This document shows, piece after piece, positions 1 through 64,000 of a stretch of DNA of 64,000 nucleotides (positions are counted from its first letter, which is position 1; every line of letters starts with the position of its first letter). Origin of the DNA: Promethearchaeota archaeon (GTDB taxonomy: Archaea; Asgardarchaeota; Lokiarchaeia; Sigyniarchaeales; SOKP01). The stretch covers positions 1 to 64,000 of the forward strand of contig JAEOTA010000078.1 in the NCBI GenBank assembly GCA_016840085.1, given 5' to 3'. A program made the position numbers and the translations under genes. The notes beneath the pieces are model-generated. The model was not told the origin of the DNA, ran no database searches, and worked only from the letters and a program-made list of their open reading frames with translations.

Positions 1-2
1 TA

Positions 3-950
3 GAAACCGGTTTTAATGATATCTATGGAAATGTGATACGTGATAATAACGATACTGGTATTTATGCTACCTCATTATCTTATTTCAACCTATTCCATGA
101 AAATTTCTTTCATAGGAATGCAATACACGCAATTGATGATGGATTTATAAACGATTGGAATAATACGGTTATTGGTAATTACTGGGACAATCATACTGGT
201 CCAGATACAACCCCAAAAGATGGAATTGTAGATGTTCCATATACATTTATAGGTGGTTCTGTTGGAAGTATAGATTATTTACCTATTGTTGACGACGCAA
301 GTCCAATAATCACAATTAAATCACCTAATACGGATGATGCGTTTGATGATGCTCCAAGTTTTGATCTCACAGTCAGTGAAGATTACCTATGGAACATGTG
401 GTATACGCTTGATGGAGGGGCTAATAATTACTTCACTGACTTTACTGGAACTATTGATCAAGTTGCGTGGGACGCCTTACCTGATGGTAATATTACACTA
501 ACATTTTATGCGAATGATAAAGCTGAAAATGTGGATTCTGCTGAGGTGATTGTATCAAAAGACACTCAAGCTCCAGTCATTGTTATCACTAAACCCGCCC
601 CTGATAAAAAATTGAGTAGCGCATTTCGCTTTGAATTAGAAGTTGCCGATCCTCACTTAGATAAAATATGGTATTCTCTTGATGGTGGTGTTACCAATTT
701 TACCGCTGACACACCCGCTGAAAAAATAGAAAAAGCAGCATGGTCCGCTGTAGCTAAAGGTGATGTTACTATTACGTTCTATGCGAGTGACACCTTAGGG
801 CATGTTGCATCTGAATCGGTTACAATAAAAAAGGTAGAACCAACGATTGGGTTGGATTATGTCACAACGAGTATCCTTATATTGGCAATAAGTGGCGTGG
901 CAATTATCGCTATTATTGCAAAAATGCGGTCTAAAAAGCGAATACTTTAG
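3..950 (+). CDS. C-terminal part of a cell-surface protein (beta-helix NosD/CASH-like end, two tandem Ig-like repeats, C-terminal TM anchor); 5'-truncated by the window
   Basis: Frame is open to the window edge (ETGFNDIYGNVIR...). GNYWDNH..D...DGIVDVPY motif; two ~90-aa repeats (WYTLDGG..GNITLTFYAND / WYSLDGG..GDVTITFYASD); hydrophobic helix followed by basic tail KMRSKKR. Confidence 0.8.
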   Translation, partial: ETGFNDIYGNVIRDNNDTGIYATSLSYFNLFHENFFHRNAIHAIDDGFINDWNNTVIGNYWDNHTGPDTTPKDGIVDVPYTFIGGSVGSIDYLPIVDDASPIITIKSPNTDDAFDDAPSFDLTVSEDYLWNMWYTLDGGANNYFTDFTGTIDQVAWDALPDGNITLTFYANDKAENVDSAEVIVSKDTQAPVIVITKPAPDKKLSSAFRFELEVADPHLDKIWYSLDGGVTNFTADTPAEKIEKAAWSAVAKGDVTITFYASDTLGHVASESVTIKKVEPTIGLDYVTTSILILAISGVAIIAIIAKMRSKKRIL

Positions 951-973
951 TAATACAATTAAATTAAAAATTA

Positions 974-995
974 TTTTTTTTTTTAATCTCTTTTT
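974..995 (+). terminator. Oligo-T archaeal terminator-like tract
   Basis: Long T run plus further T tracts just after the 950 stop, between convergent genes. Confidence 0.45.
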
Positions 996-1128
996 AATAT
1001 AACCAAAAAAGTATTACAGATCCTTCTATCAGAATACTATAGCTTTTAGATTTTTAAGTATTATTTAGTGAAAAAAGCAAAACAATTTTCAAAAAGAAAA
1101 GTAAAAAAAAAAGTTAAAATCTGAAGAG

Positions 1129-1356
1129 TTATATACCTTTCAATCTTACACCAAGAAATAATAGAAACCACACAAGGAAAAATGCAATCATTGCAAAAAG
1201 GATCCATGTTTCAGATGATTCGAAAGTTCCAAGACTGAACTCAGGTAAAAGGCTGTCTGGAGCTAAAAAAACTTGATCGATTAAGACAAATAGCCCAAAT
1301 ATCCATAAAAGAAAGGTAATAATTACAATAAATTTACTAGGTGGAGTCCATCCCAT
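1129..1356 (-). CDS. Small two-TM membrane protein, unknown function
   Basis: 75 aa, two hydrophobic helices, GGTGA SD upstream of ATG. Confidence 0.75.
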   Translation of the reverse strand: MGWTPPSKFIVIITFLLWIFGLFVLIDQVFLAPDSLLPEFSLGTFESSETWILFAMIAFFLVWFLLFLGVRLKGI

Positions 1357-1492
1357 TTATTATTCACCATTTTTTCTTTAACATTTTACCTATTTTTCCT
1401 AATTTTTAGGATGTTTTTAGTTAGAGTATAATACAATAAGATAAAATCCCTTTCAAATAGTATAGATCAACAACAAGATCTCAAAAGTTAAG

Positions 1493-2188
1493 TTAATCAT
1501 GTTTAGAAAAATCCATCTCTATTTCTCTTACGTCTTCACTCATCTTTGATTTTGGATCATAGATTAAGGGTTTTTTTTTATCAATTTTATCTCCATTCTT
1601 TTCTTCTTCTTTTTTCACGATATCCCATATGAGACTTATGACAAGTAAGACTGAGACAATTATAAGGAGCGGGAGTAATAGACCTGAATCTGTTAATAAA
1701 ATTTTTACCCACCCAATGTAAGGAATTTTCCCTGAGACTACACCTAAAATTCGACTTTCTGGAACCCAGGCATTATCAGGAGAGAGATTAGCATCTCCTT
1801 TAGTTAAGAAAAACCACCCATTATCATACATTTTAGCAATAACTCTATGGACTACTGGATCATTTGGTGCATTTATCCAACCGGGTAATCCACGGGCATC
1901 AAAAACAATAATATCCCCTTCTTTTCCTTCTATAGTTCCATTTTTTATGTTAGAAGGATCTCTACCTTTAAGAAATAACAAATCACCTTTGTAAAGTTTA
2001 GGTTCCATTGAGCCGGATACCACAACAACCATAGGTGTTTTGGTATTGAAGGTAATTTGCATGATATAATATATTAAAAAAGCTCCAGAAAAAGCTAAAC
2101 CTATTAAAATTACGGCAGTGAAGATTTTTCGTTTCATAGAAAGATCTTCGTCCTTCTTGATTGGAGCTTTAATTTTTTTTCTTCTCAT
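1493..2188 (-). CDS. sec11: Signal peptidase I, archaeal/ER-type (S26B)
   Basis: VVVSGSMEP catalytic Ser, GDIIVF, PVVHRV catalytic His, TKGDAN, IPYIGW. Confidence 0.93.
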   Translation of the reverse strand: MRRKKIKAPIKKDEDLSMKRKIFTAVILIGLAFSGAFLIYYIMQITFNTKTPMVVVVSGSMEPKLYKGDLLFLKGRDPSNIKNGTIEGKEGDIIVFDARGLPGWINAPNDPVVHRVIAKMYDNGWFFLTKGDANLSPDNAWVPESRILGVVSGKIPYIGWVKILLTDSGLLLPLLIIVSVLLVISLIWDIVKKEEEKNGDKIDKKKPLIYDPKSKMSEDVREIEMDFSKHD

Positions 2189-2422
2189 ATTTATTAAACT
2201 AGTCGTTCTATGGATTATTAAATCAAAAAAGTAATATAAATATTCTTTATATAAAATAAGTTGTAGAGATTTATGGTATAAATATTATATTGTTAGAACA
2301 GAATTTACATTATAATAGAATTTTCTTTTTCATCAAAAGTTATAGGTTAATATTTTAAATAATAAAATCTAGAAGATAATTATTCAGTGAAATCGTATTA
2401 ATTAAGGTGTATTAGGGTTAAG

Positions 2423-3220
2423 ATGGTTCAAATGATTGAAAGAGGTCATTCATTTGATATAAGAGAACAAAGTAATTATGATATTCAAAAGAAGTTAGAA
2501 AATGTTTTACAAAAAAGGTTTATGCTATCCACGAATACTACGAGATTAGGAAGTTCTTTACTCCGAATCAATTATTATAATAAAGATATAGAAAAAGAAA
2601 TACAAAAAGATAATAGAATAACAATTTTGTATGAACCCCATAAAAGAATTTATATTCAAATTAAAGGTAAGCTTACAGATACGCAGGTTGGGCAATTATG
2701 GAATGAACTGGAAAAGGATTTGAGAGTAATAAAAAAACAAGAGACTATTGAGGAAAAAATTTCTAATAAAGATGAAATTATTAACACAATCATTAATTCA
2801 ATTAAAAATAAAGGATATACTATAGAGAATATTGACGCCCAGAATTTCATTGATAACTTTCAAGAAGAATATAATAGATTACCTAAAGATGAGGAACTTG
2901 ACTCAATTGTTAAAGGATACATAGTAATGAAAAATGAAGAATATCTTTTAGAGAAAGCAAAAATTAACAATAAAGAAGTTGTACCTGAAAATGTAGAACT
3001 CACGTTTGAGAAAAGTAGAGAAGATGTTGGCTTAGCTTCCGATCAAAATGGTGTTCTAACAATTAATCCTCCTATTGGACGTAGAAAATGTCCAAGTTGT
3101 GAAAATGAAGGATTAATTCATGAAATTGATGATAAAAGTATAATTCTATTGGATTATCCCAGAATATATGGAAAAAAGTGCCGTTGTGGCGCTTGTGGGC
3201 AAGAATGGCGTGAACAATAG
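2423..3220 (+). CDS. Hypothetical protein with C-terminal zinc ribbon
   Basis: 265 aa ORF ending CPSC...CGACGQEW. Confidence 0.75.
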   Translation: MVQMIERGHSFDIREQSNYDIQKKLENVLQKRFMLSTNTTRLGSSLLRINYYNKDIEKEIQKDNRITILYEPHKRIYIQIKGKLTDTQVGQLWNELEKDLRVIKKQETIEEKISNKDEIINTIINSIKNKGYTIENIDAQNFIDNFQEEYNRLPKDEELDSIVKGYIVMKNEEYLLEKAKINNKEVVPENVELTFEKSREDVGLASDQNGVLTINPPIGRRKCPSCENEGLIHEIDDKSIILLDYPRIYGKKCRCGACGQEWREQ

Positions 3221-3406
3221 TTAAAAATTGGGTTTCTATATATTTTTGGTTAATCTACTTACTTTACTTCACACTTCATTCGTTTTTTTTGGGAATAAGA
3301 TTTAAAATCTTATTAAAAATAGTTTTAAATAGTTTATTATTTAAATTCTTATCATAGTAATTTTGAATTTTGTAAATATAATATTAAAATTTATGAGCTG
3401 ATAAGT

Positions 3407-4372
3407 TTGGAAGATTATGCAATAATTCATAATCCTGCTGCTGGTAAAGGAAAAAAAGAAAAGAAGGATATTGAATTTATGAAAAAATGTTTAGGTGAGT
3501 TAAATGTTTCATATAAATTATTTGAAACTGAATATGTGAGACATGCTATAGAACTAGGAAGTAACTTAGTAAAAGATGGGTATAGAGTGATTGGAGCAGG
3601 AGGTGATGGTACTTGCAATGAAGTGATGAATGGAGCAATAACTTCTAATACTGGAGCTTTGTGTGGGTTTATTCCTATGGGTTCTGGAAATGATATTCCA
3701 GCCGCGATTGGTATCCTTCCAGATATAAAGAGAGCTTGTGAGATTATTGCGGAAGGTAAATCAGGTAAATCTGATATTGGATTTGCAAAAACAGATACTG
3801 GAATTCAGCGTTATTTTTTAGGTATTGGGAGTCAGGGTTTTGATAGTGACGTTACAAGGAGATTCAATGAAGCTAAAAGGGGAAAAAGTTATGTTACTCA
3901 AACTCTTAAGGCTTTATTGCCTTGGAAGAATAAGCAAATTAAGGTTACAATGGATAATGACGTTTATGAAGGATATGCTAACTGCTTAGCCTGTGCAAAT
4001 GGCCCTAGTTATGGTGGTTTTATGTATATTTGTCAAAAAGCTCGAGTAGATGATGGTTTTTTTCATGTAAATATAGTTGATATTGGCAAATTCAAATTAC
4101 TTAGGCATTTTAATAGGATGTATAAAGCAACTCTTTTACCTCATCCAAATATCTATGAATATACCAGTAAGAAAGTAAGGGTTGAAATGTTAAATTCTGA
4201 AGAACCTAATCCATACATTTCTCAAGTAGATGGGGAGATTTTAGATCAGGTACCTGTTAATTATGAATGTATTAAAGATGGATTTGAATTTATTCGACCA
4301 GAAATAGATGAAGTAGCAGAAGCATTTAAAAAGGAACATGGAAGATACTTTTGGGAATGCAATTATGATTAA
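3407..4372 (+). CDS. Diacylglycerol/lipid kinase family protein (DagK/YegS-like)
   Basis: NPAAG, GGDGT, PMGSGND, NGPSYGG, QVDGE motifs. Confidence 0.92.
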   Translation: MEDYAIIHNPAAGKGKKEKKDIEFMKKCLGELNVSYKLFETEYVRHAIELGSNLVKDGYRVIGAGGDGTCNEVMNGAITSNTGALCGFIPMGSGNDIPAAIGILPDIKRACEIIAEGKSGKSDIGFAKTDTGIQRYFLGIGSQGFDSDVTRRFNEAKRGKSYVTQTLKALLPWKNKQIKVTMDNDVYEGYANCLACANGPSYGGFMYICQKARVDDGFFHVNIVDIGKFKLLRHFNRMYKATLLPHPNIYEYTSKKVRVEMLNSEEPNPYISQVDGEILDQVPVNYECIKDGFEFIRPEIDEVAEAFKKEHGRYFWECNYD

Positions 4373-4400
4373 TGCCTTTTTTTAGAGTCTGATATTTCAT

Positions 4401-5024
4401 ATGCCAGATTGGGATGAGATTTTTTCTAAACAGGGAAAAATATTTCATGATCCTCATCCAGATATGGAAAAGATATCTGAGTTATTTAAAGAAAAAGGAG
4501 TAAAACGAGTTTTAGATCTTGGATGTGGAACAGGCCGTCACCTAATATTTTTATCAAAGAAAGGATTTGAAGTATATGGCATGGATGCTTCTCCTAAAGC
4601 TTTAGTGATGGCAAAAGAATGGCTCATTGAACAAAATGAAAAAGCAGAATTACATCTGAATAAAATGGAACATAAATTTCCATATAATGATAATTGTTTT
4701 GATGCTATTATTTCAATTCAAGTAATTCATCATAATCTAATAAAAGATATAATTTTTACAGTAAAGGAGATTGAGAGAATTTTAAAGTCTAGTGGCTTAA
4801 TATTCATTACATTCCCTAGATTAGGCGGAGGCTCTCGAGGAGATAATTGGGAATTGAAAGAAATTGAACCGCGAACCTACATTCCACAATCAGGAAAAGA
4901 AAAAGGATTACCTCATCATTTTTTTACTTTGGAAGAAATTAATCAAGTGTTTAATTCATTTGATCTATTAGAGATTTATATTGATGGAACAAATCATAGA
5001 GCTATTATAGGAACCAAAAAATAG
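4401..5024 (+). CDS. Class I SAM-dependent methyltransferase
   Basis: VLDLGCGTGRH motif I, FDAIIS, RILKSSG. Confidence 0.9.
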   Translation: MPDWDEIFSKQGKIFHDPHPDMEKISELFKEKGVKRVLDLGCGTGRHLIFLSKKGFEVYGMDASPKALVMAKEWLIEQNEKAELHLNKMEHKFPYNDNCFDAIISIQVIHHNLIKDIIFTVKEIERILKSSGLIFITFPRLGGGSRGDNWELKEIEPRTYIPQSGKEKGLPHHFFTLEEINQVFNSFDLLEIYIDGTNHRAIIGTKK

Positions 5025-5326
5025 ATTTATTTTATTCATCATTTCAAGTACTTCTTTTAATAAAACTTGTTAGGATTACTATTACTCTTAAAATGGCTAT
5101 TAAAATTAAAAATCTATTATAATAAGATAATAGTATTGTTTATGGATCAAATACCTGTAAAAAATGGATCATTCTTATACAAAAAATGGACAACTTTATA
5201 TACTTCCTTGGAATAGTAATTAATTGAATTTCATCTGATAACCTTCGAATGGTATAATAAAGAAAAGGTACGAAGGATTTCGATTTATTTGCTAAATATT
5301 TTAAAATATTGAATGGGGAATGTAAA

Positions 5327-5638
5327 ATGATCATAATTGAACTTCTAGTGTCATTGTTTATCGTATATCTTGTTGTATTAATAATTTATTTACTAGGAAG
5401 TAAAAAAAGAAAATATGGAGACACGTATCATTGTGGAGAAAGATTAATAGAAAATAAGGTGAAATATAAAGTCCCATGGATCTATTTTGCCAGTCTTTTT
5501 ATCGCATTTGATGCTGCAATAGTTCTAATTGCAATTACTTCTCTTTCGCTAAATATAGTAACTATAATTTTCTTAGTTTTGATCACACTCTCTTTATTCT
5601 TTATTCCCAAAGAAAAAGAGGGTAAGAATGATGATTAA
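5327..5638 (+). CDS. nuoA: Complex I-like subunit A (NuoA-like)
   Basis: 3 TM, YHCGE loop, FIAFD motif; first gene of the operon. Confidence 0.75.
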   Translation: MIIIELLVSLFIVYLVVLIIYLLGSKKRKYGDTYHCGERLIENKVKYKVPWIYFASLFIAFDAAIVLIAITSLSLNIVTIIFLVLITLSLFFIPKEKEGKNDD

Positions 5639-6602
5639 AATCGCGATGATATTGATATGGGTTCTTTTATCGTTTATTTTCGCCCTTTTTTATGAGTGGT
5701 TTGATAGGAAGGTATATGCACATTTTCAAAATAGAGTAGGACCTCAAATGGCTGGTTACAAAGGAATATTGCAACCTTTAGCAGACTTCATTAAATTATT
5801 AAAGAAGGAGAGCATATTTCCAAAAGGAAGTAATACTTTTTTGATAACCTTCTCTGCAATATCATCAGTTGCACTGATGTTTTTTATGTTACTTTTTATT
5901 CCCCTTTATAATTTAAATGCACCACTTTCGCTTAGTGGAGATTTAATTTTATTATTCGGAATTGGTGTGCTCATAGATCTTTTAATTATAATAACTGGTT
6001 ATTCCGTTGCGTGTCCATATTCAAATGAAGGTGCAGCAAGAAAGGCAGAAATGATAATTTCCTTCGAAATTCCCTTCGGGATCTCAATTGCAACCATTAT
6101 TGCTATATCTAAATCCATTACTATAAAAGACAGCTTGCTATTTCAATCATTGGGTATTCCTCTTATAATATTCATGCCTTTAAGTTTTATTGCATATATC
6201 TTTAGCAGCATAGCAAAGCTAGAAAAAGTCCCATTTGATGCTCCAAATGCGGAGTCAGAAATCGTAGCAGGATGGTCAACAGAAATCAGTGGGAGAACAT
6301 TAGCCTTATTCAGACTTTCTTTCGATCTTGATATGTTTTTTGTGGCTTCTTTTGGAGCTATCCTTTTCTTAGGTGGTCCAGCATTACCTTATTTTAATTA
6401 TCCCGGGTTATTATTTCTTAATCAGACTTTAAACTTTGTAATGTTCTTTATAAAAACATCATTAATTGTCTTTTTAATAACGATGATAAGAAGCATTACT
6501 GCAAGATATCGAATTGACCAAGTAATTAACTATTTCTGGAAAGTTATTATTCCTTTAGCAATGTTAAATTTAATTATAATCATTATATTTGGTTTGGGGT
6601 GA
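5628..6602 (+). CDS. nuoH: Complex I-like subunit H (NuoH/MbhM-like)
   Basis: DRKVYAHFQNRVGP, QPLADFIKLLKKE, PFDAPNAESEIVAG, RYRIDQ. Confidence 0.92.
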   Translation: MMIKIAMILIWVLLSFIFALFYEWFDRKVYAHFQNRVGPQMAGYKGILQPLADFIKLLKKESIFPKGSNTFLITFSAISSVALMFFMLLFIPLYNLNAPLSLSGDLILLFGIGVLIDLLIIITGYSVACPYSNEGAARKAEMIISFEIPFGISIATIIAISKSITIKDSLLFQSLGIPLIIFMPLSFIAYIFSSIAKLEKVPFDAPNAESEIVAGWSTEISGRTLALFRLSFDLDMFFVASFGAILFLGGPALPYFNYPGLLFLNQTLNFVMFFIKTSLIVFLITMIRSITARYRIDQVINYFWKVIIPLAMLNLIIIIIFGLG

Positions 6603-6608
6603 TTCAAT

Positions 6609-6863
6609 ATTAACGGTAATATTATTTATCTTTTGTTATTTATCTTAATAATAATAGTTACATTAGTAATCTATTTTGTAGAGAATTTAATGTATGCTGT
6701 TATTTTTTTTACAGTATTTAATATATTAATTGGAGTATTTTACATTTTTTTGGGCTATACTCTTTTGGGCATATTTCAGATAACATTATACTCTGTTTCG
6801 ATGGCAACTCTATTTTTTTATATAGTATGTTTAATCGGAGGGGAAAATGATAAAGAAGAGTAA
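6609..6863 (+). CDS. NuoJ N-terminal-like / MbhD-like small membrane subunit (possible ATT start at 6609, otherwise TTG 6633)
   Basis: Hydrophobic, LGIFQITLYS motif, lies between nuoH and nuoK; SD GGGGTGA 6 nt before the ATT. Confidence 0.65.
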   Translation: MNGNIIYLLLFILIIIVTLVIYFVENLMYAVIFFTVFNILIGVFYIFLGYTLLGIFQITLYSVSMATLFFYIVCLIGGENDKEE

Positions 6864-7122
6864 ATTATTGTCATTTCTACTATTGTTATTAATAGTGACA
6901 ATAAGTATTTTTTATGCTATTGAATTTGAGAATATTCAGAGCAATTATGTAGAAAATGCAGGTGAAATTTTAATACGTGAGAATGATAAAGCTTTTAATA
7001 CAGTTATAGGTAAATTTATTTGGGAATATAGAGGGTTCGAGATGATCATAATAGCCTTTATTTTACTTAGTGTCTATGCGGGTATTTCAGCACAAATTAG
7101 GAAGTCCAATACAAGGAGTTGA
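6847..7122 (+). CDS. NuoJ C-terminal-like / MbhE-like small membrane subunit
   Basis: IWEYRGFE motif between two TM helices; overlaps neighbouring genes. Confidence 0.7.
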   Translation: MIKKSKLLSFLLLLLIVTISIFYAIEFENIQSNYVENAGEILIRENDKAFNTVIGKFIWEYRGFEMIIIAFILLSVYAGISAQIRKSNTRS

Positions 7123-7445
7123 AAAAAATGATTGATATAATAGTACTAGCTTTTTCTTTAATAATAATAGAATTTTTTATAAGTTTATTACTAGCTGCTA
7201 ATAGTAAAAATGTAATCAAGATAATTATAGGTGTGGAAATTTTAATGAATACTGTAAATACATTTTTAGTCTTTTTTTCTGTATATTTTACAAACGGTAG
7301 TTTAGATCCAATTGTTGTAGTGATCGTTATGATCTCGACAATAATTGCAGCAATTGTAGCTGCGTTTATTCTTATTATTGTTTATAGGATGCAAGAAAAA
7401 TTTAATACACTTAATGCTGAAAAAATTAGTGAACTTAAGTGGTGA
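7119..7445 (+). CDS. nuoK: Complex I-like subunit K (NuoK/MrpC-like)
   Basis: NVIKIIIGVEILMN, 3 TM, C-terminal SELKW. Confidence 0.82.
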   Translation: MKKMIDIIVLAFSLIIIEFFISLLLAANSKNVIKIIIGVEILMNTVNTFLVFFSVYFTNGSLDPIVVVIVMISTIIAAIVAAFILIIVYRMQEKFNTLNAEKISELKW

Positions 7446-7448
7446 GAT

Positions 7449-9533
7449 ATGTATATAGAAGCTTGGGTAATATGGTTGATTCCATTAATTGGTTCCTTTA
7501 TAGCTTATGGGATCGCCAAGAGGAAAAAGTCATATGCCGGATATTTTTCAGTAGGTATATCGATTGTGTGTTTTTTTTTATCCTTAAAAATTTTATACGA
7601 TATTTTCACATCTACTCTACCTCTACCCTACCAAGACACATTCAATTTATTTTACGGTTTTGGAGTAACTTATTTAGAATTTGGTATATTGATTGATGAG
7701 TTTAGTATATTCATAATAACTATTATTGCTTTTATTTCAATTTTGGTTTTTTTCTATAGCTTGGGATACATGCATGAAGAAATCGATTTAGGTCGATATT
7801 GGTTCTGGATGAATCTCTCATTAGGTTCTATGTTTCTTTTGGTATTATCCAATAATTTTATTGAAATGATATTATTATTTCTCATGATCAGTCTTTGTAA
7901 TTGGGGGCTAATCTCATTCTGGTATAAAAAAACAGACCCAAGTCCGGTTCCTGGTTTTGATACAGAGGGAAAATATAATAGACACTGTGGAACTAAGGCT
8001 CTAATAACTACTTTTATCGCGGGTTGCTTTATGGAGGTTGCAATTATTTTACTCAGATTCGCTACTATGAATTCTTTTGCTCAACCTACTTTTAATTTTT
8101 TGGCGCTAAGTGAAAATAATTTTTGGGTAATTGAACTTCTAAATGCTGGACTTCTTCCTCTATTCTCAATATTGATGATTTCCAGCCTTCTCGCAAAAAG
8201 TGCTCAATTCCCATTTCATGATTGGCTTCCTGAGTCGACAGCGGGACCTATAACAACTTCCACATTAATACATTCCGTGACTACAATAAATATAGGAGTC
8301 TATATACTTGGCAGGTTCTTCTTAATAAATTTTAACCTCTATTCTTTATCGGGTGCTTCTGAGTTCTCATTACTCTTTGAAATTGCGATGATATGCGGAC
8401 TAATAACTATTATATTGACTAGTTTTTATGGAATAGTAGAGAGGGATCTAAAGCGAATTCTTGCTTTTTCAACTTCGAATCAGATGGGATACATATTCTT
8501 TATATTCGGTGTTGCCGGTCTCTATCTTAATTATTCAGCATTTGTTGCAGGTGTTCTTTATATCCTCGCACATAGCATATTCAAATCGCTTCTCTTTTTA
8601 AGTTCTGGTTTAATAATACGCTCAACAGGTATAAAAAATGTCTATGAAATGGGCTCCCTTAGAAAATATATGAAAAAGACTTATATCTTAATGATGATAG
8701 GAACATTTTCAATGGTTGGAATCCCTCCATTGGTGGGATATCTTAGCATTCAACTCTTAATTAGCGAGATATTTGTTCTCCCCCCATGGATAACTGTTCT
8801 ATTTATCGGAACATTTTTCCTAACTAATCTATATATATTTAGAATGATTGGGCTAATTTTTTTTGGTACAGAGAGCGAGAAAATCAAAAAAATCGAGATA
8901 ATGGAAAAAACACATAAGAATACCGCTATGATGACAGTTCCTCTGATTATTTTAGCTATATTGTCCATTATACTAGTCTTTTTTTACCCTACTATTATTA
9001 ATTTTATATCCGGAAGTATTCTACTGGATATTTCATTTAATAAATTGTTTTATTTCCTTTCCAACACATTATTATCTATTGGCACTTATATAATTGTTGC
9101 ATTAATTATAGTGGGCTTTATAATAACCTATCCTTTCTATTTCACAAGAAAAATCTCTCCTCATGCTATAACATCGAAATATATCATAAGAGATATACAC
9201 AAAATATTAAAGAAGCGAGTGGTCTTTAATCCTCTTTATTATTCATTTCACCGAGGGATTAACAAATTAGGAAATGCTATGAAAAACTTTCATCTATCAC
9301 TTGATAAGCTTTATCATAGTATTGGTCAAGGGATTAACAAATTAGGAAATGCTATGAAAAACTTTCATCTATCGCTTGATAAATTTTATTACAGGCTAGC
9401 ATATAGTGTTAGAAGGAGTGGTGATAGTATAAGAAAATTCCACACTGGAAAGATAAATTTAAATTTGCTTTATTATATTATCAGCATACTTTTTTCCCTT
9501 ATTATTATATATGTGTTGGTGAGGTTGAGTTAA
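7449..9533 (+). CDS. nuoL: Antiporter-like subunit L (NuoL/MrpA-like), divergent
   Basis: YSLGYM, KSAQFPFHDWLP, DLKRILAFST, HSIFKSLLFL, C-terminal lateral helix ending HTGKINLNL. Confidence 0.9.
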   Translation: MYIEAWVIWLIPLIGSFIAYGIAKRKKSYAGYFSVGISIVCFFLSLKILYDIFTSTLPLPYQDTFNLFYGFGVTYLEFGILIDEFSIFIITIIAFISILVFFYSLGYMHEEIDLGRYWFWMNLSLGSMFLLVLSNNFIEMILLFLMISLCNWGLISFWYKKTDPSPVPGFDTEGKYNRHCGTKALITTFIAGCFMEVAIILLRFATMNSFAQPTFNFLALSENNFWVIELLNAGLLPLFSILMISSLLAKSAQFPFHDWLPESTAGPITTSTLIHSVTTINIGVYILGRFFLINFNLYSLSGASEFSLLFEIAMICGLITIILTSFYGIVERDLKRILAFSTSNQMGYIFFIFGVAGLYLNYSAFVAGVLYILAHSIFKSLLFLSSGLIIRSTGIKNVYEMGSLRKYMKKTYILMMIGTFSMVGIPPLVGYLSIQLLISEIFVLPPWITVLFIGTFFLTNLYIFRMIGLIFFGTESEKIKKIEIMEKTHKNTAMMTVPLIILAILSIILVFFYPTIINFISGSILLDISFNKLFYFLSNTLLSIGTYIIVALIIVGFIITYPFYFTRKISPHAITSKYIIRDIHKILKKRVVFNPLYYSFHRGINKLGNAMKNFHLSLDKLYHSIGQGINKLGNAMKNFHLSLDKFYYRLAYSVRRSGDSIRKFHTGKINLNLLYYIISILFSLIIIYVLVRLS
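9254..9382 (+). repeat. In-frame tandem duplication in nuoL (54-nt core, 75-nt period)
   Basis: 9254-9307 and 9329-9382 match at 53/54 nt; encodes GINKLGNAMKNFHLSLDK twice. Confidence 0.95.
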
Positions 9534-9534
9534 T

Positions 9535-11043
9535 ATGTCAGAATTAGTATTTTTAATAAGTAAGTATCTACTTCCCGTAATTATACCACTAATTACAGCT
9601 ATTATAGTTTTAATAACCGGAAAGTGTCGAAAAAGTAAAGGGATATTAGGAGCTATCAGCACAGTTGGTTTGTTTTTGGTTGTGCCCTTTTCCTTATTTA
9701 ATTTTATTGAGTCAATACACACTCCAATTCTTCTCGATTTTCATATTGGTGGAACAATCTTCGTAATTGATAGTCTTTCTGCATTAATATCGCTTATTTC
9801 CTCTATTCTTGGGACAATAATATCTCTTTACAGCATTGGTTACTTAGAGGAAGAACGAAAAACAGAATATTTTTTTCTCCTTTTATTAATGATTTCAGCC
9901 CTAAATGGTGTAGCATATTCGGGTGATCTCATAACCCTTTTTGTGTTTACTGAATTTCTCGCAATTACTGCTTATATTCTAGTTGCTTTTTACAGAAATA
10001 AGGAATCTATTGAAGCGTCATTTAAGTACATCATAATGGGCTCAATTGGGGCGGCTTTAGTGTTGTTTGCACTATCATACGTCTACATCCTCGCAGGCAC
10101 TACTAATTTAACAGAATTAAATGGTGCATTAGATGATCAACCCCTTGCTACTTATTATTTCCTTTTTATCATGTTCGTGCTTGGATTTGGTGTGAAGTCA
10201 GCAATCTTTCCACTCCACACATGGTTGCCAGACGCACATTCAGCAGCTCCATCTGGAGTAAGTGCGATGCTTTCGGGAATTGTTATTGAAATAGAAATGT
10301 TCGCATTAATAAAAGTTTTGGTATCTATCTTTTATAAAGATACTTTTTTACCTTTTGACAGTATAATAATGATATTTCTGCTTATAATATCTGCCTTAAC
10401 TATAACAATTCCAAATTTAACTGCGTTAGTACAAGAAGATATCAAAAGAATGCTAGCCTATTCTAGTGTCTATAATGTGGGTTTGATGATAGTAGGTATA
10501 GCGATAGGTACTCCTTTCGCACTAGCAGCAACAATATTTCATGTTCTAAATCATGAAATTTCAAAGGCGACCATGTTTATTTGTGCTGGATCATTTATTA
10601 AAGAGGGAAAAACGAGGGAAATAAGTAGTTTGGTAGGAATTGGTACTAAAATGAAAATTACAGGAATGATATTTGCCGTAGGCGCATTTTACTTAGCAGC
10701 ATTTCCACCTTTAGCCATGTTCTGGAGTAAGCTATTTTTAATACAAGCTGCAATTGGATCCTCACAATTTATTGGTTGGATGGGAATTATGATTGCAGTT
10801 TTAATCGTAGTGAATACTGTAATTTCTATAGGCTATTATTATGGCGTACTAGTAAAAAATATCGTCATTATTCCTGAAAACCAGATTTCAGAAGAAGTTC
10901 ATGATGCCTCAGAAAAAAATAAGACGTTATTAACCTCTGAGGTAATACTTTTTGCTATAATGGTACTAGTAAGCATCATGTCGATATTTATTTGGGGTAT
11001 TATTTGTGAATGTGTAAATTCTTTCTTATCTGTTTATAATTGA
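9535..11043 (+). CDS. Antiporter-like subunit (NuoN/M, MrpD/MbhH-like)
   Basis: LFVFTEF, EASFKY, KSAIFPLHTWLPDAHSAAP, DIKRMLAYSS, FWSK. Confidence 0.9.
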   Translation: MSELVFLISKYLLPVIIPLITAIIVLITGKCRKSKGILGAISTVGLFLVVPFSLFNFIESIHTPILLDFHIGGTIFVIDSLSALISLISSILGTIISLYSIGYLEEERKTEYFFLLLLMISALNGVAYSGDLITLFVFTEFLAITAYILVAFYRNKESIEASFKYIIMGSIGAALVLFALSYVYILAGTTNLTELNGALDDQPLATYYFLFIMFVLGFGVKSAIFPLHTWLPDAHSAAPSGVSAMLSGIVIEIEMFALIKVLVSIFYKDTFLPFDSIIMIFLLIISALTITIPNLTALVQEDIKRMLAYSSVYNVGLMIVGIAIGTPFALAATIFHVLNHEISKATMFICAGSFIKEGKTREISSLVGIGTKMKITGMIFAVGAFYLAAFPPLAMFWSKLFLIQAAIGSSQFIGWMGIMIAVLIVVNTVISIGYYYGVLVKNIVIIPENQISEEVHDASEKNKTLLTSEVILFAIMVLVSIMSIFIWGIICECVNSFLSVYN

Positions 11044-11057
11044 GGTATCATTTTTGT

Positions 11058-11552
11058 ATGTCTGAAGAAATTACTATTTTAAAACGACTTGAAGAGGATT
11101 CAGTAGAGTATACGAAAGATAAAAACATCCGATTTTTTAAAATCAGGAAAAAAGATTATCTCAATATTGCAAAATACCTCAAAGAACATGGGTTCCAAAG
11201 GTTATTAACTTTAAGTGCGGTGGACTGGATAAAAGATGATTCATTTGAGATATTTTTTATTTTACATACTATGAACAAGAATGTTTATATTAAAGTTTCC
11301 ACGTGCATACCAAGAAGAAAGAATGCTAAAATCGAAAGCTTATCTGGGTTATGGGCGAATGCTGCGTTGCACGAAAGAGAGGTATGGGAAATGTTCGGTA
11401 TTATCTTTGAGGGGAATAAAATGTTAAAACCATTGTTTTTAGAAAATTGGATAGGTCCACCTCCCTTTAGAAAGGATTTTGATTGGAGGAAATATGTTAA
11501 AAGGAATTTCAACATAACGGTGCCGGAGTTTAAAAGAGATGATGGAAAATGA
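11058..11552 (+). CDS. nuoC: Complex I-like subunit C (NuoC/MbhK-like)
   Basis: LSAVDW, HEREVWEMFGIIFEG, PPFRKDF; SD GAGGT before ATG 11058. Confidence 0.9.
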   Translation: MSEEITILKRLEEDSVEYTKDKNIRFFKIRKKDYLNIAKYLKEHGFQRLLTLSAVDWIKDDSFEIFFILHTMNKNVYIKVSTCIPRRKNAKIESLSGLWANAALHEREVWEMFGIIFEGNKMLKPLFLENWIGPPPFRKDFDWRKYVKRNFNITVPEFKRDDGK

Positions 11553-13549
11553 TCAAGAGGATATTTAATATATTGAAAGCAGGGGTAAAACTGTTTATAA
11601 AAAAACCAATTACATTCAAATTTCCTCCAGAGTCACCAATCTCAAAGAAATATAGGGGACGGCATATTTTTCATCCGGAAAAATGTATATCTTGCGGGAC
11701 TTGTTTTAGAATCTGTCCTAATAGAGCAATTAATATGGTAGAAAGGCAAAAAGATGGGAAAACTGTCTATTATCCAAGTATTAATTATTTAAAGTGTTGT
11801 TTTTGCGGGCTATGTCTCGATTTATGTCCTACAAAAGCTCTTGATACAACAAACTTTTACATAATACTTTCAACAAACAAAAAAGATTTAATTTTCACAC
11901 CCGAAAAGTTAGCTCAACAACCAGTATTAGAGCATTCTGAAAAGCCAAAAAGGAAGTCCATTGTAAGTTGGGCGCGTTCAAGGAGCTTGTGGGTAACAAA
12001 CTTCTTTACTGGATGTTGTTTCATAGAAGCAATACCTTGGGTCGGTAGCGGGTTTGATATGGAAAGATTTGGGATGATCGCAAAAGGGAGCCCGTTACAT
12101 TCGGATGTGCTTCTTATAGGTGGCTATGTCACATATAACACACTCAAGAGGTTAATTGGAATATACAAAAAAATGCCTCAACCTAAATTTGTGTTAGTTC
12201 TTGGAAACTGTCCAATGACAGGAGGAACATATTGGGATAGCTACAATACCATAAAAAAGATTGATGATTATATCCCGGTGGATATATGGATCGCTGGATG
12301 TCCTACTAGACCAGAATCTATAGGTATTGCTGCCTACCATGCAATACTAGCTATCGAAGGTGGATATATGCCGAGGGAAATGAAACTTAGAATGAAAAAG
12401 AAGATTCAATATAGAAATACAGATGATTTAATAGTAGAACCAATCATAAAGAAAGTTGGAACCGATGAGAGTATATTTTCTTTTGGCCCACAACATCCCG
12501 CATCAGGTAATTTTTCGATAAGATTGAGTGTTAAAGGAGAAACAGTAAATAATGCTGAATGTATTGCAGGATATCTCCACAGAGGAATTGAGAAACTCTG
12601 TGAATATAGAACATGGTATCAAAATATAATGCTTATACCACGAAGTTGTGTCCTCGATGGTGCATCATATGAAATAGGATATGTTAATACGGTAGAAAAA
12701 TTATTAGAAATTGAAATTCCAGAAAGAGCAAAGTACCTACGAGTAATTCAGGCAGAATTATCAAGGATTCAAAGTCATTTACTTAATTTAGGACTCGTAG
12801 CTTATAGTAGTGGATTTGATACAGTAGCAAGGCTTGTATGGGGGGATAGAGAAAAAATACTTTTTCTCCTTGAGGTATTGAGTGGAAACCGCATTTATCA
12901 AGTATATAATATTCCAGGAGGGGTGAGGAGTGATATCTCAGATGAATTTAAAGAAAATGCTCCAAACATAATATCATATATAAAAAATAGACTCAAAATT
13001 CTTGATGACCTCTTTATGGAAAATCTAGTTTTCAGAAAAAGAACCATCAATCTAGGGAAAATATCTCGTGATATTGCAATAGATTCTGATATTACCGGTC
13101 CTAACATTAGGGCCTCTGGTGTAAAATTTGATGTGAGAAAAGCAACTCCATATGCAGCTTACGATAAACTTCACTTTGATGTGCCAACATTTGATGACGG
13201 AGATGTATATCATAGAGTTTTAGTAAGACGAATAGAAATCGAAAAAAGCCTAAACTTAATAGAAGAAAGTATGAATAAGTTACCTAGTGGTCCTATTAAT
13301 GTGAAATTTGGACCTATGGATAAAGTTCAGAAAGGAGAAGCAATATCTTTTGTCGAAAGTGCAAGGGGAGAGCTATGTTTCCATTTGGTAAGCGATGGGG
13401 GACAAAATCCTTATAGAGTTAAAATAAGAGGGCCCACATTCGATTCCATTCTTTTTTTATTGCCCAAATTACTGAAAGCTTGTTTTCTAGCGGATGTACC
13501 ATTAATTTACTGGAGTCTGGATAATTGTCCCGCAGATCATGATAGATGA
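11549..13549 (+). CDS. Fused NuoI-NuoB-NuoD (MbsN-J-L-like) subunit
   Basis: Two CxxCxxCxxxCP ferredoxin motifs; TGCC..E / GNC / GCP small-subunit motifs; GPQHP, GYLHRGIEK, RSCVLD, ESARGE and terminal DNCPADHDR in one uninterrupted frame. Confidence 0.92.
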   Translation: MIKRIFNILKAGVKLFIKKPITFKFPPESPISKKYRGRHIFHPEKCISCGTCFRICPNRAINMVERQKDGKTVYYPSINYLKCCFCGLCLDLCPTKALDTTNFYIILSTNKKDLIFTPEKLAQQPVLEHSEKPKRKSIVSWARSRSLWVTNFFTGCCFIEAIPWVGSGFDMERFGMIAKGSPLHSDVLLIGGYVTYNTLKRLIGIYKKMPQPKFVLVLGNCPMTGGTYWDSYNTIKKIDDYIPVDIWIAGCPTRPESIGIAAYHAILAIEGGYMPREMKLRMKKKIQYRNTDDLIVEPIIKKVGTDESIFSFGPQHPASGNFSIRLSVKGETVNNAECIAGYLHRGIEKLCEYRTWYQNIMLIPRSCVLDGASYEIGYVNTVEKLLEIEIPERAKYLRVIQAELSRIQSHLLNLGLVAYSSGFDTVARLVWGDREKILFLLEVLSGNRIYQVYNIPGGVRSDISDEFKENAPNIISYIKNRLKILDDLFMENLVFRKRTINLGKISRDIAIDSDITGPNIRASGVKFDVRKATPYAAYDKLHFDVPTFDDGDVYHRVLVRRIEIEKSLNLIEESMNKLPSGPINVKFGPMDKVQKGEAISFVESARGELCFHLVSDGGQNPYRVKIRGPTFDSILFLLPKLLKACFLADVPLIYWSLDNCPADHDR

Positions 13550-14694
13550 GTCTCTTCATTATAAGTATCTTTTCGTTTGAAATATATAACAGCTATAACT
13601 ACTCCACAAATAGATAATATACCTATAAGAAAAATAACTAATTCTAAATTCAGGATGTTTATATTCTCATGCCAGGGGTAATTTCCTTTATATGTATTTG
13701 CAGTGTTATTCAAGTAATTATTATAGATAAATTGTTCCACAGTTTTACCAGTTATTTCAAGACTGACATTCGAAATATGAGTGAGATTATCTTGGGTAGT
13801 ATGATGATAAGGCCAATGTGGATTATCCCAAAAATTAATAATCAAATCTGCTGAAGGAATACCAATGTTTACAAAAGCTTGATGATCGTCCATAATCGAC
13901 GCTGTTGTCGGATTGGATGGAAATTGCTCAGTATATCCTAACCGCCTTCCAACCGCAAATAATTCATCTAATAGAGAAGAAGTAGAGTATTGCTCCTTGA
14001 TAAAACGTAAATTTTCACCTCCAACCATATCTAATAAAATCATACAATCTAAATTTTCAGTCTCAGAATTATAAAAACTATTAATTTCATCCACAAATGC
14101 TTTCGATCCTTCACACCACCCCCAATTATCAATCCCGTAAGCATTATCTCTACCTTGATCCTCTGCGTCAAAAAATAAAAACCATACCTGGCATGACAGA
14201 TTTATTCTTCTTTGATAAAACACTCTAGCAAGTTCAATCAAGACAGCACATCCACTAGCACCATCGTTGGCACCAGGTACAGGATATGATCTATTTAAAG
14301 GGTTAGGATCCTTCGTCGCTTTAGCACGTGAATCATAATGAGCCCCTAAAATTATTATATTGCCATAATTTTGATTTAATTTGAATAAAACGTTTTGACA
14401 CTCAGTTGAGTGAGTAGTAAAATTATGGAGAATGTAAGTAAAATTACTTTCAATTTCTTGAAATTTCGAAATGAAATAGATAGCACAATTTTTTCTCTCT
14501 TCTGTTCCTGGGATTCGATAACCGATATCTAATTGATCTCGTATATATTCATAAGCATTATCACCATTAACATGTAATTCTACGTCAATATTTTGAATTT
14601 CTAGTTTATCTATAGTAAAAAAGGATATGTAAATAGAGAATAATCCTAACACAATGATGATTACGGGTATTATAACCTTTGTATATTTCTTAAT
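13537..14694 (-). CDS. Membrane-anchored M28 family peptidase / glutaminyl cyclase-like (probable ATT start at 14694)
   Basis: GAHYDSR, GANDGASG, FFDAED, LLDMVG, DDH, HHT motifs; N- and C-terminal TM; 3' end overlaps the nuoIBD stop by 13 nt. Confidence 0.88.
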   Translation of the reverse strand: MKKYTKVIIPVIIIVLGLFSIYISFFTIDKLEIQNIDVELHVNGDNAYEYIRDQLDIGYRIPGTEERKNCAIYFISKFQEIESNFTYILHNFTTHSTECQNVLFKLNQNYGNIIILGAHYDSRAKATKDPNPLNRSYPVPGANDGASGCAVLIELARVFYQRRINLSCQVWFLFFDAEDQGRDNAYGIDNWGWCEGSKAFVDEINSFYNSETENLDCMILLDMVGGENLRFIKEQYSTSSLLDELFAVGRRLGYTEQFPSNPTTASIMDDHQAFVNIGIPSADLIINFWDNPHWPYHHTTQDNLTHISNVSLEITGKTVEQFIYNNYLNNTANTYKGNYPWHENINILNLELVIFLIGILSICGVVIAVIYFKRKDTYNEETHLS

Positions 14695-14801
14695 GTAAAT
14701 TCACCATAATTGTAGGAGCTTCTAAATAATCCGTTTTAAATTATTTACTCTAATATCAAAATTCTTATTATTTTTATAATATTTTATTTATAAAAAAGGG
14801 G

Positions 14802-16841
14802 ATGATTATAATGAGTAAAGAAACACGTAAGACCGAATTATCCAAATTACCTTTTATGGATAGTTCTCTTGATATAGAGAAACGAATAGAAGACTTACTA
14901 AAACGATTAAATTTATATGAAAAGTTTAAATTGTGTGCTGGAAGACGAGTGTGGTATGCGCCACCAATAAGAAGATTAGGTATTAAATCTTTTGAAATGC
15001 ACGATGGTCCTCATGGTGTTCGCGTTGATACGGAAGGTAAAATACAGTCAACTTACTTTCCCTCAACAATATGTAGAGCGGCTACGTGGAATCCAGAATT
15101 ATCTAAAGAATTTGGTTTGGCTATAGCCCAAGAAGTTCGGGATGTCGGCGCCCATATGTTACTTGCTCCGGGAATAAATATTCAAAGAACACCGATGTGT
15201 GGAAGAACATTTGAATATCAAACAGAAGACCCTTATTTGAATAAAAAATTAGCAGTTGCAGTTGTAGAAGGTGTTCAAAGTCAGAGAATTGCAGCTTGCA
15301 TAAAACATTTTATTTGTAATAATCAAGAAACAAATCGATTTACCGTAAGCTCAGAAATTAGTGAAAGAGCTCTACAAGAAATATATTATTCTGCTTTTAA
15401 GGCAGCTGTTCAAGATGCAGATGCATGGTCAATAATGAGTAGTTATAATAAGATAAATGGAATCTATGCTTCTGAACATAAACATCTCCTAAGAGAAGTA
15501 TTAATGAATAAATGGGGATTTAGAGGTTTTGTTGTTTCAGATTGGGGAGCAACGAGAGCTACAACAAGTACAGAAAGTAGCATAAACGCAGGTTTAACCT
15601 TAGAAATGCCAACTCCAAATAAATATTCGCTAACTAAAATGAAACAAGCTTTTGAAGAAGGAAAATTTACAGAGGAAGTTCTTAACGAAAATGTAAGACG
15701 ACTTCTAAGAGTAATGTTTCTGGTAGGATTATTTGATGATGAGGATTCTTTACCGCAAGGTAGTCGAAATACTTCTGAACACCAACTATTAGCTCGTAAA
15801 ATCGCTGAAGAAGGTATAGTACTATTAAAAAATGAAAGAAATATTCTCCCTCTGAATATCGAAAAACTAAAGAAAATCGCGGTAATAGGCCCAAATGCAA
15901 ACAAAAAGACATTTTTAGGAGCTGGGAGCTCTACGAATTTTCCTCCATATGAGATTAAACCAATTGATGGAATAAGAGAGAAATGTAAAGGAAGAGTTGA
16001 GATAATCGATTCACCTGTAGAAGCGGATGTAACTTTAATTTTTGCGGGACTAAAACACGAGCGGGGAATGGATGCTGAAGGAGAAGATAAAAAATCATTC
16101 AATTTACCATCTAATCAAATTGAACTTATTTCTAAAACCATTAAAGAAAATCCTAATACGATTGTAATACTTATCAATGGAAGCCCAATCTCTATGAATG
16201 AATGGATAAATAAGGTTCCTGCTGTGATAGAAGCATGGTATGGGGGAATGGAAAGTGGTAATGCAATTACTAATATACTTTTTGGTGAAATAAATCCCTC
16301 TGGAAAACTTCCTATAACATTTCCAAAGAAACTTTCAGATTCACCTGCACATGTTTCTGAACGGACCTATCCAGGTGATGAAAAAGTATTTTATGATGAA
16401 GGCATCTTTGTGGGATATCGTCATTTTGATACACGGAATATTGAGCCACTATTCCCATTTGGTCATGGGTTATCTTATACTAAATTTAGTTATGAAAACT
16501 TCAAAGTAAATAAAGAAAAAATTTCTGGAGATGAAACTATTATTGTGTCAGTCGATGTAATTAACAGTGGCGAATATTCTGGAACTGAAGTTGTCCAATT
16601 ATATATCCAAGATGTTGAGTGTAGTGTAGAAAGACCGCTCAAAGAACTTAAAGGATTTAAAAGGATTAAACTAAAACCTAATGAGAGGAAAACTATTAAA
16701 TTTGAATTAAAAAAAGAGGATCTCTCCTTCTTTGATGAAAAAAATAATTGCTGGAAAGCTGAGAAAGGTTTATTTAATATACTTATTGGTAGCTCATCAC
16801 GAGACATTAGAATACAAGGGGAGATTGAATACTTAGGGTAA
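14802..16841 (+). CDS. Glycoside hydrolase family 3 beta-glucosidase with C-terminal Fn3-like domain
   Basis: DGPHGVR, LLAPGINI, GRTFEY, KHF, VVSDW nucleophile, PFGHGLSYT. Confidence 0.95.
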   Translation: MIIMSKETRKTELSKLPFMDSSLDIEKRIEDLLKRLNLYEKFKLCAGRRVWYAPPIRRLGIKSFEMHDGPHGVRVDTEGKIQSTYFPSTICRAATWNPELSKEFGLAIAQEVRDVGAHMLLAPGINIQRTPMCGRTFEYQTEDPYLNKKLAVAVVEGVQSQRIAACIKHFICNNQETNRFTVSSEISERALQEIYYSAFKAAVQDADAWSIMSSYNKINGIYASEHKHLLREVLMNKWGFRGFVVSDWGATRATTSTESSINAGLTLEMPTPNKYSLTKMKQAFEEGKFTEEVLNENVRRLLRVMFLVGLFDDEDSLPQGSRNTSEHQLLARKIAEEGIVLLKNERNILPLNIEKLKKIAVIGPNANKKTFLGAGSSTNFPPYEIKPIDGIREKCKGRVEIIDSPVEADVTLIFAGLKHERGMDAEGEDKKSFNLPSNQIELISKTIKENPNTIVILINGSPISMNEWINKVPAVIEAWYGGMESGNAITNILFGEINPSGKLPITFPKKLSDSPAHVSERTYPGDEKVFYDEGIFVGYRHFDTRNIEPLFPFGHGLSYTKFSYENFKVNKEKISGDETIIVSVDVINSGEYSGTEVVQLYIQDVECSVERPLKELKGFKRIKLKPNERKTIKFELKKEDLSFFDEKNNCWKAEKGLFNILIGSSSRDIRIQGEIEYLG

Positions 16842-16855
16842 ATGATAATTTTAAA

Positions 16856-18141
16856 ATGATTGTAAAAGAAGATTTAGAAGAAGCAAAGGAGAGAATGAAA
16901 GCATGGTGGGACCATGAAACTACTGATAGACCTACAATTGCATATAATATACCAGAGGGACCGAATTCTGCAAAGGCACTCTTAGCATCAGGTGCGTTAA
17001 ATTATGATTTAGGTAAAAATTGGGATGGAATTGAGCCGATTCTAGACACTCTTGAAAACAATAGTGATGGTTTAGTCTGGGGTGGTGAATGTATTCCCAG
17101 ATATTTTCCTAATTACGGTCCGGGGGTAATAGCAGCGGTATTAGGGGTAACTCCTGAATATAAATCAGGTACTATATGGTTTCATAGAAAAACCGATGTA
17201 AAGATATTGTTAATCTTCTTGAGAGTGCTAAATTAAACAATGATAATGAGTGGTATGTTAGGTTAAAGCGTACCACAGAAATTGCTGCGAAGCGAGGGGC
17301 AAAAAATAATTATTGTGTTGCCATGACTGATTTAGGAGGAATACTTGATATCTTAGTATCATTTCTAGGTCCTCAAGAAATTATCATTCAAATGAGAAGA
17401 AATCCAGAACTAATAGATACTTGTAGAGCAATTATTATGGAAAAGTATCTTAGACTTTACGATGAACTACAAAATATTATTAATAAACATGCGGATGGAT
17501 GTGATACTTGGTTAAATCTCTGGTGCCCAAAGCGATATTATACCATGCAAAGCGATTTTTGTGTTATGCTTAATCAGAAATATTTTGAAAGGTTTGTACT
17601 ACCAGACTTAAGAGAGCAGGCAGAGCATATGGATTATTCTTTTTACCATTTAGATGGTCCTGAACAAATTAGATTTCTTGATGATATTTTAAAACTAGTG
17701 GATGGGATTCAGTATGTACCGAGGGCAAAACATGGAATGTCACAAGATGGGGCTGACGAATGGATGCCGCTTTACAAGAAGATTCAAAAAGCTGGAAAAA
17801 ATATTCATATGACAATCTTGGATTGCCCTATAGTTCCAAAAGTATATAAACAATTAGATTCTAAAGGATTATTTGTCTATGCTGTGTTTCTTACTAAGAG
17901 TCTAGCTGAGTGCTATTTACCGAAGTTTATGGGGGGGAATGGTGGAGAGCTTATTATTATAATTTCAAGTTGGGCAAAGGAAGTGGATATTGAAAAGATA
18001 AATAGAGCAACAGTAAGAGAATATACAACAAGCAATAATATTCAAATTAGCAAATCCCTTGAAAGCCAAATAGTTAGAGAATTAAGAAAAGATAGAAGTG
18101 TTTTAACCTATATTCCAGACATTGAGAAAAAGCATATGTAA
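16856..18141 (+). pseudogene. UroD/MtaA-CmuA-superfamily (corrinoid methyltransferase-like) gene split by a -1 frameshift at ~17200
   Basis: ORF 16856-17236 (PNYGPG) continues in the frame of 17323-18141 from 17203 (DIVNLLESAKLN...MTDLGG; QSDF, YHLDG); the two join if one A is added to AAA at 17200-17202. Confidence 0.72.
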
Positions 18142-18309
18142 TAGGTTTCATATCGAAAATACTAATAAAGGGATTTAATAACATCTAAAATTATAAATTT
18201 TTTAAATAAAAAGCTCTTCTTTTATTTCAATATAATTTTAAATGATTTTCATAATTAGATATTTTGGGAATTTAGGAATCCTAAAAAAAGCATAAAAAGG
18301 TGTAATAGA

Positions 18310-19110
18310 ATAGTAGACCGTTTAAAGGGAAAAATCGCTATAGTAGTTGGAGCAGGACAACAACCAGGAGATACTATTGGGAATGGAAGAGCAATATCAA
18401 TATTATTTGCCCGTGAAGGAGCCAAGGTAATGCTTGTTGATAAAAATCTTAATGCTGCAAAAAAAACAAAATCCATGATTAATAAAGAAGGTGGAGAATC
18501 CTTCGTTTTTAAAGCGGATATTATTAGGGAAGATGATTGTCGTAGGATAGCCGAAAAATGTGTTGAAGTTTACGGAAGGATTGATATTCTGGTCAATAAT
18601 GTTGGTATTGGTGAGGGAGATAGGAAGTTGGTCGATTTGAGTGAAGAGATGTGGGATAAAATTTTCAATATAAACCTTAAAGGAATGTTTTTTACGTGTA
18701 AATATATTTTACCAGTGATGGAGAAACAGGAAAGCGGTTCAATAATAAATATTTCTTCTGTAGCAGCTGTTTGTGCTGTGAGATATGTAGCTTATAAAAT
18801 TTCAAAATCAGGAGTTAATTCTTTAACTCATCAGCTTGCTATGAAGTATGCCAAGAATGGTATCCGTGTTAATGCGATCATGCCAGGATTAATGAACACA
18901 CCTATAGCTATCGAAGGGATGGCAAGAAGCACAGGGAGAAGTAAAGAGGATATAATCGAAATGAGGAATAGTATGGTTCCTCTAAAAGGGGGAATGGGGG
19001 ATGCATGGGATACAGCTTATGCCGCTTTGTTTCTAGCATCAGATGAAGCAAAGTTTATTACTTCAGTTATGTTTCCTGTAGACGGAGGTCAAAGCTCTAA
19101 AATTGGATGA
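18310..19110 (+). CDS. Short-chain dehydrogenase/reductase (FabG-like); probable ATA start at 18310
   Basis: The Rossmann start RLKGKIAIVVGAG...GNGRA lies upstream of the ATG at 18430; NNVG, YKISK (YxxxK), VNAIMPG, VDGG. Confidence 0.92.
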   Translation: MVDRLKGKIAIVVGAGQQPGDTIGNGRAISILFAREGAKVMLVDKNLNAAKKTKSMINKEGGESFVFKADIIREDDCRRIAEKCVEVYGRIDILVNNVGIGEGDRKLVDLSEEMWDKIFNINLKGMFFTCKYILPVMEKQESGSIINISSVAAVCAVRYVAYKISKSGVNSLTHQLAMKYAKNGIRVNAIMPGLMNTPIAIEGMARSTGRSKEDIIEMRNSMVPLKGGMGDAWDTAYAALFLASDEAKFITSVMFPVDGGQSSKIG

Positions 19111-19185
19111 AAATGCCTTTGTTTAATTAATGTTGTTACAAACGAAAATTTAAAATTTAAAATAAAAAAAAATAAAAATATGAGT

Positions 19186-19608
19186 TTATACAGGCTCGAA
19201 GCCCAAATCTACTCTTGTTTCTCCTCTAATTTCGGTTTCAATAAATGTTGCTTTAACAGGCATTCCGACATTAATTGTCTCAGGCTTAGTCTCATCTACA
19301 CCTATTAATTGTCCACTTACCATCGGACCTTCTTCTAACTTTATTACTGAAAAACAATAAGGTTTTTTTCTACCATAACCTTTTTCAACAAAGAAAGGTG
19401 TTCCTACAGTAATACTTGTAAAAGCAGCAATTTGCCCTTTCCCTGACATTTCTACCCATTCCATGTTTGCTTTATTACATTTAATGCATAATTTCCTTAC
19501 TGGAAGATACATCTCGCCGCAATCTTTGCATTTTGAGCCCATTAATTTTTTTTCAGCTAAAAAATCTATATAACTTTTTATAGTAAAATCTCTTTCACTC
19601 TCAGACAT
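19186..19608 (-). CDS. DUF35 family Zn-ribbon/OB-fold protein (thiolase partner)
   Basis: CKDC...CIKC plus OB fold; directly downstream of the thiolase; SD AGGTGA before ATG 19608. Confidence 0.9.
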   Translation of the reverse strand: MSESERDFTIKSYIDFLAEKKLMGSKCKDCGEMYLPVRKLCIKCNKANMEWVEMSGKGQIAAFTSITVGTPFFVEKGYGRKKPYCFSVIKLEEGPMVSGQLIGVDETKPETINVGMPVKATFIETEIRGETRVDLGFEPV

Positions 19609-19621
19609 ATTTTTCTCACCT

Positions 19622-20881
19622 CTACTTTTCAAAAATTGTGACAACGCATGTAGCTCCTGATCCGCCCAAATTATGGACTAACATACGTTCTACATCAAAT
19701 TTCACTTGCCTATTTCTTTCAGCAATACCTCTCATTTGTTTAAAGACTTCTACGCAAAATGCTGCACCAGTAGCCCCTACAGGATGACCCTTGCTTTTCA
19801 GTCCCCCACTCGTATTAATTGGCAATGATCCATCTCTCTTTGTTTCTCCATTCTTAATTGCTTCAACAGCCTTACCCTTTTCATAAAAACCTAAATCTTC
19901 TAAAGCGACTATTTCTGCAATAGTGAAACAATCATGGACTTCTGCTATTTGAATATCTTTGGGTTTAAGTCCCGACATTTCATAAGCTTGTCGTGCTGCT
20001 TCTTTTGAAGCAATAAAACTCGTTAAATCTTTTCTATCATGCAAAGATAATTCTGCACTCCCTTGACCAGTACCAGCAATCCAAATCGGAGCATCAGTAA
20101 AGTTTTTAGCTACATCTTCAGCTGCTAAAAATACACAAGCTGCTCCATCAGTTATCAAACTACAATCAAACAAACGTAGAGGATAAGCAATCATTGGATT
20201 TGAGCTGCTTTTAAGGAAATCAAACTCATCCTTCCAATCTGGAATATCTCCTCCGGACTTTTCGATTTTTGCTATTTTGCTTTTCATCATATCGGCAATT
20301 GAACTTTGCATATGGGCATATGGATTTTCCTTTCCATTTTCGTGATTTTTTATTGCCACTCTCATTAGATCTTCTACTGTTGTTCCATATTTGTGGAAGT
20401 GTGCCGATGCAAGAGTACCATACAAACCTGGGAATGTCGCTCCAGCAGGATATTCGAATAAACTATCGGATGCTGTAGCTAAAACATCGGTGACTCCTGT
20501 TGTTGGTAATTCTGTCATACATTCAACACCACTCACAGCAATAACATCATGAACCCCCGATGCAATCGCTAAAATAGCTTGACGAAGAGCAATTCCGCTA
20601 CTAGCACATGCTCCCTCAAAACGTGATGCTGGTTTTGGAACTAATCCTACTAAACCTGCCATCTGTGGTCCTAAATGTCCCTGATGATTAAATAGATCTG
20701 AAGAATAATTACCAACATAACAAGCATCAATATCTTTTGGTTCAATACCATTATCAACTCTACTTACTGCATCTAACCATGCATCAACCCATAAGTCTGG
20801 ATTTCTTTTAAGTGGAAAGTGAGCACCAAACGTACTCATTCCCGCTCCAACCATAGCCACTTTTCTTGCTAATTTTCCCAT
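19622..20881 (-). CDS. Archaeal-type thiolase (acetyl-CoA C-acyltransferase family)
   Basis: EGACASS, EVHDCF, KGHPVGATG, HNLGG. Confidence 0.93.
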   Translation of the reverse strand: MGKLARKVAMVGAGMSTFGAHFPLKRNPDLWVDAWLDAVSRVDNGIEPKDIDACYVGNYSSDLFNHQGHLGPQMAGLVGLVPKPASRFEGACASSGIALRQAILAIASGVHDVIAVSGVECMTELPTTGVTDVLATASDSLFEYPAGATFPGLYGTLASAHFHKYGTTVEDLMRVAIKNHENGKENPYAHMQSSIADMMKSKIAKIEKSGGDIPDWKDEFDFLKSSSNPMIAYPLRLFDCSLITDGAACVFLAAEDVAKNFTDAPIWIAGTGQGSAELSLHDRKDLTSFIASKEAARQAYEMSGLKPKDIQIAEVHDCFTIAEIVALEDLGFYEKGKAVEAIKNGETKRDGSLPINTSGGLKSKGHPVGATGAAFCVEVFKQMRGIAERNRQVKFDVERMLVHNLGGSGATCVVTIFEK

Positions 20882-20983
20882 TATTTCACCAATTTTTTTC
20901 TTTAAATTATAAATAATTTTGAGATTAAAGAAGTGAATTATTGAAAAATTAAATTTGTTATTGTTTTATAATTGAGTGTTAAC

Positions 20984-22219
20984 TTAATCATGAAAATATT
21001 TGGATAAATACCAAATTTCAAAAAAGATTCCTATAAATGAGATAAATAACGGTGCTACATAATGTACATTTTGCATTAGTAATCCACCAATATATCCAGT
21101 TGGGATGAAACCTATACCTCTTATCATTCCAACAATTCCATATGATTCTGCTTTTTTGGTTTCATCCAAATCGGTTAATGCCATCTGTTCAGAGGGAATA
21201 AATGTACACACACTCATGGCAAAGGGAATATGGCTGATAATTAAGGCTGGCAATAGGAATGCTGTAAATCCACCAGCCCAAATAAAGTAGGCTAGGATAT
21301 TAATGATAAAAAATGATAGGCCAAAGAATTGACTTAAAATGAGGGATTTTTTTTTCCCGATTTTATCTGCCATATGTCCTCCAGGAATTTGAAAGATCAT
21401 ATTAGAAGTGTTAAATACGATTGTTATCAAAGCAAGTTCTTCTCGTGTAATCTGATAAAAATCTCTTAATCCTCCACTATAAATTGACAGACCAATATTG
21501 TAAATAAATAGATCTAAAGTTAAGAATATCAATACTCCTCTACTTTTGGGATTTTTAATAATCTTTCTCCATAAACTCGGTTCTTCCACTTCAATGGTTG
21601 CAACTGAAAGCTGTTTCGGATTATTTACAACTCGAAATTTTTCTGATATAAAAACTAAATTAATCAATCCCTCTATTATCAAAATGCCTATAAATACTAA
21701 GAAGAAAAACCGAGTATCAAAAGCACTCCCAAACAAAACAAAAGTCGAACCAAATATCGTTCCTCCAAAAAAGGAAAAAAGTATCAACCCATACATCAAT
21801 CCTTTTGATTTATTACTATTTTCAGAAATAAATATTAAACTACTGAGATTATTCATAACCATTCCTAAGAAATAGATAAGAATACCAATTAAAAGAAATA
21901 TAATTGCGCTTGGATTCGAGGAAATAAGAAAAATTAATCCTAAAATATAGAGGGGGATGGCACCTAACATCAGCTTCTTACGTCCAAATTTATCTGACAG
22001 TTTTCCTATTAATGGCATTGGTAGAAATTGTATAATAGCACCAATAGATACTATAATACCCGTCATAAGGATAGATCCTGTAAGGTCTAAAATAAATGGT
22101 TGATATACTACATTAAACATACCAGCACCCATTCCATGAATTAAATTGATAAAGAATAATGTCCAAAGATTTTTCCGCTTTACTCTATCAATTCTTTTGG
22201 AATTTTCATGTGTACTCAT
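20984..22219 (-). CDS. MFS transporter
   Basis: 12 TM, GKLSDKFGRK and GHMADKIGKK motif A. Confidence 0.9.
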   Translation of the reverse strand: MSTHENSKRIDRVKRKNLWTLFFINLIHGMGAGMFNVVYQPFILDLTGSILMTGIIVSIGAIIQFLPMPLIGKLSDKFGRKKLMLGAIPLYILGLIFLISSNPSAIIFLLIGILIYFLGMVMNNLSSLIFISENSNKSKGLMYGLILFSFFGGTIFGSTFVLFGSAFDTRFFFLVFIGILIIEGLINLVFISEKFRVVNNPKQLSVATIEVEEPSLWRKIIKNPKSRGVLIFLTLDLFIYNIGLSIYSGGLRDFYQITREELALITIVFNTSNMIFQIPGGHMADKIGKKKSLILSQFFGLSFFIINILAYFIWAGGFTAFLLPALIISHIPFAMSVCTFIPSEQMALTDLDETKKAESYGIVGMIRGIGFIPTGYIGGLLMQNVHYVAPLFISFIGIFFEIWYLSKYFHD

Positions 22220-22400
22220 AAATTGAGTTTCTCTTACTAAATTTTATTGATTTTACTATATGAAAAAGTTGATTATTAACAGAAAAAGTTACTTCTCATA
22301 TGAGTTTTTTGATTCCTTTGGTTCTCTCCAACTTTTTTGTCAATCTAATGATGTTTTATCTTTTTAAATTTCCATAGTATTCCCGTCCCTTTTACAATTG

Positions 22401-23675
22401 CTAAATTTCTCCCTTTTTTTTACTCTCACCCTCAAAATATTTTGATAAGAACCATAACAAAAAGATGATCCCCATTATCGTGAAAATAAAAGAGGCGATA
22501 TAATGCACGCTCGCAATTAAGAATCCTGCAATCACTCCCGTAGGTATTACACCAATCCCTCTAATAAGTGCCACAATCCCATAGGATTCTGCTTTCCTGG
22601 ATTCGTCTAAATTTGTTAAGGTTATACCTTCTGAGGGTATAAACGTGGTAGCAACCGCAGCATTAATAATTTGTCCTATAATTAATAATAGAAGTAATGA
22701 ACTTTTAAAACCACTTGACCATAAAAAAAAAGCTATAACAAGTAAGGAAAAAAATGCTAAACCTAGTGATTCACATAATATCAAGGTTTTTTTTTTTCCG
22801 ATTTTGTCAGTGAGATGACCTGCGGGAATTTGGAACAACACCAAACTAATGTTACTGCAAAGAGATAAGAGTGCTATATCTTGCAGGGTGATTTTGTATT
22901 GATCAATCAGACCCGCACTATAAATAGACAAAGAAATACTATAAATAAAAGCATCTAAAGTGAAAAAAATTACTACTGCTCTTAGTTTGGGTGTTGTAAG
23001 TATTTTCCGCCAAATTCCTTTTTCAGTTTTAGATGGTTTATCTGGATTTTTTTGTAAACTAGACTTTCGTGGGATAGGTTCAGATATAAATATTATAAAG
23101 ATAATATAATTAAATACTATGATTATTATAAAAAGGAAAAAATAAAATTGAAAATTAAACCTCGAGTCAACCAGAACAAAATAACTGGCTGCAATACTTC
23201 CCCCAAATTGGACAAAAGCCATGATTGCAAAATTAAATCCTTTTTTCGTTTCTGTACTATTTTCTGAAACAAATACTAGGTAAACTGAAAGAGCAATTGC
23301 TAAACCAAAGTAGAAACACAAGACCCCAGCTATAAGAATAAATAAATTGTTTGCTATAATGAAGAAAAATAATCCAAGAATCATAAAGGGAGTATCAAAA
23401 TACCACATCAACTTTCTCCCGTACTTATCGGATAATTTTCCTAAAAATGGCATTGGTAAGAATTGTATTATACTCCCTACTGTAGTAATAACTCCGGTTA
23501 TAAAAATAGAACCTGTGAAATCATATATGAAAGGGATATAAACGATATTGAACAGAGTTTGACCGAATCCATAGAAGAGTAAATTGATTAACATTGCATA
23601 GGAATTCCTACGTCGAGTTTTTTCAATGTCTCCTGAATTTCTATGTGTTTTCATGGTTTTCTCAGCTCTCTTCAC
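22401..23675 (-). CDS. MFS transporter (tandem paralog of the neighbouring gene)
   Basis: GKLSDKYGRK, GHLTDKIGKK; shares FIPSE...LDE..KAESYGIV with the neighbour. Confidence 0.9.
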   Translation of the reverse strand: MKRAEKTMKTHRNSGDIEKTRRRNSYAMLINLLFYGFGQTLFNIVYIPFIYDFTGSIFITGVITTVGSIIQFLPMPFLGKLSDKYGRKLMWYFDTPFMILGLFFFIIANNLFILIAGVLCFYFGLAIALSVYLVFVSENSTETKKGFNFAIMAFVQFGGSIAASYFVLVDSRFNFQFYFFLFIIIIVFNYIIFIIFISEPIPRKSSLQKNPDKPSKTEKGIWRKILTTPKLRAVVIFFTLDAFIYSISLSIYSAGLIDQYKITLQDIALLSLCSNISLVLFQIPAGHLTDKIGKKKTLILCESLGLAFFSLLVIAFFLWSSGFKSSLLLLLIIGQIINAAVATTFIPSEGITLTNLDESRKAESYGIVALIRGIGVIPTGVIAGFLIASVHYIASFIFTIMGIIFLLWFLSKYFEGESKKKGEI

Positions 23676-23777
23676 TCTCTTTATTTTCTATCTATAATCT
23701 AACTACTTGTTGTCTTTGTTTGAATGCTTTTAATTCTTCTAAATTTTTACTAAAAATTAAAATAACATCGTGCTGCT

Positions 23778-24056
23778 TTAACTAATGCGTCCTAGTTTTT
23801 TTCGAAGGACACTGTTGATTGTGATATGAATAGCTTCCAAAGTATTTGATGATATTTGAATCTGTGAATTAACCTTCAATCCGATGGCTAACTCCCAATC
23901 TTCCCAATCTTTAGATTTATTCCCGCCCCAGAATCTAACTATCTTTGATTCAGGACCACCTCTCGCATATTCTCTTCGATGATTCGAACTTCTTTTATGC
24001 TGGTAAGGTAGTCTAGTCCACTTTGAATAACAATGCCAAGGACGTTTGTATGCCAT
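23778..24056 (-). pseudogene. rpl10e: Truncated ribosomal protein uL16 (L10e) copy, N-terminal half only
   Basis: KRPWHCY, REYARGGPESKI, QISSNTLEA; stop after 92 aa; downstream frames show no uL16 C-terminal half; SD AGGTG present. Confidence 0.8.
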
Positions 24057-24391
24057 TTTATAAACACCTTCGGATATATAATATTATTTTATTTTTAATG
24101 AAACTTGATCTTATATTTGACTTAGTCAAAATTGATCTAATAGAGCCTACCTATTCTGGCTACTTATACTGAATTTCTTACTTCTCTACTTCTCAAAATG
24201 AAGCTTATAGCAAATTATCATATCTTTTTGAAGTAAGTCAATGTATAAGGTGTAAGGTAAAGTTCATAGCAGTAATCTATAATTATAATAGCTAAAATTA
24301 GTACTTAGAAAAAAAGTTTATTTCAAAAATGATAATCGCTATAAACTTATTCCATTTTTAATCACTATAATTATTAGCACATCTTAAATAT

Positions 24392-24703
24392 TTAAATATT
24401 TGGGTTTGATGTGGATTGATTAATGAAGATTAGAACAAAATTAGTGGGAAATTGTTCCCAATTCTTAAAAATACTTAAGTTTTCTAAGAGCTCTATACAA
24501 TTTAAATCTTCTATAGTGAGGAGGGATCTTTCTAAACCACGACACCATATGGAAGTTTTTAAATTCGCAGTGCACCACCAGACAATTCTGTAAAGGTTTA
24601 ATAAAGCAAATAATTTGTAACCATACCAACAATCATCCCAGTTATAGTTTTTTATGCCGAACTTTAAACATAATTTTCTATATGATGATATTCCGCAGAA
24701 AGG
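24392..24703 (-). pseudogene. Start-less relic resembling the C-terminus of an APH/choline/ecdysteroid-kinase-like phosphotransferase
   Basis: Open frame without a start codon: ...KFGIKNYNWDDCWYGYKLFALLNLYRIVWW...GLERSLLTIEDLNCIELLEN; family assigned by recall. Confidence 0.5.
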
Positions 24704-24810
24704 TTATGCTGGTGAAGATTTGTTTTCTGATTACAGGTGTTCCTAAACTATTTAAGTTGCTAGCTTTAGGGATATTACTTTTAACTTTTGGATCCCCATA
24801 CTCCTCTAAT

Positions 24811-25662
24811 TCATTCGTCTTTCATTTCATTTAATTTTTTATCTATTACTTCTCGCATATATTTGAATCCTGGGGTTAACTTTTCATCTAACTTTGGAAT
24901 CAATTGTCTTAAAGGAAACTTTAAACCTTGATCCGCCCCTGTTTGAAATAAATTTTCCAATACATAGAAAATGTAGCTTGCGGGCATTCCAATTCCTAGT
25001 TCGTGATCTTGAATTCCAGCAAATGAGCGATCACCCGTGCCAGGGATGACAATTTGGGCTTTTCGGGTAATAAACGGCATTAATCCTCCCTTAGCGCAAC
25101 TTTCTCCGAAACCTTCAAAGGTTGATTGTATTCTATATTTACGTTTGTGTTCATAATTTAATGCGTTTATAATGTATGTGAGTTTTGGTCCATCACAATA
25201 AATCAATATGGAATCTGGAATAACGGGAGTTTCTATTAGCGGAGAGACAATTATGCCACGATACGCTAACTCTATAATATTTTTAAAGTTATTCGCATAT
25301 GTATGTTCCGCTCTCCTTTTTTCAGCTTGAGCGTCTTTTGACCATTTTTGACGTACTTGAGATTCTGTAAATTCTTCCATCGTGAGAGGAACCCATCCAT
25401 GCGCGACGGAGGACGGAGTGCAAAAATTGTCCGCTGCTGTGATGCATAACTTCTGCCGAAATCTACGAGCATAAGTAAAAGCTTGGCAAATCGACATCTT
25501 TTCTCCATTATCTATAGGTCTTCTAACTCCCCGAGGGATATCATTATCAAGATCTTTTATATACTTTATCGACACTGGAAAAGAATCAAGATGTAGTTTA
25601 TGGAATATTTCTTCTCCAGCATTTTGATAATCCTCTAAAGTCTTATTTTTACTACTCATCAT
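24811..25662 (-). CDS. DUF169 family protein
   Basis: FPVSIK, SICQA, NFC, ESCA, PGTGDR. Confidence 0.85.
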   Translation of the reverse strand: MMSSKNKTLEDYQNAGEEIFHKLHLDSFPVSIKYIKDLDNDIPRGVRRPIDNGEKMSICQAFTYARRFRQKLCITAADNFCTPSSVAHGWVPLTMEEFTESQVRQKWSKDAQAEKRRAEHTYANNFKNIIELAYRGIIVSPLIETPVIPDSILIYCDGPKLTYIINALNYEHKRKYRIQSTFEGFGESCAKGGLMPFITRKAQIVIPGTGDRSFAGIQDHELGIGMPASYIFYVLENLFQTGADQGLKFPLRQLIPKLDEKLTPGFKYMREVIDKKLNEMKDE

Positions 25663-25708
25663 ATATTTAACTTCTATTATTCATTTTATTAATGTATTTT
25701 CTAATCTC

Positions 25709-26542
25709 TTATTTTTTAATTCTTTTTCTTAAATAATCCCACACTCCCGGTTCAACAGGATTTTCAAAAATAGTACCTGCTGTTATCGTTGGGTTCGAAT
25801 GAGGGATTCCAAAGGGTTTAAAGCCCAACCTTTTACCTGCAAGAAATAAATTATCAAGTACCATTTCTAATTTGGATTCAGGTATTGAAAAAATCATTTC
25901 ATGGTCTTGAACTGCAGCTAATGCACGATCTCCCATGCCTGGGGAAACAACTTGACATTCATTTGTTTTATAAGTTCGGACGATACCTTCCTTACAAGAA
26001 GCTTCCATTCCGTTAAAGTGACTTGTAAAGCATTCTCCATTGTAGGTTGCAGCTAATATGAGATGGGAAAGATTTAAAGGCGAGGTATATATCATTACTA
26101 CATCGGGGATGACAATTGTCATGTTCAGGGGGGATACCACGAAACCTTGAATTTCTCCAAAATCTAAGGTAGCATCTAACTCCCGAGACTTCTTTTCGGC
26201 CTCTGCATTTCTCTTGTATCTCGCTTTCCGGTCCCAAGCTTTATAGACATCGTCTGGATCTGTTGTTTGTTCCAAACCAAAATATTTTATTGATACTGGT
26301 TTACAAGCAATATCGTCAGCTTGTAAATAAAAAGAGAATCCTGAGCGTCTACACCACGTATAAGTCATACAGGCGGGGATATCTCGACCAAATACTTTGT
26401 GTGGTCGAAGGGCATTTGATGTAACTTCCTCACCTGGAGGCATCATTTTAACCGCAACAGGGTATGTCTTTAGCTTCAATTTGTTAATGAAGTCTTGACC
26501 CATTTTTTTATACTTTTCCAATTCTTCCATAATCTTCAACAT
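25709..26542 (-). CDS. DUF169 family protein
   Basis: YPVAVK, PAC, IAC, PDVV, ASC, PGMGDR. Confidence 0.85.
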   Translation of the reverse strand: MLKIMEELEKYKKMGQDFINKLKLKTYPVAVKMMPPGEEVTSNALRPHKVFGRDIPACMTYTWCRRSGFSFYLQADDIACKPVSIKYFGLEQTTDPDDVYKAWDRKARYKRNAEAEKKSRELDATLDFGEIQGFVVSPLNMTIVIPDVVMIYTSPLNLSHLILAATYNGECFTSHFNGMEASCKEGIVRTYKTNECQVVSPGMGDRALAAVQDHEMIFSIPESKLEMVLDNLFLAGKRLGFKPFGIPHSNPTITAGTIFENPVEPGVWDYLRKRIKK

Positions 26543-26637
26543 ATATAGATAGCCACATAGCTGATAAACCTTTCCACATTTCCAGTAAATGGTGCAATTC
26601 TTTTAGAAAACCTTAAAAAAAAATGAAGTTCTAAGCC

Positions 26638-26706
26638 CTATTTACTTTCTAAAAGCTCCATATAATTTAAATCTTCAACATTAAGAACGGCATTTTCTCT
26701 AAACAT
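26638..26706 (-). pseudogene. Short relic homologous to the 3' end of the 24392-24703 relic
   Basis: ENAVLNVEDLNYMELLESK* versus ERSLLTIEDLNCIELLEN; DNA 26646-26704 resembles 24480-24537. Confidence 0.5.
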
Positions 26707-26789
26707 GTCAACATTTATTATACCTACTAGACATTTCTTTTTCATCTTAATAGTTAAAATTTATATCTACTTTTACATTAATTCTTTTT

Positions 26790-27224
26790 ATGTCAGATTT
26801 AGAACCTGTAAAATATGAGGACTATAAAATTGGCGATTCTGCAGAATTTACTAAAAAGATAACCGAAGAAGATGTTATGAAATTTGCAGAGGTGACAGGA
26901 GATTATAATCCTATACATGTTAATCCTGAATTCGCAAAAACTCAGATGTTTGGAAAACAAGTTGCGCATGGAGCTTTGAGTTCTGGTTTAATATCAGCAG
27001 TTTTGGGTACTAAGCTATTCGGACCAGGTATATTGTATGGAGGTCAAACGGTTAAATTTGTTAAACCTGTGTTTTTTGGTGATACGTGCACCGCAGTTGC
27101 CACAGTAAAAGAAATGTTTACGAAAAAGGAAGGTAAGTTGAAATTCATCATTTGCGATACCATAGTAAAAAACCAAAATGATGAGGTCGTAACTACCGGA
27201 GAAGGAACAATAGTATTTATGTGA
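26790..27224 (+). CDS. MaoC family (R)-enoyl-CoA hydratase/dehydratase
   Basis: FAEVTGDYNPIH, VAHG, FVKPVF. Confidence 0.93.
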   Translation: MSDLEPVKYEDYKIGDSAEFTKKITEEDVMKFAEVTGDYNPIHVNPEFAKTQMFGKQVAHGALSSGLISAVLGTKLFGPGILYGGQTVKFVKPVFFGDTCTAVATVKEMFTKKEGKLKFIICDTIVKNQNDEVVTTGEGTIVFM

Positions 27225-27358
27225 AATTTATTCTTTTTTTTCTTATTTATTTAATGAAACTTTCTACATTTTCCTTGAAATTTTTTCTTTTAAATCTCAA
27301 TTGATTTATTACTAAAAAGTAGAAAAGTATAATAAGTAGAATTTTCTAATTAAAATAT

Positions 27359-27625
27359 ATGGCAAATGTAAAATTAAATAATAAAATTCTACTAGAAAAA
27401 TTACAGGCAGAAATCACCCTTAAATTAGGAAAGAAAATTTCCCAACAAGATTTATTAGATAAGAGTATTGAATTTGTATATAAACGGTTTGATGAGTTTG
27501 TATCAGAGCATATTGATCATCCCCCAATCACAAATGAATTAATTAAGAGAATAAAAGAAACTGCAATTGACGCGCCCTTGGAACATCTAGAAAAAACTGA
27601 TGATGAATTATTATATAGATTATAA
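27359..27625 (+). CDS. Putative antitoxin (VapB-like)
   Basis: 88 aa directly upstream of the PIN gene, acidic tail DDELLY. Confidence 0.7.
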   Translation: MANVKLNNKILLEKLQAEITLKLGKKISQQDLLDKSIEFVYKRFDEFVSEHIDHPPITNELIKRIKETAIDAPLEHLEKTDDELLYRL

Positions 27626-27652
27626 TCAAAAAAAGCAATTACTGAAAAAGTT

Positions 27653-28072
27653 ATGACAGTTATAATTGATTCAAATTATTTTTTTGCTTTAAAATCTAGA
27701 AGAGATAAAAATCACCAAAGATCGTTAGAATTAATGAATGAACTTAAAGAAAATTATAATAAACCAATAATAACAAATTATTTAGTGATAAGTGAACTCT
27801 TAACGCTGGTTAATTCACGATTTAAAGGGAATGCTTACTATTTAGATGAATATTTTAAACTAATTTGGGGTGATGATAATTTTTTTAAGATTGTTCAATT
27901 ATTACCAGAACAATATAAAGAAAGCTATGAAATGTTAAAAAAATATACAAACCCTAAACGATTATTAAGTTTTGTAGATGCTTCTCTAATATTTTTAACT
28001 AATAAAGTTAATGCTAGAGCAATATTATCATTTGATAATCATTTCGATGGTATCATCTCAAGATTATATTAG
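27653..28072 (+). CDS. vapC: PIN-domain toxin (VapC-like)
   Basis: IIDSN, VISE, SFVDA, SFDNHF acidic tetrad. Confidence 0.88.
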   Translation: MTVIIDSNYFFALKSRRDKNHQRSLELMNELKENYNKPIITNYLVISELLTLVNSRFKGNAYYLDEYFKLIWGDDNFFKIVQLLPEQYKESYEMLKKYTNPKRLLSFVDASLIFLTNKVNARAILSFDNHFDGIISRLY

Positions 28073-28084
28073 ATCTTAATAATG

Positions 28085-28423
28085 TTATTTTTTCATGTTT
28101 TGAAGATTTTTTAAGGCCTTAGTATAGGATTCATCTTGAGTCGCCCATTCTTTTAATTTATCGCAAGGAAAATCATGACATTCATAACAATAATTTAGAT
28201 TCTTATCATTAACACAACACTCTCGAATTCTACATTCAGAACTCCAACAATTAGCTACATCTCTACAGCCGTTACAACGAAAGTCTTCTACTTTTACATT
28301 TTCCCATTTTCCATTAAAAAACTCTACTAATTCATTAGCGATTTTCAAATCAATTAGTGCTTTAAATATCTTACAATCACTACATATCAATCCACAAGCA
28401 GCAATTTTTTTATATTTGCTCAT
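28085..28423 (-). CDS. DUF3795 family Cys-rich protein
   Basis: CGLICSDC, CNGC, CRIRECC, CYEC..FPC. Confidence 0.85.
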   Translation of the reverse strand: MSKYKKIAACGLICSDCKIFKALIDLKIANELVEFFNGKWENVKVEDFRCNGCRDVANCWSSECRIRECCVNDKNLNYCYECHDFPCDKLKEWATQDESYTKALKNLQNMKK

Positions 28424-28549
28424 TAGAAGTTTTAGATTATCAATGAAGAAATATAAATATCAAAAAATCAAATTAGAATATATCAATAAAATAAATATGG
28501 ATATAAAACTAAAATTGTTTTTTAAAAGTAAAAAAATGAGCTGATTGCT

Positions 28550-29425
28550 ATGTCTGATGATATCATAATAAAGGAAGGACATATATATGGTGGGTGGCGG
28601 GAGCCAGAAAATATTTGGAGAAATTTAAAAACTTCTATTCATGATGATGGGACAGCACGAAAGGTCGGAATGCGTGGAGGAACAATACCTGGTACAATTC
28701 ACCTCAGTTTATTTGCACCCGTGATGCTAAAGATTTTTGGAGATCATTGGTTTGAAACTGGTTCAGTAAGTATGTACTATACATTTGCTACAACAGATCG
28801 AGAAAAAGTACGGGCAGTTGTTACTCAACCACCAAAGGGAGTGGATGATGTTCAAGTAGAAGCAAGAGTTGAGATGCCCGATGGAAAAATTGTTGCGAAA
28901 GGAACAGTCTCGATAGGAAATCCTAAGGAGCCTTCATATCTACAAACCTTAGATCTTAAAAGTAGTGATCCGGAAGAACTTCGCATTCTATCTGGTTTTA
29001 AACCGGGATATAAATTTGAACCTCGTGAGGTGTCAACATCACAAGAAGAAGTGGAAAAAGGACTTGTAGCTATTACAGATCATCTTGAATATTATAAAGG
29101 TAATTCCCCATGGGGTTGTGGCATTCTCTCTCCAACTGCGATTAGCCGTCTTATGGCGTTAGGATATCAATTAACAGCGACAAAAACTCTTAGTGCTGTG
29201 GCATTTTATGGAGCTACAGAAGTTCAACATGTAAATGGTCCAGTTAAAGTTGGAGTACCATACATAGTTAGCGGTGAAATGATATGTGTTGCTATAAGCT
29301 CAAAAACAGAATATTTCTGGTATGATGCGATATTAGAAGAAAAAGAAAGTGGTAAAATAGTAGCCAAGATGCGCCACATGAATCGCTTTATGAAAGCCTC
29401 TTCACCATTATATAAAACAAACTAA
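28550..29425 (+). CDS. Double hot-dog fold protein (hydratase/thioesterase-like)
   Basis: SIHDD..A..VGMRGGTIPG hot-dog motif followed by a second degenerate hot-dog half. Confidence 0.6.
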   Translation: MSDDIIIKEGHIYGGWREPENIWRNLKTSIHDDGTARKVGMRGGTIPGTIHLSLFAPVMLKIFGDHWFETGSVSMYYTFATTDREKVRAVVTQPPKGVDDVQVEARVEMPDGKIVAKGTVSIGNPKEPSYLQTLDLKSSDPEELRILSGFKPGYKFEPREVSTSQEEVEKGLVAITDHLEYYKGNSPWGCGILSPTAISRLMALGYQLTATKTLSAVAFYGATEVQHVNGPVKVGVPYIVSGEMICVAISSKTEYFWYDAILEEKESGKIVAKMRHMNRFMKASSPLYKTN

Positions 29426-29436
29426 TTAAATTGTAT

Positions 29437-29970
29437 TTAATACTCAATCCCATATCGCGCACTTATTCCCTGAGAGGAATAATAATGTTTAATCATTTTC
29501 ATTTCAGTTACTAAATCTGCTAACTCTTTTATCTTTGGATGCATCTTTGGACCTCCTGTAAGGATCAATTCTACCTTTTCTGGTTTATTTTTTATAAGTT
29601 CCAATACTGGTTCAATAGGTACTACGTTCATCGATATAGCAACACCAATTTCATCAAGAATAACAATATCATATTCATCGCTCATGATAATATCTTTAGC
29701 AAAAGCAAGAGCTTTCTTTCCCTCATTTATGTCAAATTCTCCTGGTTCTGCTATAAGATCAGGGCTACCAAATTGTTTTAATTCAAAATAGGGAATGGAA
29801 TTAATAGCGTTTATTTCTCCATATTTATAATTCCCCTTCATAAATTGAATCATGAATACTTTGAAACCATGTCCAGTAGCGCGCACACCCTGACCAATTG
29901 CAGCTGTTGTCTTACCCTTGCCGCGCCCAAAATAAACTTGAATTAAACCTTGCTTTAATCTCTTTCTAAT
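29437..29970 (-). CDS. cobO: Cob(I)alamin adenosyltransferase CobO/BtuR; probable ATT start at 29970
   Basis: GLIQVYFGRGKGKTTAAIG P-loop upstream of the listed ORF; QFMKG, VILDE, ELILTG, ADLVTEM, GIEY. Confidence 0.92.
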   Translation of the reverse strand: MRKRLKQGLIQVYFGRGKGKTTAAIGQGVRATGHGFKVFMIQFMKGNYKYGEINAINSIPYFELKQFGSPDLIAEPGEFDINEGKKALAFAKDIIMSDEYDIVILDEIGVAISMNVVPIEPVLELIKNKPEKVELILTGGPKMHPKIKELADLVTEMKMIKHYYSSQGISARYGIEY

Positions 29971-30117
29971 GGTGAATTACCTCTATGAGTTTATAATAGT
30001 GGATAAACAATTAATAAATTAATAAAGTTAATTAATTTTTTTGAAGTTAGAATGAGAAAATAAACATTTAATAATTATTTAATTCAACTATTGTTCATTG
30101 TTAACCATATAAGATAA

Positions 30118-31251
30118 ATGATTATGTTTTCAACACCTAAAAAAATTGGACAATTAAATATTAAGAATAGATTCATAAGATCAGCAACTTATGAAGGAAT
30201 GGCTACAGAAGAAGGGCAAGTTACTGATAAGCATGTAACACTCTATAAAAACTTAGCAGAAGGAGGAGTAGGTTTAATAATAACTGGGTATGCATATGTT
30301 CAAAGATCTGGAATTGCTTTTGATAAACAATTAGGTGCTTACAATGATGATTTGATACATGGTTTAAGTAAAATTGCTGATATTATACATAAATATGGTG
30401 ATGATTGTAAAGTTGTGCTCCAATTAGTTCATTGTGGTCGACAATCACGTCATTTAGAGATTAGATTAGCACCATCTGCAGTATTGGAGAAATTAACAAA
30501 ATTTTTACCTAAAGAAATGTCTAAAAAAGAAATTTCCGAAACTATTGAAGCTTTTGCTCAAGCTATTAGAAGAGCAAAAGAAGCTGGATTCGATGCAGTT
30601 CAGCTTCATGGAGCGCATGGATATTTAATAAGTGAATTTTTTTCTCCTTATACAAACAAACGAATTGATGAATATGGCGGTAGTATTGATAATAGAACGA
30701 GAATTGTAGAAGAAATATATAAAAAAGGTGTAGAATTGGTTGGAGAAGATTTTCCAATATTGATTAAAATGAATGGTGGTGATTTCTTAGAAGGTGGATT
30801 AACAATTGAAGATTCCACTAAAATTGCTAAAAGATTAGCTACAATAGGGTTTAAAGCAATTGAGGTAAGTGGAGGCATGTGGGAAGTTGTTTTGCGCAAG
30901 AAGAAAGATTTGGGCTGGAAACCCACTTTTATTCCTGAAAGTCGTATGCTAATTGGGACCGTTAATGAACCTGCTTATAATTTACCATTTGCAAAAGAAA
31001 TTAAAAAAGCTATTAATATTCCTGTGATAGTTGTGGGGGGAATAAATTCACTCGATATTGTTGAACAGATATTGGAAGAAGGAAGTGCTGATTTTGTTGC
31101 ATTTTCAAGACCTTTAATTCGAGAACCAGATCTACCAGAAAGATGGTTAAAAGGTGTTGGTGATCGAAAAGTAGAATGTTTATTCTGTAATAGTTGTTTG
31201 TCTAGTCTTATTAGTACAGGACTCCGCTGTGTTAAGAAAGAACAAAGCTGA
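30118..31251 (+). CDS. NADH:flavin oxidoreductase (old yellow enzyme family) with C-terminal Cys cluster
   Basis: NRFIRSAT, QLVHCGR, LHGAHGYL, YGGS, CLFCNSC. Confidence 0.93.
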   Translation: MIMFSTPKKIGQLNIKNRFIRSATYEGMATEEGQVTDKHVTLYKNLAEGGVGLIITGYAYVQRSGIAFDKQLGAYNDDLIHGLSKIADIIHKYGDDCKVVLQLVHCGRQSRHLEIRLAPSAVLEKLTKFLPKEMSKKEISETIEAFAQAIRRAKEAGFDAVQLHGAHGYLISEFFSPYTNKRIDEYGGSIDNRTRIVEEIYKKGVELVGEDFPILIKMNGGDFLEGGLTIEDSTKIAKRLATIGFKAIEVSGGMWEVVLRKKKDLGWKPTFIPESRMLIGTVNEPAYNLPFAKEIKKAINIPVIVVGGINSLDIVEQILEEGSADFVAFSRPLIREPDLPERWLKGVGDRKVECLFCNSCLSSLISTGLRCVKKEQS

Positions 31252-31285
31252 TTTGTAATATTTTATTAAAATATAGGTAATTTGT

Positions 31286-32053
31286 ATGGGGAAATGGGAA
31301 GATTTAGAAATAAGGTTGAATAAATATTTAAGATTATCTACTTTTCCAGTAGCAGTTAAGTTAATAGAAGACCTAAAAGATCTGGAAAATGTGAAATTCT
31401 TAAAAAAATCTGAGAATAAACTCGCAGTATGCCAGCTTTTTAGTTATGCGAGATATTATGGGTGGACTATGGCTTGTGATAAAGAAGATAATTTATGTCC
31501 ACTTGCTGAGATATCTCTTGGATTTGAAGAATCTAACCGTCTATTTGAAGAAGGCGCTTATTTCTTAGGAAGATATAATGAAACTAAGGATGCTGCCAAA
31601 AAAACAACAGCATCTATGCCAAAAATTCCATTTGGAAAGTATAATGGTATTCTTTCGGGCGCGTTTGGTCGTGTAGAATTTGATCCTGACATAATTCTAA
31701 TATGGGGAAATTCTGCCCAAATCATGAGAATCATTCAGGGATATTTATGGAAAAGAGGTGGTAGAGTTTCGATGTCTACATTTTGCGACGGAGTGTGTGC
31801 AGACACCATTTCAAATGCTATATTAACAGGTGATCTACAAATTGCTTTTCCTTGTCTTGGTGATCGTAGATTTGGAATGGCATTGGACACGGATTTAATA
31901 GCATCAATACCAATGGGTATAGTGAATGAAATTATAGAGGGGATGGAAAAGACTCATAAAGCTGGAACACGATATCCGATTCCATACCAGATTTCAACGC
32001 CTGAATTCTTTTTAAAACTGAAAAAGCAGTTAGATAAAGCTAAAAAGAATTAA
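31286..32053 (+). CDS. DUF169 family protein
   Basis: FPVAVK, AVCQ, LCP, PDII, GVCAD, PCLGDR. Confidence 0.87.
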   Translation: MGKWEDLEIRLNKYLRLSTFPVAVKLIEDLKDLENVKFLKKSENKLAVCQLFSYARYYGWTMACDKEDNLCPLAEISLGFEESNRLFEEGAYFLGRYNETKDAAKKTTASMPKIPFGKYNGILSGAFGRVEFDPDIILIWGNSAQIMRIIQGYLWKRGGRVSMSTFCDGVCADTISNAILTGDLQIAFPCLGDRRFGMALDTDLIASIPMGIVNEIIEGMEKTHKAGTRYPIPYQISTPEFFLKLKKQLDKAKKN

Positions 32054-32127
32054 TTCTTTATATAGGATACATTTTAATTAGAAATTTGGAAAAAAGAATA
32101 TTTATTACGAAAAAATGGTGCTTTATC

Positions 32128-33417
32128 TTGGTTGATTTAGATAATATAAAAAACATAGCCGTAATTGGAGCAGGTATAATGGGTTCAGGTATCGCTCAGG
32201 TTGCTCTTCTAACCGGATATGAGAAAGTAACTGTTATTGATCCTAATACTGAAACACTTCATAACTCTAGGAAAATAATTAAAGACCGAATAGAAGCTCT
32301 AGAATCTGAAGAAAACTATAAAAGTTTCATTTCCGCATATTATGCAACTAATGAAATTATGAAGAACATAGATATCAAAAGAGAATTAGACAATTTCGAA
32401 TCAGTTGGGATTATCGCTCATAATATCGATACAAAAACTATTATAAACCGATTGAAAACAGAAACAGATCTTTCAAAGGGAGTTGCAGATGCTAATTTTG
32501 TGATCGAAGCGGTTCCTGAAAATTTAGAGTTAAAACAAAAAATATTCAAGGCTTTAGGAGAATTATCACCACCTTACACAATATTAGCATCAAATACATC
32601 ATCAATAAGTATAACAAAAATTGCTCAATTTTCAGGACGATCTGAAAAAGTAATAGGGATGCATTTTCATACCTTTTTTCCAATTTTAGGAATGTTAATT
32701 GAAATCACTCCTGGGAAAAATTCCTCAAATGAATCCCTTGAAATAGGTCGAGCAATTGCACAAAAATTCCCTTGTTTAACTGGTAAAAGATTTACTGTTC
32801 AGCTTGAAAAAGAAACAGCGGGATTAATTGCAAATAGAATTTCTATACCAGCGCAAATCTACTTTGATTGGCTAATAGATTATGCAACTGATAGTGGTTT
32901 TTCTATTGACCAATTAGGTGCTTTAAATATGATATTTGGGTTAGCCGATGCTATTGGTTTAGATACAATTTATAATATCTTGAGATACTTTGAAAAATAT
33001 GTTTCACCTGATTTTGCTCCCGGCAAGAATTTAACGAGATTAGTCGAAGCGGGAATGGTTGGTAAAAAAATTGGGAAGGGTTATATTGAGTGGAATGAGA
33101 ATGGCTCAATGAAAAAATCTCCTTCATTAGACGAGAAGGCAACTGAATTTTTAATGCCGCATCTTGATGCAGAAATATTTTCAGCGATTAGTCTAAATGA
33201 AGCGTGCAGGTTATTAGAGGAAGGTGTTGTAAAAAGTTATAGATTAATTGATAAAGTCATTTTTAAAGGAACTTCTATGCCAGGACCTTTTAGAGAAGGA
33301 AAGGCAAAATATAAAGAATGGGCTAAAAAACTTTATGATGTGGCTGAAAAAACAGGGAAATCTTATTTTAAGCCTTGTAATATGATGGAATCAGGAAAGT
33401 TTCTATCCCTTAGATAA
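32128..33417 (+). CDS. 3-hydroxyacyl-CoA dehydrogenase
   Basis: GAGIMGSG, EAVPE, SNTSS, GMHF, GLIANR, duplicated C-terminal domain. Confidence 0.9.
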   Translation: MVDLDNIKNIAVIGAGIMGSGIAQVALLTGYEKVTVIDPNTETLHNSRKIIKDRIEALESEENYKSFISAYYATNEIMKNIDIKRELDNFESVGIIAHNIDTKTIINRLKTETDLSKGVADANFVIEAVPENLELKQKIFKALGELSPPYTILASNTSSISITKIAQFSGRSEKVIGMHFHTFFPILGMLIEITPGKNSSNESLEIGRAIAQKFPCLTGKRFTVQLEKETAGLIANRISIPAQIYFDWLIDYATDSGFSIDQLGALNMIFGLADAIGLDTIYNILRYFEKYVSPDFAPGKNLTRLVEAGMVGKKIGKGYIEWNENGSMKKSPSLDEKATEFLMPHLDAEIFSAISLNEACRLLEEGVVKSYRLIDKVIFKGTSMPGPFREGKAKYKEWAKKLYDVAEKTGKSYFKPCNMMESGKFLSLR

Positions 33418-33471
33418 TTCTTTTCTAAATCAAAGTAGAATTTAAAAAAATAATTTAAATTAAAACAGGAG

Positions 33472-35199
33472 TTAATAGTTTTTCATATCTTTAGCCTTAA
33501 TCAAAAACTTATCCAAATTCTGTTTAATTTCCCTTTTATTAAACTTACCTACACTAGTTCTAGGGATCTCATCAACAATGGCTACCAGTTTAGGAAGCAT
33601 CCATTTAGTTATCTTACCTTTATCAACACCTTCAGTTTTGAGAAATTCAATCAGATCATCTTCATTCTTGTCAGAATTAGGTATAAGTTTTACTATAGCA
33701 AGAGTTTTTTCTCCCCATACTTCATCTGGAACGCCTACAACTGTTGCTTCAAGCACAAAATTTGCCATAGCAGCCAAATTCTCAAGTAATACTGTAGGAA
33801 TACTTTCTGCTCCGCTTCTGATGATATCAGACATCCTATCCGCTATAATTATGAAGTCTTCTTCATCAACTTTAGCAACATCCCCTGTATGAAACCAACC
33901 ATCGTACCATACATCAGCGGTCTTTTCAGGATTCTTATAATATTTTTCCATTACCCAAGGACCACGAATAACTATCTCTCCAAGTGTTTTATTATCATGG
34001 GGAATTGGTTTTCCATTCTCATTAACAATTTCAACTTCAAGTCCTGGAATAGGTAATCCTGTCTTTACTCTGACTTCATCTAGTTTCTCTTTCGACCAGT
34101 TCCTCATGTATTTCTTTACAAATGCCGAAATAGTAGTCGGTGCCGTCTCTGTCATCCCATATCCAGAACTTGCAGTAAATCCAGGAATTTTTTTCTCGAT
34201 CTTTGTTTTTAATCCTAATGGTAGAGCTCCGCCACCCACGCTTACCTGTATAAGACTGCTTAAATCATACTTATCAAGATCTTTATACTCAAGAAGCAAG
34301 GCTAGAATCGTTGGAACCACAGCAGTAGATGTCACTTTCTCAGTTTGAACTAATTCACAAAAACCATCAACAGTGAAGGTACCTGGAAGTACAATCTTTA
34401 CACCTAAAAAGGTGTAGATAAAAGGAGCACCCCAACCATGGATATGAAATAGAGGTGTGATTATCATAGGAACACCATTCTCACCAAGATAAACACGTGT
34501 AGGATCGTTGATAAAAGCACTATAGGCTATCATGTGTAAAGTAAATAAGTATAGAGCTTTATGAGTGAACATAGCACCTTTCGGAAGTCCAGTGGTTCCA
34601 GTAGTATAACAGAGAGTAGCATAGTTATCCTCACTTAAATAGGGCCATTCAAATTTATCAGATTCTTGTGAAAGCAACGCTTCATACTCATAAAGTTTCT
34701 CTATCTTTGTATCAGGCAGTCCTGGCTTATCGGACATATAGACAAATTTCTTAACTGTATCTTTTATTTTGTCATAAACTGATTCTAATAATGGTAGAAG
34801 TAAATCATCAAAAAATATCACTTTATCCTCCGCATGATTAATTGTATAAATTATGTGATCTTGAGAAAGTCTTATATTAATTGGATGGAGCATTGCTCCA
34901 CTGCAGGGAGCAGCATAATAAAGTTCTAGGTGTCTATGTGTATTAAGTGCCATGGTGGCAACCCTGTCACCAGGTTCACCAGGCTTCCCAGGTATTACAT
35001 CTAAAGTCTTTAATACATTTGCCAGACGACATGCACGCTTATACCACTCAAGCCACGTAAAGCGATAGAATTCACCAGTGATATGGTTTCTATAGACTAC
35101 ACCTATTTCATTTGGATAGGTTTTCACTGGTCTTTTCATAAAAGTCGTGAGGAGTAGTGGATAGTGAGTGCTAAATTCAGGATAGGTTTTGTTGACCAT
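33472..35199 (-). CDS. Fatty acid--CoA ligase (AlkK/DmdB-like)
   Basis: YTTGTTGLPKG, GYGMTE, HTGD, PRTSVGK with catalytic Lys. Confidence 0.93.
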   Translation of the reverse strand: MVNKTYPEFSTHYPLLLTTFMKRPVKTYPNEIGVVYRNHITGEFYRFTWLEWYKRACRLANVLKTLDVIPGKPGEPGDRVATMALNTHRHLELYYAAPCSGAMLHPINIRLSQDHIIYTINHAEDKVIFFDDLLLPLLESVYDKIKDTVKKFVYMSDKPGLPDTKIEKLYEYEALLSQESDKFEWPYLSEDNYATLCYTTGTTGLPKGAMFTHKALYLFTLHMIAYSAFINDPTRVYLGENGVPMIITPLFHIHGWGAPFIYTFLGVKIVLPGTFTVDGFCELVQTEKVTSTAVVPTILALLLEYKDLDKYDLSSLIQVSVGGGALPLGLKTKIEKKIPGFTASSGYGMTETAPTTISAFVKKYMRNWSKEKLDEVRVKTGLPIPGLEVEIVNENGKPIPHDNKTLGEIVIRGPWVMEKYYKNPEKTADVWYDGWFHTGDVAKVDEEDFIIIADRMSDIIRSGAESIPTVLLENLAAMANFVLEATVVGVPDEVWGEKTLAIVKLIPNSDKNEDDLIEFLKTEGVDKGKITKWMLPKLVAIVDEIPRTSVGKFNKREIKQNLDKFLIKAKDMKNY

Positions 35200-35507
35200 G
35201 TTTCATCTCCAAATAATAGATTTATTTTTTATAGTTTTTATTTTTAATTTAATTGTTTAAGTATTTAAAATTTTAAAATAAGAGTTTTTCATGCTTAATT
35301 CTTTCAGTTGAGAATCTGAGAGTATGTAAATTTAAAAAAAAATAAAAAATTAAGTAATTGTTTACTAAAATGTGCGAAAGTTTATTTTTACACTTATTAA
35401 ATTGTTAATGTTAGATGGTATTAATTTTAATTTGACTAACAATTATAAATTCTAAGTATCATAATAAACCTTTTTAAAACTATTTTAATCTAATAAGGAG
35501 ATCTCAA

Positions 35508-36368
35508 ATGAACAATAGCAAATTGATGACTATAGATGAGGCGATTTCAACATATGTCCAAGATGGTGATTTAGTAGGAATAGGAGGACTTTCTTTCTGG
35601 AGAAAACCAATAAGTGCTTGTAGAGAAATAATCAGACAAGGTAAGAAAAATTTATCATTGTGTACGTTTGTTGGGGGAATTGAGGTTGATTTACTTATAG
35701 CAGGGGGATGTATCTCAGAAGTAAGAAGCTGTTTTGTAGGAATGGAAATTTTTGGTATGGCACCACATTATAGAAAAGCTGTAGAAGCAGGTGCTATTCA
35801 TGTATCAGAAGAAAGTGAGGCTACTATTGCTTTAGGATTGAGAGCATCTTACTTGAAAGTACCGTTCATGCCTTTAAAAGGTATTATCGGGACTGATATG
35901 GCCAAAGTGAGGAATGATATTAAACAAATTGAGGATCCACTTGGTTCAGAAACTCAGGTTATGGCGGTCCCTAAGATCGATTTAGATGTAGCAATAATTC
36001 ATGTGCCTTATGCTGATGAATTTGGGAATGGAAATATTGCTGGAGCTGTTTGGATGGATGCAGATATGGGAAAAACAGCAAAAAAAACAATTATAACGTG
36101 TGAAAAGTTAGTTGAAACAGAAGATATTCGATATTTACAAGGCAAAGCCCAATTACCTATGCAAACGACTAGTGCTGTTGTGAAGATTCCTTTTGGGGCT
36201 CATCCTACCTCATGCTATCGCAAATATACATTTGATGCTCTACACATTCAAGAATATCTAAAAATGGATTTCAGTGAATATAAAAAGAAATTTATTGATG
36301 TTAATTCTCATGCTAAATACTTGGATAATGCTGGAGGAGCTCAAATGATATTAAATATCTTGTTGTAA
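35508..36368 (+). CDS. Class I CoA-transferase-fold alpha subunit (GctA/IpdA-like)
   Basis: DGDLVGIGG..RKP, PFMP, DVAIIH..AD..GN, PFGAHPTSC. Confidence 0.88.
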   Translation: MNNSKLMTIDEAISTYVQDGDLVGIGGLSFWRKPISACREIIRQGKKNLSLCTFVGGIEVDLLIAGGCISEVRSCFVGMEIFGMAPHYRKAVEAGAIHVSEESEATIALGLRASYLKVPFMPLKGIIGTDMAKVRNDIKQIEDPLGSETQVMAVPKIDLDVAIIHVPYADEFGNGNIAGAVWMDADMGKTAKKTIITCEKLVETEDIRYLQGKAQLPMQTTSAVVKIPFGAHPTSCYRKYTFDALHIQEYLKMDFSEYKKKFIDVNSHAKYLDNAGGAQMILNILL

Positions 36369-36564
36369 TAATAGTTTAAACCTAAGCAATTATATGTAGC
36401 TCTCACGTTAAATAATGCTTCACACCGCTACTTTTCAAATTTAAGTTATGGTTCGAAAAATTAAAATGTGTACATTGATGAACTAATCGTAAAACAGATA
36501 AATTATTATTGATCACTTTAGATATTAAATAAAAATTATATAAAAATTAGAAGTAATTTTCAAA

Positions 36565-37056
36565 ATGATTTATTTAGAAGCCAAATTACCAGACATTCCA
36601 GGAAGTTTAATAGAAATGATTAAACCAATCTCCCAAAATGGGGGAAATATTTATGGAATATTACACCATCACGATAAAAAAAAGAATAATATGATTCCTG
36701 TAACTATTTGGTTTGAATTAAATGAGGAGCTTATTGATTTATCTATAAAAAATATTCAAAAGGATTTAATTGAAAAAAATATAGAAATCATTAAAATTTC
36801 TATAGGTTCTAAAAGTCAGATGATGACCGTAATAATATCTGGCCATGTTTTCGATACAGATATAACAGATACAATTAAACGTTTAGATTCAAAAAATATA
36901 AAAGTTCTTGAATTACAAGCGAAATTTACTGGATTTGAAGAAATAAGTAATGTAAAAATGAAGGTAGAATTTCCTGAATCAATGACAAAATTCGAATTAA
37001 TTCATGAAATTGAAAAAATATGTAAAGAGAAAAATCTTTTCTTGATACGATCATAA
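36565..37056 (+). CDS. Tandem ACT-domain protein (putative regulatory partner of homoserine dehydrogenase)
   Basis: LPDIPGSL...GGNI, ISGHVFDTDI; directly upstream of hom. Confidence 0.8.
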   Translation: MIYLEAKLPDIPGSLIEMIKPISQNGGNIYGILHHHDKKKNNMIPVTIWFELNEELIDLSIKNIQKDLIEKNIEIIKISIGSKSQMMTVIISGHVFDTDITDTIKRLDSKNIKVLELQAKFTGFEEISNVKMKVEFPESMTKFELIHEIEKICKEKNLFLIRS

Positions 37057-37078
37057 TAAGTTAAACCCGGGTGATGAT

Positions 37079-38098
37079 ATGGAACTAAAAATATGTTTAA
37101 TCGGCAAAGGCAATGTAGGAACCTGTTTTCTACAATTATTAAAAGAAAAAAGACATATGATTAAAGAAATTTATAATTGTGAATGTATATTAGTAGCAAT
37201 TTTCGAGCATGATGGTGCTATAATTAATAAAGATGGAATAGATTTAAACGAGCTTTTAGCCAAAAGCGCTAATTTTAGAAAAAATCTATTTTGGAAAAAA
37301 GATGTGAAAGCTAAAGGTCTAATTTCTGAATTAGGTATAAATCTCTGTATTGAAACAACTCCTACTAATCCAAATACTGGAGAACCTGCATTAACACATA
37401 TAATTGAAGCTTTAAGTAATAATATCGATGTAATCTCGTCAAATAAAGCCCCCTTTTTTTTATATTATAAAAGAATTAAAGATTTAGCTGAGAAAATGAA
37501 CTGCTTTATAAGATATGAAGCAACAGTAGCTAGTTGTGTTCCTGCTTTATCAATAAAAAGAAATCTTATAGGGAATAAGATTATTCGAATTAAAGCAATA
37601 CTGAATGGTACGAATAATTATATTTTAAGTCGAATGGCAACCGAAGGAATTTCTTTTGCAGTAGCGTTAAAAGAGGCACAAGAGTTAGGGTATGCAGAAG
37701 CAGATCCAAGTTTAGATGTTGGAGGTTTTGACACCGCAGGTAAATTAGTAATTCTAGCAAACGAATTGCTTGGTTGGTCAAAATCCATTGAAGATGTAAA
37801 AATTGAAGGGATCACTAAAATCACGCCGCAGGCTTTAGAGTTAGCTAAAATAGATGGTTATATTATAAAACATTTAGCTATTGCTGAAGAAAATAACTTA
37901 ATCGTAGAACCAAGGTTGGTAAAAAGAGATTCACCTCTAAATATTAGTGGGGCATTAAATCTTATTAAACTTCAAACAAAACACGCAGGATCTATAATAT
38001 TTATGGGAAAAGGAGCAGGAGGTTTGGAAGCAGCCTCTGCCATACTTAACGATCTCATCAATATCGTTATAGAAAGAAATAAGATAAGGCATAATTGA
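37079..38098 (+). CDS. hom: Homoserine dehydrogenase
   Basis: GKGNVG, SNKAP, YEATV, NGTNNYIL, GYAEADP, GKGAGG. Confidence 0.93.
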   Translation: MELKICLIGKGNVGTCFLQLLKEKRHMIKEIYNCECILVAIFEHDGAIINKDGIDLNELLAKSANFRKNLFWKKDVKAKGLISELGINLCIETTPTNPNTGEPALTHIIEALSNNIDVISSNKAPFFLYYKRIKDLAEKMNCFIRYEATVASCVPALSIKRNLIGNKIIRIKAILNGTNNYILSRMATEGISFAVALKEAQELGYAEADPSLDVGGFDTAGKLVILANELLGWSKSIEDVKIEGITKITPQALELAKIDGYIIKHLAIAEENNLIVEPRLVKRDSPLNISGALNLIKLQTKHAGSIIFMGKGAGGLEAASAILNDLINIVIERNKIRHN

Positions 38099-38125
38099 AA
38101 TAAATACACAAAAGAGACGTTTAAA

Positions 38126-39484
38126 ATGAAATTTCACTCTACAAATTATAATTCTAAAGAAGTAGATTTTGAGACTGCTATTTTACGAGGTCAAGCCTTA
38201 GATAATGGATTATACATGTTAAACAAAATTCCAAAATTGACTGAAGAGACTCTTGATTCTTTTAAAAGTATGGATTTCATCGAAATTGCGTTAATTATAA
38301 TTTCAAAATTCATTGGAGATATTATATCGGAAGAGAAACTTAAAAAAATCGTTAATAATGCCTTAAATTTTGAAATTCCAGTTGAAAAGATTGTAAATGA
38401 TGATTATATATGCTATTTAGATCGTGGTCCTACATGTAGTTTCAAAGATTTTGGAGCAAGGACGTTAGCTAGAATAATGGACTATTTTCTCGAAATTGAA
38501 AATAAGGAGTTAATAATATTAACGGCAACTTCAGGAGATACTGGTGGTGCTGTTGCTCAAGCTTTTTATGAAATGCCCAGAATTAAAGTTGCGGTCTTAT
38601 ACCCTAAAGATGAAATTAGTGATTTACAAAGAAAACAGATGACATCTCTAGATAAAAATGTTATAGCATTTGGAATAAATGGGAAATTTGATGATTGTCA
38701 AAGTTTAGTAAAAACTGCTTTTGCTGATGAAGAGTTAAAAAATCTTCGTTTATCTTCTGCGAATTCTATAAATTTTGGGCGATTATTACCTCAAACGCTA
38801 TATTATTTTTGGAGTTATTCCCGTATTGTTGAGAAAAAAGGAGAAGAAGTCCTATTCTCTGTTCCTTCAGGAAATTTTGGAAATCTTACTGGAGGTCTGA
38901 TTGCTAAGAAAATGGGACTTCCTGTCAAGAGATTTATTTCCGCAGTTAATGAGAATGATGAATTTCCAACCTTTTTGAGAACTGGTATTTATAAAAAAGT
39001 GGAGCCCTCAAAAAAGTGCATATCTAACGCTATGAATGTGGGTCATCCTTCAAATTTAGCTAGGATATTTGATCTTTACGGAGGTCAAATAGATGAGAGC
39101 GGAGATGTTTATAAAATTCCAAATATGGAAGAACTTCGTAAAGATATCGTTTCATTTTCCATAAATGATGAAGCCACTAAGGATACAATTGTTAAATTTT
39201 ATGAAAAACATAAAAAAATTATTGAACCCCACGGTGCTGTAGGATGGGCTGCTCTTAAGATTTATCGTAAAAATTTTCCGGAGAATAATAATCTTAAATC
39301 AATAACATTTGAAACTGCGCATCCATCAAAATTTCCAGATGAGATTATTTCATTAATTAAAATTTCTCCAGAGATGCCAAACATATTGAAAATGATATGG
39401 GATAACAAAGAATTTCCTAATCCGAAAGAAATTGGCAATTACCAAGACTTTAAGAATTTTTTATTAGAAGAATTTAGTAATTAA
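38126..39484 (+). CDS. thrC: Threonine synthase (long E. coli/fungal type)
   Basis: GPTCSFKDFG (PLP Lys), ATSGDTG, ANSINFGR, VPSGNFGN, ETAHPSKF. Confidence 0.95.
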   Translation: MKFHSTNYNSKEVDFETAILRGQALDNGLYMLNKIPKLTEETLDSFKSMDFIEIALIIISKFIGDIISEEKLKKIVNNALNFEIPVEKIVNDDYICYLDRGPTCSFKDFGARTLARIMDYFLEIENKELIILTATSGDTGGAVAQAFYEMPRIKVAVLYPKDEISDLQRKQMTSLDKNVIAFGINGKFDDCQSLVKTAFADEELKNLRLSSANSINFGRLLPQTLYYFWSYSRIVEKKGEEVLFSVPSGNFGNLTGGLIAKKMGLPVKRFISAVNENDEFPTFLRTGIYKKVEPSKKCISNAMNVGHPSNLARIFDLYGGQIDESGDVYKIPNMEELRKDIVSFSINDEATKDTIVKFYEKHKKIIEPHGAVGWAALKIYRKNFPENNNLKSITFETAHPSKFPDEIISLIKISPEMPNILKMIWDNKEFPNPKEIGNYQDFKNFLLEEFSN

Positions 39485-39499
39485 AACACGCATTATAAT

Positions 39500-40111
39500 C
39501 TAATCATATAAACCTAAATAGTTGGAAATCAAATCTCTTAGTTCAGAATACTCATTAACTACAGGAAATTGGGGAAATTCATCAATAACATTTTTGGGAG
39601 GTCTAAAAAGGATGCCATATTTTGCCTCTAATAACATTGGTACATCGTTGTATGAATCCCCTGCTGCGATAATTTCGTAATTTAATCCTTTTAGGGCTAA
39701 AATTGTTTGCTTTTTCATCTCTCTAATACGAATTTGATAATCAATAATTATTCCTTCATCATCAATTTCGAGATTATGACAAAAACAAATAGGAAAGCCT
39801 AATTTTTTCATAAAGGGCATTACAAATTCGATATAACTATCAGTAACAATAACTGTTTGAGCAATACTTCGAATATAATCTAGAAATTCTTTTGCTCCTG
39901 GTAGTAGTTCCATATTCAAAATAATTTCTTGAATATTTTTTAGTGAAATTTTATTTTTTTGCAATATTTCTATTCGATTTTTCATAAGAGCATCATAATC
40001 AGATATATCTCTAGTAGTTAATTTAAGTTCCCCAATTCCAGTCGATTCACTTACTGCAATCCATACTTCAGGCGTTAAAACTCCTTCTAAATCAAAACAA
40101 ACGATGTACAT
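39500..40111 (-). CDS. thrH: Phosphoserine phosphatase/homoserine phosphotransferase (HAD)
   Basis: CFDLEGVLTPEVW, TTRDISDYD, GDSYND, LFRPP; likely ATG at 40111. Confidence 0.9.
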   Translation of the reverse strand: MYIVCFDLEGVLTPEVWIAVSESTGIGELKLTTRDISDYDALMKNRIEILQKNKISLKNIQEIILNMELLPGAKEFLDYIRSIAQTVIVTDSYIEFVMPFMKKLGFPICFCHNLEIDDEGIIIDYQIRIREMKKQTILALKGLNYEIIAAGDSYNDVPMLLEAKYGILFRPPKNVIDEFPQFPVVNEYSELRDLISNYLGLYD

Positions 40112-40309
40112 AATAATTTTTTTGCAGAGATTTTTATTTAGATATTTAATAAATCCCAATTAATGAGGATCATTAAAAGATTGAATTTTTATAAGATCTT
40201 ATAACTTTTATATCTAATGAAGAAAATTTTCTCTGAATATTTTGGGGAAACAGCAAGGGAAAAATTATTTAAAATATTTTATTATAATAAGAGTAAATGG
40301 TGTGTTTTA

Positions 40310-41092
40310 ATGAGCAATTCTAATCAGTATAATGAAACCATAGAATTAATCAATAATAGAAAAACAATTCGAGCTTATAATCCAAAATCACTTACACAAG
40401 AAGAAATTAATACAATTATACACGGAGCAATGAGAGCTCCTACTGCTGGTAACATGATGTTTTATTCAATTATTCAAGTAAATGATCAAACTAAGAAAGA
40501 CAAATTAGCAATATTATGTGATAATCAGCCCCATATATCTAAAGCACCCTTAGTGTTGATTTTTCTAGCGGATATGCAACGATGGTGGGATTATTTTAAA
40601 ATTTGTAAAACTCAAGAAATTTGTAATGAGGTTGATGAAAAATTTGAGACCCCTCAGGAATCTGATTTGTTACTTGCTTGTTGTGACGCATTAATTGCTG
40701 CACAAAATGCTGTTATAACAGCTGAGGCTTTAGGTATCGGATCGTGTTATATTGCTGATATTATGGAGAATATTGAAATCCTTCGTAAAATGTTGAATCT
40801 CACTCGATGGGTATTTCCTATAGCAATGCTCTGTTTTGGATATCCAATAGGAAACAAAGAAAACATACCGTTGACTCCACGATTTTCTCAAAAATTTATC
40901 CATTTTGTCAATAAATACCACCAATTATCTAAGGAGGACTTTACCGAAATGTTTCAAAATGTAAAGAGAAGTTTCAATGTAAAACAAGCTAAGAATCTAG
41001 GACAAAATTTCTATTTTGGGAAGTTAGCAGCAGATTTTTCTAAAGAAATGCGTCGATCAGTTAAAGTAGCAATTAAAGATTGGATTTCATAA
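40310..41092 (+). CDS. Nitroreductase (NfsA/FRP-like flavin reductase)
   Basis: RKTIRAY, APTAGN, DALIAAQN, GIGSCYI, LCFGYP. Confidence 0.9.
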   Translation: MSNSNQYNETIELINNRKTIRAYNPKSLTQEEINTIIHGAMRAPTAGNMMFYSIIQVNDQTKKDKLAILCDNQPHISKAPLVLIFLADMQRWWDYFKICKTQEICNEVDEKFETPQESDLLLACCDALIAAQNAVITAEALGIGSCYIADIMENIEILRKMLNLTRWVFPIAMLCFGYPIGNKENIPLTPRFSQKFIHFVNKYHQLSKEDFTEMFQNVKRSFNVKQAKNLGQNFYFGKLAADFSKEMRRSVKVAIKDWIS

Positions 41093-41137
41093 AATAATAA
41101 AGCTTTATATTTAATTTGATCCTTATTAATTATTTTT

Positions 41138-43405
41138 TCATTGTTTTGACATCTCAGCACGATATTGAGTTTCTGCATCCTCACGTATACGTGATGGCTT
41201 CCTATAACGGGGTAACTTAATATTTACCTTTCTTATTGTACCTGTAAAATGAAATGGTGCTTTATAATCTTCTGTTATTGGGGATAAGCTATTCCTCCCA
41301 ATATCTAAGCCTGTGGATGATATCATGCGTAGTATATAAGGAACTTGAATTGAACCACATTCCTTATCATCAATAATAAGAGTAATAGTTCCTTTTCTTC
41401 CTTCCCGTATAAATTTGACTCCAATTGAGCATTCTCCGGTAGGAATACTAACCTCTGAACGTATGACGTGGTGATCTGTGAAAATATTATAATCAAATAC
41501 AGAGAAATTGTCTTTAATATACCAACAATAGCCACAATTCTGAGTTCCCATTGCAACAATTACTCCCTCATCTTTTTCATTAGAGCGTTCGATTTCCGCT
41601 GTCATTGTCCAACTTCGATTTCCTACTGCAGGAGATACTTCGGAAGGTAGATGGGCGATTGGAGGAAAATATGTATACTCTCGCCCCGCATGAGGTGATC
41701 CAGGATCAAAACGAACCCTAAATAATTCAGCTCTTCTATCATCTAATGGTAATACACCATATTTACCAGCTTCAACCCACCATAAGTCGATTAATTTTCG
41801 TAATTTATCAGGATACTTCTCAGCTAAGTTATTCCACTCAGAAAAATCCTCTCTTAAATTAAATAACTCCCACTCTTCATCATCATATGGTTGACCTTGT
41901 CTATGAACGGTTACAGCTTTCCAACCATCAGCCCAGATGCCACGGTGACCGAACATTTCAAAATGTTGAACTTGCTTACGAGATTTCTCCGTTGGTGAAT
42001 CAAAAGTATAAGCCATTGACAAACCGGACATGGGGATCTGACTATATCCTCTAAATATTGAGGGGGGCTCAATTTTGAGGATATCTAAGATTGTAGGTGT
42101 GATATCTGTGATATAATGGAATTGAGTGCGAAAACCACCTCTATCTTTAATATGATGTGGCCAATGGATAATCAATGGATCACGAACACCACCCCCAAAA
42201 ATATGAGACTTATACCATTTAAGAGGAGAGTTTCCTGCTTGTGCCCATCCCCAAGGAATGTTACTATGACTATGAGGTCCTCCAATGTCATCCAATCTAT
42301 CTTGGATAGCATCTACGTCCTCTGATACTGCATTAAAGAATTTGAATTCATCCATAACACCGGTGTGACCCCCTTCCATACTTGCACCATTGTCAGATAA
42401 CAATATAATCAATGTATTATCAAATTCACCCAATTCCTCAAGAAATGAGATTAATCGTCCAATATGATGATCAGTATGATCAAGAAATCCTGCAAAAGCT
42501 TCTTGTAGTCTTAAAGCGAATTTTTTCATATTACTGGACAATTCTTCCCACGGTTGCACACCTGGGTTTCGAGGAGCTAATTTTGTATTAGGTGGTATAA
42601 TCCCCATTTCGAGTTGCTTTTTGTACCATTCTTCTCGAATAGCATCCCAACCTGCATCAAATCGACCACGATATTTCTCAATGAAAGCTTTTGGAGCTTG
42701 GTGAGGTGCATGTGTAGCACCAGTTGCTAAATAAAGAAAAAAGGGTTGATCAGGTCTTATTGATTTATGATCACGGATAAATTGGATGGACTTATTAATT
42801 AAATCCTCCGTAATGTGATATCCCTTTTCAGGGCTGTAGGGAGGATCAATAGGATGATTATCATAAGTTAACTCAGGATAAAATTGATCAGTCTCCCCTT
42901 GCATAAAACCATAGAATCGATTAAAACCACGTTGGAGAGGCCAATGGTCAAATGGTCCTGCAACCGATGCTTGTTCCATAGGACATAGATGCCATTTACC
43001 TACTGCAAAGGTGGCATAACCATCATCGCGTAGGATTTCTGCAAGAGTTGCTGCGTGTGGAGTGATATATCCACGCATATTAGGAAAACCAGGATTAAAA
43101 TTAGAGACAGCTCGCATACCCACGGAATGGTGATTTCGACCTGTTAGTAGACACGCTCGTGTGGGGGAACATAAAGCCGTAGTGTGAAAATTAGTATACC
43201 TTAGACCACTTTCAGCTAGACGATCAAAATTAGGTGTTTCAATATTAGAGCCATAACAGCCAAAATGAGCGAAACCTGTGTCATCAAGAAGAAGAATAAT
43301 TATATTGGGGCTATCATCTCCTATACGTTTAGGGATAGGCCACCATGGAGTTGATTCATTATAAGTGCGACCTATAACTCCTTTAAATCTTTCATATTCA
43401 TTCAA
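41138..43405 (-). CDS. Arylsulfatase (Cys-type, long AtsA-like)
   Basis: LLDD, CSPTRACLLTGR formylglycine motif, GKWH, SDNG, C-terminal LamG-like extension. Confidence 0.95.
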   Translation of the reverse strand: MNEYERFKGVIGRTYNESTPWWPIPKRIGDDSPNIIILLLDDTGFAHFGCYGSNIETPNFDRLAESGLRYTNFHTTALCSPTRACLLTGRNHHSVGMRAVSNFNPGFPNMRGYITPHAATLAEILRDDGYATFAVGKWHLCPMEQASVAGPFDHWPLQRGFNRFYGFMQGETDQFYPELTYDNHPIDPPYSPEKGYHITEDLINKSIQFIRDHKSIRPDQPFFLYLATGATHAPHQAPKAFIEKYRGRFDAGWDAIREEWYKKQLEMGIIPPNTKLAPRNPGVQPWEELSSNMKKFALRLQEAFAGFLDHTDHHIGRLISFLEELGEFDNTLIILLSDNGASMEGGHTGVMDEFKFFNAVSEDVDAIQDRLDDIGGPHSHSNIPWGWAQAGNSPLKWYKSHIFGGGVRDPLIIHWPHHIKDRGGFRTQFHYITDITPTILDILKIEPPSIFRGYSQIPMSGLSMAYTFDSPTEKSRKQVQHFEMFGHRGIWADGWKAVTVHRQGQPYDDEEWELFNLREDFSEWNNLAEKYPDKLRKLIDLWWVEAGKYGVLPLDDRRAELFRVRFDPGSPHAGREYTYFPPIAHLPSEVSPAVGNRSWTMTAEIERSNEKDEGVIVAMGTQNCGYCWYIKDNFSVFDYNIFTDHHVIRSEVSIPTGECSIGVKFIREGRKGTITLIIDDKECGSIQVPYILRMISSTGLDIGRNSLSPITEDYKAPFHFTGTIRKVNIKLPRYRKPSRIREDAETQYRAEMSKQ

Positions 43406-43464
43406 ATTTCATTACCCTTTCAAATAAACTTTTACAAATACTATATACACATATTTAATTTTAT

Positions 43465-43548
43465 TATAATGAAATTGATTTTTCAGTAATATAAAGATTA
43501 TAATATCTTCACTTTTTTATATGAAAGTAAATTTTCAGGATTATAAGA
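43465..43548. promoter_or_regulatory. 84-bp conserved non-coding element, copy A1
   Basis: 75/84 nt identical to 49606-49689 without gaps; two TGAAA-N6-TTTCA inverted repeats around a near-palindrome AAGATTATAATATCTT. Confidence 0.75.
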
Positions 43549-43980
43549 ATAAGTTTTAACAATATAATAAGTAATTAAATTATATTCTTGTTAAAGATAG
43601 AGATATCCTTGAGATTAAACCTCATTGGTTTAATACGGATTAACTCCGTTTTACTTGTTTTAATTGATGCTCACTACAAGTTATAGAAATTAGAAAGAAA
43701 AAAAATAAGTAAATGACAATATAATAATTCAATTATTGCCCTTGAGGGTATTATAGATTAGATTTTTTGTATTATAATTAATATAATACTTTGGTTCTTT
43801 CCTACCTAAATTTAATTTTACGTTAGTGAAAAATTGACTACCTTTATAAATAATCAAAAGTATATAATTACTTAAGATTTTTATTACGTAGATTATATTT
43901 TACGTCAGTAAATGAATATTTTTTTTTAATAAATAGATGAATATTTAAGTAAATAAAGAACGGAATAAGTTGAAAATCTT

Positions 43981-44766
43981 ATGGCACAGAAACAAATTCC
44001 TGAAATTGAGAAAGAGTGGTCTAAAATATCTTTCAAATGGCGGAGATTATTACCAAAAACGCAAGATCGACCACCTTCTCCAATAAAATTTGAACCTGAT
44101 GAAAAAGTTTTAAATGAGCTCATTGAACGATCTAATAAAATCATAAATGATATTATCACAAAGTCAAAGATTAAAGCTAGTGGTCATGCTAAATTAATAT
44201 CAACAGATAAAATTGTAATAGATCCACGTGTACGGTGGAAATGTCAAATTCCCGTGTGTTTTGGTTTTGGAACGAGCTTAAATTGTCCTCCACATTCTCC
44301 AACTGCCGAAGAAATGAGAGAAATTGTTAATAGTTATAAACATGCAATTTTCATCTTTTTCTATCCACCGATAAAAAACCATGTTTTTCCTAGCATTCTT
44401 CTAGGTGTTCAAGGAGATATAAATTTATTAAATCAAATGGTATCAATGATAGAAGCAGAAGCAGCATACATGGGATATTATCTTGCTATGGGATTTAAAG
44501 GTGGACCTTGTGTTGGTTGCGGATTTTTTTCTCCAGAATATTTTAAAGAATTAATGCAACAAAAAAAGATACCCGTCTGTCCTGTGCTCGATAATCAAAT
44601 GTGTCGGCAATATTTAAGAGCTCGACCAGCTTTAGAAGCATGCGGAGTGGATAGTTTTGCTACATCGGTTAAATGTGGTGAAAAGGCGCCGTTTGTAATT
44701 AATCCCGAACATCCACAAGAATCAGTACCATTCGTTGTTTGGCATGGTATTGTTTTAATAGTTTAA
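43981..44766 (+). CDS. DUF2284 family predicted metal-binding protein
   Basis: DPRVRWKC..PVC, CPPHSP, GGPCVGC, ARPALEACGVD. Confidence 0.85.
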   Translation: MAQKQIPEIEKEWSKISFKWRRLLPKTQDRPPSPIKFEPDEKVLNELIERSNKIINDIITKSKIKASGHAKLISTDKIVIDPRVRWKCQIPVCFGFGTSLNCPPHSPTAEEMREIVNSYKHAIFIFFYPPIKNHVFPSILLGVQGDINLLNQMVSMIEAEAAYMGYYLAMGFKGGPCVGCGFFSPEYFKELMQQKKIPVCPVLDNQMCRQYLRARPALEACGVDSFATSVKCGEKAPFVINPEHPQESVPFVVWHGIVLIV

Positions 44767-44807
44767 TAAAATATGGCATAAGAAAATATGAGAGGTAAAT
44801 CTACACA

Positions 44808-45470
44808 ATGAAAAACATAAGTTTAGAATATGAAAGTAAAACGAGAAGTGATGAATATTATATTAATAATATCATAGAAGCAGTTAGTGTACTTGATTTT
44901 TTTTCAATGAAGGATGCAATAAAGGAAGCAATAGATATGGGTGTCCCAATGGTTGATATAATTAAAAAAGGTGTTTTAGTAGGATTAGGAGAATCAGGAG
45001 AAATGGGACTTATATTAGCAGCAGAAGCTCTTGAAGGAGAAATCATATCTGTTGATGAAGAAGAGCAGAAAAGATTAGCTAAATCTCGAAATTATTCTGG
45101 AAAAGTCGTTATCGGGACTATAAAAGGAGATATTCATAGTTTGGGTAAAAATATTGCAAGCATTATAATGAAATCGTATGGTATGGATGTTATCGATCTT
45201 GGTGTAAATGTAGAACCTAAAAAATTTGAAGAATTCGCCTATTTGCCAGATGTTAAAGTTATTGGTATATCTTTTCTTCTTTCTGCATCAGAACCCAGAA
45301 TTAGAGAAGTAATGTCTTTATTAAAAAATGGAGAATTAAAAAATAAAGTAAAAGTAATTCTAGGAGGTGCTGCTGTATCACCAGAAATCGCGGAAGAAAC
45401 GAACGCAGATGCTTATGCCATAGATGCTTTACAAGGTGTTGATATTATCGAAGAGTGGTTAAGAAGTTAG
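44808..45470 (+). CDS. Corrinoid (B12-binding) protein, MtaC/MttC-like
   Basis: GTIKGDIHSLGKNI (DxHxxG), VIDLG, ILGGA, ADAYA. Confidence 0.9.
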   Translation: MKNISLEYESKTRSDEYYINNIIEAVSVLDFFSMKDAIKEAIDMGVPMVDIIKKGVLVGLGESGEMGLILAAEALEGEIISVDEEEQKRLAKSRNYSGKVVIGTIKGDIHSLGKNIASIIMKSYGMDVIDLGVNVEPKKFEEFAYLPDVKVIGISFLLSASEPRIREVMSLLKNGELKNKVKVILGGAAVSPEIAEETNADAYAIDALQGVDIIEEWLRS

Positions 45471-45575
45471 AATTATTTAATACTTCTTTATTTTTTATTG
45501 TTTTTTTTCAATTATTTTAAAAATGAACATACATCTAAATTAATAAGAGATTTCCAATCCAAGAGGTGCACTGAT

Positions 45576-47582
45576 ATAGAGAAAAAGAGACATACTCTTA
45601 TTTTAGAGCCTATTTCCAAGAGATTAAGTGTGGATGAGGGTTTATCGATTTATGAAGCAATTTTGGCATTAAACTTTCCAATAGGTGCATTTTGCGGAGG
45701 TAAAGGAACATGTGGAAAGTGCATCATTCATATTTTAGATTCTAATCCTAAAATTTCAGAACCATCCGAAAAAGAAATTAAAATTTTAGGGAATGAAAAA
45801 ATAATAGAAGGCTACAGGTTGGCATGTCAAACAAGAATTTTAGGAGATTTAAGAGCATATCTTACTGATTCCTTAATTCCAAAATCACCTATAATTTTAG
45901 TCGAGTCAGATTTAGAATCTCTTGGAATAAATGATAAAATCAAAATTCAACCGATTATTGCTTCCCAATTATATGAAGTTAAAAATGCAGATTTAACCAA
46001 TCCAAGGAATGATTTATCTCGTTTAGAAGACGTTATAATAGAAAAAAGCGATAACTTTAAAATATTTAAAAATCACACGTTATCCTATTTAAATGATTCT
46101 CTTTATAATGTTACAAAAAAGCTTCCCCAAATTATGAGAAAACAAAATGGTAAAATTACTGCCTTTTTCAGAAAGCTCTCATTGGAAGAACCATGGGTTC
46201 TTTATGATGTTGATGCTGGAAATGTTACTGACAAGATGTTTGGATTAGCAGTCGATATTGGAACTACTACTATTGTAGGATATTTAATTTATTTAAGAAC
46301 AAGCGAAATTGTAGCTATATCTGCCATGCTGAATCCTCAAGTTATGATCGGTGAAGATATTATTTCAAGAATTACATATATTGTAAAAAATAACGCAATG
46401 GATAAAGCTAAAGGATTATTAATTAATGCTGTAAATCACATACTCGAGGATTGTTGTAATAAGGCAAACATTTCTATTTCAGAAGTTAGAGATATTTCTA
46501 TTGTGGGTAATACTGCAATGCACCACATGTTTTTTGGAGTACCCTCTGAGTTTTTAGCAGTTTCACCTTACAACCCAGTATTTAAAGCTCCAATCAATTT
46601 AAGTGCTGGTACTCTTGGTATCAAATGTAATCCAAATGTTAATGTATATTCTCCTCCTGTGGTTGCAGGTTATGTAGGAACAGACACAATTGGATGTATT
46701 GTATCATCTAAAATCAATACATACGATAAATATTCTCTCTTGATTGATATTGGGACTAATGGGGAACTTGTATTGGGAAATAATGAAGGCCTTGTTACGG
46801 GTTCATGCGCTGCAGGTTCAGCTTTGGAGGGCGTTCATATTTCGCATGGTATGCGAGCTTCAGAGGGTGCAATAGAATCTGTCATAATAGATAGAGAAAC
46901 ATTAGAACCTTCTATAGGGGTAATAGGAAGCCAAACTCCACTTGGATTGTGTGGTTCGGGACTTATTGATGTTGTAGCCGAAATGCTGAAATCAAAAATT
47001 ATTACTCGTGCGGGAAAATTTAATAGTAAATCAGCAAAAGTAATTAATCACCGAAGAGTTGTGAAAAAAGAAGATGGATACCATTACATTATATATAATA
47101 AAGTATGGGATAATGAACCCTTTCAAACAAGTACTAATTATAATAATATTAGGGAAATTACAATTTCTCAAAAGGATATTAATCAGCTTCAATTAGCAAA
47201 AGGAGCATTTTTAACTGCAGGTAATTTATTACTTAAAATGGAAAATAAAAAACAAAATGATCTTGAGCAAGTTCTCTTAGCAGGAGGTTTTGGAACTTAT
47301 ATTAATAAAGAAAATGCTGCTTTTATCGGTTTATTCCCTGAAGTTGATCAAGAGAGCGTTTTCCAAATAGGGAATTCAGCGGGAGTTGGGGCACAATTAT
47401 TTATAAGAGATATTAAGCAGAGAACTTTAGCGAATAAAATCGCCCATAAGATAAGATATCGTGAAATAGCATCATCACCACTATTTCAACATGAATATAC
47501 TTTTTCTCTTTATTTCCCACACTATGATCTCGACAAATTTCCTATAATAAGACAAGAGTATAATGAAATACCTTTAAAATGA
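45576..47582 (+). CDS. Reductive activator of corrinoid proteins (RACo/RamA-like: 2Fe-2S + ASKHA ATPase); possible ATA start at 45576
   Basis: CGGKGTCGKC...RLACQ, VDIGTTT, DIGTNGE, GLCGSG, LAGGFG; SD GAGGTG 7 nt before the ATA. Confidence 0.92.
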   Translation: MEKKRHTLILEPISKRLSVDEGLSIYEAILALNFPIGAFCGGKGTCGKCIIHILDSNPKISEPSEKEIKILGNEKIIEGYRLACQTRILGDLRAYLTDSLIPKSPIILVESDLESLGINDKIKIQPIIASQLYEVKNADLTNPRNDLSRLEDVIIEKSDNFKIFKNHTLSYLNDSLYNVTKKLPQIMRKQNGKITAFFRKLSLEEPWVLYDVDAGNVTDKMFGLAVDIGTTTIVGYLIYLRTSEIVAISAMLNPQVMIGEDIISRITYIVKNNAMDKAKGLLINAVNHILEDCCNKANISISEVRDISIVGNTAMHHMFFGVPSEFLAVSPYNPVFKAPINLSAGTLGIKCNPNVNVYSPPVVAGYVGTDTIGCIVSSKINTYDKYSLLIDIGTNGELVLGNNEGLVTGSCAAGSALEGVHISHGMRASEGAIESVIIDRETLEPSIGVIGSQTPLGLCGSGLIDVVAEMLKSKIITRAGKFNSKSAKVINHRRVVKKEDGYHYIIYNKVWDNEPFQTSTNYNNIREITISQKDINQLQLAKGAFLTAGNLLLKMENKKQNDLEQVLLAGGFGTYINKENAAFIGLFPEVDQESVFQIGNSAGVGAQLFIRDIKQRTLANKIAHKIRYREIASSPLFQHEYTFSLYFPHYDLDKFPIIRQEYNEIPLK

Positions 47583-47671
47583 GATTTTAAAAAAAATTAA
47601 ATTAATGATATATTTTTTACTTTAGGCGGTATTTATGTACAATAGTATAAAGATAAGTTAAAAAAGATACA

Positions 47672-49477
47672 ATGAAAACAGGAAAAGGAAGAATTTTAAA
47701 AAGAAAATCAGGCAATCGTAGATATGATAGTTTTTGGGTTTATATTCCTAGTAAGATCTCCAAAGATTATGGTTTTCCTTTTAGAGATAAAGAAGAAGTT
47801 CTGATAGATTTAATAGGAGAGCACTTGGAAATTCGTAAGATCTACAATTTAAGTGAACTTACAAAAGTGTATAGCATTGAAGATGCTACAATCCCGAAGA
47901 TAATAGAAAGTAAAGCATCATTGAATAAGGATAAACCATTTATCTATTACCAAGATAAAATCTATTCATATCAAGATGTAAATACAATTTCAAATCAAAT
48001 AGCTAATGCAATTTTAAAATTGAATAAAGAATTACAATTGGATGATCCTAAAATTTCTTTAATATTACCTAATTGTCCAGAATCTCTTTTTTGTTGGTTT
48101 GGTGTAGCAAAAGCAGGTTGTGTTTTTGTACCTATTAGTTATTTGTTAAAAAAAGATTTATTAGAATTTGTGCTGAAAAACAGTGATACTGAGATTTTAA
48201 TAATTGATTATAAATATTATACTAATTTTAAAGAGATTAGTGAGAATTTACACAAAATAAAAAAAATCTTTATTCGAAATGCACCAGATAATTATAAATT
48301 CGATCAAAAAAGTGTCGATTTTAAAGAACTCTTCTCGGAAAATTACGAGAACCATAAAATTAATATAAGGAGTTTTAATCCTCTTGAGATCTCATATACA
48401 TCAGGAACTACTGGTAAACCCAAAGGAGTTTTGTATAGGAATTATTATACTTTGTCAGGAATTAGTGTAGGAAGAGAATGGGAAGTTTTAGGACTTAATA
48501 GCAAAATTATCAAATTTTATTGTTCCTTACCATTATTTCAAGGATTTGTACGATATTTTGTGATAATTCCCGTAATATATTTTGATGGATCGATAATAAT
48601 TGCTGAAGATTTTGATGTTTCAACTTTTTGGAATGATATAAATCTCTATAAACCTAATTGTTTTTGTTATTATGGTGCACATTTAACAGCGTTAGTAAAT
48701 GAACCTCCTAAAGAAATAGATAGAAATCATTCAATTAAATATGCATTTGGTGCCGGTGCCTTAAAAGAAGTATGGGAAACCTTTGAAAGAAGATTTGGGG
48801 CACAAATTATCGAAATGTGGTCTCTAGTTGAAGGTATTGGACTTACTATTAATACTAAAGGTTCTAAAGGGGGAAAGCTAGGATCTATAGGAAAACCGGC
48901 AAGAGGATTTGAGATTAAAATTGTTGATTTAGAAGGAAATGAAATACTCCCAGGACGGGATCATCTTGGTGAAATTTGTGTAAGACTGAGACTGCCTTTT
49001 GAACTTGAATATTATAACTTAAAAAAAGAAACAATAACAAGAAAAGCAAAAGAAAGATGGGTTTACACAGGTGATTTTGGTTATTCAGATCATGAAGGTT
49101 TCATTTATTATTTAGGAAGGAAATCAGATATGATTATTAGAGGAAAACAGACATTTTTTGCTATAGACATCGAAATAGTCGCAAATTCACATCCCCTCAT
49201 AGTTAGAAGCGCTGTTTTTGAAGTTAATAATAAAAATTCCACTGAAAAAGAATTAAAAATATGTGCTGTAATTAAAAAAGGAGCAAAAATTACTCCTAAA
49301 GAGTTTTATGACTTTTTAAAGCAAAATCTTGCCTATTTTATGGTTCCGCGATATATTGAATTTAAAAATGTATTACCAAAAAACGCAAATGAATTTATTC
49401 AAAAATTCATCCTTAGAAAAGAATGGAAAAGAGTAAAATCACAAAAGAATACATATGATGCTAAAGCATCATTTTAA
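47672..49477 (+). CDS. CaiC-like AMP-binding acyl-CoA ligase homolog with an N-terminal AbrB/MazE-like domain
   Basis: N-terminus ...FWVYIPSKISKD..FPF...EEVLIDL.GEHLEIRK; YTSGTTGKPKG, YTGD, GRKSD; degenerate A10 motif PKNANEFIQK. Confidence 0.85.
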   Translation: MKTGKGRILKRKSGNRRYDSFWVYIPSKISKDYGFPFRDKEEVLIDLIGEHLEIRKIYNLSELTKVYSIEDATIPKIIESKASLNKDKPFIYYQDKIYSYQDVNTISNQIANAILKLNKELQLDDPKISLILPNCPESLFCWFGVAKAGCVFVPISYLLKKDLLEFVLKNSDTEILIIDYKYYTNFKEISENLHKIKKIFIRNAPDNYKFDQKSVDFKELFSENYENHKINIRSFNPLEISYTSGTTGKPKGVLYRNYYTLSGISVGREWEVLGLNSKIIKFYCSLPLFQGFVRYFVIIPVIYFDGSIIIAEDFDVSTFWNDINLYKPNCFCYYGAHLTALVNEPPKEIDRNHSIKYAFGAGALKEVWETFERRFGAQIIEMWSLVEGIGLTINTKGSKGGKLGSIGKPARGFEIKIVDLEGNEILPGRDHLGEICVRLRLPFELEYYNLKKETITRKAKERWVYTGDFGYSDHEGFIYYLGRKSDMIIRGKQTFFAIDIEIVANSHPLIVRSAVFEVNNKNSTEKELKICAVIKKGAKITPKEFYDFLKQNLAYFMVPRYIEFKNVLPKNANEFIQKFILRKEWKRVKSQKNTYDAKASF

Positions 49478-49513
49478 CTTTTAAATGATTTAAGAATTTG
49501 AAAGAAAGAAAGG

Positions 49514-49555
49514 CTTCTTTTTTATTCACATTTTTTTTGTTAAATATCATTCTCA
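49514..49555. repeat. 42-bp T-rich direct repeat, copy B1 (terminator-like)
   Basis: 36/42 nt identical to 51713-51754. Confidence 0.65.
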
Positions 49556-49605
49556 ATTACATTAATTATCTAAGATTTCTATTTCTAACCCTTAATTAAT
49601 TTAAA

Positions 49606-49689
49606 TATAATGAAATTGATTTTCCAAGTATAAAAAGATTATAATTTCTTTATATTTTTATATGAAAGTAAATTTTCAGGATTATAAGA
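49606..49689. promoter_or_regulatory. 84-bp conserved non-coding element, copy A2
   Basis: 75/84 nt identical to 43465-43548 with the last 35 nt identical; 90 nt upstream of the CoA-transferase beta gene. Confidence 0.75.
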
Positions 49690-49779
49690 GTTAGTTAAAT
49701 TTGAAAACACTTAAACCAAATAATTTAACACGATAAAAACACTTAATACACTTATAACTAAAATGAAGAAGGAAGAAAA

Positions 49780-50664
49780 ATGAGTGAATATTCAAAAGAC
49801 TATACTATAGATGAAATAATGACTGTTTTAATGGCGAGAGAGGTTAAAAATGACGATGTAATGATTGTTGGTGTCGCAACTCCTATGGTATGGGCTGCTT
49901 TTACATTAGCAAAAGTGACTCATGCCCCTAATGCGATTTATCATTATATTATGGGAAATACATTCGTAGCAGAGCCTCGACAAGTAAGTTTACTCTATCT
50001 GGAGATGAATACAGCAAGAGCATATCGATTTCAGGATAGTGTAGAATGTACTTTAGAATCTCTTCCATCAGATAAACTAACTACTATAGAATTTTTTCGA
50101 CCTGCTCAGATTGACCAATATGGAAATACAAATAATATATGCATTGGGGATTGGGATAAACCAAAAATTAGACTCCCTGGAGCTGCGGGCATTCTTGATT
50201 TTAGCATGTTCTATGCCCGTGGATCTTTCCTCTATACACCTCGACATGATACAAGAACCTTTGTTCCTACTGAAAAACTTGATTTTGTGTCTGGCGTTGG
50301 ATTTCCAGACGGAAAACCTTCCATATGTGGTGGCTCAGGACCTCAGTGCGTTGTTACAAATCTTGCTTATTTAGATTTTGATGATGATACTAAAAGCATG
50401 AAATTAGGATCAATTCATCCCAGTGTTGACCTTGAAACTGTAATAGGATCAACTGGATTTGAGCTAATCATACCGAATGAGTTGAAAGAAACTTTACCAC
50501 CAACAATAAAAGAAATTCAATTACTAAGGGAAAAAGTGGATCCATTAAATATAAGGAAGTTAGAAGTTCTTTCAGGAAATGAACGCGAAGAGCTACTAGA
50601 TGATATAATTCAGAAAGAATTAGCAAAGCAAAACAAATTTCCAAAACTAATAAATAACAATTAA
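49780..50664 (+). CDS. Class I CoA-transferase-fold beta subunit (GctB/IpdB-like)
   Basis: AQIDQYGNTN, RLPGAAG, DFVSG, VVTNLA, SIHP. Confidence 0.88.
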   Translation: MSEYSKDYTIDEIMTVLMAREVKNDDVMIVGVATPMVWAAFTLAKVTHAPNAIYHYIMGNTFVAEPRQVSLLYLEMNTARAYRFQDSVECTLESLPSDKLTTIEFFRPAQIDQYGNTNNICIGDWDKPKIRLPGAAGILDFSMFYARGSFLYTPRHDTRTFVPTEKLDFVSGVGFPDGKPSICGGSGPQCVVTNLAYLDFDDDTKSMKLGSIHPSVDLETVIGSTGFELIIPNELKETLPPTIKEIQLLREKVDPLNIRKLEVLSGNEREELLDDIIQKELAKQNKFPKLINNN

Positions 50665-50815
50665 AAAGAATAACATATAACTCTCATTTATTTTTTGATC
50701 AGTATATTTAATAGTGTAAATATGCTATTAAAACATCATAAAAGTATAACAATATAATAAATAATTATTAGACTGTTAAGCAATATTATAATTAACTATT
50801 TTTATTTGATATAAG

Positions 50816-51253
50816 ATGGAAAGAGTAAAACACGAGATTATAAGTCTAGATGAGTTGGAAAGAACAATATATAATATATTTAAAATCCATAATGAGATAC
50901 TTCTATGTTATTTATACGGTTCTTATATATCAGATAGAAAAACTAGATATAGCGATATTGATATTGGAATTTTCCTAGATAAAGCATTCAACAAATCCTA
51001 TTTATATCAAGTAGAATTAAGTTTAGAAATAGAAAAAGAATTTAATAATAAAGTTGAAATTGATTTATGCATCTTAAATGAGGCAACACCTCGATTTTTG
51101 TATAATGTTATAAGTAGTGGAAGGAATATCTATAAAAAGGAAGAAAAAATCCAAAATGAGTTTGAAATAAGAATTCTATATTATTATTTAGATATTAAGC
51201 CAATGTTAGAGATGTATGATAAAATAACCGTCATGGAGGCGCTTAAAAATTAA
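50816..51253 (+). CDS. mntA: Minimal nucleotidyltransferase antitoxin (MNT/MntA)
   Basis: YLYGS...SDIDIG, IDLCILNEA. Confidence 0.88.
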   Translation: MERVKHEIISLDELERTIYNIFKIHNEILLCYLYGSYISDRKTRYSDIDIGIFLDKAFNKSYLYQVELSLEIEKEFNNKVEIDLCILNEATPRFLYNVISSGRNIYKKEEKIQNEFEIRILYYYLDIKPMLEMYDKITVMEALKN

Positions 51254-51692
51254 AATAAATCGCGATTTAGTAATTACGAGGTTTAATAAATTAAATGAAT
51301 TATTAGATATCTTAAATGAGATCAAAAGCATCAAGAAAGAAGATTTTCTTTCTGATTATAAGAACTATTTTACGGCTCAGAGAACTTTAGAGATCTGTAT
51401 AAACATATGTATAGATATCGGAAACCACATTGTGACCCTCAATAATACAGAAAAACCTGAAACATTTAGTGATGTCATTAAAATATTAGCCAAACATAAT
51501 GTTATAAGTGAGGAGCTTTCAACTCAGCTAATTAAAATGGTAAAATTCCGCAATTTATTAGGACATTTTTATTTAGAAATTGATAATGAAATAATCTACA
51601 ATATTATTCAACATAAAATTACAGATTTTTATTCATTTAAAGGAGCGATATTAGCTAAATTTAAAGAGAATCTTATAGAAAATTCAGATTAA
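51249..51692 (+). CDS. hepT: HEPN/DUF86 RNase toxin (HepT); probable ATT start at 51249
   Basis: Frame extends to IKINRDLVITRF...AQRTLEICINICIDIGNHI; RNLLGHFY (RxxxxH-Y) motif; overlaps the MNT stop. Confidence 0.88.
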   Translation: MKINRDLVITRFNKLNELLDILNEIKSIKKEDFLSDYKNYFTAQRTLEICINICIDIGNHIVTLNNTEKPETFSDVIKILAKHNVISEELSTQLIKMVKFRNLLGHFYLEIDNEIIYNIIQHKITDFYSFKGAILAKFKENLIENSD

Positions 51693-51712
51693 ATTGATTT
51701 ACGACAAACAAT

Positions 51713-51754
51713 CTTCTTTTTTATACACATTTTTTTAATTGCGTATCATTCTCA
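51713..51754. repeat. 42-bp T-rich direct repeat, copy B2
   Basis: 36/42 nt identical to 49514-49555. Confidence 0.65.
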
Positions 51755-51799
51755 TTTAATATAAATGTTTAAATTTAGATATTTGGATCAAATTAAATT

Positions 51800-53323
51800 A
51801 TGAAAGCTATTATAATAGGATCAGGAATCGCAGGTTTAACTGCTGGTGCGTATCTTGTTCGTGAAAAATATGAAGTTATTATTTACGAACATTTCTCTGA
51901 AATAGGAGGAGTTACAGCAACAATACATCAAGATGGATATTCATGGGATATTGGTCCACTTTTACTTGAAGGATTTGCTCCTTATGAAAAGTTTGGTAAA
52001 ATGTTAACCGAGCTTGGAATTTATGAGAAAATTGAAATTATGAAAGAAGACCGTGGTCAATCATTTCCAGATTTTCAAATATGGAGACCACAGAAATATG
52101 AAGGGCCCTATTGGAGGCGAGACTATTTGAAAAAAATCTTTCCTGAAGAAAGTGAAGGATTGGATAGATATTATAAATTCTATGATTATATGATGTCAGT
52201 TGCTTATCTTGGAAACCAACTACCATTTGTCAAAGGAGTAAAAGCTATAGGGATTAAGCTGAAACTCTTATTTAAATTTCTAAAAATTAGAAAATTTAAA
52301 GATTGGAGTGCCTCCCAAATAACTGATTATTTCTTTAAAGACCAAAAATTAAAAGCTGTATATTTAGGAATTTTAGCGGATATGGTTGTAAAACCTAGCG
52401 AATTTTTTGGACTAGGAGTTCCATTTACTAATGTTGAAACTGCTTTTGACAAAAGAATTCCAATAAAATTTAAGGGGGGCAAATTACCAGTATATCATTA
52501 CATAAAGAATGGATGTGGAGAATTAGTTAAGGTATTAGCAGATTTTATTACCGAAAATGGAGGGAAGATTTACACTAATAATAAAGTACAAAAGATAATT
52601 ATTGAAAATAAGAAAGTAAAAGGTGTAGAACTTGAAAATGGAGTTATAGTGGACACTGATTTAATATTAGCCAGTGGAGGAATGTTCAATACATTTTATA
52701 ATTTAGTAGGAAAAGAATATTTATCTGATGATTTTATTAAAAACATTGAAAACAAGAAATTAATGGAATCTGTTTTTATGGTACATTTAGGGATTAATTT
52801 CGATCCCACACCTTCCCAAAGAGCAGCATTATGCTATTATTATCTCACCTATGATATTGAAGGAGCAATTATAAAAATGAGAGAAAGATATTATCATGAA
52901 GGCGCTGAAGGTTTTTTAGTATATATTCCATCAATGCATTCTCCTGATATGGCACCCCCAGGTAAACATGCGGTAACAATTTACACAGTTGGACCACATA
53001 AATTAAAAGAAGGAACATGGGAGGATCGAAGGGACGAATTTGCTGATAAGTTAATTATGGAAGCGGAAAAGATAATTCCAGGGTTATACGAAGGATCAGA
53101 AACTAAAATCATTATGACACCTGATGACTTCAAAAAACGTATTAATGTTATACGCCACAGTTTTGGAGGAACTGCACCTGTTTTAGGGGAAGATAATCCA
53201 CCCCATAAAACACCAATAGAAGGTTTATGGTACATAGGAGCATATAGTGAATCTGGTGGGGGAGTTACGGGCGCAGCAATGGGAGCAAGAGATGTAGTAA
53301 ATAGAATATTAAAAAAAGAGTAA
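51800..53323 (+). CDS. Phytoene desaturase-like FAD-dependent oxidoreductase
   Basis: IIGSGIAGL, WDIGP, APPGK, TPDD, TPIEGLWYIG. Confidence 0.88.
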   Translation: MKAIIIGSGIAGLTAGAYLVREKYEVIIYEHFSEIGGVTATIHQDGYSWDIGPLLLEGFAPYEKFGKMLTELGIYEKIEIMKEDRGQSFPDFQIWRPQKYEGPYWRRDYLKKIFPEESEGLDRYYKFYDYMMSVAYLGNQLPFVKGVKAIGIKLKLLFKFLKIRKFKDWSASQITDYFFKDQKLKAVYLGILADMVVKPSEFFGLGVPFTNVETAFDKRIPIKFKGGKLPVYHYIKNGCGELVKVLADFITENGGKIYTNNKVQKIIIENKKVKGVELENGVIVDTDLILASGGMFNTFYNLVGKEYLSDDFIKNIENKKLMESVFMVHLGINFDPTPSQRAALCYYYLTYDIEGAIIKMRERYYHEGAEGFLVYIPSMHSPDMAPPGKHAVTIYTVGPHKLKEGTWEDRRDEFADKLIMEAEKIIPGLYEGSETKIIMTPDDFKKRINVIRHSFGGTAPVLGEDNPPHKTPIEGLWYIGAYSESGGGVTGAAMGARDVVNRILKKE

Positions 53324-53358
53324 TATTATATTTAAACAGTAGGAATTTAGATTGAGAA

Positions 53359-54762
53359 TTACTGTTTAAATGCTTCAACTTTTTTTTCATGTATCTTTAT
53401 TAAATTTAGACGCATTTCTTCTAAGTTTTTACCATATAATGGGAAAAATTTGAAACTAATCAAGCCGATAAGACTCATTATCGATTGAACAATGAAAAAT
53501 AAGAATTTAATACCAGTTATTGCCATTTCTGTTTGATAAGGAGCATTTCGGACAAACCCAAATAATAATAATGTAGATGTGCCAATTATTGGCCCAAGGC
53601 TTTCTGCTATTTTAATAAAAAATGCATTAGTACCCAAAATCATACCTTCCCTGCGCTTACCATGATTAACTTCGTCATTATCAGTAACTAACATCATTAT
53701 AGGATAATCAAAAAGAATATAACCGTTCAATACTGTACCTATTACAAGAAAAACCCATATCAAAAAGTCTAATCCTGGCAGAAGCAATATCAGAAATGCA
53801 ATTATATTTAATGAAATTTGAATAACACGCCCCCTAATTACTAATTTCTTCATATCATACTTCTGAGATAATTTCTTGTAAATAGCAAATCCAACTAAGG
53901 CTATAAATGTAGTAATGATATAATATAGAAACGAGAGTGTTAAAATATCAACTTCGAATATATAGAAATACGCAAAAACGAAACCTAATGTTAGTGAAAG
54001 ATTTAAGTGGTTAAAGCATCTAAAGAGAGTCATAGTAATGAAAGATTTTGATTTTACAACTTCTTTTAAAGCTTTCCCTAACGGAAGAACCTCTTGATCT
54101 ACATATAATTCAGGTCGTTCTCTAAGGTTTGTCCCAACAAGAAAATAACAAACCCCGCAAATTACAGCGCATACTCCCGCGAATATTTGAAAATAAATCA
54201 ATCCTAAATCATAAATTAAAAAAGCTAAAAGAACAGGAAATGCCCCTATTACTAAAAATATTTGATTAAATAATGCTAATTTATTTCTTTCTTCTAAGTT
54301 TTCTGTCAATTCTGGCAATAATGCCAACCATACTAACCATACAAGCGTGAGAAGCATATCAAAAGCACAAATACTTAATACAAAATGGATAAAAATTAAA
54401 ATTTGATTTGTATAAGTCCAAGGAAACCACATCATAAAAAATACAATTACCCATAGGATTCCTCCCCATTTGATATATATTAACCTTCTGCTGCCCCATC
54501 GTTCAAAGTTTGTCTTATCACTTAATCTGCCGAAATAAAAGTCGTTGAGTGAATTAATAATAGCATAAATAATTAGACCAAGAGAGAAGAAAATTTGGAG
54601 AAGGCCTAAATCATCCCAGAAAAAGTTTATATAAGTTAATCCAAAGATCCCTGATAAGATAGTATTCGGGAGATTTGCTAAAGAATAATATAATCGTTCT
54701 TTTTTTGTTAAATTAAAAGTATCTCCATCCCTAGAAATAATTGTATACTTAGAATCTTCCAT
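53359..54762 (-). CDS. GPH/MelB-like MFS transporter
   Basis: NSLNDFYFGRLSD, WGSRR, LPELT..LEER, RREG. Confidence 0.88.
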   Translation of the reverse strand: MEDSKYTIISRDGDTFNLTKKERLYYSLANLPNTILSGIFGLTYINFFWDDLGLLQIFFSLGLIIYAIINSLNDFYFGRLSDKTNFERWGSRRLIYIKWGGILWVIVFFMMWFPWTYTNQILIFIHFVLSICAFDMLLTLVWLVWLALLPELTENLEERNKLALFNQIFLVIGAFPVLLAFLIYDLGLIYFQIFAGVCAVICGVCYFLVGTNLRERPELYVDQEVLPLGKALKEVVKSKSFITMTLFRCFNHLNLSLTLGFVFAYFYIFEVDILTLSFLYYIITTFIALVGFAIYKKLSQKYDMKKLVIRGRVIQISLNIIAFLILLLPGLDFLIWVFLVIGTVLNGYILFDYPIMMLVTDNDEVNHGKRREGMILGTNAFFIKIAESLGPIIGTSTLLLFGFVRNAPYQTEMAITGIKFLFFIVQSIMSLIGLISFKFFPLYGKNLEEMRLNLIKIHEKKVEAFKQ

Positions 54763-54949
54763 ATTGTTTTCAAACTAGATTGAAAGTATTATTACAAATT
54801 TTTTATTACTTTTAAACGTTAATGCTCAAAAGCGATAATAATGTGTGTTTTTATTGAAAGAGATTATTTTAAAGGATGTGTTTGATCCAAATTATAAAAG
54901 AAAAGATCTAAAAAAAAGGAGTTAAAAAGAAAAAAATGCAATTTTTCAT

Positions 54950-55315
54950 TTATTTTATTCTTTTGATGATAAGAAGACCTATAGCTAAGATACAGCCAAT
55001 TATACTCCAGATTATAGCAACCCACAGCCAGACTAATATATTACCCGGGAAGAAAGGATAAAATATCCAAAGAAGTACTAAGATAACTGCCCAAAAAACT
55101 CCAATTATTTTTACATTTTTTTTACTCTCACTCATGAAAAATATTGAACCAATTACTCCACCAATTATGCTCCAGATTATCGCCAACCACATCCAAAAAA
55201 ATATATCACCGGGATAGAAAGGATAGGAAATCCACAAAAATACTAAAATGACTACCCAAATAATTCCAAATATTTTTTTTGTTTTTTCTATATCTGCCAT
55301 TTTATCTAGCACCAA
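54950..55315 (-). CDS. Four-TM membrane protein built from an internal duplication
   Basis: Two copies of W..IL..LWI.YPF.PG.I..W.W.AIIWSIIG. Confidence 0.75.
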   Translation of the reverse strand: MVLDKMADIEKTKKIFGIIWVVILVFLWISYPFYPGDIFFWMWLAIIWSIIGGVIGSIFFMSESKKNVKIIGVFWAVILVLLWIFYPFFPGNILVWLWVAIIWSIIGCILAIGLLIIKRIK

Positions 55316-55377
55316 ATTATTATTATTATATTAAATTTCTAAATATTTAAAATTGATATTTTTAAGTTGATTAATTA

Positions 55378-56151
55378 TTAAAGTATTCTATCATCCAAAA
55401 TTACTTCTACTAATTTATGGACTGATAATAAACTAAGTGAATTTTCAGGGATATCGATTAGAGGTAAACCTTTTGAATCAAATTCAACAATATTATCATC
55501 CTCTGGAATTCTTGCTAGGAGGGGTAAATTAAGTTCTTCAAGTTTTTTAATTATAGAATCAACATTTCCTTTAACTTTATTTAGGATAACTCCTAATTTT
55601 TTATAGTTAGTAAACTTCTTAGCACTTTTACGTATGCTATTCGCAGTCTCTATACTTCTAATTGAAATATCTGAAACAATTAATAGAATATCGACTGATT
55701 TTATAACCATTCGGTTGATTTGTTCCAGACCAGCCTCACAATCTATTAAAATTAAATCAAAATCTTTAGAGATTGACTCAATTACCTTTCGTAAAAGAGC
55801 ATTTGAGGGACAAAAGCAACCAGGCCCTTCTGGCTGCCCAATAGAAAACAGACTAAAATCTTTACTTTCAGCAAGGGCATTATAAACTTCAAAATCAATG
55901 TTTCTTGCTAAATCTTGAACAGATTTTTTCTTTGTCAAGGTTTTATCTATAACTTCGGTTCTAATATTTTCAAGACTTCTTGTTGGAATAAGATTAACCA
56001 TATAACTCAAGTGTGGATGCGTAGGATCAGCATCAATTAAAAGCATTTTATAATTATATTTTCCCATAATGCTTTTTGCTAGTAGGGTTGTAATAACCGT
56101 TTTGCCAGATCCTCCTTTTCCAACAACTGCAATAACAATTCTATTTTCCAA
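55378..56151 (-). CDS. cooC: CooC/AcsF-type nickel-insertion ATPase
   Basis: GKGGSGKT, IDADP, GPGCFCP (CxC), DCEAGLE. Confidence 0.9.
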   Translation of the reverse strand: MENRIVIAVVGKGGSGKTVITTLLAKSIMGKYNYKMLLIDADPTHPHLSYMVNLIPTRSLENIRTEVIDKTLTKKKSVQDLARNIDFEVYNALAESKDFSLFSIGQPEGPGCFCPSNALLRKVIESISKDFDLILIDCEAGLEQINRMVIKSVDILLIVSDISIRSIETANSIRKSAKKFTNYKKLGVILNKVKGNVDSIIKKLEELNLPLLARIPEDDNIVEFDSKGLPLIDIPENSLSLLSVHKLVEVILDDRIL

Positions 56152-56932
56152 TTTTTTCTCTCTCTACTAAAACTTGTTTAATATCATAACATTCTTCTTG
56201 ATAAGGACATATTTCACATCCCCAATCATAGTCACAATCGATTCTTTTTTTCCAATCTTCGATTTTTTTTAACCATTTTTCATTTATTGATGTAGTAATT
56301 TCAGATGTAATTTTGATAGACTCATCTATTAACTCTGGATAAGAATTGATAAAAAAAATCTCCATTAATTCAATTAAACTCTTAAATTTCTCCTTGTATA
56401 AATGAAAAACAGCATTTCCTAAAAATTCAAAAGTAAAATTCTTGATAACATGCTCACTTATTCTACACCAAAATTTTCTGGGAATGGTTCTTATCATAAA
56501 ACCATCTATTCCATTAGAAATGAAATTAAATTGCTTGAGGGAATCCCAGTTATTTTCATTGATATTCTCACCACCTATAAGAATTATCATCCCAAAATCG
56601 ATTGTGCGATCAGAAATATCTTTAATTTCAGGCCCGATTAATGTTATCCTATCTTTTTTTATATATTTACTAAAATCAGAATTAGAGAAGGGATAAACTA
56701 AAGAAAAAGATTTCTTTTTAAAGCCACCTAGTTCAAGCTTAGTTTCCTCTTGAAGTATTATATCTTTATAGTTATCTAGTCTAACTTGAATATGTAATTC
56801 TTCAAAATAATCTAATGGGCTGGATTTTCTTTCATAAATAAATAAAGATTTTCCTTTTTTAGACTCTGAGGTAATTAATTTCCTTAAATTATTAAGAACT
56901 TCCTTAAATACTTCAATTCTCATATAAGTCAT
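56141..56932 (-). CDS. Truncated acetyl-CoA synthase beta (CdhC)-like domain protein with C-terminal Cys cluster
   Basis: ELGG..SFSL, ITLIGPEI, FGMIILIGG, GFMIR....WCRIS, FEFLGN; tail CDYDWGCEICPYQEEC; no A-cluster domain. Confidence 0.7.
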   Translation of the reverse strand: MTYMRIEVFKEVLNNLRKLITSESKKGKSLFIYERKSSPLDYFEELHIQVRLDNYKDIILQEETKLELGGFKKKSFSLVYPFSNSDFSKYIKKDRITLIGPEIKDISDRTIDFGMIILIGGENINENNWDSLKQFNFISNGIDGFMIRTIPRKFWCRISEHVIKNFTFEFLGNAVFHLYKEKFKSLIELMEIFFINSYPELIDESIKITSEITTSINEKWLKKIEDWKKRIDCDYDWGCEICPYQEECYDIKQVLVEREKIGK

Positions 56933-56976
56933 ATTTCTTACTGTAAAAACTATAATTAGAAAAGATAAAATATAAT

Positions 56977-58227
56977 TTACTTTTTTATTACTTTATTTAC
57001 TAACTCGGAAAGATCGAATGTTTGGATCTCATTGTTATCAATATTAGTTTTGAATTGATTTAAACAGAAGGGACAACACGATACGATCGCACTTGTTTCT
57101 GTTTCCTTTGCTTCTTTAATTCTTTCATTTGCCGCAAAACCAGATAAGTCCTTGAATGCTGATCTCACACCGCCACCTGAACCACAGCACCACGCATTAT
57201 GTCTATTTCTTGGCATTTCTATTAATTCGATTCCAGGTATTTTTTGTAATACTTCTCTTGGTTGTTCGTAAATTCCCATATGACGCCCTATATGACAAGG
57301 ATCATGATAGGTTATTTTCATATTAATTCCATTAGTAAACTCGATTTCTCCATCATTTATTTTTTGTAGTAAAAATTCAGGTAAGTGAAGAACTTCGATT
57401 CCATGATCAATTCCAAACTTTTTAGGGTATGTCTCTTTTAGGGTTCGGTAACACCCAGCACATGAAGTGATAATTTTTTCAATTCCTTCATTTTTAAAGA
57501 TCTCTACATTAGTTTCGGCAATTTTTTTTGCCTTTTCTGTTTGCCCTGTCATATATACTGGAGATCCACAACAACGTTCATCATTAAGTATTTTAAAATC
57601 AACTTGAAGTGAATTCAATATTTCAGATGTAGCTTTAGCTATATTTTGCTCTCTATAACTGGTTGTGCAACCAACAAAATAAGCTAATTTTGCATTTTGA
57701 GTTTGTTTAATATCTGATGTTATCCAGTTTGTGCGCTCATTATGTTTTTCCATATAAGGATTATATTCTAATGCAACATGCTCAGAATATCTCTTTTGTT
57801 CTGGCATAGGTCCAAAACCTTTTTGAACAGCTTGTTCTCTCATTGCCATCAACCATTCTCCAGCAAAATAGTGAATTTCAGGGATCTGACATTGTTGAAT
57901 ACATGCTAAGCATACCGAACATTGATAAAATATATTTGCTAAGTTTTCAGTCCATTTAAGGCGATCAGACATAATAGCCCATGTAAGGAGATTCTTACCC
58001 CCAAGATAATACGCTTCAAAATTTCCAAAATCTCCTGAAGGACATATACGAGGCCAACCATTTTCATGATACGCGGTTCTACATGTGCCACATTTCCCAC
58101 ATTGGTATAACAATTCCTGATAATATTCTAAATCTTTATTCCTATCGAGTATTTGCTGATCGGGGATATGTGTTAATTTAGATATTCCTTTATCCTTTAG
58201 ATAGATATTACTTTTTTCCTCTGACAT
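56977..58227 (-). CDS. HdrD/GlcF-like Fe-S protein with two CCG domains
   Basis: CGKCGTC...CP, CSVCLAC...C, RCCG, YHDPCH, CCGSGGG, CPFC. Confidence 0.92.
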   Translation of the reverse strand: MSEEKSNIYLKDKGISKLTHIPDQQILDRNKDLEYYQELLYQCGKCGTCRTAYHENGWPRICPSGDFGNFEAYYLGGKNLLTWAIMSDRLKWTENLANIFYQCSVCLACIQQCQIPEIHYFAGEWLMAMREQAVQKGFGPMPEQKRYSEHVALEYNPYMEKHNERTNWITSDIKQTQNAKLAYFVGCTTSYREQNIAKATSEILNSLQVDFKILNDERCCGSPVYMTGQTEKAKKIAETNVEIFKNEGIEKIITSCAGCYRTLKETYPKKFGIDHGIEVLHLPEFLLQKINDGEIEFTNGINMKITYHDPCHIGRHMGIYEQPREVLQKIPGIELIEMPRNRHNAWCCGSGGGVRSAFKDLSGFAANERIKEAKETETSAIVSCCPFCLNQFKTNIDNNEIQTFDLSELVNKVIKK

Positions 58228-58228
58228 A

Positions 58229-59704
58229 TTAATCCCCCTCAATTCCTTGTCCTGGATTCATTATATTATTAGGATCCAGTAGTTTTTTTATTTTTTTAAT
58301 TAAATCCGTTGTAGCTGGTAAGGTTTTGCTTTTATGATGTTCCACGACCCACATAGGTGGTTTATACATTATAACACCATCCAATTCATGAACATCATCA
58401 AAAATTTCTTTCAAAATTATTCTTGCTTTTTCTATATCTTCTGGATCGTTTTTATTAAAGCATAAATTTGCCCGAGCAACGCAATAATGACCGCCAAACA
58501 TAATTCTACTATAAAATTGAGGTGGTTTATTATATTTAAGAGTTATTTCTCTTGCAATATTATAATACCTTGCGATATCACTTGTTGAGCAATAGGAACC
58601 TATCCATTCACCACCACCACCACGAGAAAAGTTCCAACAACCCCATGCTTGAACAGGTGTGTATCCTCCATAACCAGGAAAGATATCTAAGAAAACGCCT
58701 CTCATATCACTTGGGAAAGAATCTAAAAAATCCTTTGCAGTAGTGGGTTCAATACCAAATTCATTACATATAGTCTTTATTGCATTGCATTGTGCTTTAT
58801 GTTGGTCTTCAGTATAAGCTTGAGTTGTTACTACACCTACAAAATCCGGTAAGCCAAGTTCCACTGGATCCTTTGCAACATTTTTCTCATCAAACCCTTG
58901 AATTGCCTGACACCACCCCATGTTTACAAATACGATATCGACGATCCCTAATCCTGCTTTCGAAAGTTTTAGCAACACAGGAACTCCTTGATCAACAGTT
59001 TGAGCCAAAATTGCAAAATCTTCTCTATATGGTAATTTTGGCCATAATTTTACGGCTGCTTTAGTTACAATTCCAGTGGTACCCTCCCATCCAATAAACA
59101 AGCCTGCTAGATCTGGTAATGGTTGTCGACCATACCATTTATTTGAAATGCTACAAGATCCTACTCTAACTAATTCTCCAGAACCTAACACAGCTTCTAA
59201 ACCATTGAGAAATTCTGCTCCGGTACCCCCTATCATCCCAAGATCAAACATTCCATAACATAAACATGAAGGAACTACACCAGTGCCTGGAGGTGAAAAA
59301 GTTATTCCTGCTCTAAAATTAGGATGATGTTTATCAAGATATCCTTTTAAATCTGCCCATGTTGTTCCTCCTTCGATTACAGCATACATATCATCTTCAT
59401 TTACTTCAAGCACGCGATTCATACGTCGTAAATCTATAACAATCCCTCCTTTTCTAGGTGTAGCAATTGAACCAAAGTTTATTCCTGAAACCCACGGAAC
59501 AACAGGAATTTTATATTTATTTGCTATTTTTATAATTTCTTGAACTTCTTCAGCTTTTTCTGGCATAATGGCAATATCACATTGTCCTTCCGGCTCTGCT
59601 GTTATAAAATCATAATGATATAAAAATTGTATTTCTGGTTCATCAGATACATTTCGATCTCCAACAACTTTTCCTAGTTCGGACACAACTTTATTATTAT
59701 TCAT
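58229..59704 (-). CDS. FAD-linked oxidoreductase (GlcD/VAO family)
   Basis: P...EEVQEI, DLRRMNRV, GWEGTTGIVT, DPNNIMNPG. Confidence 0.92.
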   Translation of the reverse strand: MNNNKVVSELGKVVGDRNVSDEPEIQFLYHYDFITAEPEGQCDIAIMPEKAEEVQEIIKIANKYKIPVVPWVSGINFGSIATPRKGGIVIDLRRMNRVLEVNEDDMYAVIEGGTTWADLKGYLDKHHPNFRAGITFSPPGTGVVPSCLCYGMFDLGMIGGTGAEFLNGLEAVLGSGELVRVGSCSISNKWYGRQPLPDLAGLFIGWEGTTGIVTKAAVKLWPKLPYREDFAILAQTVDQGVPVLLKLSKAGLGIVDIVFVNMGWCQAIQGFDEKNVAKDPVELGLPDFVGVVTTQAYTEDQHKAQCNAIKTICNEFGIEPTTAKDFLDSFPSDMRGVFLDIFPGYGGYTPVQAWGCWNFSRGGGGEWIGSYCSTSDIARYYNIAREITLKYNKPPQFYSRIMFGGHYCVARANLCFNKNDPEDIEKARIILKEIFDDVHELDGVIMYKPPMWVVEHHKSKTLPATTDLIKKIKKLLDPNNIMNPGQGIEGD

Positions 59705-59850
59705 TATATTATCACATACTCAAATATGATATTTTGAATTCTTAATATTAAGTTTATTAGATGATTGAAATTAAATAACTTTCATCTTTTAGCCTTTATA
59801 AAAAAAAATAAAAACTCTGTAGATTTATTCAAATAAAGGTGATATAGTAA

Positions 59851-60882
59851 ATGATAGAAACTAATATAACAAAGATCTTTGGATTAAAACATCCTATTTT
59901 TAGTGCTCCTATGGGACCTTTTTTCACACGCGAATTGGCTCTTGCCGTTAGCGAAGCTGGTGGCTTGGGTGTGTTATCAAATGTAAATATAATTGGGACG
60001 GATCCTGTCGAAGAACACAAAGCAAGCTTAGAATATATGGTTGAACATACTGATAAACCATTCGGACTCAATATCCTTACATCCCGTAATAATCGAGGGG
60101 TAAGACAAATGGTTAGACAATTGCCCAAAATAGTCTTGAATAATCCAAAAATGAGGGATCAATGTAAATATTGGCTAACTTCTGCTGGATCTTCAAAAAT
60201 ACTTCCAGAATCTAAATCCTTCCAAGAATTACGCGAAAATTCAGAAGTAAAACACTTTCATGTGGCACCAGCCGTTTGGTTAGCCCAAAAATGCATAGAT
60301 GCTAAAGTAGACGGATTAGTCTGTACTGGTACTGAAGGAGGAGGTCATCAATCTTATGAAAAGGTTTCAACGCTTGTATTACTTCAACAACTTAATAAAA
60401 CATTTCCTGACTTACCCAAGATAGCATGTGGAGGCTTTGCTACGGGTGAGGGTTTAGTAGCAGCTTTATCGTTAGGAGCGGGAGCAATAGCCATGGGTTC
60501 GCGATTTATTGCCTCCAAGCAAAGTGAATTTCATGACAAATATAAATCGTTAGTACCTCCAGGTAAACCACAGGATACGAGCCTTTACACGGGAGCATTT
60601 GGTCCTATTCGTTTATACAAAAATAAGTATGCTTTATCACATCCGGCACCCAGTAGTAAAGAGGAGATGATAACTTATGAACAATCTATTACTCCCGAGC
60701 AAAGGGTACATGACTTAGGAGCTTACGATAGGGTATATGAAGGTGATATCGAGACTGGAGCTGTATTGCTTGGTCAATCAATTGGTATTATTGACAGTAT
60801 TGATGATGTCAATGATATTATTGAAACAATAATAAAACAAGCAGAAATCATAATCAAAAAGAATTATACTATGATAAAATAA
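59851..60882 (+). CDS. Nitronate monooxygenase / FabK / IpdC-like FMN enzyme
   Basis: SAPMG, SEAGGLG, GTEGGGH, ACGG, MGSRF, GQSIG. Confidence 0.9.
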   Translation: MIETNITKIFGLKHPIFSAPMGPFFTRELALAVSEAGGLGVLSNVNIIGTDPVEEHKASLEYMVEHTDKPFGLNILTSRNNRGVRQMVRQLPKIVLNNPKMRDQCKYWLTSAGSSKILPESKSFQELRENSEVKHFHVAPAVWLAQKCIDAKVDGLVCTGTEGGGHQSYEKVSTLVLLQQLNKTFPDLPKIACGGFATGEGLVAALSLGAGAIAMGSRFIASKQSEFHDKYKSLVPPGKPQDTSLYTGAFGPIRLYKNKYALSHPAPSSKEEMITYEQSITPEQRVHDLGAYDRVYEGDIETGAVLLGQSIGIIDSIDDVNDIIETIIKQAEIIIKKNYTMIK

Positions 60883-60935
60883 GAAATAAATTACACTTTT
60901 AATTAACTATTTATTTTTTTACTCTCTTCTATATT

Positions 60936-64000: not shown

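What the first reader, a model, noticed from the sequence alone, without database searches (positions are those of the whole stretch)
5327..13549. Complex-I/MBS-like respiratory operon with a triple-fused NuoI-NuoB-NuoD subunit and CxxD motifs
Gene order is A-H-J'-J''-K-L-N/M-C-[I-B-D], with no NuoEFG/FpoF input module and no hydrogenase maturation genes. The D domain has RSCVLD (12641) and terminal DNCPADHDR (13520) where group 4 [NiFe] hydrogenases have two CxxC motifs. Keeping only the first Cys of each motif is the signature of Thermococcales MBS/MBX sulfane-sulfur reductase. The B domain keeps the tandem CC of complex I, and a NuoA is present, so the architecture is hybrid. Inference: a ferredoxin-driven, NiFe-free, quinone-independent reductase (polysulfide or disulfide) with most of the electron-transfer arm on one chain, in a putative Asgard archaeon.
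Basis: partly seen in the sequence, partly recalled or inferred. Interest (0 to 1): 0.8.

Follow-up and report, generated by a model that had tools for sequence, protein, structure and literature searches.

The report
Nickel-free complex-I-like operon with fused head
A Loki-type Asgard archaeon carries an intact, mobile 8.2-kb operon that joins the membrane pump of an Asgard hydrogen-making complex to a nickel-free, quinone-site-free "head" whose three iron-sulfur subunits are fused into one protein, so it probably burns reduced ferredoxin to move ions while reducing an acceptor that is still unknown.

Summary
Nine co-oriented genes (5327-13549) encode NuoA, H, a split J, K, L, N and C, plus one 666-aa NuoI-NuoB-NuoD fusion. 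The motifs RSCVLD and DNCPADHDR lie at the stated positions.

- **The fusion is real.** About 70 protein clusters carry it, and 23 of 301 sampled Asgard genomes do.
- **D domain.** It lacks the quinone His and Tyr and two of the four NiFe cysteines. It falls in the two-Cys clade with Mbx/Mbs-type operons, apart from quinone-type NuoD and from 4-Cys hydrogenases.
- **Membrane arm.** It comes instead from the Asgard "complex-I-like group 4 hydrogenase", so the operon is a chimera.
- **Distribution.** In every other Asgard family examined (11 loci), the head is an orphan two-gene unit (C + I-B-D). Only this genome and two relatives hold the full cassette. It has identical sharp ends, sits in different flanks, and is missing from nearly all same-genus genomes.
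- **Selection.** All genes are under purifying selection, yet NuoL has lost key pump residues.

In MBS the Cys pair is dispensable and catalysis needs a three-Cys proximal cluster; here the motif is the complex-I tandem CC.

Verdict: a new variant of the Ehr/MBS kind, acceptor unknown (sulfane sulfur about 30%). The scan has noted the orphan fused head before on other DNA.

The parts
5327..5638 (+). nuoA-like (103 aa, ATG 5327; the ORF lister gives TTG 5309)
   Evidence: PF00507 at E=2e-6. The loop motif YHCGE resembles ND3/NuoA YECG. Homology to G046 and G161 starts at 5324/5325.
5628..6602 (+). nuoH-like membrane anchor (324 aa)
   Evidence: PF00146 at 1.7e-76. Best solved relative is NdhA at 136 bits, then Nqo8 at 110 and MbhM at 91; MbsM is not below 1e-20. 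It is sister (100*) to the H of an Asgard complex-I-like hydrogenase operon, L162. dN/dS is 0.13-0.16.
6633..6863 (+). nuoJ N-terminal half (76 aa, three predicted TM helices)
   Evidence: PF00499 positions 3-64 of 146, at 29.7 bits, which is below the cut-off of 33.2. Hydropathy. The same split J1/J2 occurs in L162.
6847..7122 (+). probable nuoJ C-terminal half (91 aa, two predicted TM helices)
   Evidence: No Pfam hit. Assigned by its position between J1 and K, by two predicted TM helices, and by a weak match to the equivalent ORF in L162. This assignment is inferred.
7119..7445 (+). nuoK-like (108 aa)
   Evidence: PF00420 at 4e-13. The TM2 Glu is present in GVEILMN.
7449..9533 (+). nuoL-like antiporter-type subunit (694 aa) with a lateral helix and a final TM helix; pump residues degenerate
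   Evidence: PF00361 and PF00662. Best solved relative is NdhF at 162 bits; best homologue is the L of L162 at 497 bits. The TM5 Glu is replaced by Met/Leu and the TM12 Lys by Ile, while the L subunits of Asgard hydrogenases keep both. dN/dS is 0.31-0.35. A 75-nt in-frame tandem duplication lies at 9234-9383.
9535..11043 (+). nuoN/M-like antiporter-type subunit (502 aa), pump residues intact
   Evidence: PF00361 at 8e-61. The TM5 Glu (FTEF), TM7 Lys (VKSA), TM8 His/Lys and TM12 Lys (WSK) are all present.
11040..11552 (+). nuoC-like (170 aa from TTG 11040; probably 164 aa from 11058, as in G046)
   Evidence: PF00329 at 2.7e-30. It groups with the C genes that precede orphan I-B-D genes. G046 has a stop in the first codons, which points to the later start.
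11549..11938 (+). I domain of the fusion (aa 1-130): 2x[4Fe-4S] ferredoxin-like domain, presumed ferredoxin entry point
   Evidence: Fer4 families and NuoI/FpoI NCBIfam models. Eight Cys are invariant in 62 family clusters.
11939..12394 (+). B domain (aa 131-282): proximal [4Fe-4S] cluster, ligand motifs GCC, GNCP and GCP
   Evidence: PF01058. Best solved relative is MbsJ at 148 bits, against NdhK at 122. C156, C221 and C251 are invariant; position 157 is Cys in 47 and Gly in 15 of 62 clusters.
12395..12448 (+). B-D linker (aa 283-300), predicted disordered
   Evidence: pLDDT is below 50 over residues 283-300 in the AlphaFold2 model.
12449..13549 (+). D domain (aa 301-666): NiFe-free, quinone-site-free large-subunit homologue ending ...DNCPADHDR with no cleavable extension
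   Evidence: PF00346. Sequence match to MbsL is 295 bits, against Nqo4 234 and MbhL 194. Foldseek match to 6u8y_L has TM 0.91, rmsd 2.4 A and 42% identity. The domain falls in the two-Cys clade. C367 and C660 are kept in 61 of 62 clusters; V368, D663 and H664 are invariant.

Best explanation
The region is a functional, horizontally mobile operon for a ferredoxin-oxidising, ion-translocating member of the NiFe-free 'hydrogenase-related' (Ehr/Mbx/Mbs) branch of the complex I superfamily. It was built by joining two modules.

Module 1 is the head, NuoC plus a single chain I-B-D. It carries three [4Fe-4S] clusters and a D domain that has lost nickel binding and never had the quinone His/Tyr. In other Asgard families this head exists as an orphan two-gene unit.

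Module 2 is the membrane arm, A-H-J1-J2-K-L-N. It is homologous, in the same gene order, to the arm of the Asgard complex-I-like group 4 [NiFe] hydrogenases.

Proposed mechanism (inferred):
1. Reduced ferredoxin docks on the I domain.
2. Electrons pass along the three clusters to the pocket formed by B, D and H.
3. There they reduce an acceptor that is neither H+ nor a canonically bound quinone. By homology the best single guess is sulfane sulfur or an organic polysulfide (about 30%); otherwise it is an unidentified oxidant.
4. The conserved three-loop coupling set (NuoA YHCGE loop, D beta1-beta2 loop, H TM5-6 loop) drives ion translocation through the H/J/K channel and the intact N subunit.
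5. The L subunit, whose pump residues are lost, serves mainly as the lateral-helix clamp.

Shown: gene content, fusion, motif states, phylogenetic placement of D and H, cassette boundaries, purifying selection.
Inferred: donor, acceptor, ion pumping, the role of L.
For: Anatomy:
- Gene content and the fusion.
- D-domain motif states and nearest solved chains.

Phylogeny:
- The fused clade is monophyletic at 99*. It lies inside a 95* two-Cys clade that holds D's from Mbx-type operons.
- The 4-Cys hydrogenases are a separate clade at 100* and include every Asgard complex-I-like hydrogenase D. Quinone-type NuoD is separate (FastTree; IQ-TREE LG+C20).
- MbsL is anchored in that two-Cys clade through a D from a Mbx-type operon that scores 385 bits to 6u8y_L.

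Membrane arm origin:
- The best A/H/J/K/L homologues are L162 and L163 (H 293 bits, L 497 bits), whose D's fall in the 4-Cys hydrogenase clade.
- The H tree puts the window sister to L162 at 100*.
- This type of hydrogenase arm is described in PMC11291895 and bioRxiv 10.1101/2024.07.04.601786.

Distribution:
- The head is an orphan C + I-B-D unit in the 11 loci examined, from about 8 other Asgard families.
- The cassette has identical ends at 5324/5-13550 in three genomes with different flanks, and the site is empty in G024 and many congeners.

Functionality:
- dN/dS is 0.13-0.41 for all genes, over a gapless 8.2-kb alignment.
- Coupling loops and the N pump residues are kept.

No quinone route found:
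- No MqnA/D and no NrfD match, no MenD over its cut-off, and no NuoF, in a genome 98.8% complete.
Against: - No biochemical or expression data exist.
- The proximal-cluster motif is CC (four Cys), not the three-Cys arrangement that MBS catalysis is said to need. An MBS-like chemistry is therefore not supported for this protein. However, 15 of 62 family clusters do have C-G.
- NuoL has lost the TM5 Glu and TM12 Lys, and its orthologues have also lost the TM7 Lys. This could mean weakened or altered coupling.
- Orphan heads in other Asgard genomes might be soluble enzymes, so membrane docking may be a lineage-specific novelty.
- Absence of quinone synthesis rests on three marker families only.
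- The trees are quick/FastTree searches. The careful IQ-TREE run did not finish. P. furiosus MbsL itself could not be placed in the tree because no sequence reference was available.
Confidence: 0.6

Rival explanations
1. It is a true MBS-type sulfane-sulfur (polysulfide) reductase. Ferredoxin electrons would reduce polysulfide at the head and drive ion pumping.
For: - D and B are the closest sequence and structure relatives of MbsL and MbsJ.
- The active-site relic pattern is the same, as are the shortened beta1-beta2 loop and the C-terminal DNCPxDxDR.
- D lies in the clade that holds Mbx-type operons.
- No quinone markers were found.
Against: - MBS catalysis is assigned to a proximal cluster with one non-cysteinyl Fe (MbsJ C28/C93/C123), and the MbsL Cys pair is dispensable. 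Here the motif is the complex-I CC.
- The membrane arm is not Mrp-type and MbsM is not a detectable close relative of H.
- The fused clade is sister to small B-C-D-I modules, not to the MbsL-proper subclade.
- Asgard sediment dwellers are not known S0 respirers (my own knowledge, not tested here).
Confidence: 0.3
2. It is an 11-subunit-type complex I / Fpo-like enzyme lacking an input module. It would reduce a membrane quinone or phenazine-like carrier with ferredoxin.
For: NuoA, H, J, K, L and N are all present. The B domain has the tandem CC typical of cluster N2. H and L are closest to NDH-1/complex I chains.
Against: - The Tyr87 equivalent is an invariant Val, and the His38 position is deleted.
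- D is outside the quinone-type clade.
- No MqnA/D and no NrfD match, and no MenD over its cut-off, in a 98.8%-complete genome.
- The homologous Asgard arms serve hydrogenases and, according to the preprint read, do not admit quinone.
Confidence: 0.07
3. The head is an electron-transfer adaptor for another cytoplasmic oxidoreductase, in the manner of an FDH-Ehr arrangement. Formate dehydrogenase or an Hdr/MvhD-type partner would feed or drain it. In this genome it may work in reverse, using the ion gradient to drive ferredoxin reduction.
For: - C + I-B-D lies beside FdhA + FdhB (FrhB family), with MvhD, in two Asgard families and in two different gene orders (G100/G117 and G135).
- An FDH-Ehr complex has been proposed for Margulisbacteria and Saganbacteria (PMC6349859).
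- G000 has an FdhA-like gene elsewhere.
Against: - The Fdh neighbourhood is seen in only 3 of 11 loci examined; other neighbours are unrelated.
- No such partner is in the window cassette.
- Direction of operation cannot be read from sequence.
Confidence: 0.15
4. It is a decaying, non-functional acquisition, or a mis-binned contig that does not belong to this organism.
For: - The operon is absent from nearly all same-genus genomes.
- The L subunit has lost pump residues.
- Genome contamination is estimated at 7.6%.
Against: - The flanks on both sides (24-5120 and 13662-20000) are syntenic at 84-85% nt identity with a congener, G024:C44, so the contig belongs to the genus.
- All nine frames are intact in three genomes, with dN/dS 0.13-0.41.
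Confidence: 0.04

Closest known systems
MBS (formerly MBX), membrane-bound sulfane sulfur reductase of Pyrococcus furiosus (PDB 6U8Y; Yu et al. 2020, PMC7684303)
   Same: - The D homologue keeps only the first Cys of each NiFe motif.
- It lacks the quinone His/Tyr and the hydrogenase Glu.
- It has the same loop length and the same C-terminal DNCPxDxDR.
- D and B are the best sequence and structure matches (295 and 148 bits; TM 0.91).
- The donor is ferredoxin via a NuoI-like 2x[4Fe-4S] unit.
   Different: - I, B and D are one chain here.
- The proximal-cluster motif is CC, not C-G, so a fourth Cys ligand is available.
- The membrane arm is complex-I-like (NuoA, split J, K, L with lateral helix, N). 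It is not Mrp-like with a Na+/H+ module.
- The D domain lies in a sister subclade, not with MbsL itself.
Asgard complex-I-like group 4 [NiFe] hydrogenases (Valentin-Alvarado et al. 2024, PMC11291895; groups 4j-q of Appler et al., bioRxiv 10.1101/2024.07.04.601786)
   Same: - The membrane arm is homologous and in the same order, A-H-J1-J2-K-L-N, with H 48% identical.
- L carries the HL helix.
- Only two antiporter-like subunits are present.
- There is no NuoEFG, so a ferredoxin donor is presumed.
   Different: - Their head is four separate genes (B, C, D, I), with a four-Cys NiFe large subunit and a C-terminal extension.
- The head here is C + fused I-B-D, it is NiFe-free, and it is placed 3' of the arm.
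- NuoL here has lost the TM5 Glu and TM12 Lys, which theirs keep.
Ehr, energy-converting hydrogenase-related complexes (Marreiros et al. 2013, as summarised in PMC6349859)
   Same: It has group-4-hydrogenase-like subunits without the NiFe ligands, it has antiporter-like subunits, its acceptor is unknown, and it is occasionally linked to formate dehydrogenase.
   Different: Ehr is a loose umbrella category. I found no description of an I-B-D fusion, or of an Ehr head on a NuoA-containing complex-I-type arm, in the papers I could search.
Respiratory complex I / NDH-1 / Fpo
   Same: NuoA, H, J, K, L, N and C are present, NuoB has the tandem Cys, and the three coupling loops are kept.
   Different: There is no quinone His/Tyr, no NuoM, no input module, and no quinone-synthesis markers in the genome. 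D lies outside the quinone-type clade.

Membership tests
MBS/MBX (Thermococcales sulfane sulfur reductase) | Large subunit with two of the four NiFe Cys and without Nqo4 His38/Tyr87 or MbhL Glu21 | tested here: met
   RSCVLD and DNCPADHDR align to MbsL RICVPE and DNCPPDIDR. The loop HPASGNF aligns to HMATENF.
MBS/MBX (Thermococcales sulfane sulfur reductase) | Large subunit groups with MbsL in a phylogeny | tested here: inconclusive
   The D domain is inside the 95* two-Cys clade that holds D's from Mbx-type operons. One of those scores 385 bits to 6u8y_L, against 295 for the window. The fused clade, however, is in the sister sub-branch, and MbsL itself could not be put in the tree.
MBS/MBX (Thermococcales sulfane sulfur reductase) | Proximal [4Fe-4S] cluster with only three Cys ligands (catalytic open Fe) | tested here: not met
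   The window has TGCCFIE where MbsJ has TGCGGIE. Position 157 is Cys in 47 and Gly in 15 of 62 family clusters. Actual ligation cannot be told from sequence.
MBS/MBX (Thermococcales sulfane sulfur reductase) | Mrp-derived membrane arm with a Na+/H+ module and no NuoA | tested here: not met
   NuoA is present. H and L are closest to NDH-1/complex I, and MbsM is not found below 1e-20. The H tree separates the window from the H subunits of Mbx-type operons.
MBS/MBX (Thermococcales sulfane sulfur reductase) | Polysulfide / dimethyl trisulfide reductase activity | not testable with these tools
   This needs biochemistry.
Complex I / Fpo / NDH-1 (quinone or phenazine reducing) | NuoD quinone-head ligands His38 and Tyr87 (T. 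thermophilus numbering) | tested here: not met
   The Tyr87 position is Val in all 62 family clusters, and the His38 position is deleted.
Complex I / Fpo / NDH-1 (quinone or phenazine reducing) | NuoB tandem Cys for cluster N2 | tested here: met
   GCC at residues 155-157, aligned to NdhK ACC.
Complex I / Fpo / NDH-1 (quinone or phenazine reducing) | Full membrane set A, H, J, K, L, M, N with functional antiporter-like subunits | tested here: not met
   Only two antiporter-like subunits are present. L lacks the TM5 Glu and TM12 Lys. N is intact.
Complex I / Fpo / NDH-1 (quinone or phenazine reducing) | A quinone or phenazine pool in the organism | tested here: inconclusive
   No PF02621 (MqnA/D) and no PF03916 (NrfD) match, and no MenD over its cut-off, in the 98.8%-complete genome. 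Only three markers were searched.
Group 4 [NiFe] hydrogenase (Asgard complex-I-like type) | Four Cys NiFe ligands (RxCGxC ... DPCxxC) and a cleavable C-terminal extension | tested here: not met
   The pattern is CxxD / CxxD, and the protein ends at ...HDR. The Asgard hydrogenase D's carry RICGIC/DPCFSC-type motifs with C-terminal tails (L162: only DPCIGC was read directly); all of them, L162 included, fall in a separate 100* clade.
Group 4 [NiFe] hydrogenase (Asgard complex-I-like type) | Membrane arm A-H-J1-J2-K-L(HL helix)-N | tested here: met
   Same order and best homology to L162 and L163. The HL helix and a final TM helix are seen in L.
Ehr (hydrogenase-related complexes) | Group-4-like large and small subunits lacking the NiFe ligands, combined with antiporter-like subunits | tested here: met
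   The definition is as quoted in PMC6349859.

The most novel reading that the evidence does not exclude
C + I-B-D is an exchangeable, nickel-free 'alternative head'. In most Asgard lineages it would plug into the membrane arm of the resident complex-I-like hydrogenase and switch the terminal acceptor from protons to something else.

- The window's cassette would then be a preserved example of head swapping. A lineage that has no resident arm (this is the only PF00346 locus in the genome) had to acquire head and arm together.
- 19 of 20 genomes with an orphan head also hold another D-type gene.
- In the five such genomes that I opened, at least one of these is a 4-Cys hydrogenase gene, in four of them with a full complex-I-like arm beside it.
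- The beta1-beta2 coupling loop is nearly invariant even in orphan heads.
Probability: 0.3. Interest if true: 0.8.

Novelty: new variant of a known kind. Interest (0 to 1): 0.62.

Why it matters
Complex I is thought to have arisen from membrane-bound hydrogenases by stepwise loss of the NiFe site and gain of a quinone site. MBS is the only characterised intermediate.

This operon is a natural combination of an MBS-like, NiFe-free, quinone-site-free head with a complex-I-type arm that includes NuoA and the lateral helix. It occurs in the archaeal lineage nearest to eukaryotes. It shows that heads and arms of these machines are exchanged as modules and travel as cassettes.

It also gives a compact two-gene target (C + one 666-aa chain holding all three clusters) for expression, spectroscopy and substrate screening. 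Natural CC and CG variants are available to test the 'open-iron' catalytic model proposed for MBS.

Tried and rejected
1. Placing P. furiosus MbsL, MbhL, EchE and FpoD as named rows in the D tree was not possible. The DNA pattern used by the search for related loci excluded MbsL. No Thermococcales MbsL was among the 269 proteins fetched. I anchored MbsL indirectly through PDB phmmer scores.
Neighbourhoods were therefore annotated with my own ORF calls plus phmmer against the window's subunits.
4. The careful IQ-TREE search did not finish in two 300-s runs on one CPU. The quick IQ-TREE tree and the FastTree tree agree.
5. I looked for terminal repeats or an integrase at the cassette ends and found none.
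6. Literature searches for Asgard plus Mbx returned nothing. The Thermoprofundales paper was irrelevant.
7. An assembly artefact, a mis-binned contig and a decaying operon were each considered and rejected.
8. The Pfam assignment of J2 failed. Its identity rests on position and topology only.

Full report
**1. What is there**

Nine tightly packed, co-oriented ORFs fill 5327-13549. Pfam and NCBIfam name them NuoA, NuoH, the N-terminal half of NuoJ, an unnamed 91-aa protein, NuoK, a 694-aa NuoL, a 502-aa NuoN/M, NuoC, and one 666-aa protein. The unnamed protein has two predicted TM helices and sits where the C-terminal half of NuoJ is expected.

The 666-aa protein carries three domains in order: a 2x[4Fe-4S] NuoI domain, a NuoB domain and a NuoD domain. 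Its translation has no stop. RSCVLD starts at nt 12641 and DNCPADHDR at nt 13520, exactly as reported.

The likely true start of nuoA is ATG 5327, because homology to the two orthologous cassettes begins at 5324/5325. nuoC probably starts at 11058, as in G046.

**2. The fusion is real and widespread**

- About 70 clusters at 90% identity, 640-690 aa long, show the same three-domain architecture. They are labelled Promethearchaeota, Heimdall-, Njord-, Freyr- and Odinarchaeota, Bathyarchaeota and Hecatellales.
- In 301 sampled Asgard genomes, a full-length fused gene is present in 23, from about 11 families.
- In an alignment of 62 clusters, these are invariant: all eight Cys of the I domain, three Cys of the B domain (156, 221, 251), Val368, Asp663, His664, Asp665 and Arg666.
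- Cys367 and Cys660 are kept in 61 of 62 clusters and are lost together in the one exception.
- Position 157, the second Cys of 'CC', is Cys in 47 clusters and Gly in 15.
- AlphaFold2 with this alignment gives pTM 0.90 and mean pLDDT 84, with a disordered B-D linker at residues 283-300.
- By Foldseek the D domain superposes best on MbsL (6u8y_L: TM 0.91, rmsd 2.4 A, 42% identity).

**3. What the head is related to**

| Query | Best solved relatives (phmmer bits) |
|---|---|
| D domain | MbsL of P. furiosus MBS 295; Nqo4 234; MbhL 194 |
| B domain | MbsJ 148; NdhK 122 |

In the alignments, Nqo4 Tyr87 corresponds to Val, and the His38 position is missing, as in MbsL. The C-terminus DNCPADHDR mirrors MbsL DNCPPDIDR.

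I assembled 334 D-type sequences. They came from 150 representatives at 50% identity, the family hits and 80 named genome loci. By motif they split as follows:

- 171 carry Cx[DE]/Cx[DE];
- 56 carry four Cys;
- the remainder includes the His/Tyr quinone type.

FastTree on 174 rows and IQ-TREE LG+C20+F+G4 on 97 rows agree:

- Four-Cys hydrogenases are one clade (100*).
- The fused I-B-D sequences are one clade (99*).
- That clade is nested in a 95* clade of two-Cys sequences that includes the D genes of Mbx/Mbs-type operons (K-N-N-H-B-C-D-I).
- Quinone-type NuoD is separate.
- The immediate sisters of the fused clade are small B-C-D-I modules.

A D from a Mbx-type operon in Mesoaciditoga scores 385 bits to MbsL. 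MbsL proper therefore sits in the neighbouring sub-branch.

**4. What the membrane arm is related to**

| Subunit | Best solved relatives (bits) |
|---|---|
| H | NdhA 136; Nqo8 110; MbhM 91; MbsM absent below 1e-20 |
| L | NdhF 162 |

Among all fetched loci, the best homologues of A, H, J1, J2, K and L lie in two Asgard operons, L162 and L163. L162 is ordered B-C-D-I-A-H-J1-J2-K-L-N; L163 holds the same subunits but with K, L and N apart on the opposite strand. H scores 293 bits (48% identity) and L 497 bits.

The D genes of those operons fall in the four-Cys hydrogenase clade. RICGIC and DPCFAC were read directly in L163. For L162 only the C-terminal DPCIGC was read.

In an H tree the window is sister to L162 (100*) and far from the 41 H subunits of two-Cys (Cx[DE]) D loci, mostly Mbx-type operons.

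This arm type has two antiporter-like subunits and an L with a lateral helix. It is the 'novel complex-I-like group 4 hydrogenase' of Asgard archaea described by Valentin-Alvarado et al. 2024 (PMC11291895) and by Appler et al. (bioRxiv 10.1101/2024.07.04.601786).

The window operon therefore equals that arm with the hydrogenase head (B, C, D, I) removed and C + I-B-D appended at the 3' end. It is a chimera of two modules with different histories.

**5. Distribution**

- In the 11 loci examined from other Asgard families, the head is a two-gene unit, C + I-B-D, with no membrane gene beside it.
- In the five such genomes that I opened, the complex-I-type arms belong to separate operons that have their own heads. 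At least one of those heads is a four-Cys hydrogenase. This is clear in G276, G100, G107 and G162; the G153 locus is fragmentary.
- 19 of 20 genomes with an orphan head hold another D-type gene. The three cassette genomes hold none.
- Neighbours of the orphan unit are mostly unrelated.
- In two families, however, the orphan unit lies next to FdhA + FdhB (with MvhD), in two different orders. This recalls the proposed 'FDH-Ehr' complexes (PMC6349859).
- Earlier notes of this scan also record orphan C + I-B-D units on other DNA. My data agree.

**6. The operon is an accessory cassette**

- One of 40 sampled same-genus genomes (G046) and one from a sister genus (G161) carry it.
- Homology to the window is a single gapless block, 5324/5-13550, at 89.5% nt identity. 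G046 and G161 are 97% identical to each other over 8.85 kb. The flanks differ in all three genomes.
- In G024 the window's flanks (24-5120 and 13662-16831) are adjacent, about 24 bp apart. Many congeners show the same empty site, G046 included.
- I found no terminal repeats and no integrase.
- The contig belongs to the organism, because its flanks are syntenic with congeners.

**7. Is it functional?**

Codon-wise comparison with G161 and G046 gives dN/dS of 0.13-0.41 for every gene. The lowest values are for H (0.13-0.16) and I-B-D (0.17-0.20).

These coupling elements are present:

- the NuoA YHCGE loop;
- the D loop FGPQHPASGNF;
- the H loop PFDAPNAESEIVAGWSTEISG;
- the NuoK TM2 Glu;
- all four pump residues of N.

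NuoL is unexpectedly degenerate:

- The TM5 Glu is Met/Leu and the TM12 Lys is Ile in all three copies.
- The TM7 Lys is Ile in the two orthologues.
- The L subunits of the Asgard hydrogenases keep all of these residues.
- L retains its lateral helix, here lengthened by a 25-aa tandem duplication (9234-9383), and its last TM helix.
- I infer that L is kept as a clamp rather than as a pump.

**8. Donor and acceptor**

The donor is most likely ferredoxin. The I domain is exposed, there is no NuoEFG in the operon, and there is no PF01512 match in the genome.

The acceptor:

- It is not H+, because the NiFe site is absent.
- It is not a canonically bound quinone, because the His/Tyr are absent. 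No MqnA/D and no NrfD match was found, and no MenD over its cut-off.
- The MBS precedent suggests sulfane sulfur. But Yu et al. showed that the MbsL Cys pair is dispensable, and that activity depends on a proximal cluster with one non-Cys iron.
- The window has the complex-I CC motif instead, while a quarter of the family has C-G.
- I therefore put sulfane sulfur at about 30% and leave the acceptor open.
- The paired conservation, and the single paired loss, of Cys367/Cys660 beside invariant Asp/His/Asp points to a joint structural or metal/disulfide role. That role remains untested.

**9. Classification**

- It fails membership of MBS on the cluster ligands and the Mrp-type arm.
- It fails membership of complex I on the quinone site, the missing M subunit and the missing input module.
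- It fails membership of [NiFe] hydrogenases on the ligands.
- It fits the loose Ehr category.
- I found no description of an I-B-D fusion, or of this head/arm combination, in the searchable literature. That is absence of evidence only.

Rating: a new variant of a known kind.

**10. Limits**

- There are no expression data.
- The trees come from quick searches.
- MbsL was placed indirectly.
- Neighbourhood annotation outside the window relies on my own ORF calls.

Noticed in passing
window 9234-9383: An in-frame 75-nt tandem duplication (85% identical) lies in the C-terminal lateral-helix region of nuoL and repeats a 25-aa segment (…GINKLGNAMKNFHLSLDK). It is also present in the G046 and G161 copies, judging from BLAST cross-matches. 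It would lengthen helix HL.
   Followed up: partly
L142:1-13400 (G100:C6), L143 (G117:C74), L144:1100-7400 (G135:C21): In two other Asgard families the orphan nuoC + I-B-D pair sits on the same strand next to a molybdopterin formate-dehydrogenase-like FdhA (about 680 aa) and an FrhB/FdhB-family subunit (about 415 aa), with MvhD and FmdE nearby. The two families have different gene orders, which hints at a functional link.
   Followed up: partly
L108 (G057/G276:C41, Heimdallarchaeota MAG_147): An operon with the classical complex I gene order, A-B-C-D-H-I-J-K-L-N-N, has a four-Cys D subunit (RVCGIC / DPCFSC). It is a hydrogenase rather than a quinone reductase.
   Followed up: partly
L012-L081 (many bacterial loci): In bacterial Mbx-type operons (K-N-N-H-B-C-D-I) the NuoI-like gene is about 600-760 aa long. 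The window's I domain also matches the N-terminus of NCBIfam PRK13984, 'putative oxidoreductase' (611 aa). The long I subunits probably carry an extra flavoprotein (GltD-like) module; this was not checked.
   Followed up: no
L166 (G100:C7:1-14000); also P0112, P0125, P0131, P0173, P0184: A further D-type clade (100*) has neither Cys pair nor His/Tyr; G100's copy, alone of the six rows, still keeps the first Cys. G100's copy reads RQCLPD ... SLDYWPPDADR. Its operon is B-C-D-H-I-x-K-N-N-L.
   Followed up: no
G000:C72:2684-39757, C26:19101-23001: The window's genome holds four large molybdopterin oxidoreductase genes, three of them on one contig, but no NrfD-type quinol-interacting anchor.
   Followed up: no
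window 1-5120 and 13662-20000: The flanking genes are a YegS/diacylglycerol-kinase-like protein, a class I methyltransferase, an M28 peptidase (convergent, overlapping the I-B-D stop by 13 nt) and a GH3 glycosidase. They are syntenic across the genus, with the operon site empty.
   Followed up: yes
P0038 (family cluster of 18 members): This is the only fused-family cluster that has lost both D-domain cysteines together (RINVLDG, DNAPADHDR). That fits the two Cys acting as a pair.
   Followed up: no

What the first reader, a model, noticed from the sequence alone, without database searches (positions are those of the whole stretch)
47672..49477. AbrB-like DNA-binding domain fused to a probably inactive acyl-CoA ligase: candidate new one-component regulator
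The first ~58 aa (GRILKRKSGNRRYDSFWVYIPSKISKDYGFPFRDKEEVLIDLIGEHLEIRK) follow the swapped-hairpin AbrB/MazE pattern. The CaiC-like body keeps the ATP-binding P-loop, TGD and GRxxD. The A10 catalytic Lys is replaced (PKNANEFIQK, versus PRTSVGK in the ligase at 33472), and YGxTE has drifted to WSLVE. Inference: an adenylate-forming fold repurposed as a sensor of fatty acid, acyl-CoA or ATP that controls transcription. The gene lies between the two copies of the palindromic 84-bp element, which are candidate binding sites.
Basis: partly seen in the sequence, partly recalled or inferred. Interest (0 to 1): 0.8.

Follow-up and report, generated by a model that had tools for sequence, protein, structure and literature searches.

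The report
Asgard gene switch from dead ligase
In Loki-type Asgard archaea a small DNA-binding domain is fused to an acid-activating enzyme that has lost its catalytic residues, and a 12-base palindrome sits in front of this gene and of the vitamin-B12-protein operon it ends, so it is probably an undescribed metabolite-sensing gene switch built from an enzyme.

Summary
Confirmed. 47672-49477 is an intact 601-aa gene under purifying selection, one of a single-origin Promethearchaeia (Lokiarchaeia) family. Residues 1-58 fold and dimerise like an AbrB/MazE swapped hairpin. The CaiC-like body keeps its nucleotide-pocket residues but has lost three catalytic ones: A10 Lys (F575), A4 His (Q290) and the A8 Gly (K492). 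The 'IQK' lysine is an ordinary A10+3 residue, not a substitute. The likely operator is TTAC-N4-GTAA: exact within 100 nt upstream of 37/66 family genes (background 8/2819) across unrelated neighbourhoods, and before 27/30 DUF2284-corrinoid operons. Here it lies at 43900, around the TATA box of the DUF2284-corrinoid-activator-fusion operon. Early-branching members keep ligase motifs yet already carry the palindrome. DNA binding, loss of activity and the ligand are inferred, not measured. No paper found describes it. This scan reported the same family and palindrome before, in other genomes and for the paralogue in this genome.

The parts
47672..49477 (+). AbrB-like / pseudo-acyl-CoA-ligase fusion gene, 601 aa, last gene of the DUF2284-corrinoid-activator operon
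47672..47845 (+). AbrB/MazE-type swapped-hairpin domain, aa 1-58 (strands 7-13, 18-24, helix 27-30, strands 43-48, 51-56; 14 Lys/Arg, 8 of them in aa 1-18)
47879..49441 (+). CaiC-like (PRK06155-type) ANL body, aa 70-590
48395..48427 (+). A3 P-loop, intact
48539..48541 (+). Gln290 in the A4 His column (His in 25/25 stand-alone relatives)
48818..48832 (+). A5 WSLVE: aromatic residue and Glu kept (121/121), Gly and Thr drifted
49067..49075 (+). A7 TGD, intact
49118..49147 (+). A8: Arg483 kept, the pantetheine-tunnel Gly replaced by Lys492
49394..49396 (+). Phe575 in the A10 catalytic Lys column
43900..43911 (.). Perfect TTAC-N4-GTAA palindrome, 81 nt before the DUF2284 start; best-scoring site of the window: main candidate operator
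43818..43829 (.). Second palindrome (one mismatch) just upstream of the BRE/TATA region; perfect in many orthologues
43843..43850 (+). Conserved TATA-like box of the operon promoter (inferred from conservation)
43881..43892 (.). Degenerate third site about 20 nt before the main palindrome (alignment position of TTAC-N4-CTAG in orthologues); weak
47617..47648 (.). Decayed tandem sites before the fusion gene itself (47617-47628; 47637-47648, TAC-N4-GTA core kept, at the -35 position where orthologues have the perfect site)
43981..44766 (+). DUF2284 Cys-rich protein, first gene of the candidate target operon
44808..45470 (+). Methyltransferase-type corrinoid (B12-binding) protein
45576..47582 (+). 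RACo/AcsV-type corrinoid reductive activator (probable ATA start at 45576)
43447..43555 (+). 84-bp element, copy 1: belongs with the sulfatase gene; not this regulator's site
49588..49696 (+). 84-bp element, copy 2: belongs with the CoA-transferase beta gene; not this regulator's site

Best explanation
The protein is a one-component transcription regulator. Two N-terminal domains interleave into an AbrB-type swapped-hairpin barrel (predicted) that binds the palindrome TTAC-N4-GTAA (inferred from genomic co-occurrence). Here the main site lies about 57 nt downstream of the TATA box of the DUF2284-corrinoid-activator-fusion operon, with a second site just upstream of BRE/TATA, so the protein most likely represses its own operon (inferred from position). 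The ANL body can probably neither adenylate (A10 Lys to Phe) nor form a thioester (A4 His to Gln, A8 Gly to Lys). It keeps the adenine, Mg and ribose contacts and is under purifying selection, so it most likely binds an organic acid or its CoA ester, perhaps with ATP or AMP, and passes the ANL small-domain movement on to the DNA-binding dimer (inferred). Ligand identity is unknown; the neighbours point to a substrate of the corrinoid and acyl-CoA catabolic genes.
For: Fold: 10 of 11 VIA hits (Z 2.5-4.5) and the top Foldseek hits are AbrB/MazE/VapB/SpoVT-type domains, including the archaeal 5itj and C56. 25 of 72 stand-alone homologues hit PF04014, best E 1.5e-5. Dimer model: ipSAE 0.52, best control 0.00; that mark was reached by 20/30 solved homodimers and 1/23 monomers; runs agree 100%, pLDDT at least 73; it may reflect memory of solved AbrB dimers. 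Its contacts (b1-b3', b2-b2', b4-b4') match the barrel order given in PMC3326315. Palindrome: exact before 37/66 family genes against 0.25 expected from shuffles and 8/2819 genes of this genome, across at least three neighbourhood types that share no gene but this one. A matrix trained only on sites before fusion genes ranks 43898 first in the window. 27/30 DUF2284 promoters carry it; the two loci without it have no activator or fusion gene beside them. An unlinked membrane-protein gene has it in 6/11 genomes with the fusion and 0/13 without (kin not independent). Catalysis: the A10 column is Leu or Phe in 63/64 nearest homologues against Lys or Arg in 25/25 stand-alone relatives; A4 His is Gln in 61/64; the A8 Gly survives in 7/64. 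Roles of these motifs: PMC11255334. dN/dS 0.05-0.18 for the N-domain and 0.13-0.25 for the large ANL domain.
Against: Structural Z-scores are low, as expected for a 50-residue monomer, and the window's own N-domain has no Pfam hit. The two sites directly before this gene are decayed. A10 Lys mutants of ANL enzymes can keep the second half-reaction (PMC11255334). The P-loop, E387 and D468 are fully conserved, which also fits residual chemistry. G125 has the motif without a detected fusion, but its contig ends inside the operon.
Confidence: 0.72

Rival explanations
1. Bifunctional trigger enzyme: the protein binds the palindrome but also keeps slow or partial chemistry (adenylation, acyl-AMP hydrolysis or the reverse reaction), and the catalytic cycle itself is the signal.
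For: A3, the A5 aromatic and Glu, A7 Asp and A8 Arg are conserved in this subclade. Early-branching members keep His, GEN and a basic A10 residue and already carry the palindrome. 15/25 stand-alone relatives have Arg, not Lys, at A10, so this subfamily tolerates variation.
Against: In this protein the A10 column is hydrophobic (Phe). K578 is the ordinary A10+3 residue (Lys or Arg in 25/25 stand-alone ligases) and so is no new substitute. A4 His and the A8 Gly are lost too, and the sister clade has also eroded the P-loop and A8 Arg.
Confidence: 0.15
2. The N-domain serves mainly to dimerise (or binds DNA without sequence preference, like Sso7c4-type AbrB proteins), and another transcription factor binds TTAC-N4-GTAA.
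For: AbrB-fold proteins include chromatin-like ones (5itj, top VIA hit). Three short stand-alone homologues tested have no palindrome upstream. The sites before this very gene are decayed.
Against: The palindrome precedes the gene in neighbourhoods that share no other gene. It is missing where the operon lacks the fusion and tracks fusion presence at an unlinked gene. The basic b1-b2 loop is the best-conserved part of the protein.
Confidence: 0.09
3. The 84-bp repeat is the binding site.
For: Two copies bracket the operon and hold TGAAA-N6-TTTCA palindromes.
Against: Found in only four genomes while the family is in 52/151. It sits before the sulfatase and CoA-transferase-beta genes, as one divergent control region in G075. 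It has no TTAC-N4-GTAA match.
Confidence: 0.04

Closest known systems
BzdR of Azoarcus sp. CIB (PMC3602430)
   Same: DNA-binding domain fused to a catalytically dead enzyme domain used as effector sensor; controls acyl-CoA catabolic genes; loss of activity accompanied the change to a regulator.
   Different: BzdR is an HTH plus a shikimate-kinase fold binding benzoyl-CoA, and is experimentally proven. Here it is an AbrB swapped hairpin plus an adenylate-forming ligase fold, archaeal, with natural intact-motif intermediates, and untested.
SpoVT of Bacillus subtilis (PDB 2w1t) and the AbrB/MazE/VapB swapped-hairpin superfamily
   Same: N-terminal swapped-hairpin dimer (VIA Z 3.6 to 2w1t) joined to a C-terminal domain; palindromic operators and autoregulation as in VapBC2 (PMC3326315).
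   Different: The C-terminal part is a 530-aa ANL fold, not GAF or a toxin-binding tail; no toxin gene adjoins; the N-domain is below the Pfam PF04014 threshold.
CaiC-like ATP-dependent acyl-CoA ligases (NCBIfam PRK06155 / PRK08008)
   Same: Source of the ANL body: the fusion clade nests among these ligases; fold TM about 0.84 to anthranilate-CoA ligase 4wv3.
   Different: Scores 256 bits against a cut-off of 722; lacks A4 His, A8 Gly and A10 Lys; carries the AbrB domain.

Membership tests
AbrB/MazE/SpoVT swapped-hairpin DNA-binding domains | beta-beta-helix-beta-beta monomer of about 50 aa | tested here: met
   10 of 11 VIA hits are this fold
AbrB/MazE/SpoVT swapped-hairpin DNA-binding domains | Interleaved homodimer barrel (b1-b3', b2-b2', b4-b4') | tested here: met
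   Model only: score 0.52 against control 0.00, contacts match the topology in PMC3326315; may reflect memory of solved dimers
AbrB/MazE/SpoVT swapped-hairpin DNA-binding domains | Profile match to PF04014 / TIGR01439 | tested here: inconclusive
   Window domain: no hit; 3/64 fusion domains at weak E; 25/72 stand-alone homologues hit PF04014 (best 1.5e-5), 8/72 TIGR01439
AbrB/MazE/SpoVT swapped-hairpin DNA-binding domains | Binds DNA | not testable with these tools
   Indirect only: co-travelling palindrome
Active ANL acyl-CoA ligases (CaiC-like) | ANL two-domain fold | tested here: met
Active ANL acyl-CoA ligases (CaiC-like) | A3 P-loop, A5 aromatic and Glu, A7 Asp, A8 Arg | tested here: met
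Active ANL acyl-CoA ligases (CaiC-like) | A10 catalytic Lys (or Arg in this subfamily) | tested here: not met
   Phe575; Leu or Phe in 63/64 nearest homologues
Active ANL acyl-CoA ligases (CaiC-like) | A4 His and A8 Gly of the thioester-forming state | tested here: not met
   Gln290 and Lys492
Active ANL acyl-CoA ligases (CaiC-like) | Measured adenylation or thioester activity | not testable with these tools
   needs an assay
BzdR-type regulators | HTH-XRE domain plus shikimate-kinase-like domain | tested here: not met
   Domains are AbrB-like and AMP-binding; works like BzdR, is not a member
Type II toxin-antitoxin antitoxins (MazE/VapB) | Adjacent cognate toxin gene | tested here: not met
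   Neighbours are a corrinoid activator and a CoA-transferase subunit

The most novel reading that the evidence does not exclude
An undescribed family of archaeal transcription factors in which the adenylate-forming (ANL) fold is the ligand sensor, with a defined operator (TTAC-N4-GTAA). Living members span intact-motif, DNA-binding ligases (earliest branches) to fully eroded sensors, so DNA binding came first and catalysis was lost afterwards, with paralogues specialised for different catabolic operons. The copy here would control a B12 operon with no recognisable methyltransferase, so finding its inducer could reveal the substrate of DUF2284.
Probability: 0.6. Interest if true: 0.82.

Novelty: new variant of a known kind. 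Interest (0 to 1): 0.72.

Why it matters
Transcriptional regulation in Asgard archaea is little studied: my searches of the library found no paper on this fusion or on Asgard regulons of this kind. To my knowledge the ANL ligase fold has not been shown as the sensor of a transcription factor. The family gives a concrete protein-operator pair that an EMSA can test directly, and a natural series from intact to dead enzyme, the step that had to be rebuilt with chimeras for BzdR. A ligand screen would also point to the substrates of uncharacterised Lokiarchaeal catabolic operons, including a corrinoid operon without a known methyltransferase.

Tried and rejected
84-bp element as operator: rejected. 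IQK lysine as substitute catalytic residue: rejected as an innovation, because the same column is Lys or Arg in 25/25 stand-alone ligases. Pseudogene or assembly artefact: rejected (more than 100 full-length homologues, dN/dS well below 1). Toxin-antitoxin module: no toxin neighbour. A top-scoring site at G000 C49:7005 (MFS gene) is not a regulon member: it lies inside the coding frame and does not track the fusion, so genome-scan hits cannot be trusted singly. Three short stand-alone AbrB homologues show no palindrome upstream. Ligand could not be assigned: the nearest solved ligases are only about 22% identical; the neighbouring ligase at 33472 scores 410 bits on the methylthiopropionyl-CoA ligase model against a cut-off of 822, a lead only.

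Full report
The gene. Window 47672-49477 (+) is an intact 601-aa ORF. Pfam places AMP-binding at 80-438 and AMP-binding_C at 500-573. The best NCBIfam models are PRK06187, PRK06155 and CaiC, all far below their cut-offs. More than 100 homologues of about 600 aa cover the whole length, named Promethearchaeota/Lokiarchaeota where named; one is labelled Helarchaeota. The N-domain profile hits 52 of 151 genomes of the class, nearly always at the start of an open frame of about 600 aa. In the other classes sampled only short stand-alone proteins were found. This genome has a paralogue at C72:40767, 46% identical. dN/dS against 11 orthologues is 0.05-0.18 for residues 1-58 and 0.13-0.25 for the large ANL domain, so both parts are under selection.

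The N-domain. It has no Pfam or NCBIfam hit by itself. Its profile finds 379 proteins among 1.8 billion, mostly stand-alone proteins of 55-90 aa. Of 72 of these, 25 hit PF04014 (best E 1.5e-5) and 8 hit TIGR01439. The model (pLDDT 89) is beta-beta-helix-beta-beta. Ten of the 11 VIA matches are AbrB, SpoVT, MazE, VapB or archaeal AbrB-like chains, at Z 2.5-4.5, and Foldseek ranks MazE and VapB first, though with weak E-values. The two-copy model scores 0.52 against a best control of 0.00. That mark was reached by 20 of 30 solved homodimers and 1 of 23 monomers; the runs agree 100% and pLDDT is at least 73. The pass may come from memory of solved AbrB dimers. The contacts b1-b3', b2-b2' and b4-b4' are the barrel order described for VapB2 (PMC3326315). 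Residues 1-30 are the most conserved stretch of the protein.

The ligase body. The full model (pLDDT 88) matches ANL enzymes, TM about 0.84 to 4wv3. Motif roles follow PMC11255334. Kept: the A3 loop, W383 and E387 (121/121), D468 (120/121) and R483 (59/64 nearest homologues). Lost: the A10 column is F575 (Leu or Phe in 63/64 nearest homologues; Lys 10 or Arg 15 in 25 stand-alone CaiC-like relatives). A4 His is Q290 (His in 25/25 stand-alone). The A8 Gly is K492 (Gly in 25/25 stand-alone, 7/64 nearest). K578 of IQK is the normal A10+3 residue, so it is not a replacement. The paralogue clade has also eroded the P-loop and A8 Arg. Loss of both half-reactions is an inference from these motifs, not a measurement.

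History. In an 83-row IQ-TREE tree of the ANL body (quick search, LG+G4, SH-aLRT only; eight near-duplicate or distant rows left out), the 41 fusions form one branch with support 100, nested among CaiC-like ligases. The designated outgroup was not fully monophyletic, but the fusion branch does not depend on it. The first two branches (L150; P0079, labelled Helarchaeota) keep the His, RRRGENI and TERI motifs. Both already have the palindrome upstream, L150 twice in perfect form. This suggests fusion and DNA binding came before catalytic erosion. Whether the basal members are active is untested.

Neighbourhood. In 23-29 loci the gene ends a DUF2284 - corrinoid protein - RACo/AcsV activator operon, often preceded by GctAB-like CoA-transferase alpha and beta genes. 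No methyltransferase is in the cluster. Other clades sit among thiolases, enoyl-CoA hydratase, a BaiCD-like flavoenzyme, a molybdopterin enzyme and an ABC transporter, or among FAD oxidases and intact ligases.

The operator. Aligning DUF2284 promoters showed a conserved TTAC-N4-GTAA about 80 nt before the start, a conserved TATA-like box, and often a second perfect copy just upstream of it. The same 12-mer lies within 100 nt of the fusion gene's own start in 37 of 66 loci (core TAC-N4-GTA in 47). Shuffles give 0.25 and 1.26; 8 of 2819 genes of this genome have it. The 66 include four rows with a mis-called start, so the count is conservative. It holds across clades whose neighbourhoods share no other gene. 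A matrix trained only on sites before fusion genes ranks 43898 first in the window (17.3 of a possible 19.3), with 47635 and 43816 next among intergenic sites of this region. 27 of 30 DUF2284 promoters carry an exact site; the two with none are DUF2284-corrinoid pairs without an activator or fusion gene. An unlinked 682-aa membrane-protein gene (C78:195027) has a site scoring 11 or more in 6 of 11 genomes with the fusion and 0 of 13 without; kin are not independent. A second high-scoring unlinked site failed the same test. In this window the layout is site 43818, TATA 43843, weak site 43881, perfect site 43900, ATG 43981, which suggests repression, perhaps by looping (inference). The two sites directly before the fusion gene (47617, 47637) are decayed in this subclade, consistent with control having passed to the operon promoter (inference). 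I found the motif before reading that earlier reports of this scan describe a palindrome for the family; those notes are not independent support.

The 84-bp element. It is real but present at high identity only in G000, G133, G075 and L031. In G075 one copy lies between divergent CoA-transferase-beta and sulfatase genes; here the pair is split and each gene kept a copy. It holds TGAAA-N6-TTTCA palindromes, not the family motif. It is best read as another regulator's control region, duplicated by a local rearrangement.

Mechanism and verdict. Shown: intact conserved gene, single origin, motif erosion, and a palindrome that travels with it. Predicted: AbrB fold and dimer. Inferred: binding to TTAC-N4-GTAA, repression of the corrinoid operon, and ligand sensing by the dead ANL pocket. 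With the nucleotide pocket kept and the pantetheine-tunnel Gly lost, a free acid with or without ATP/AMP is at least as likely a ligand as an acyl-CoA. It works like BzdR (PMC3602430) and shares the AbrB-plus-sensor plan of SpoVT, but belongs to neither family. Searches found no paper on this architecture; the library lacks most subscription journals. Verdict: new variant of a known kind (enzyme-derived one-component regulator), interest 0.72.

Noticed in passing
window 45576-45578: The RACo/AcsV activator gene most likely starts at ATA, after an AGGTG ribosome site. Orthologues have ATG in this column; three ATA-bearing orthologues have an in-frame stop three codons upstream, so ATA must be the start there.
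   Followed up: yes
window 49780-50664 and 35508-36368: GctAB-like CoA-transferase subunits are 13 kb apart here but adjacent in relatives. The beta subunit lacks the catalytic Glu54 of GctB (aligned to IMG), as in IpdAB-type enzymes, though its best PDB hit is GctB.
   Followed up: partly
window 43981-47582: DUF2284-corrinoid-activator operon with no MT1/MT2 methyltransferase. DUF2284 orthologues occur almost only in genomes that have the fusion, so DUF2284 may be the corrinoid protein's catalytic partner.
   Followed up: partly
window 43470-43537 and 49611-49678: TGAAA-N6-TTTCA palindromes in the duplicated element: candidate operator of an unidentified regulator of the sulfatase and CoA-transferase-beta genes.
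   Followed up: partly
window 33472-35199: Intact ligase, divergent from CoA-transferase alpha; passes PRK06187 (504 bits) and resembles 3-(methylthio)propionyl-CoA ligase below cut-off.
   Followed up: partly
L193:4970-7076 (G000 C78:194969-197072): Unlinked 682-aa membrane protein with no NCBIfam hit, carrying the family palindrome at -58; an identical 16-mer in G075 and G133: probable trans target.
   Followed up: yes
L156 (G000 C72:30767-43518) and L197:5272: The paralogous fusion has palindromes before itself and the next gene, and one more before a thiolase 17 kb away; its molybdopterin oxidoreductase neighbour is split into two ORFs in this assembly.
   Followed up: partly
window 49514-49573 and 51713-51772: Second short repeat (60 nt, 78%) after the fusion gene and after the nucleotidyltransferase/HEPN-like pair at 50816-51692; T-rich, possibly terminator-derived.
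   Followed up: no
L228:3001-3192: A stand-alone homologue of the N-domain (cluster labelled Bathyarchaeota) lies at the end of a methylmalonyl-CoA mutase / MeaB / CobO run, another B12 context, without the palindrome.
   Followed up: partly
window 9234-9383; 54996-55287; 60890-63542: Tandem duplications: 75-nt unit x2, 165-nt spacing within a small membrane protein, and a 1316-nt gene-sized duplication.
   Followed up: no
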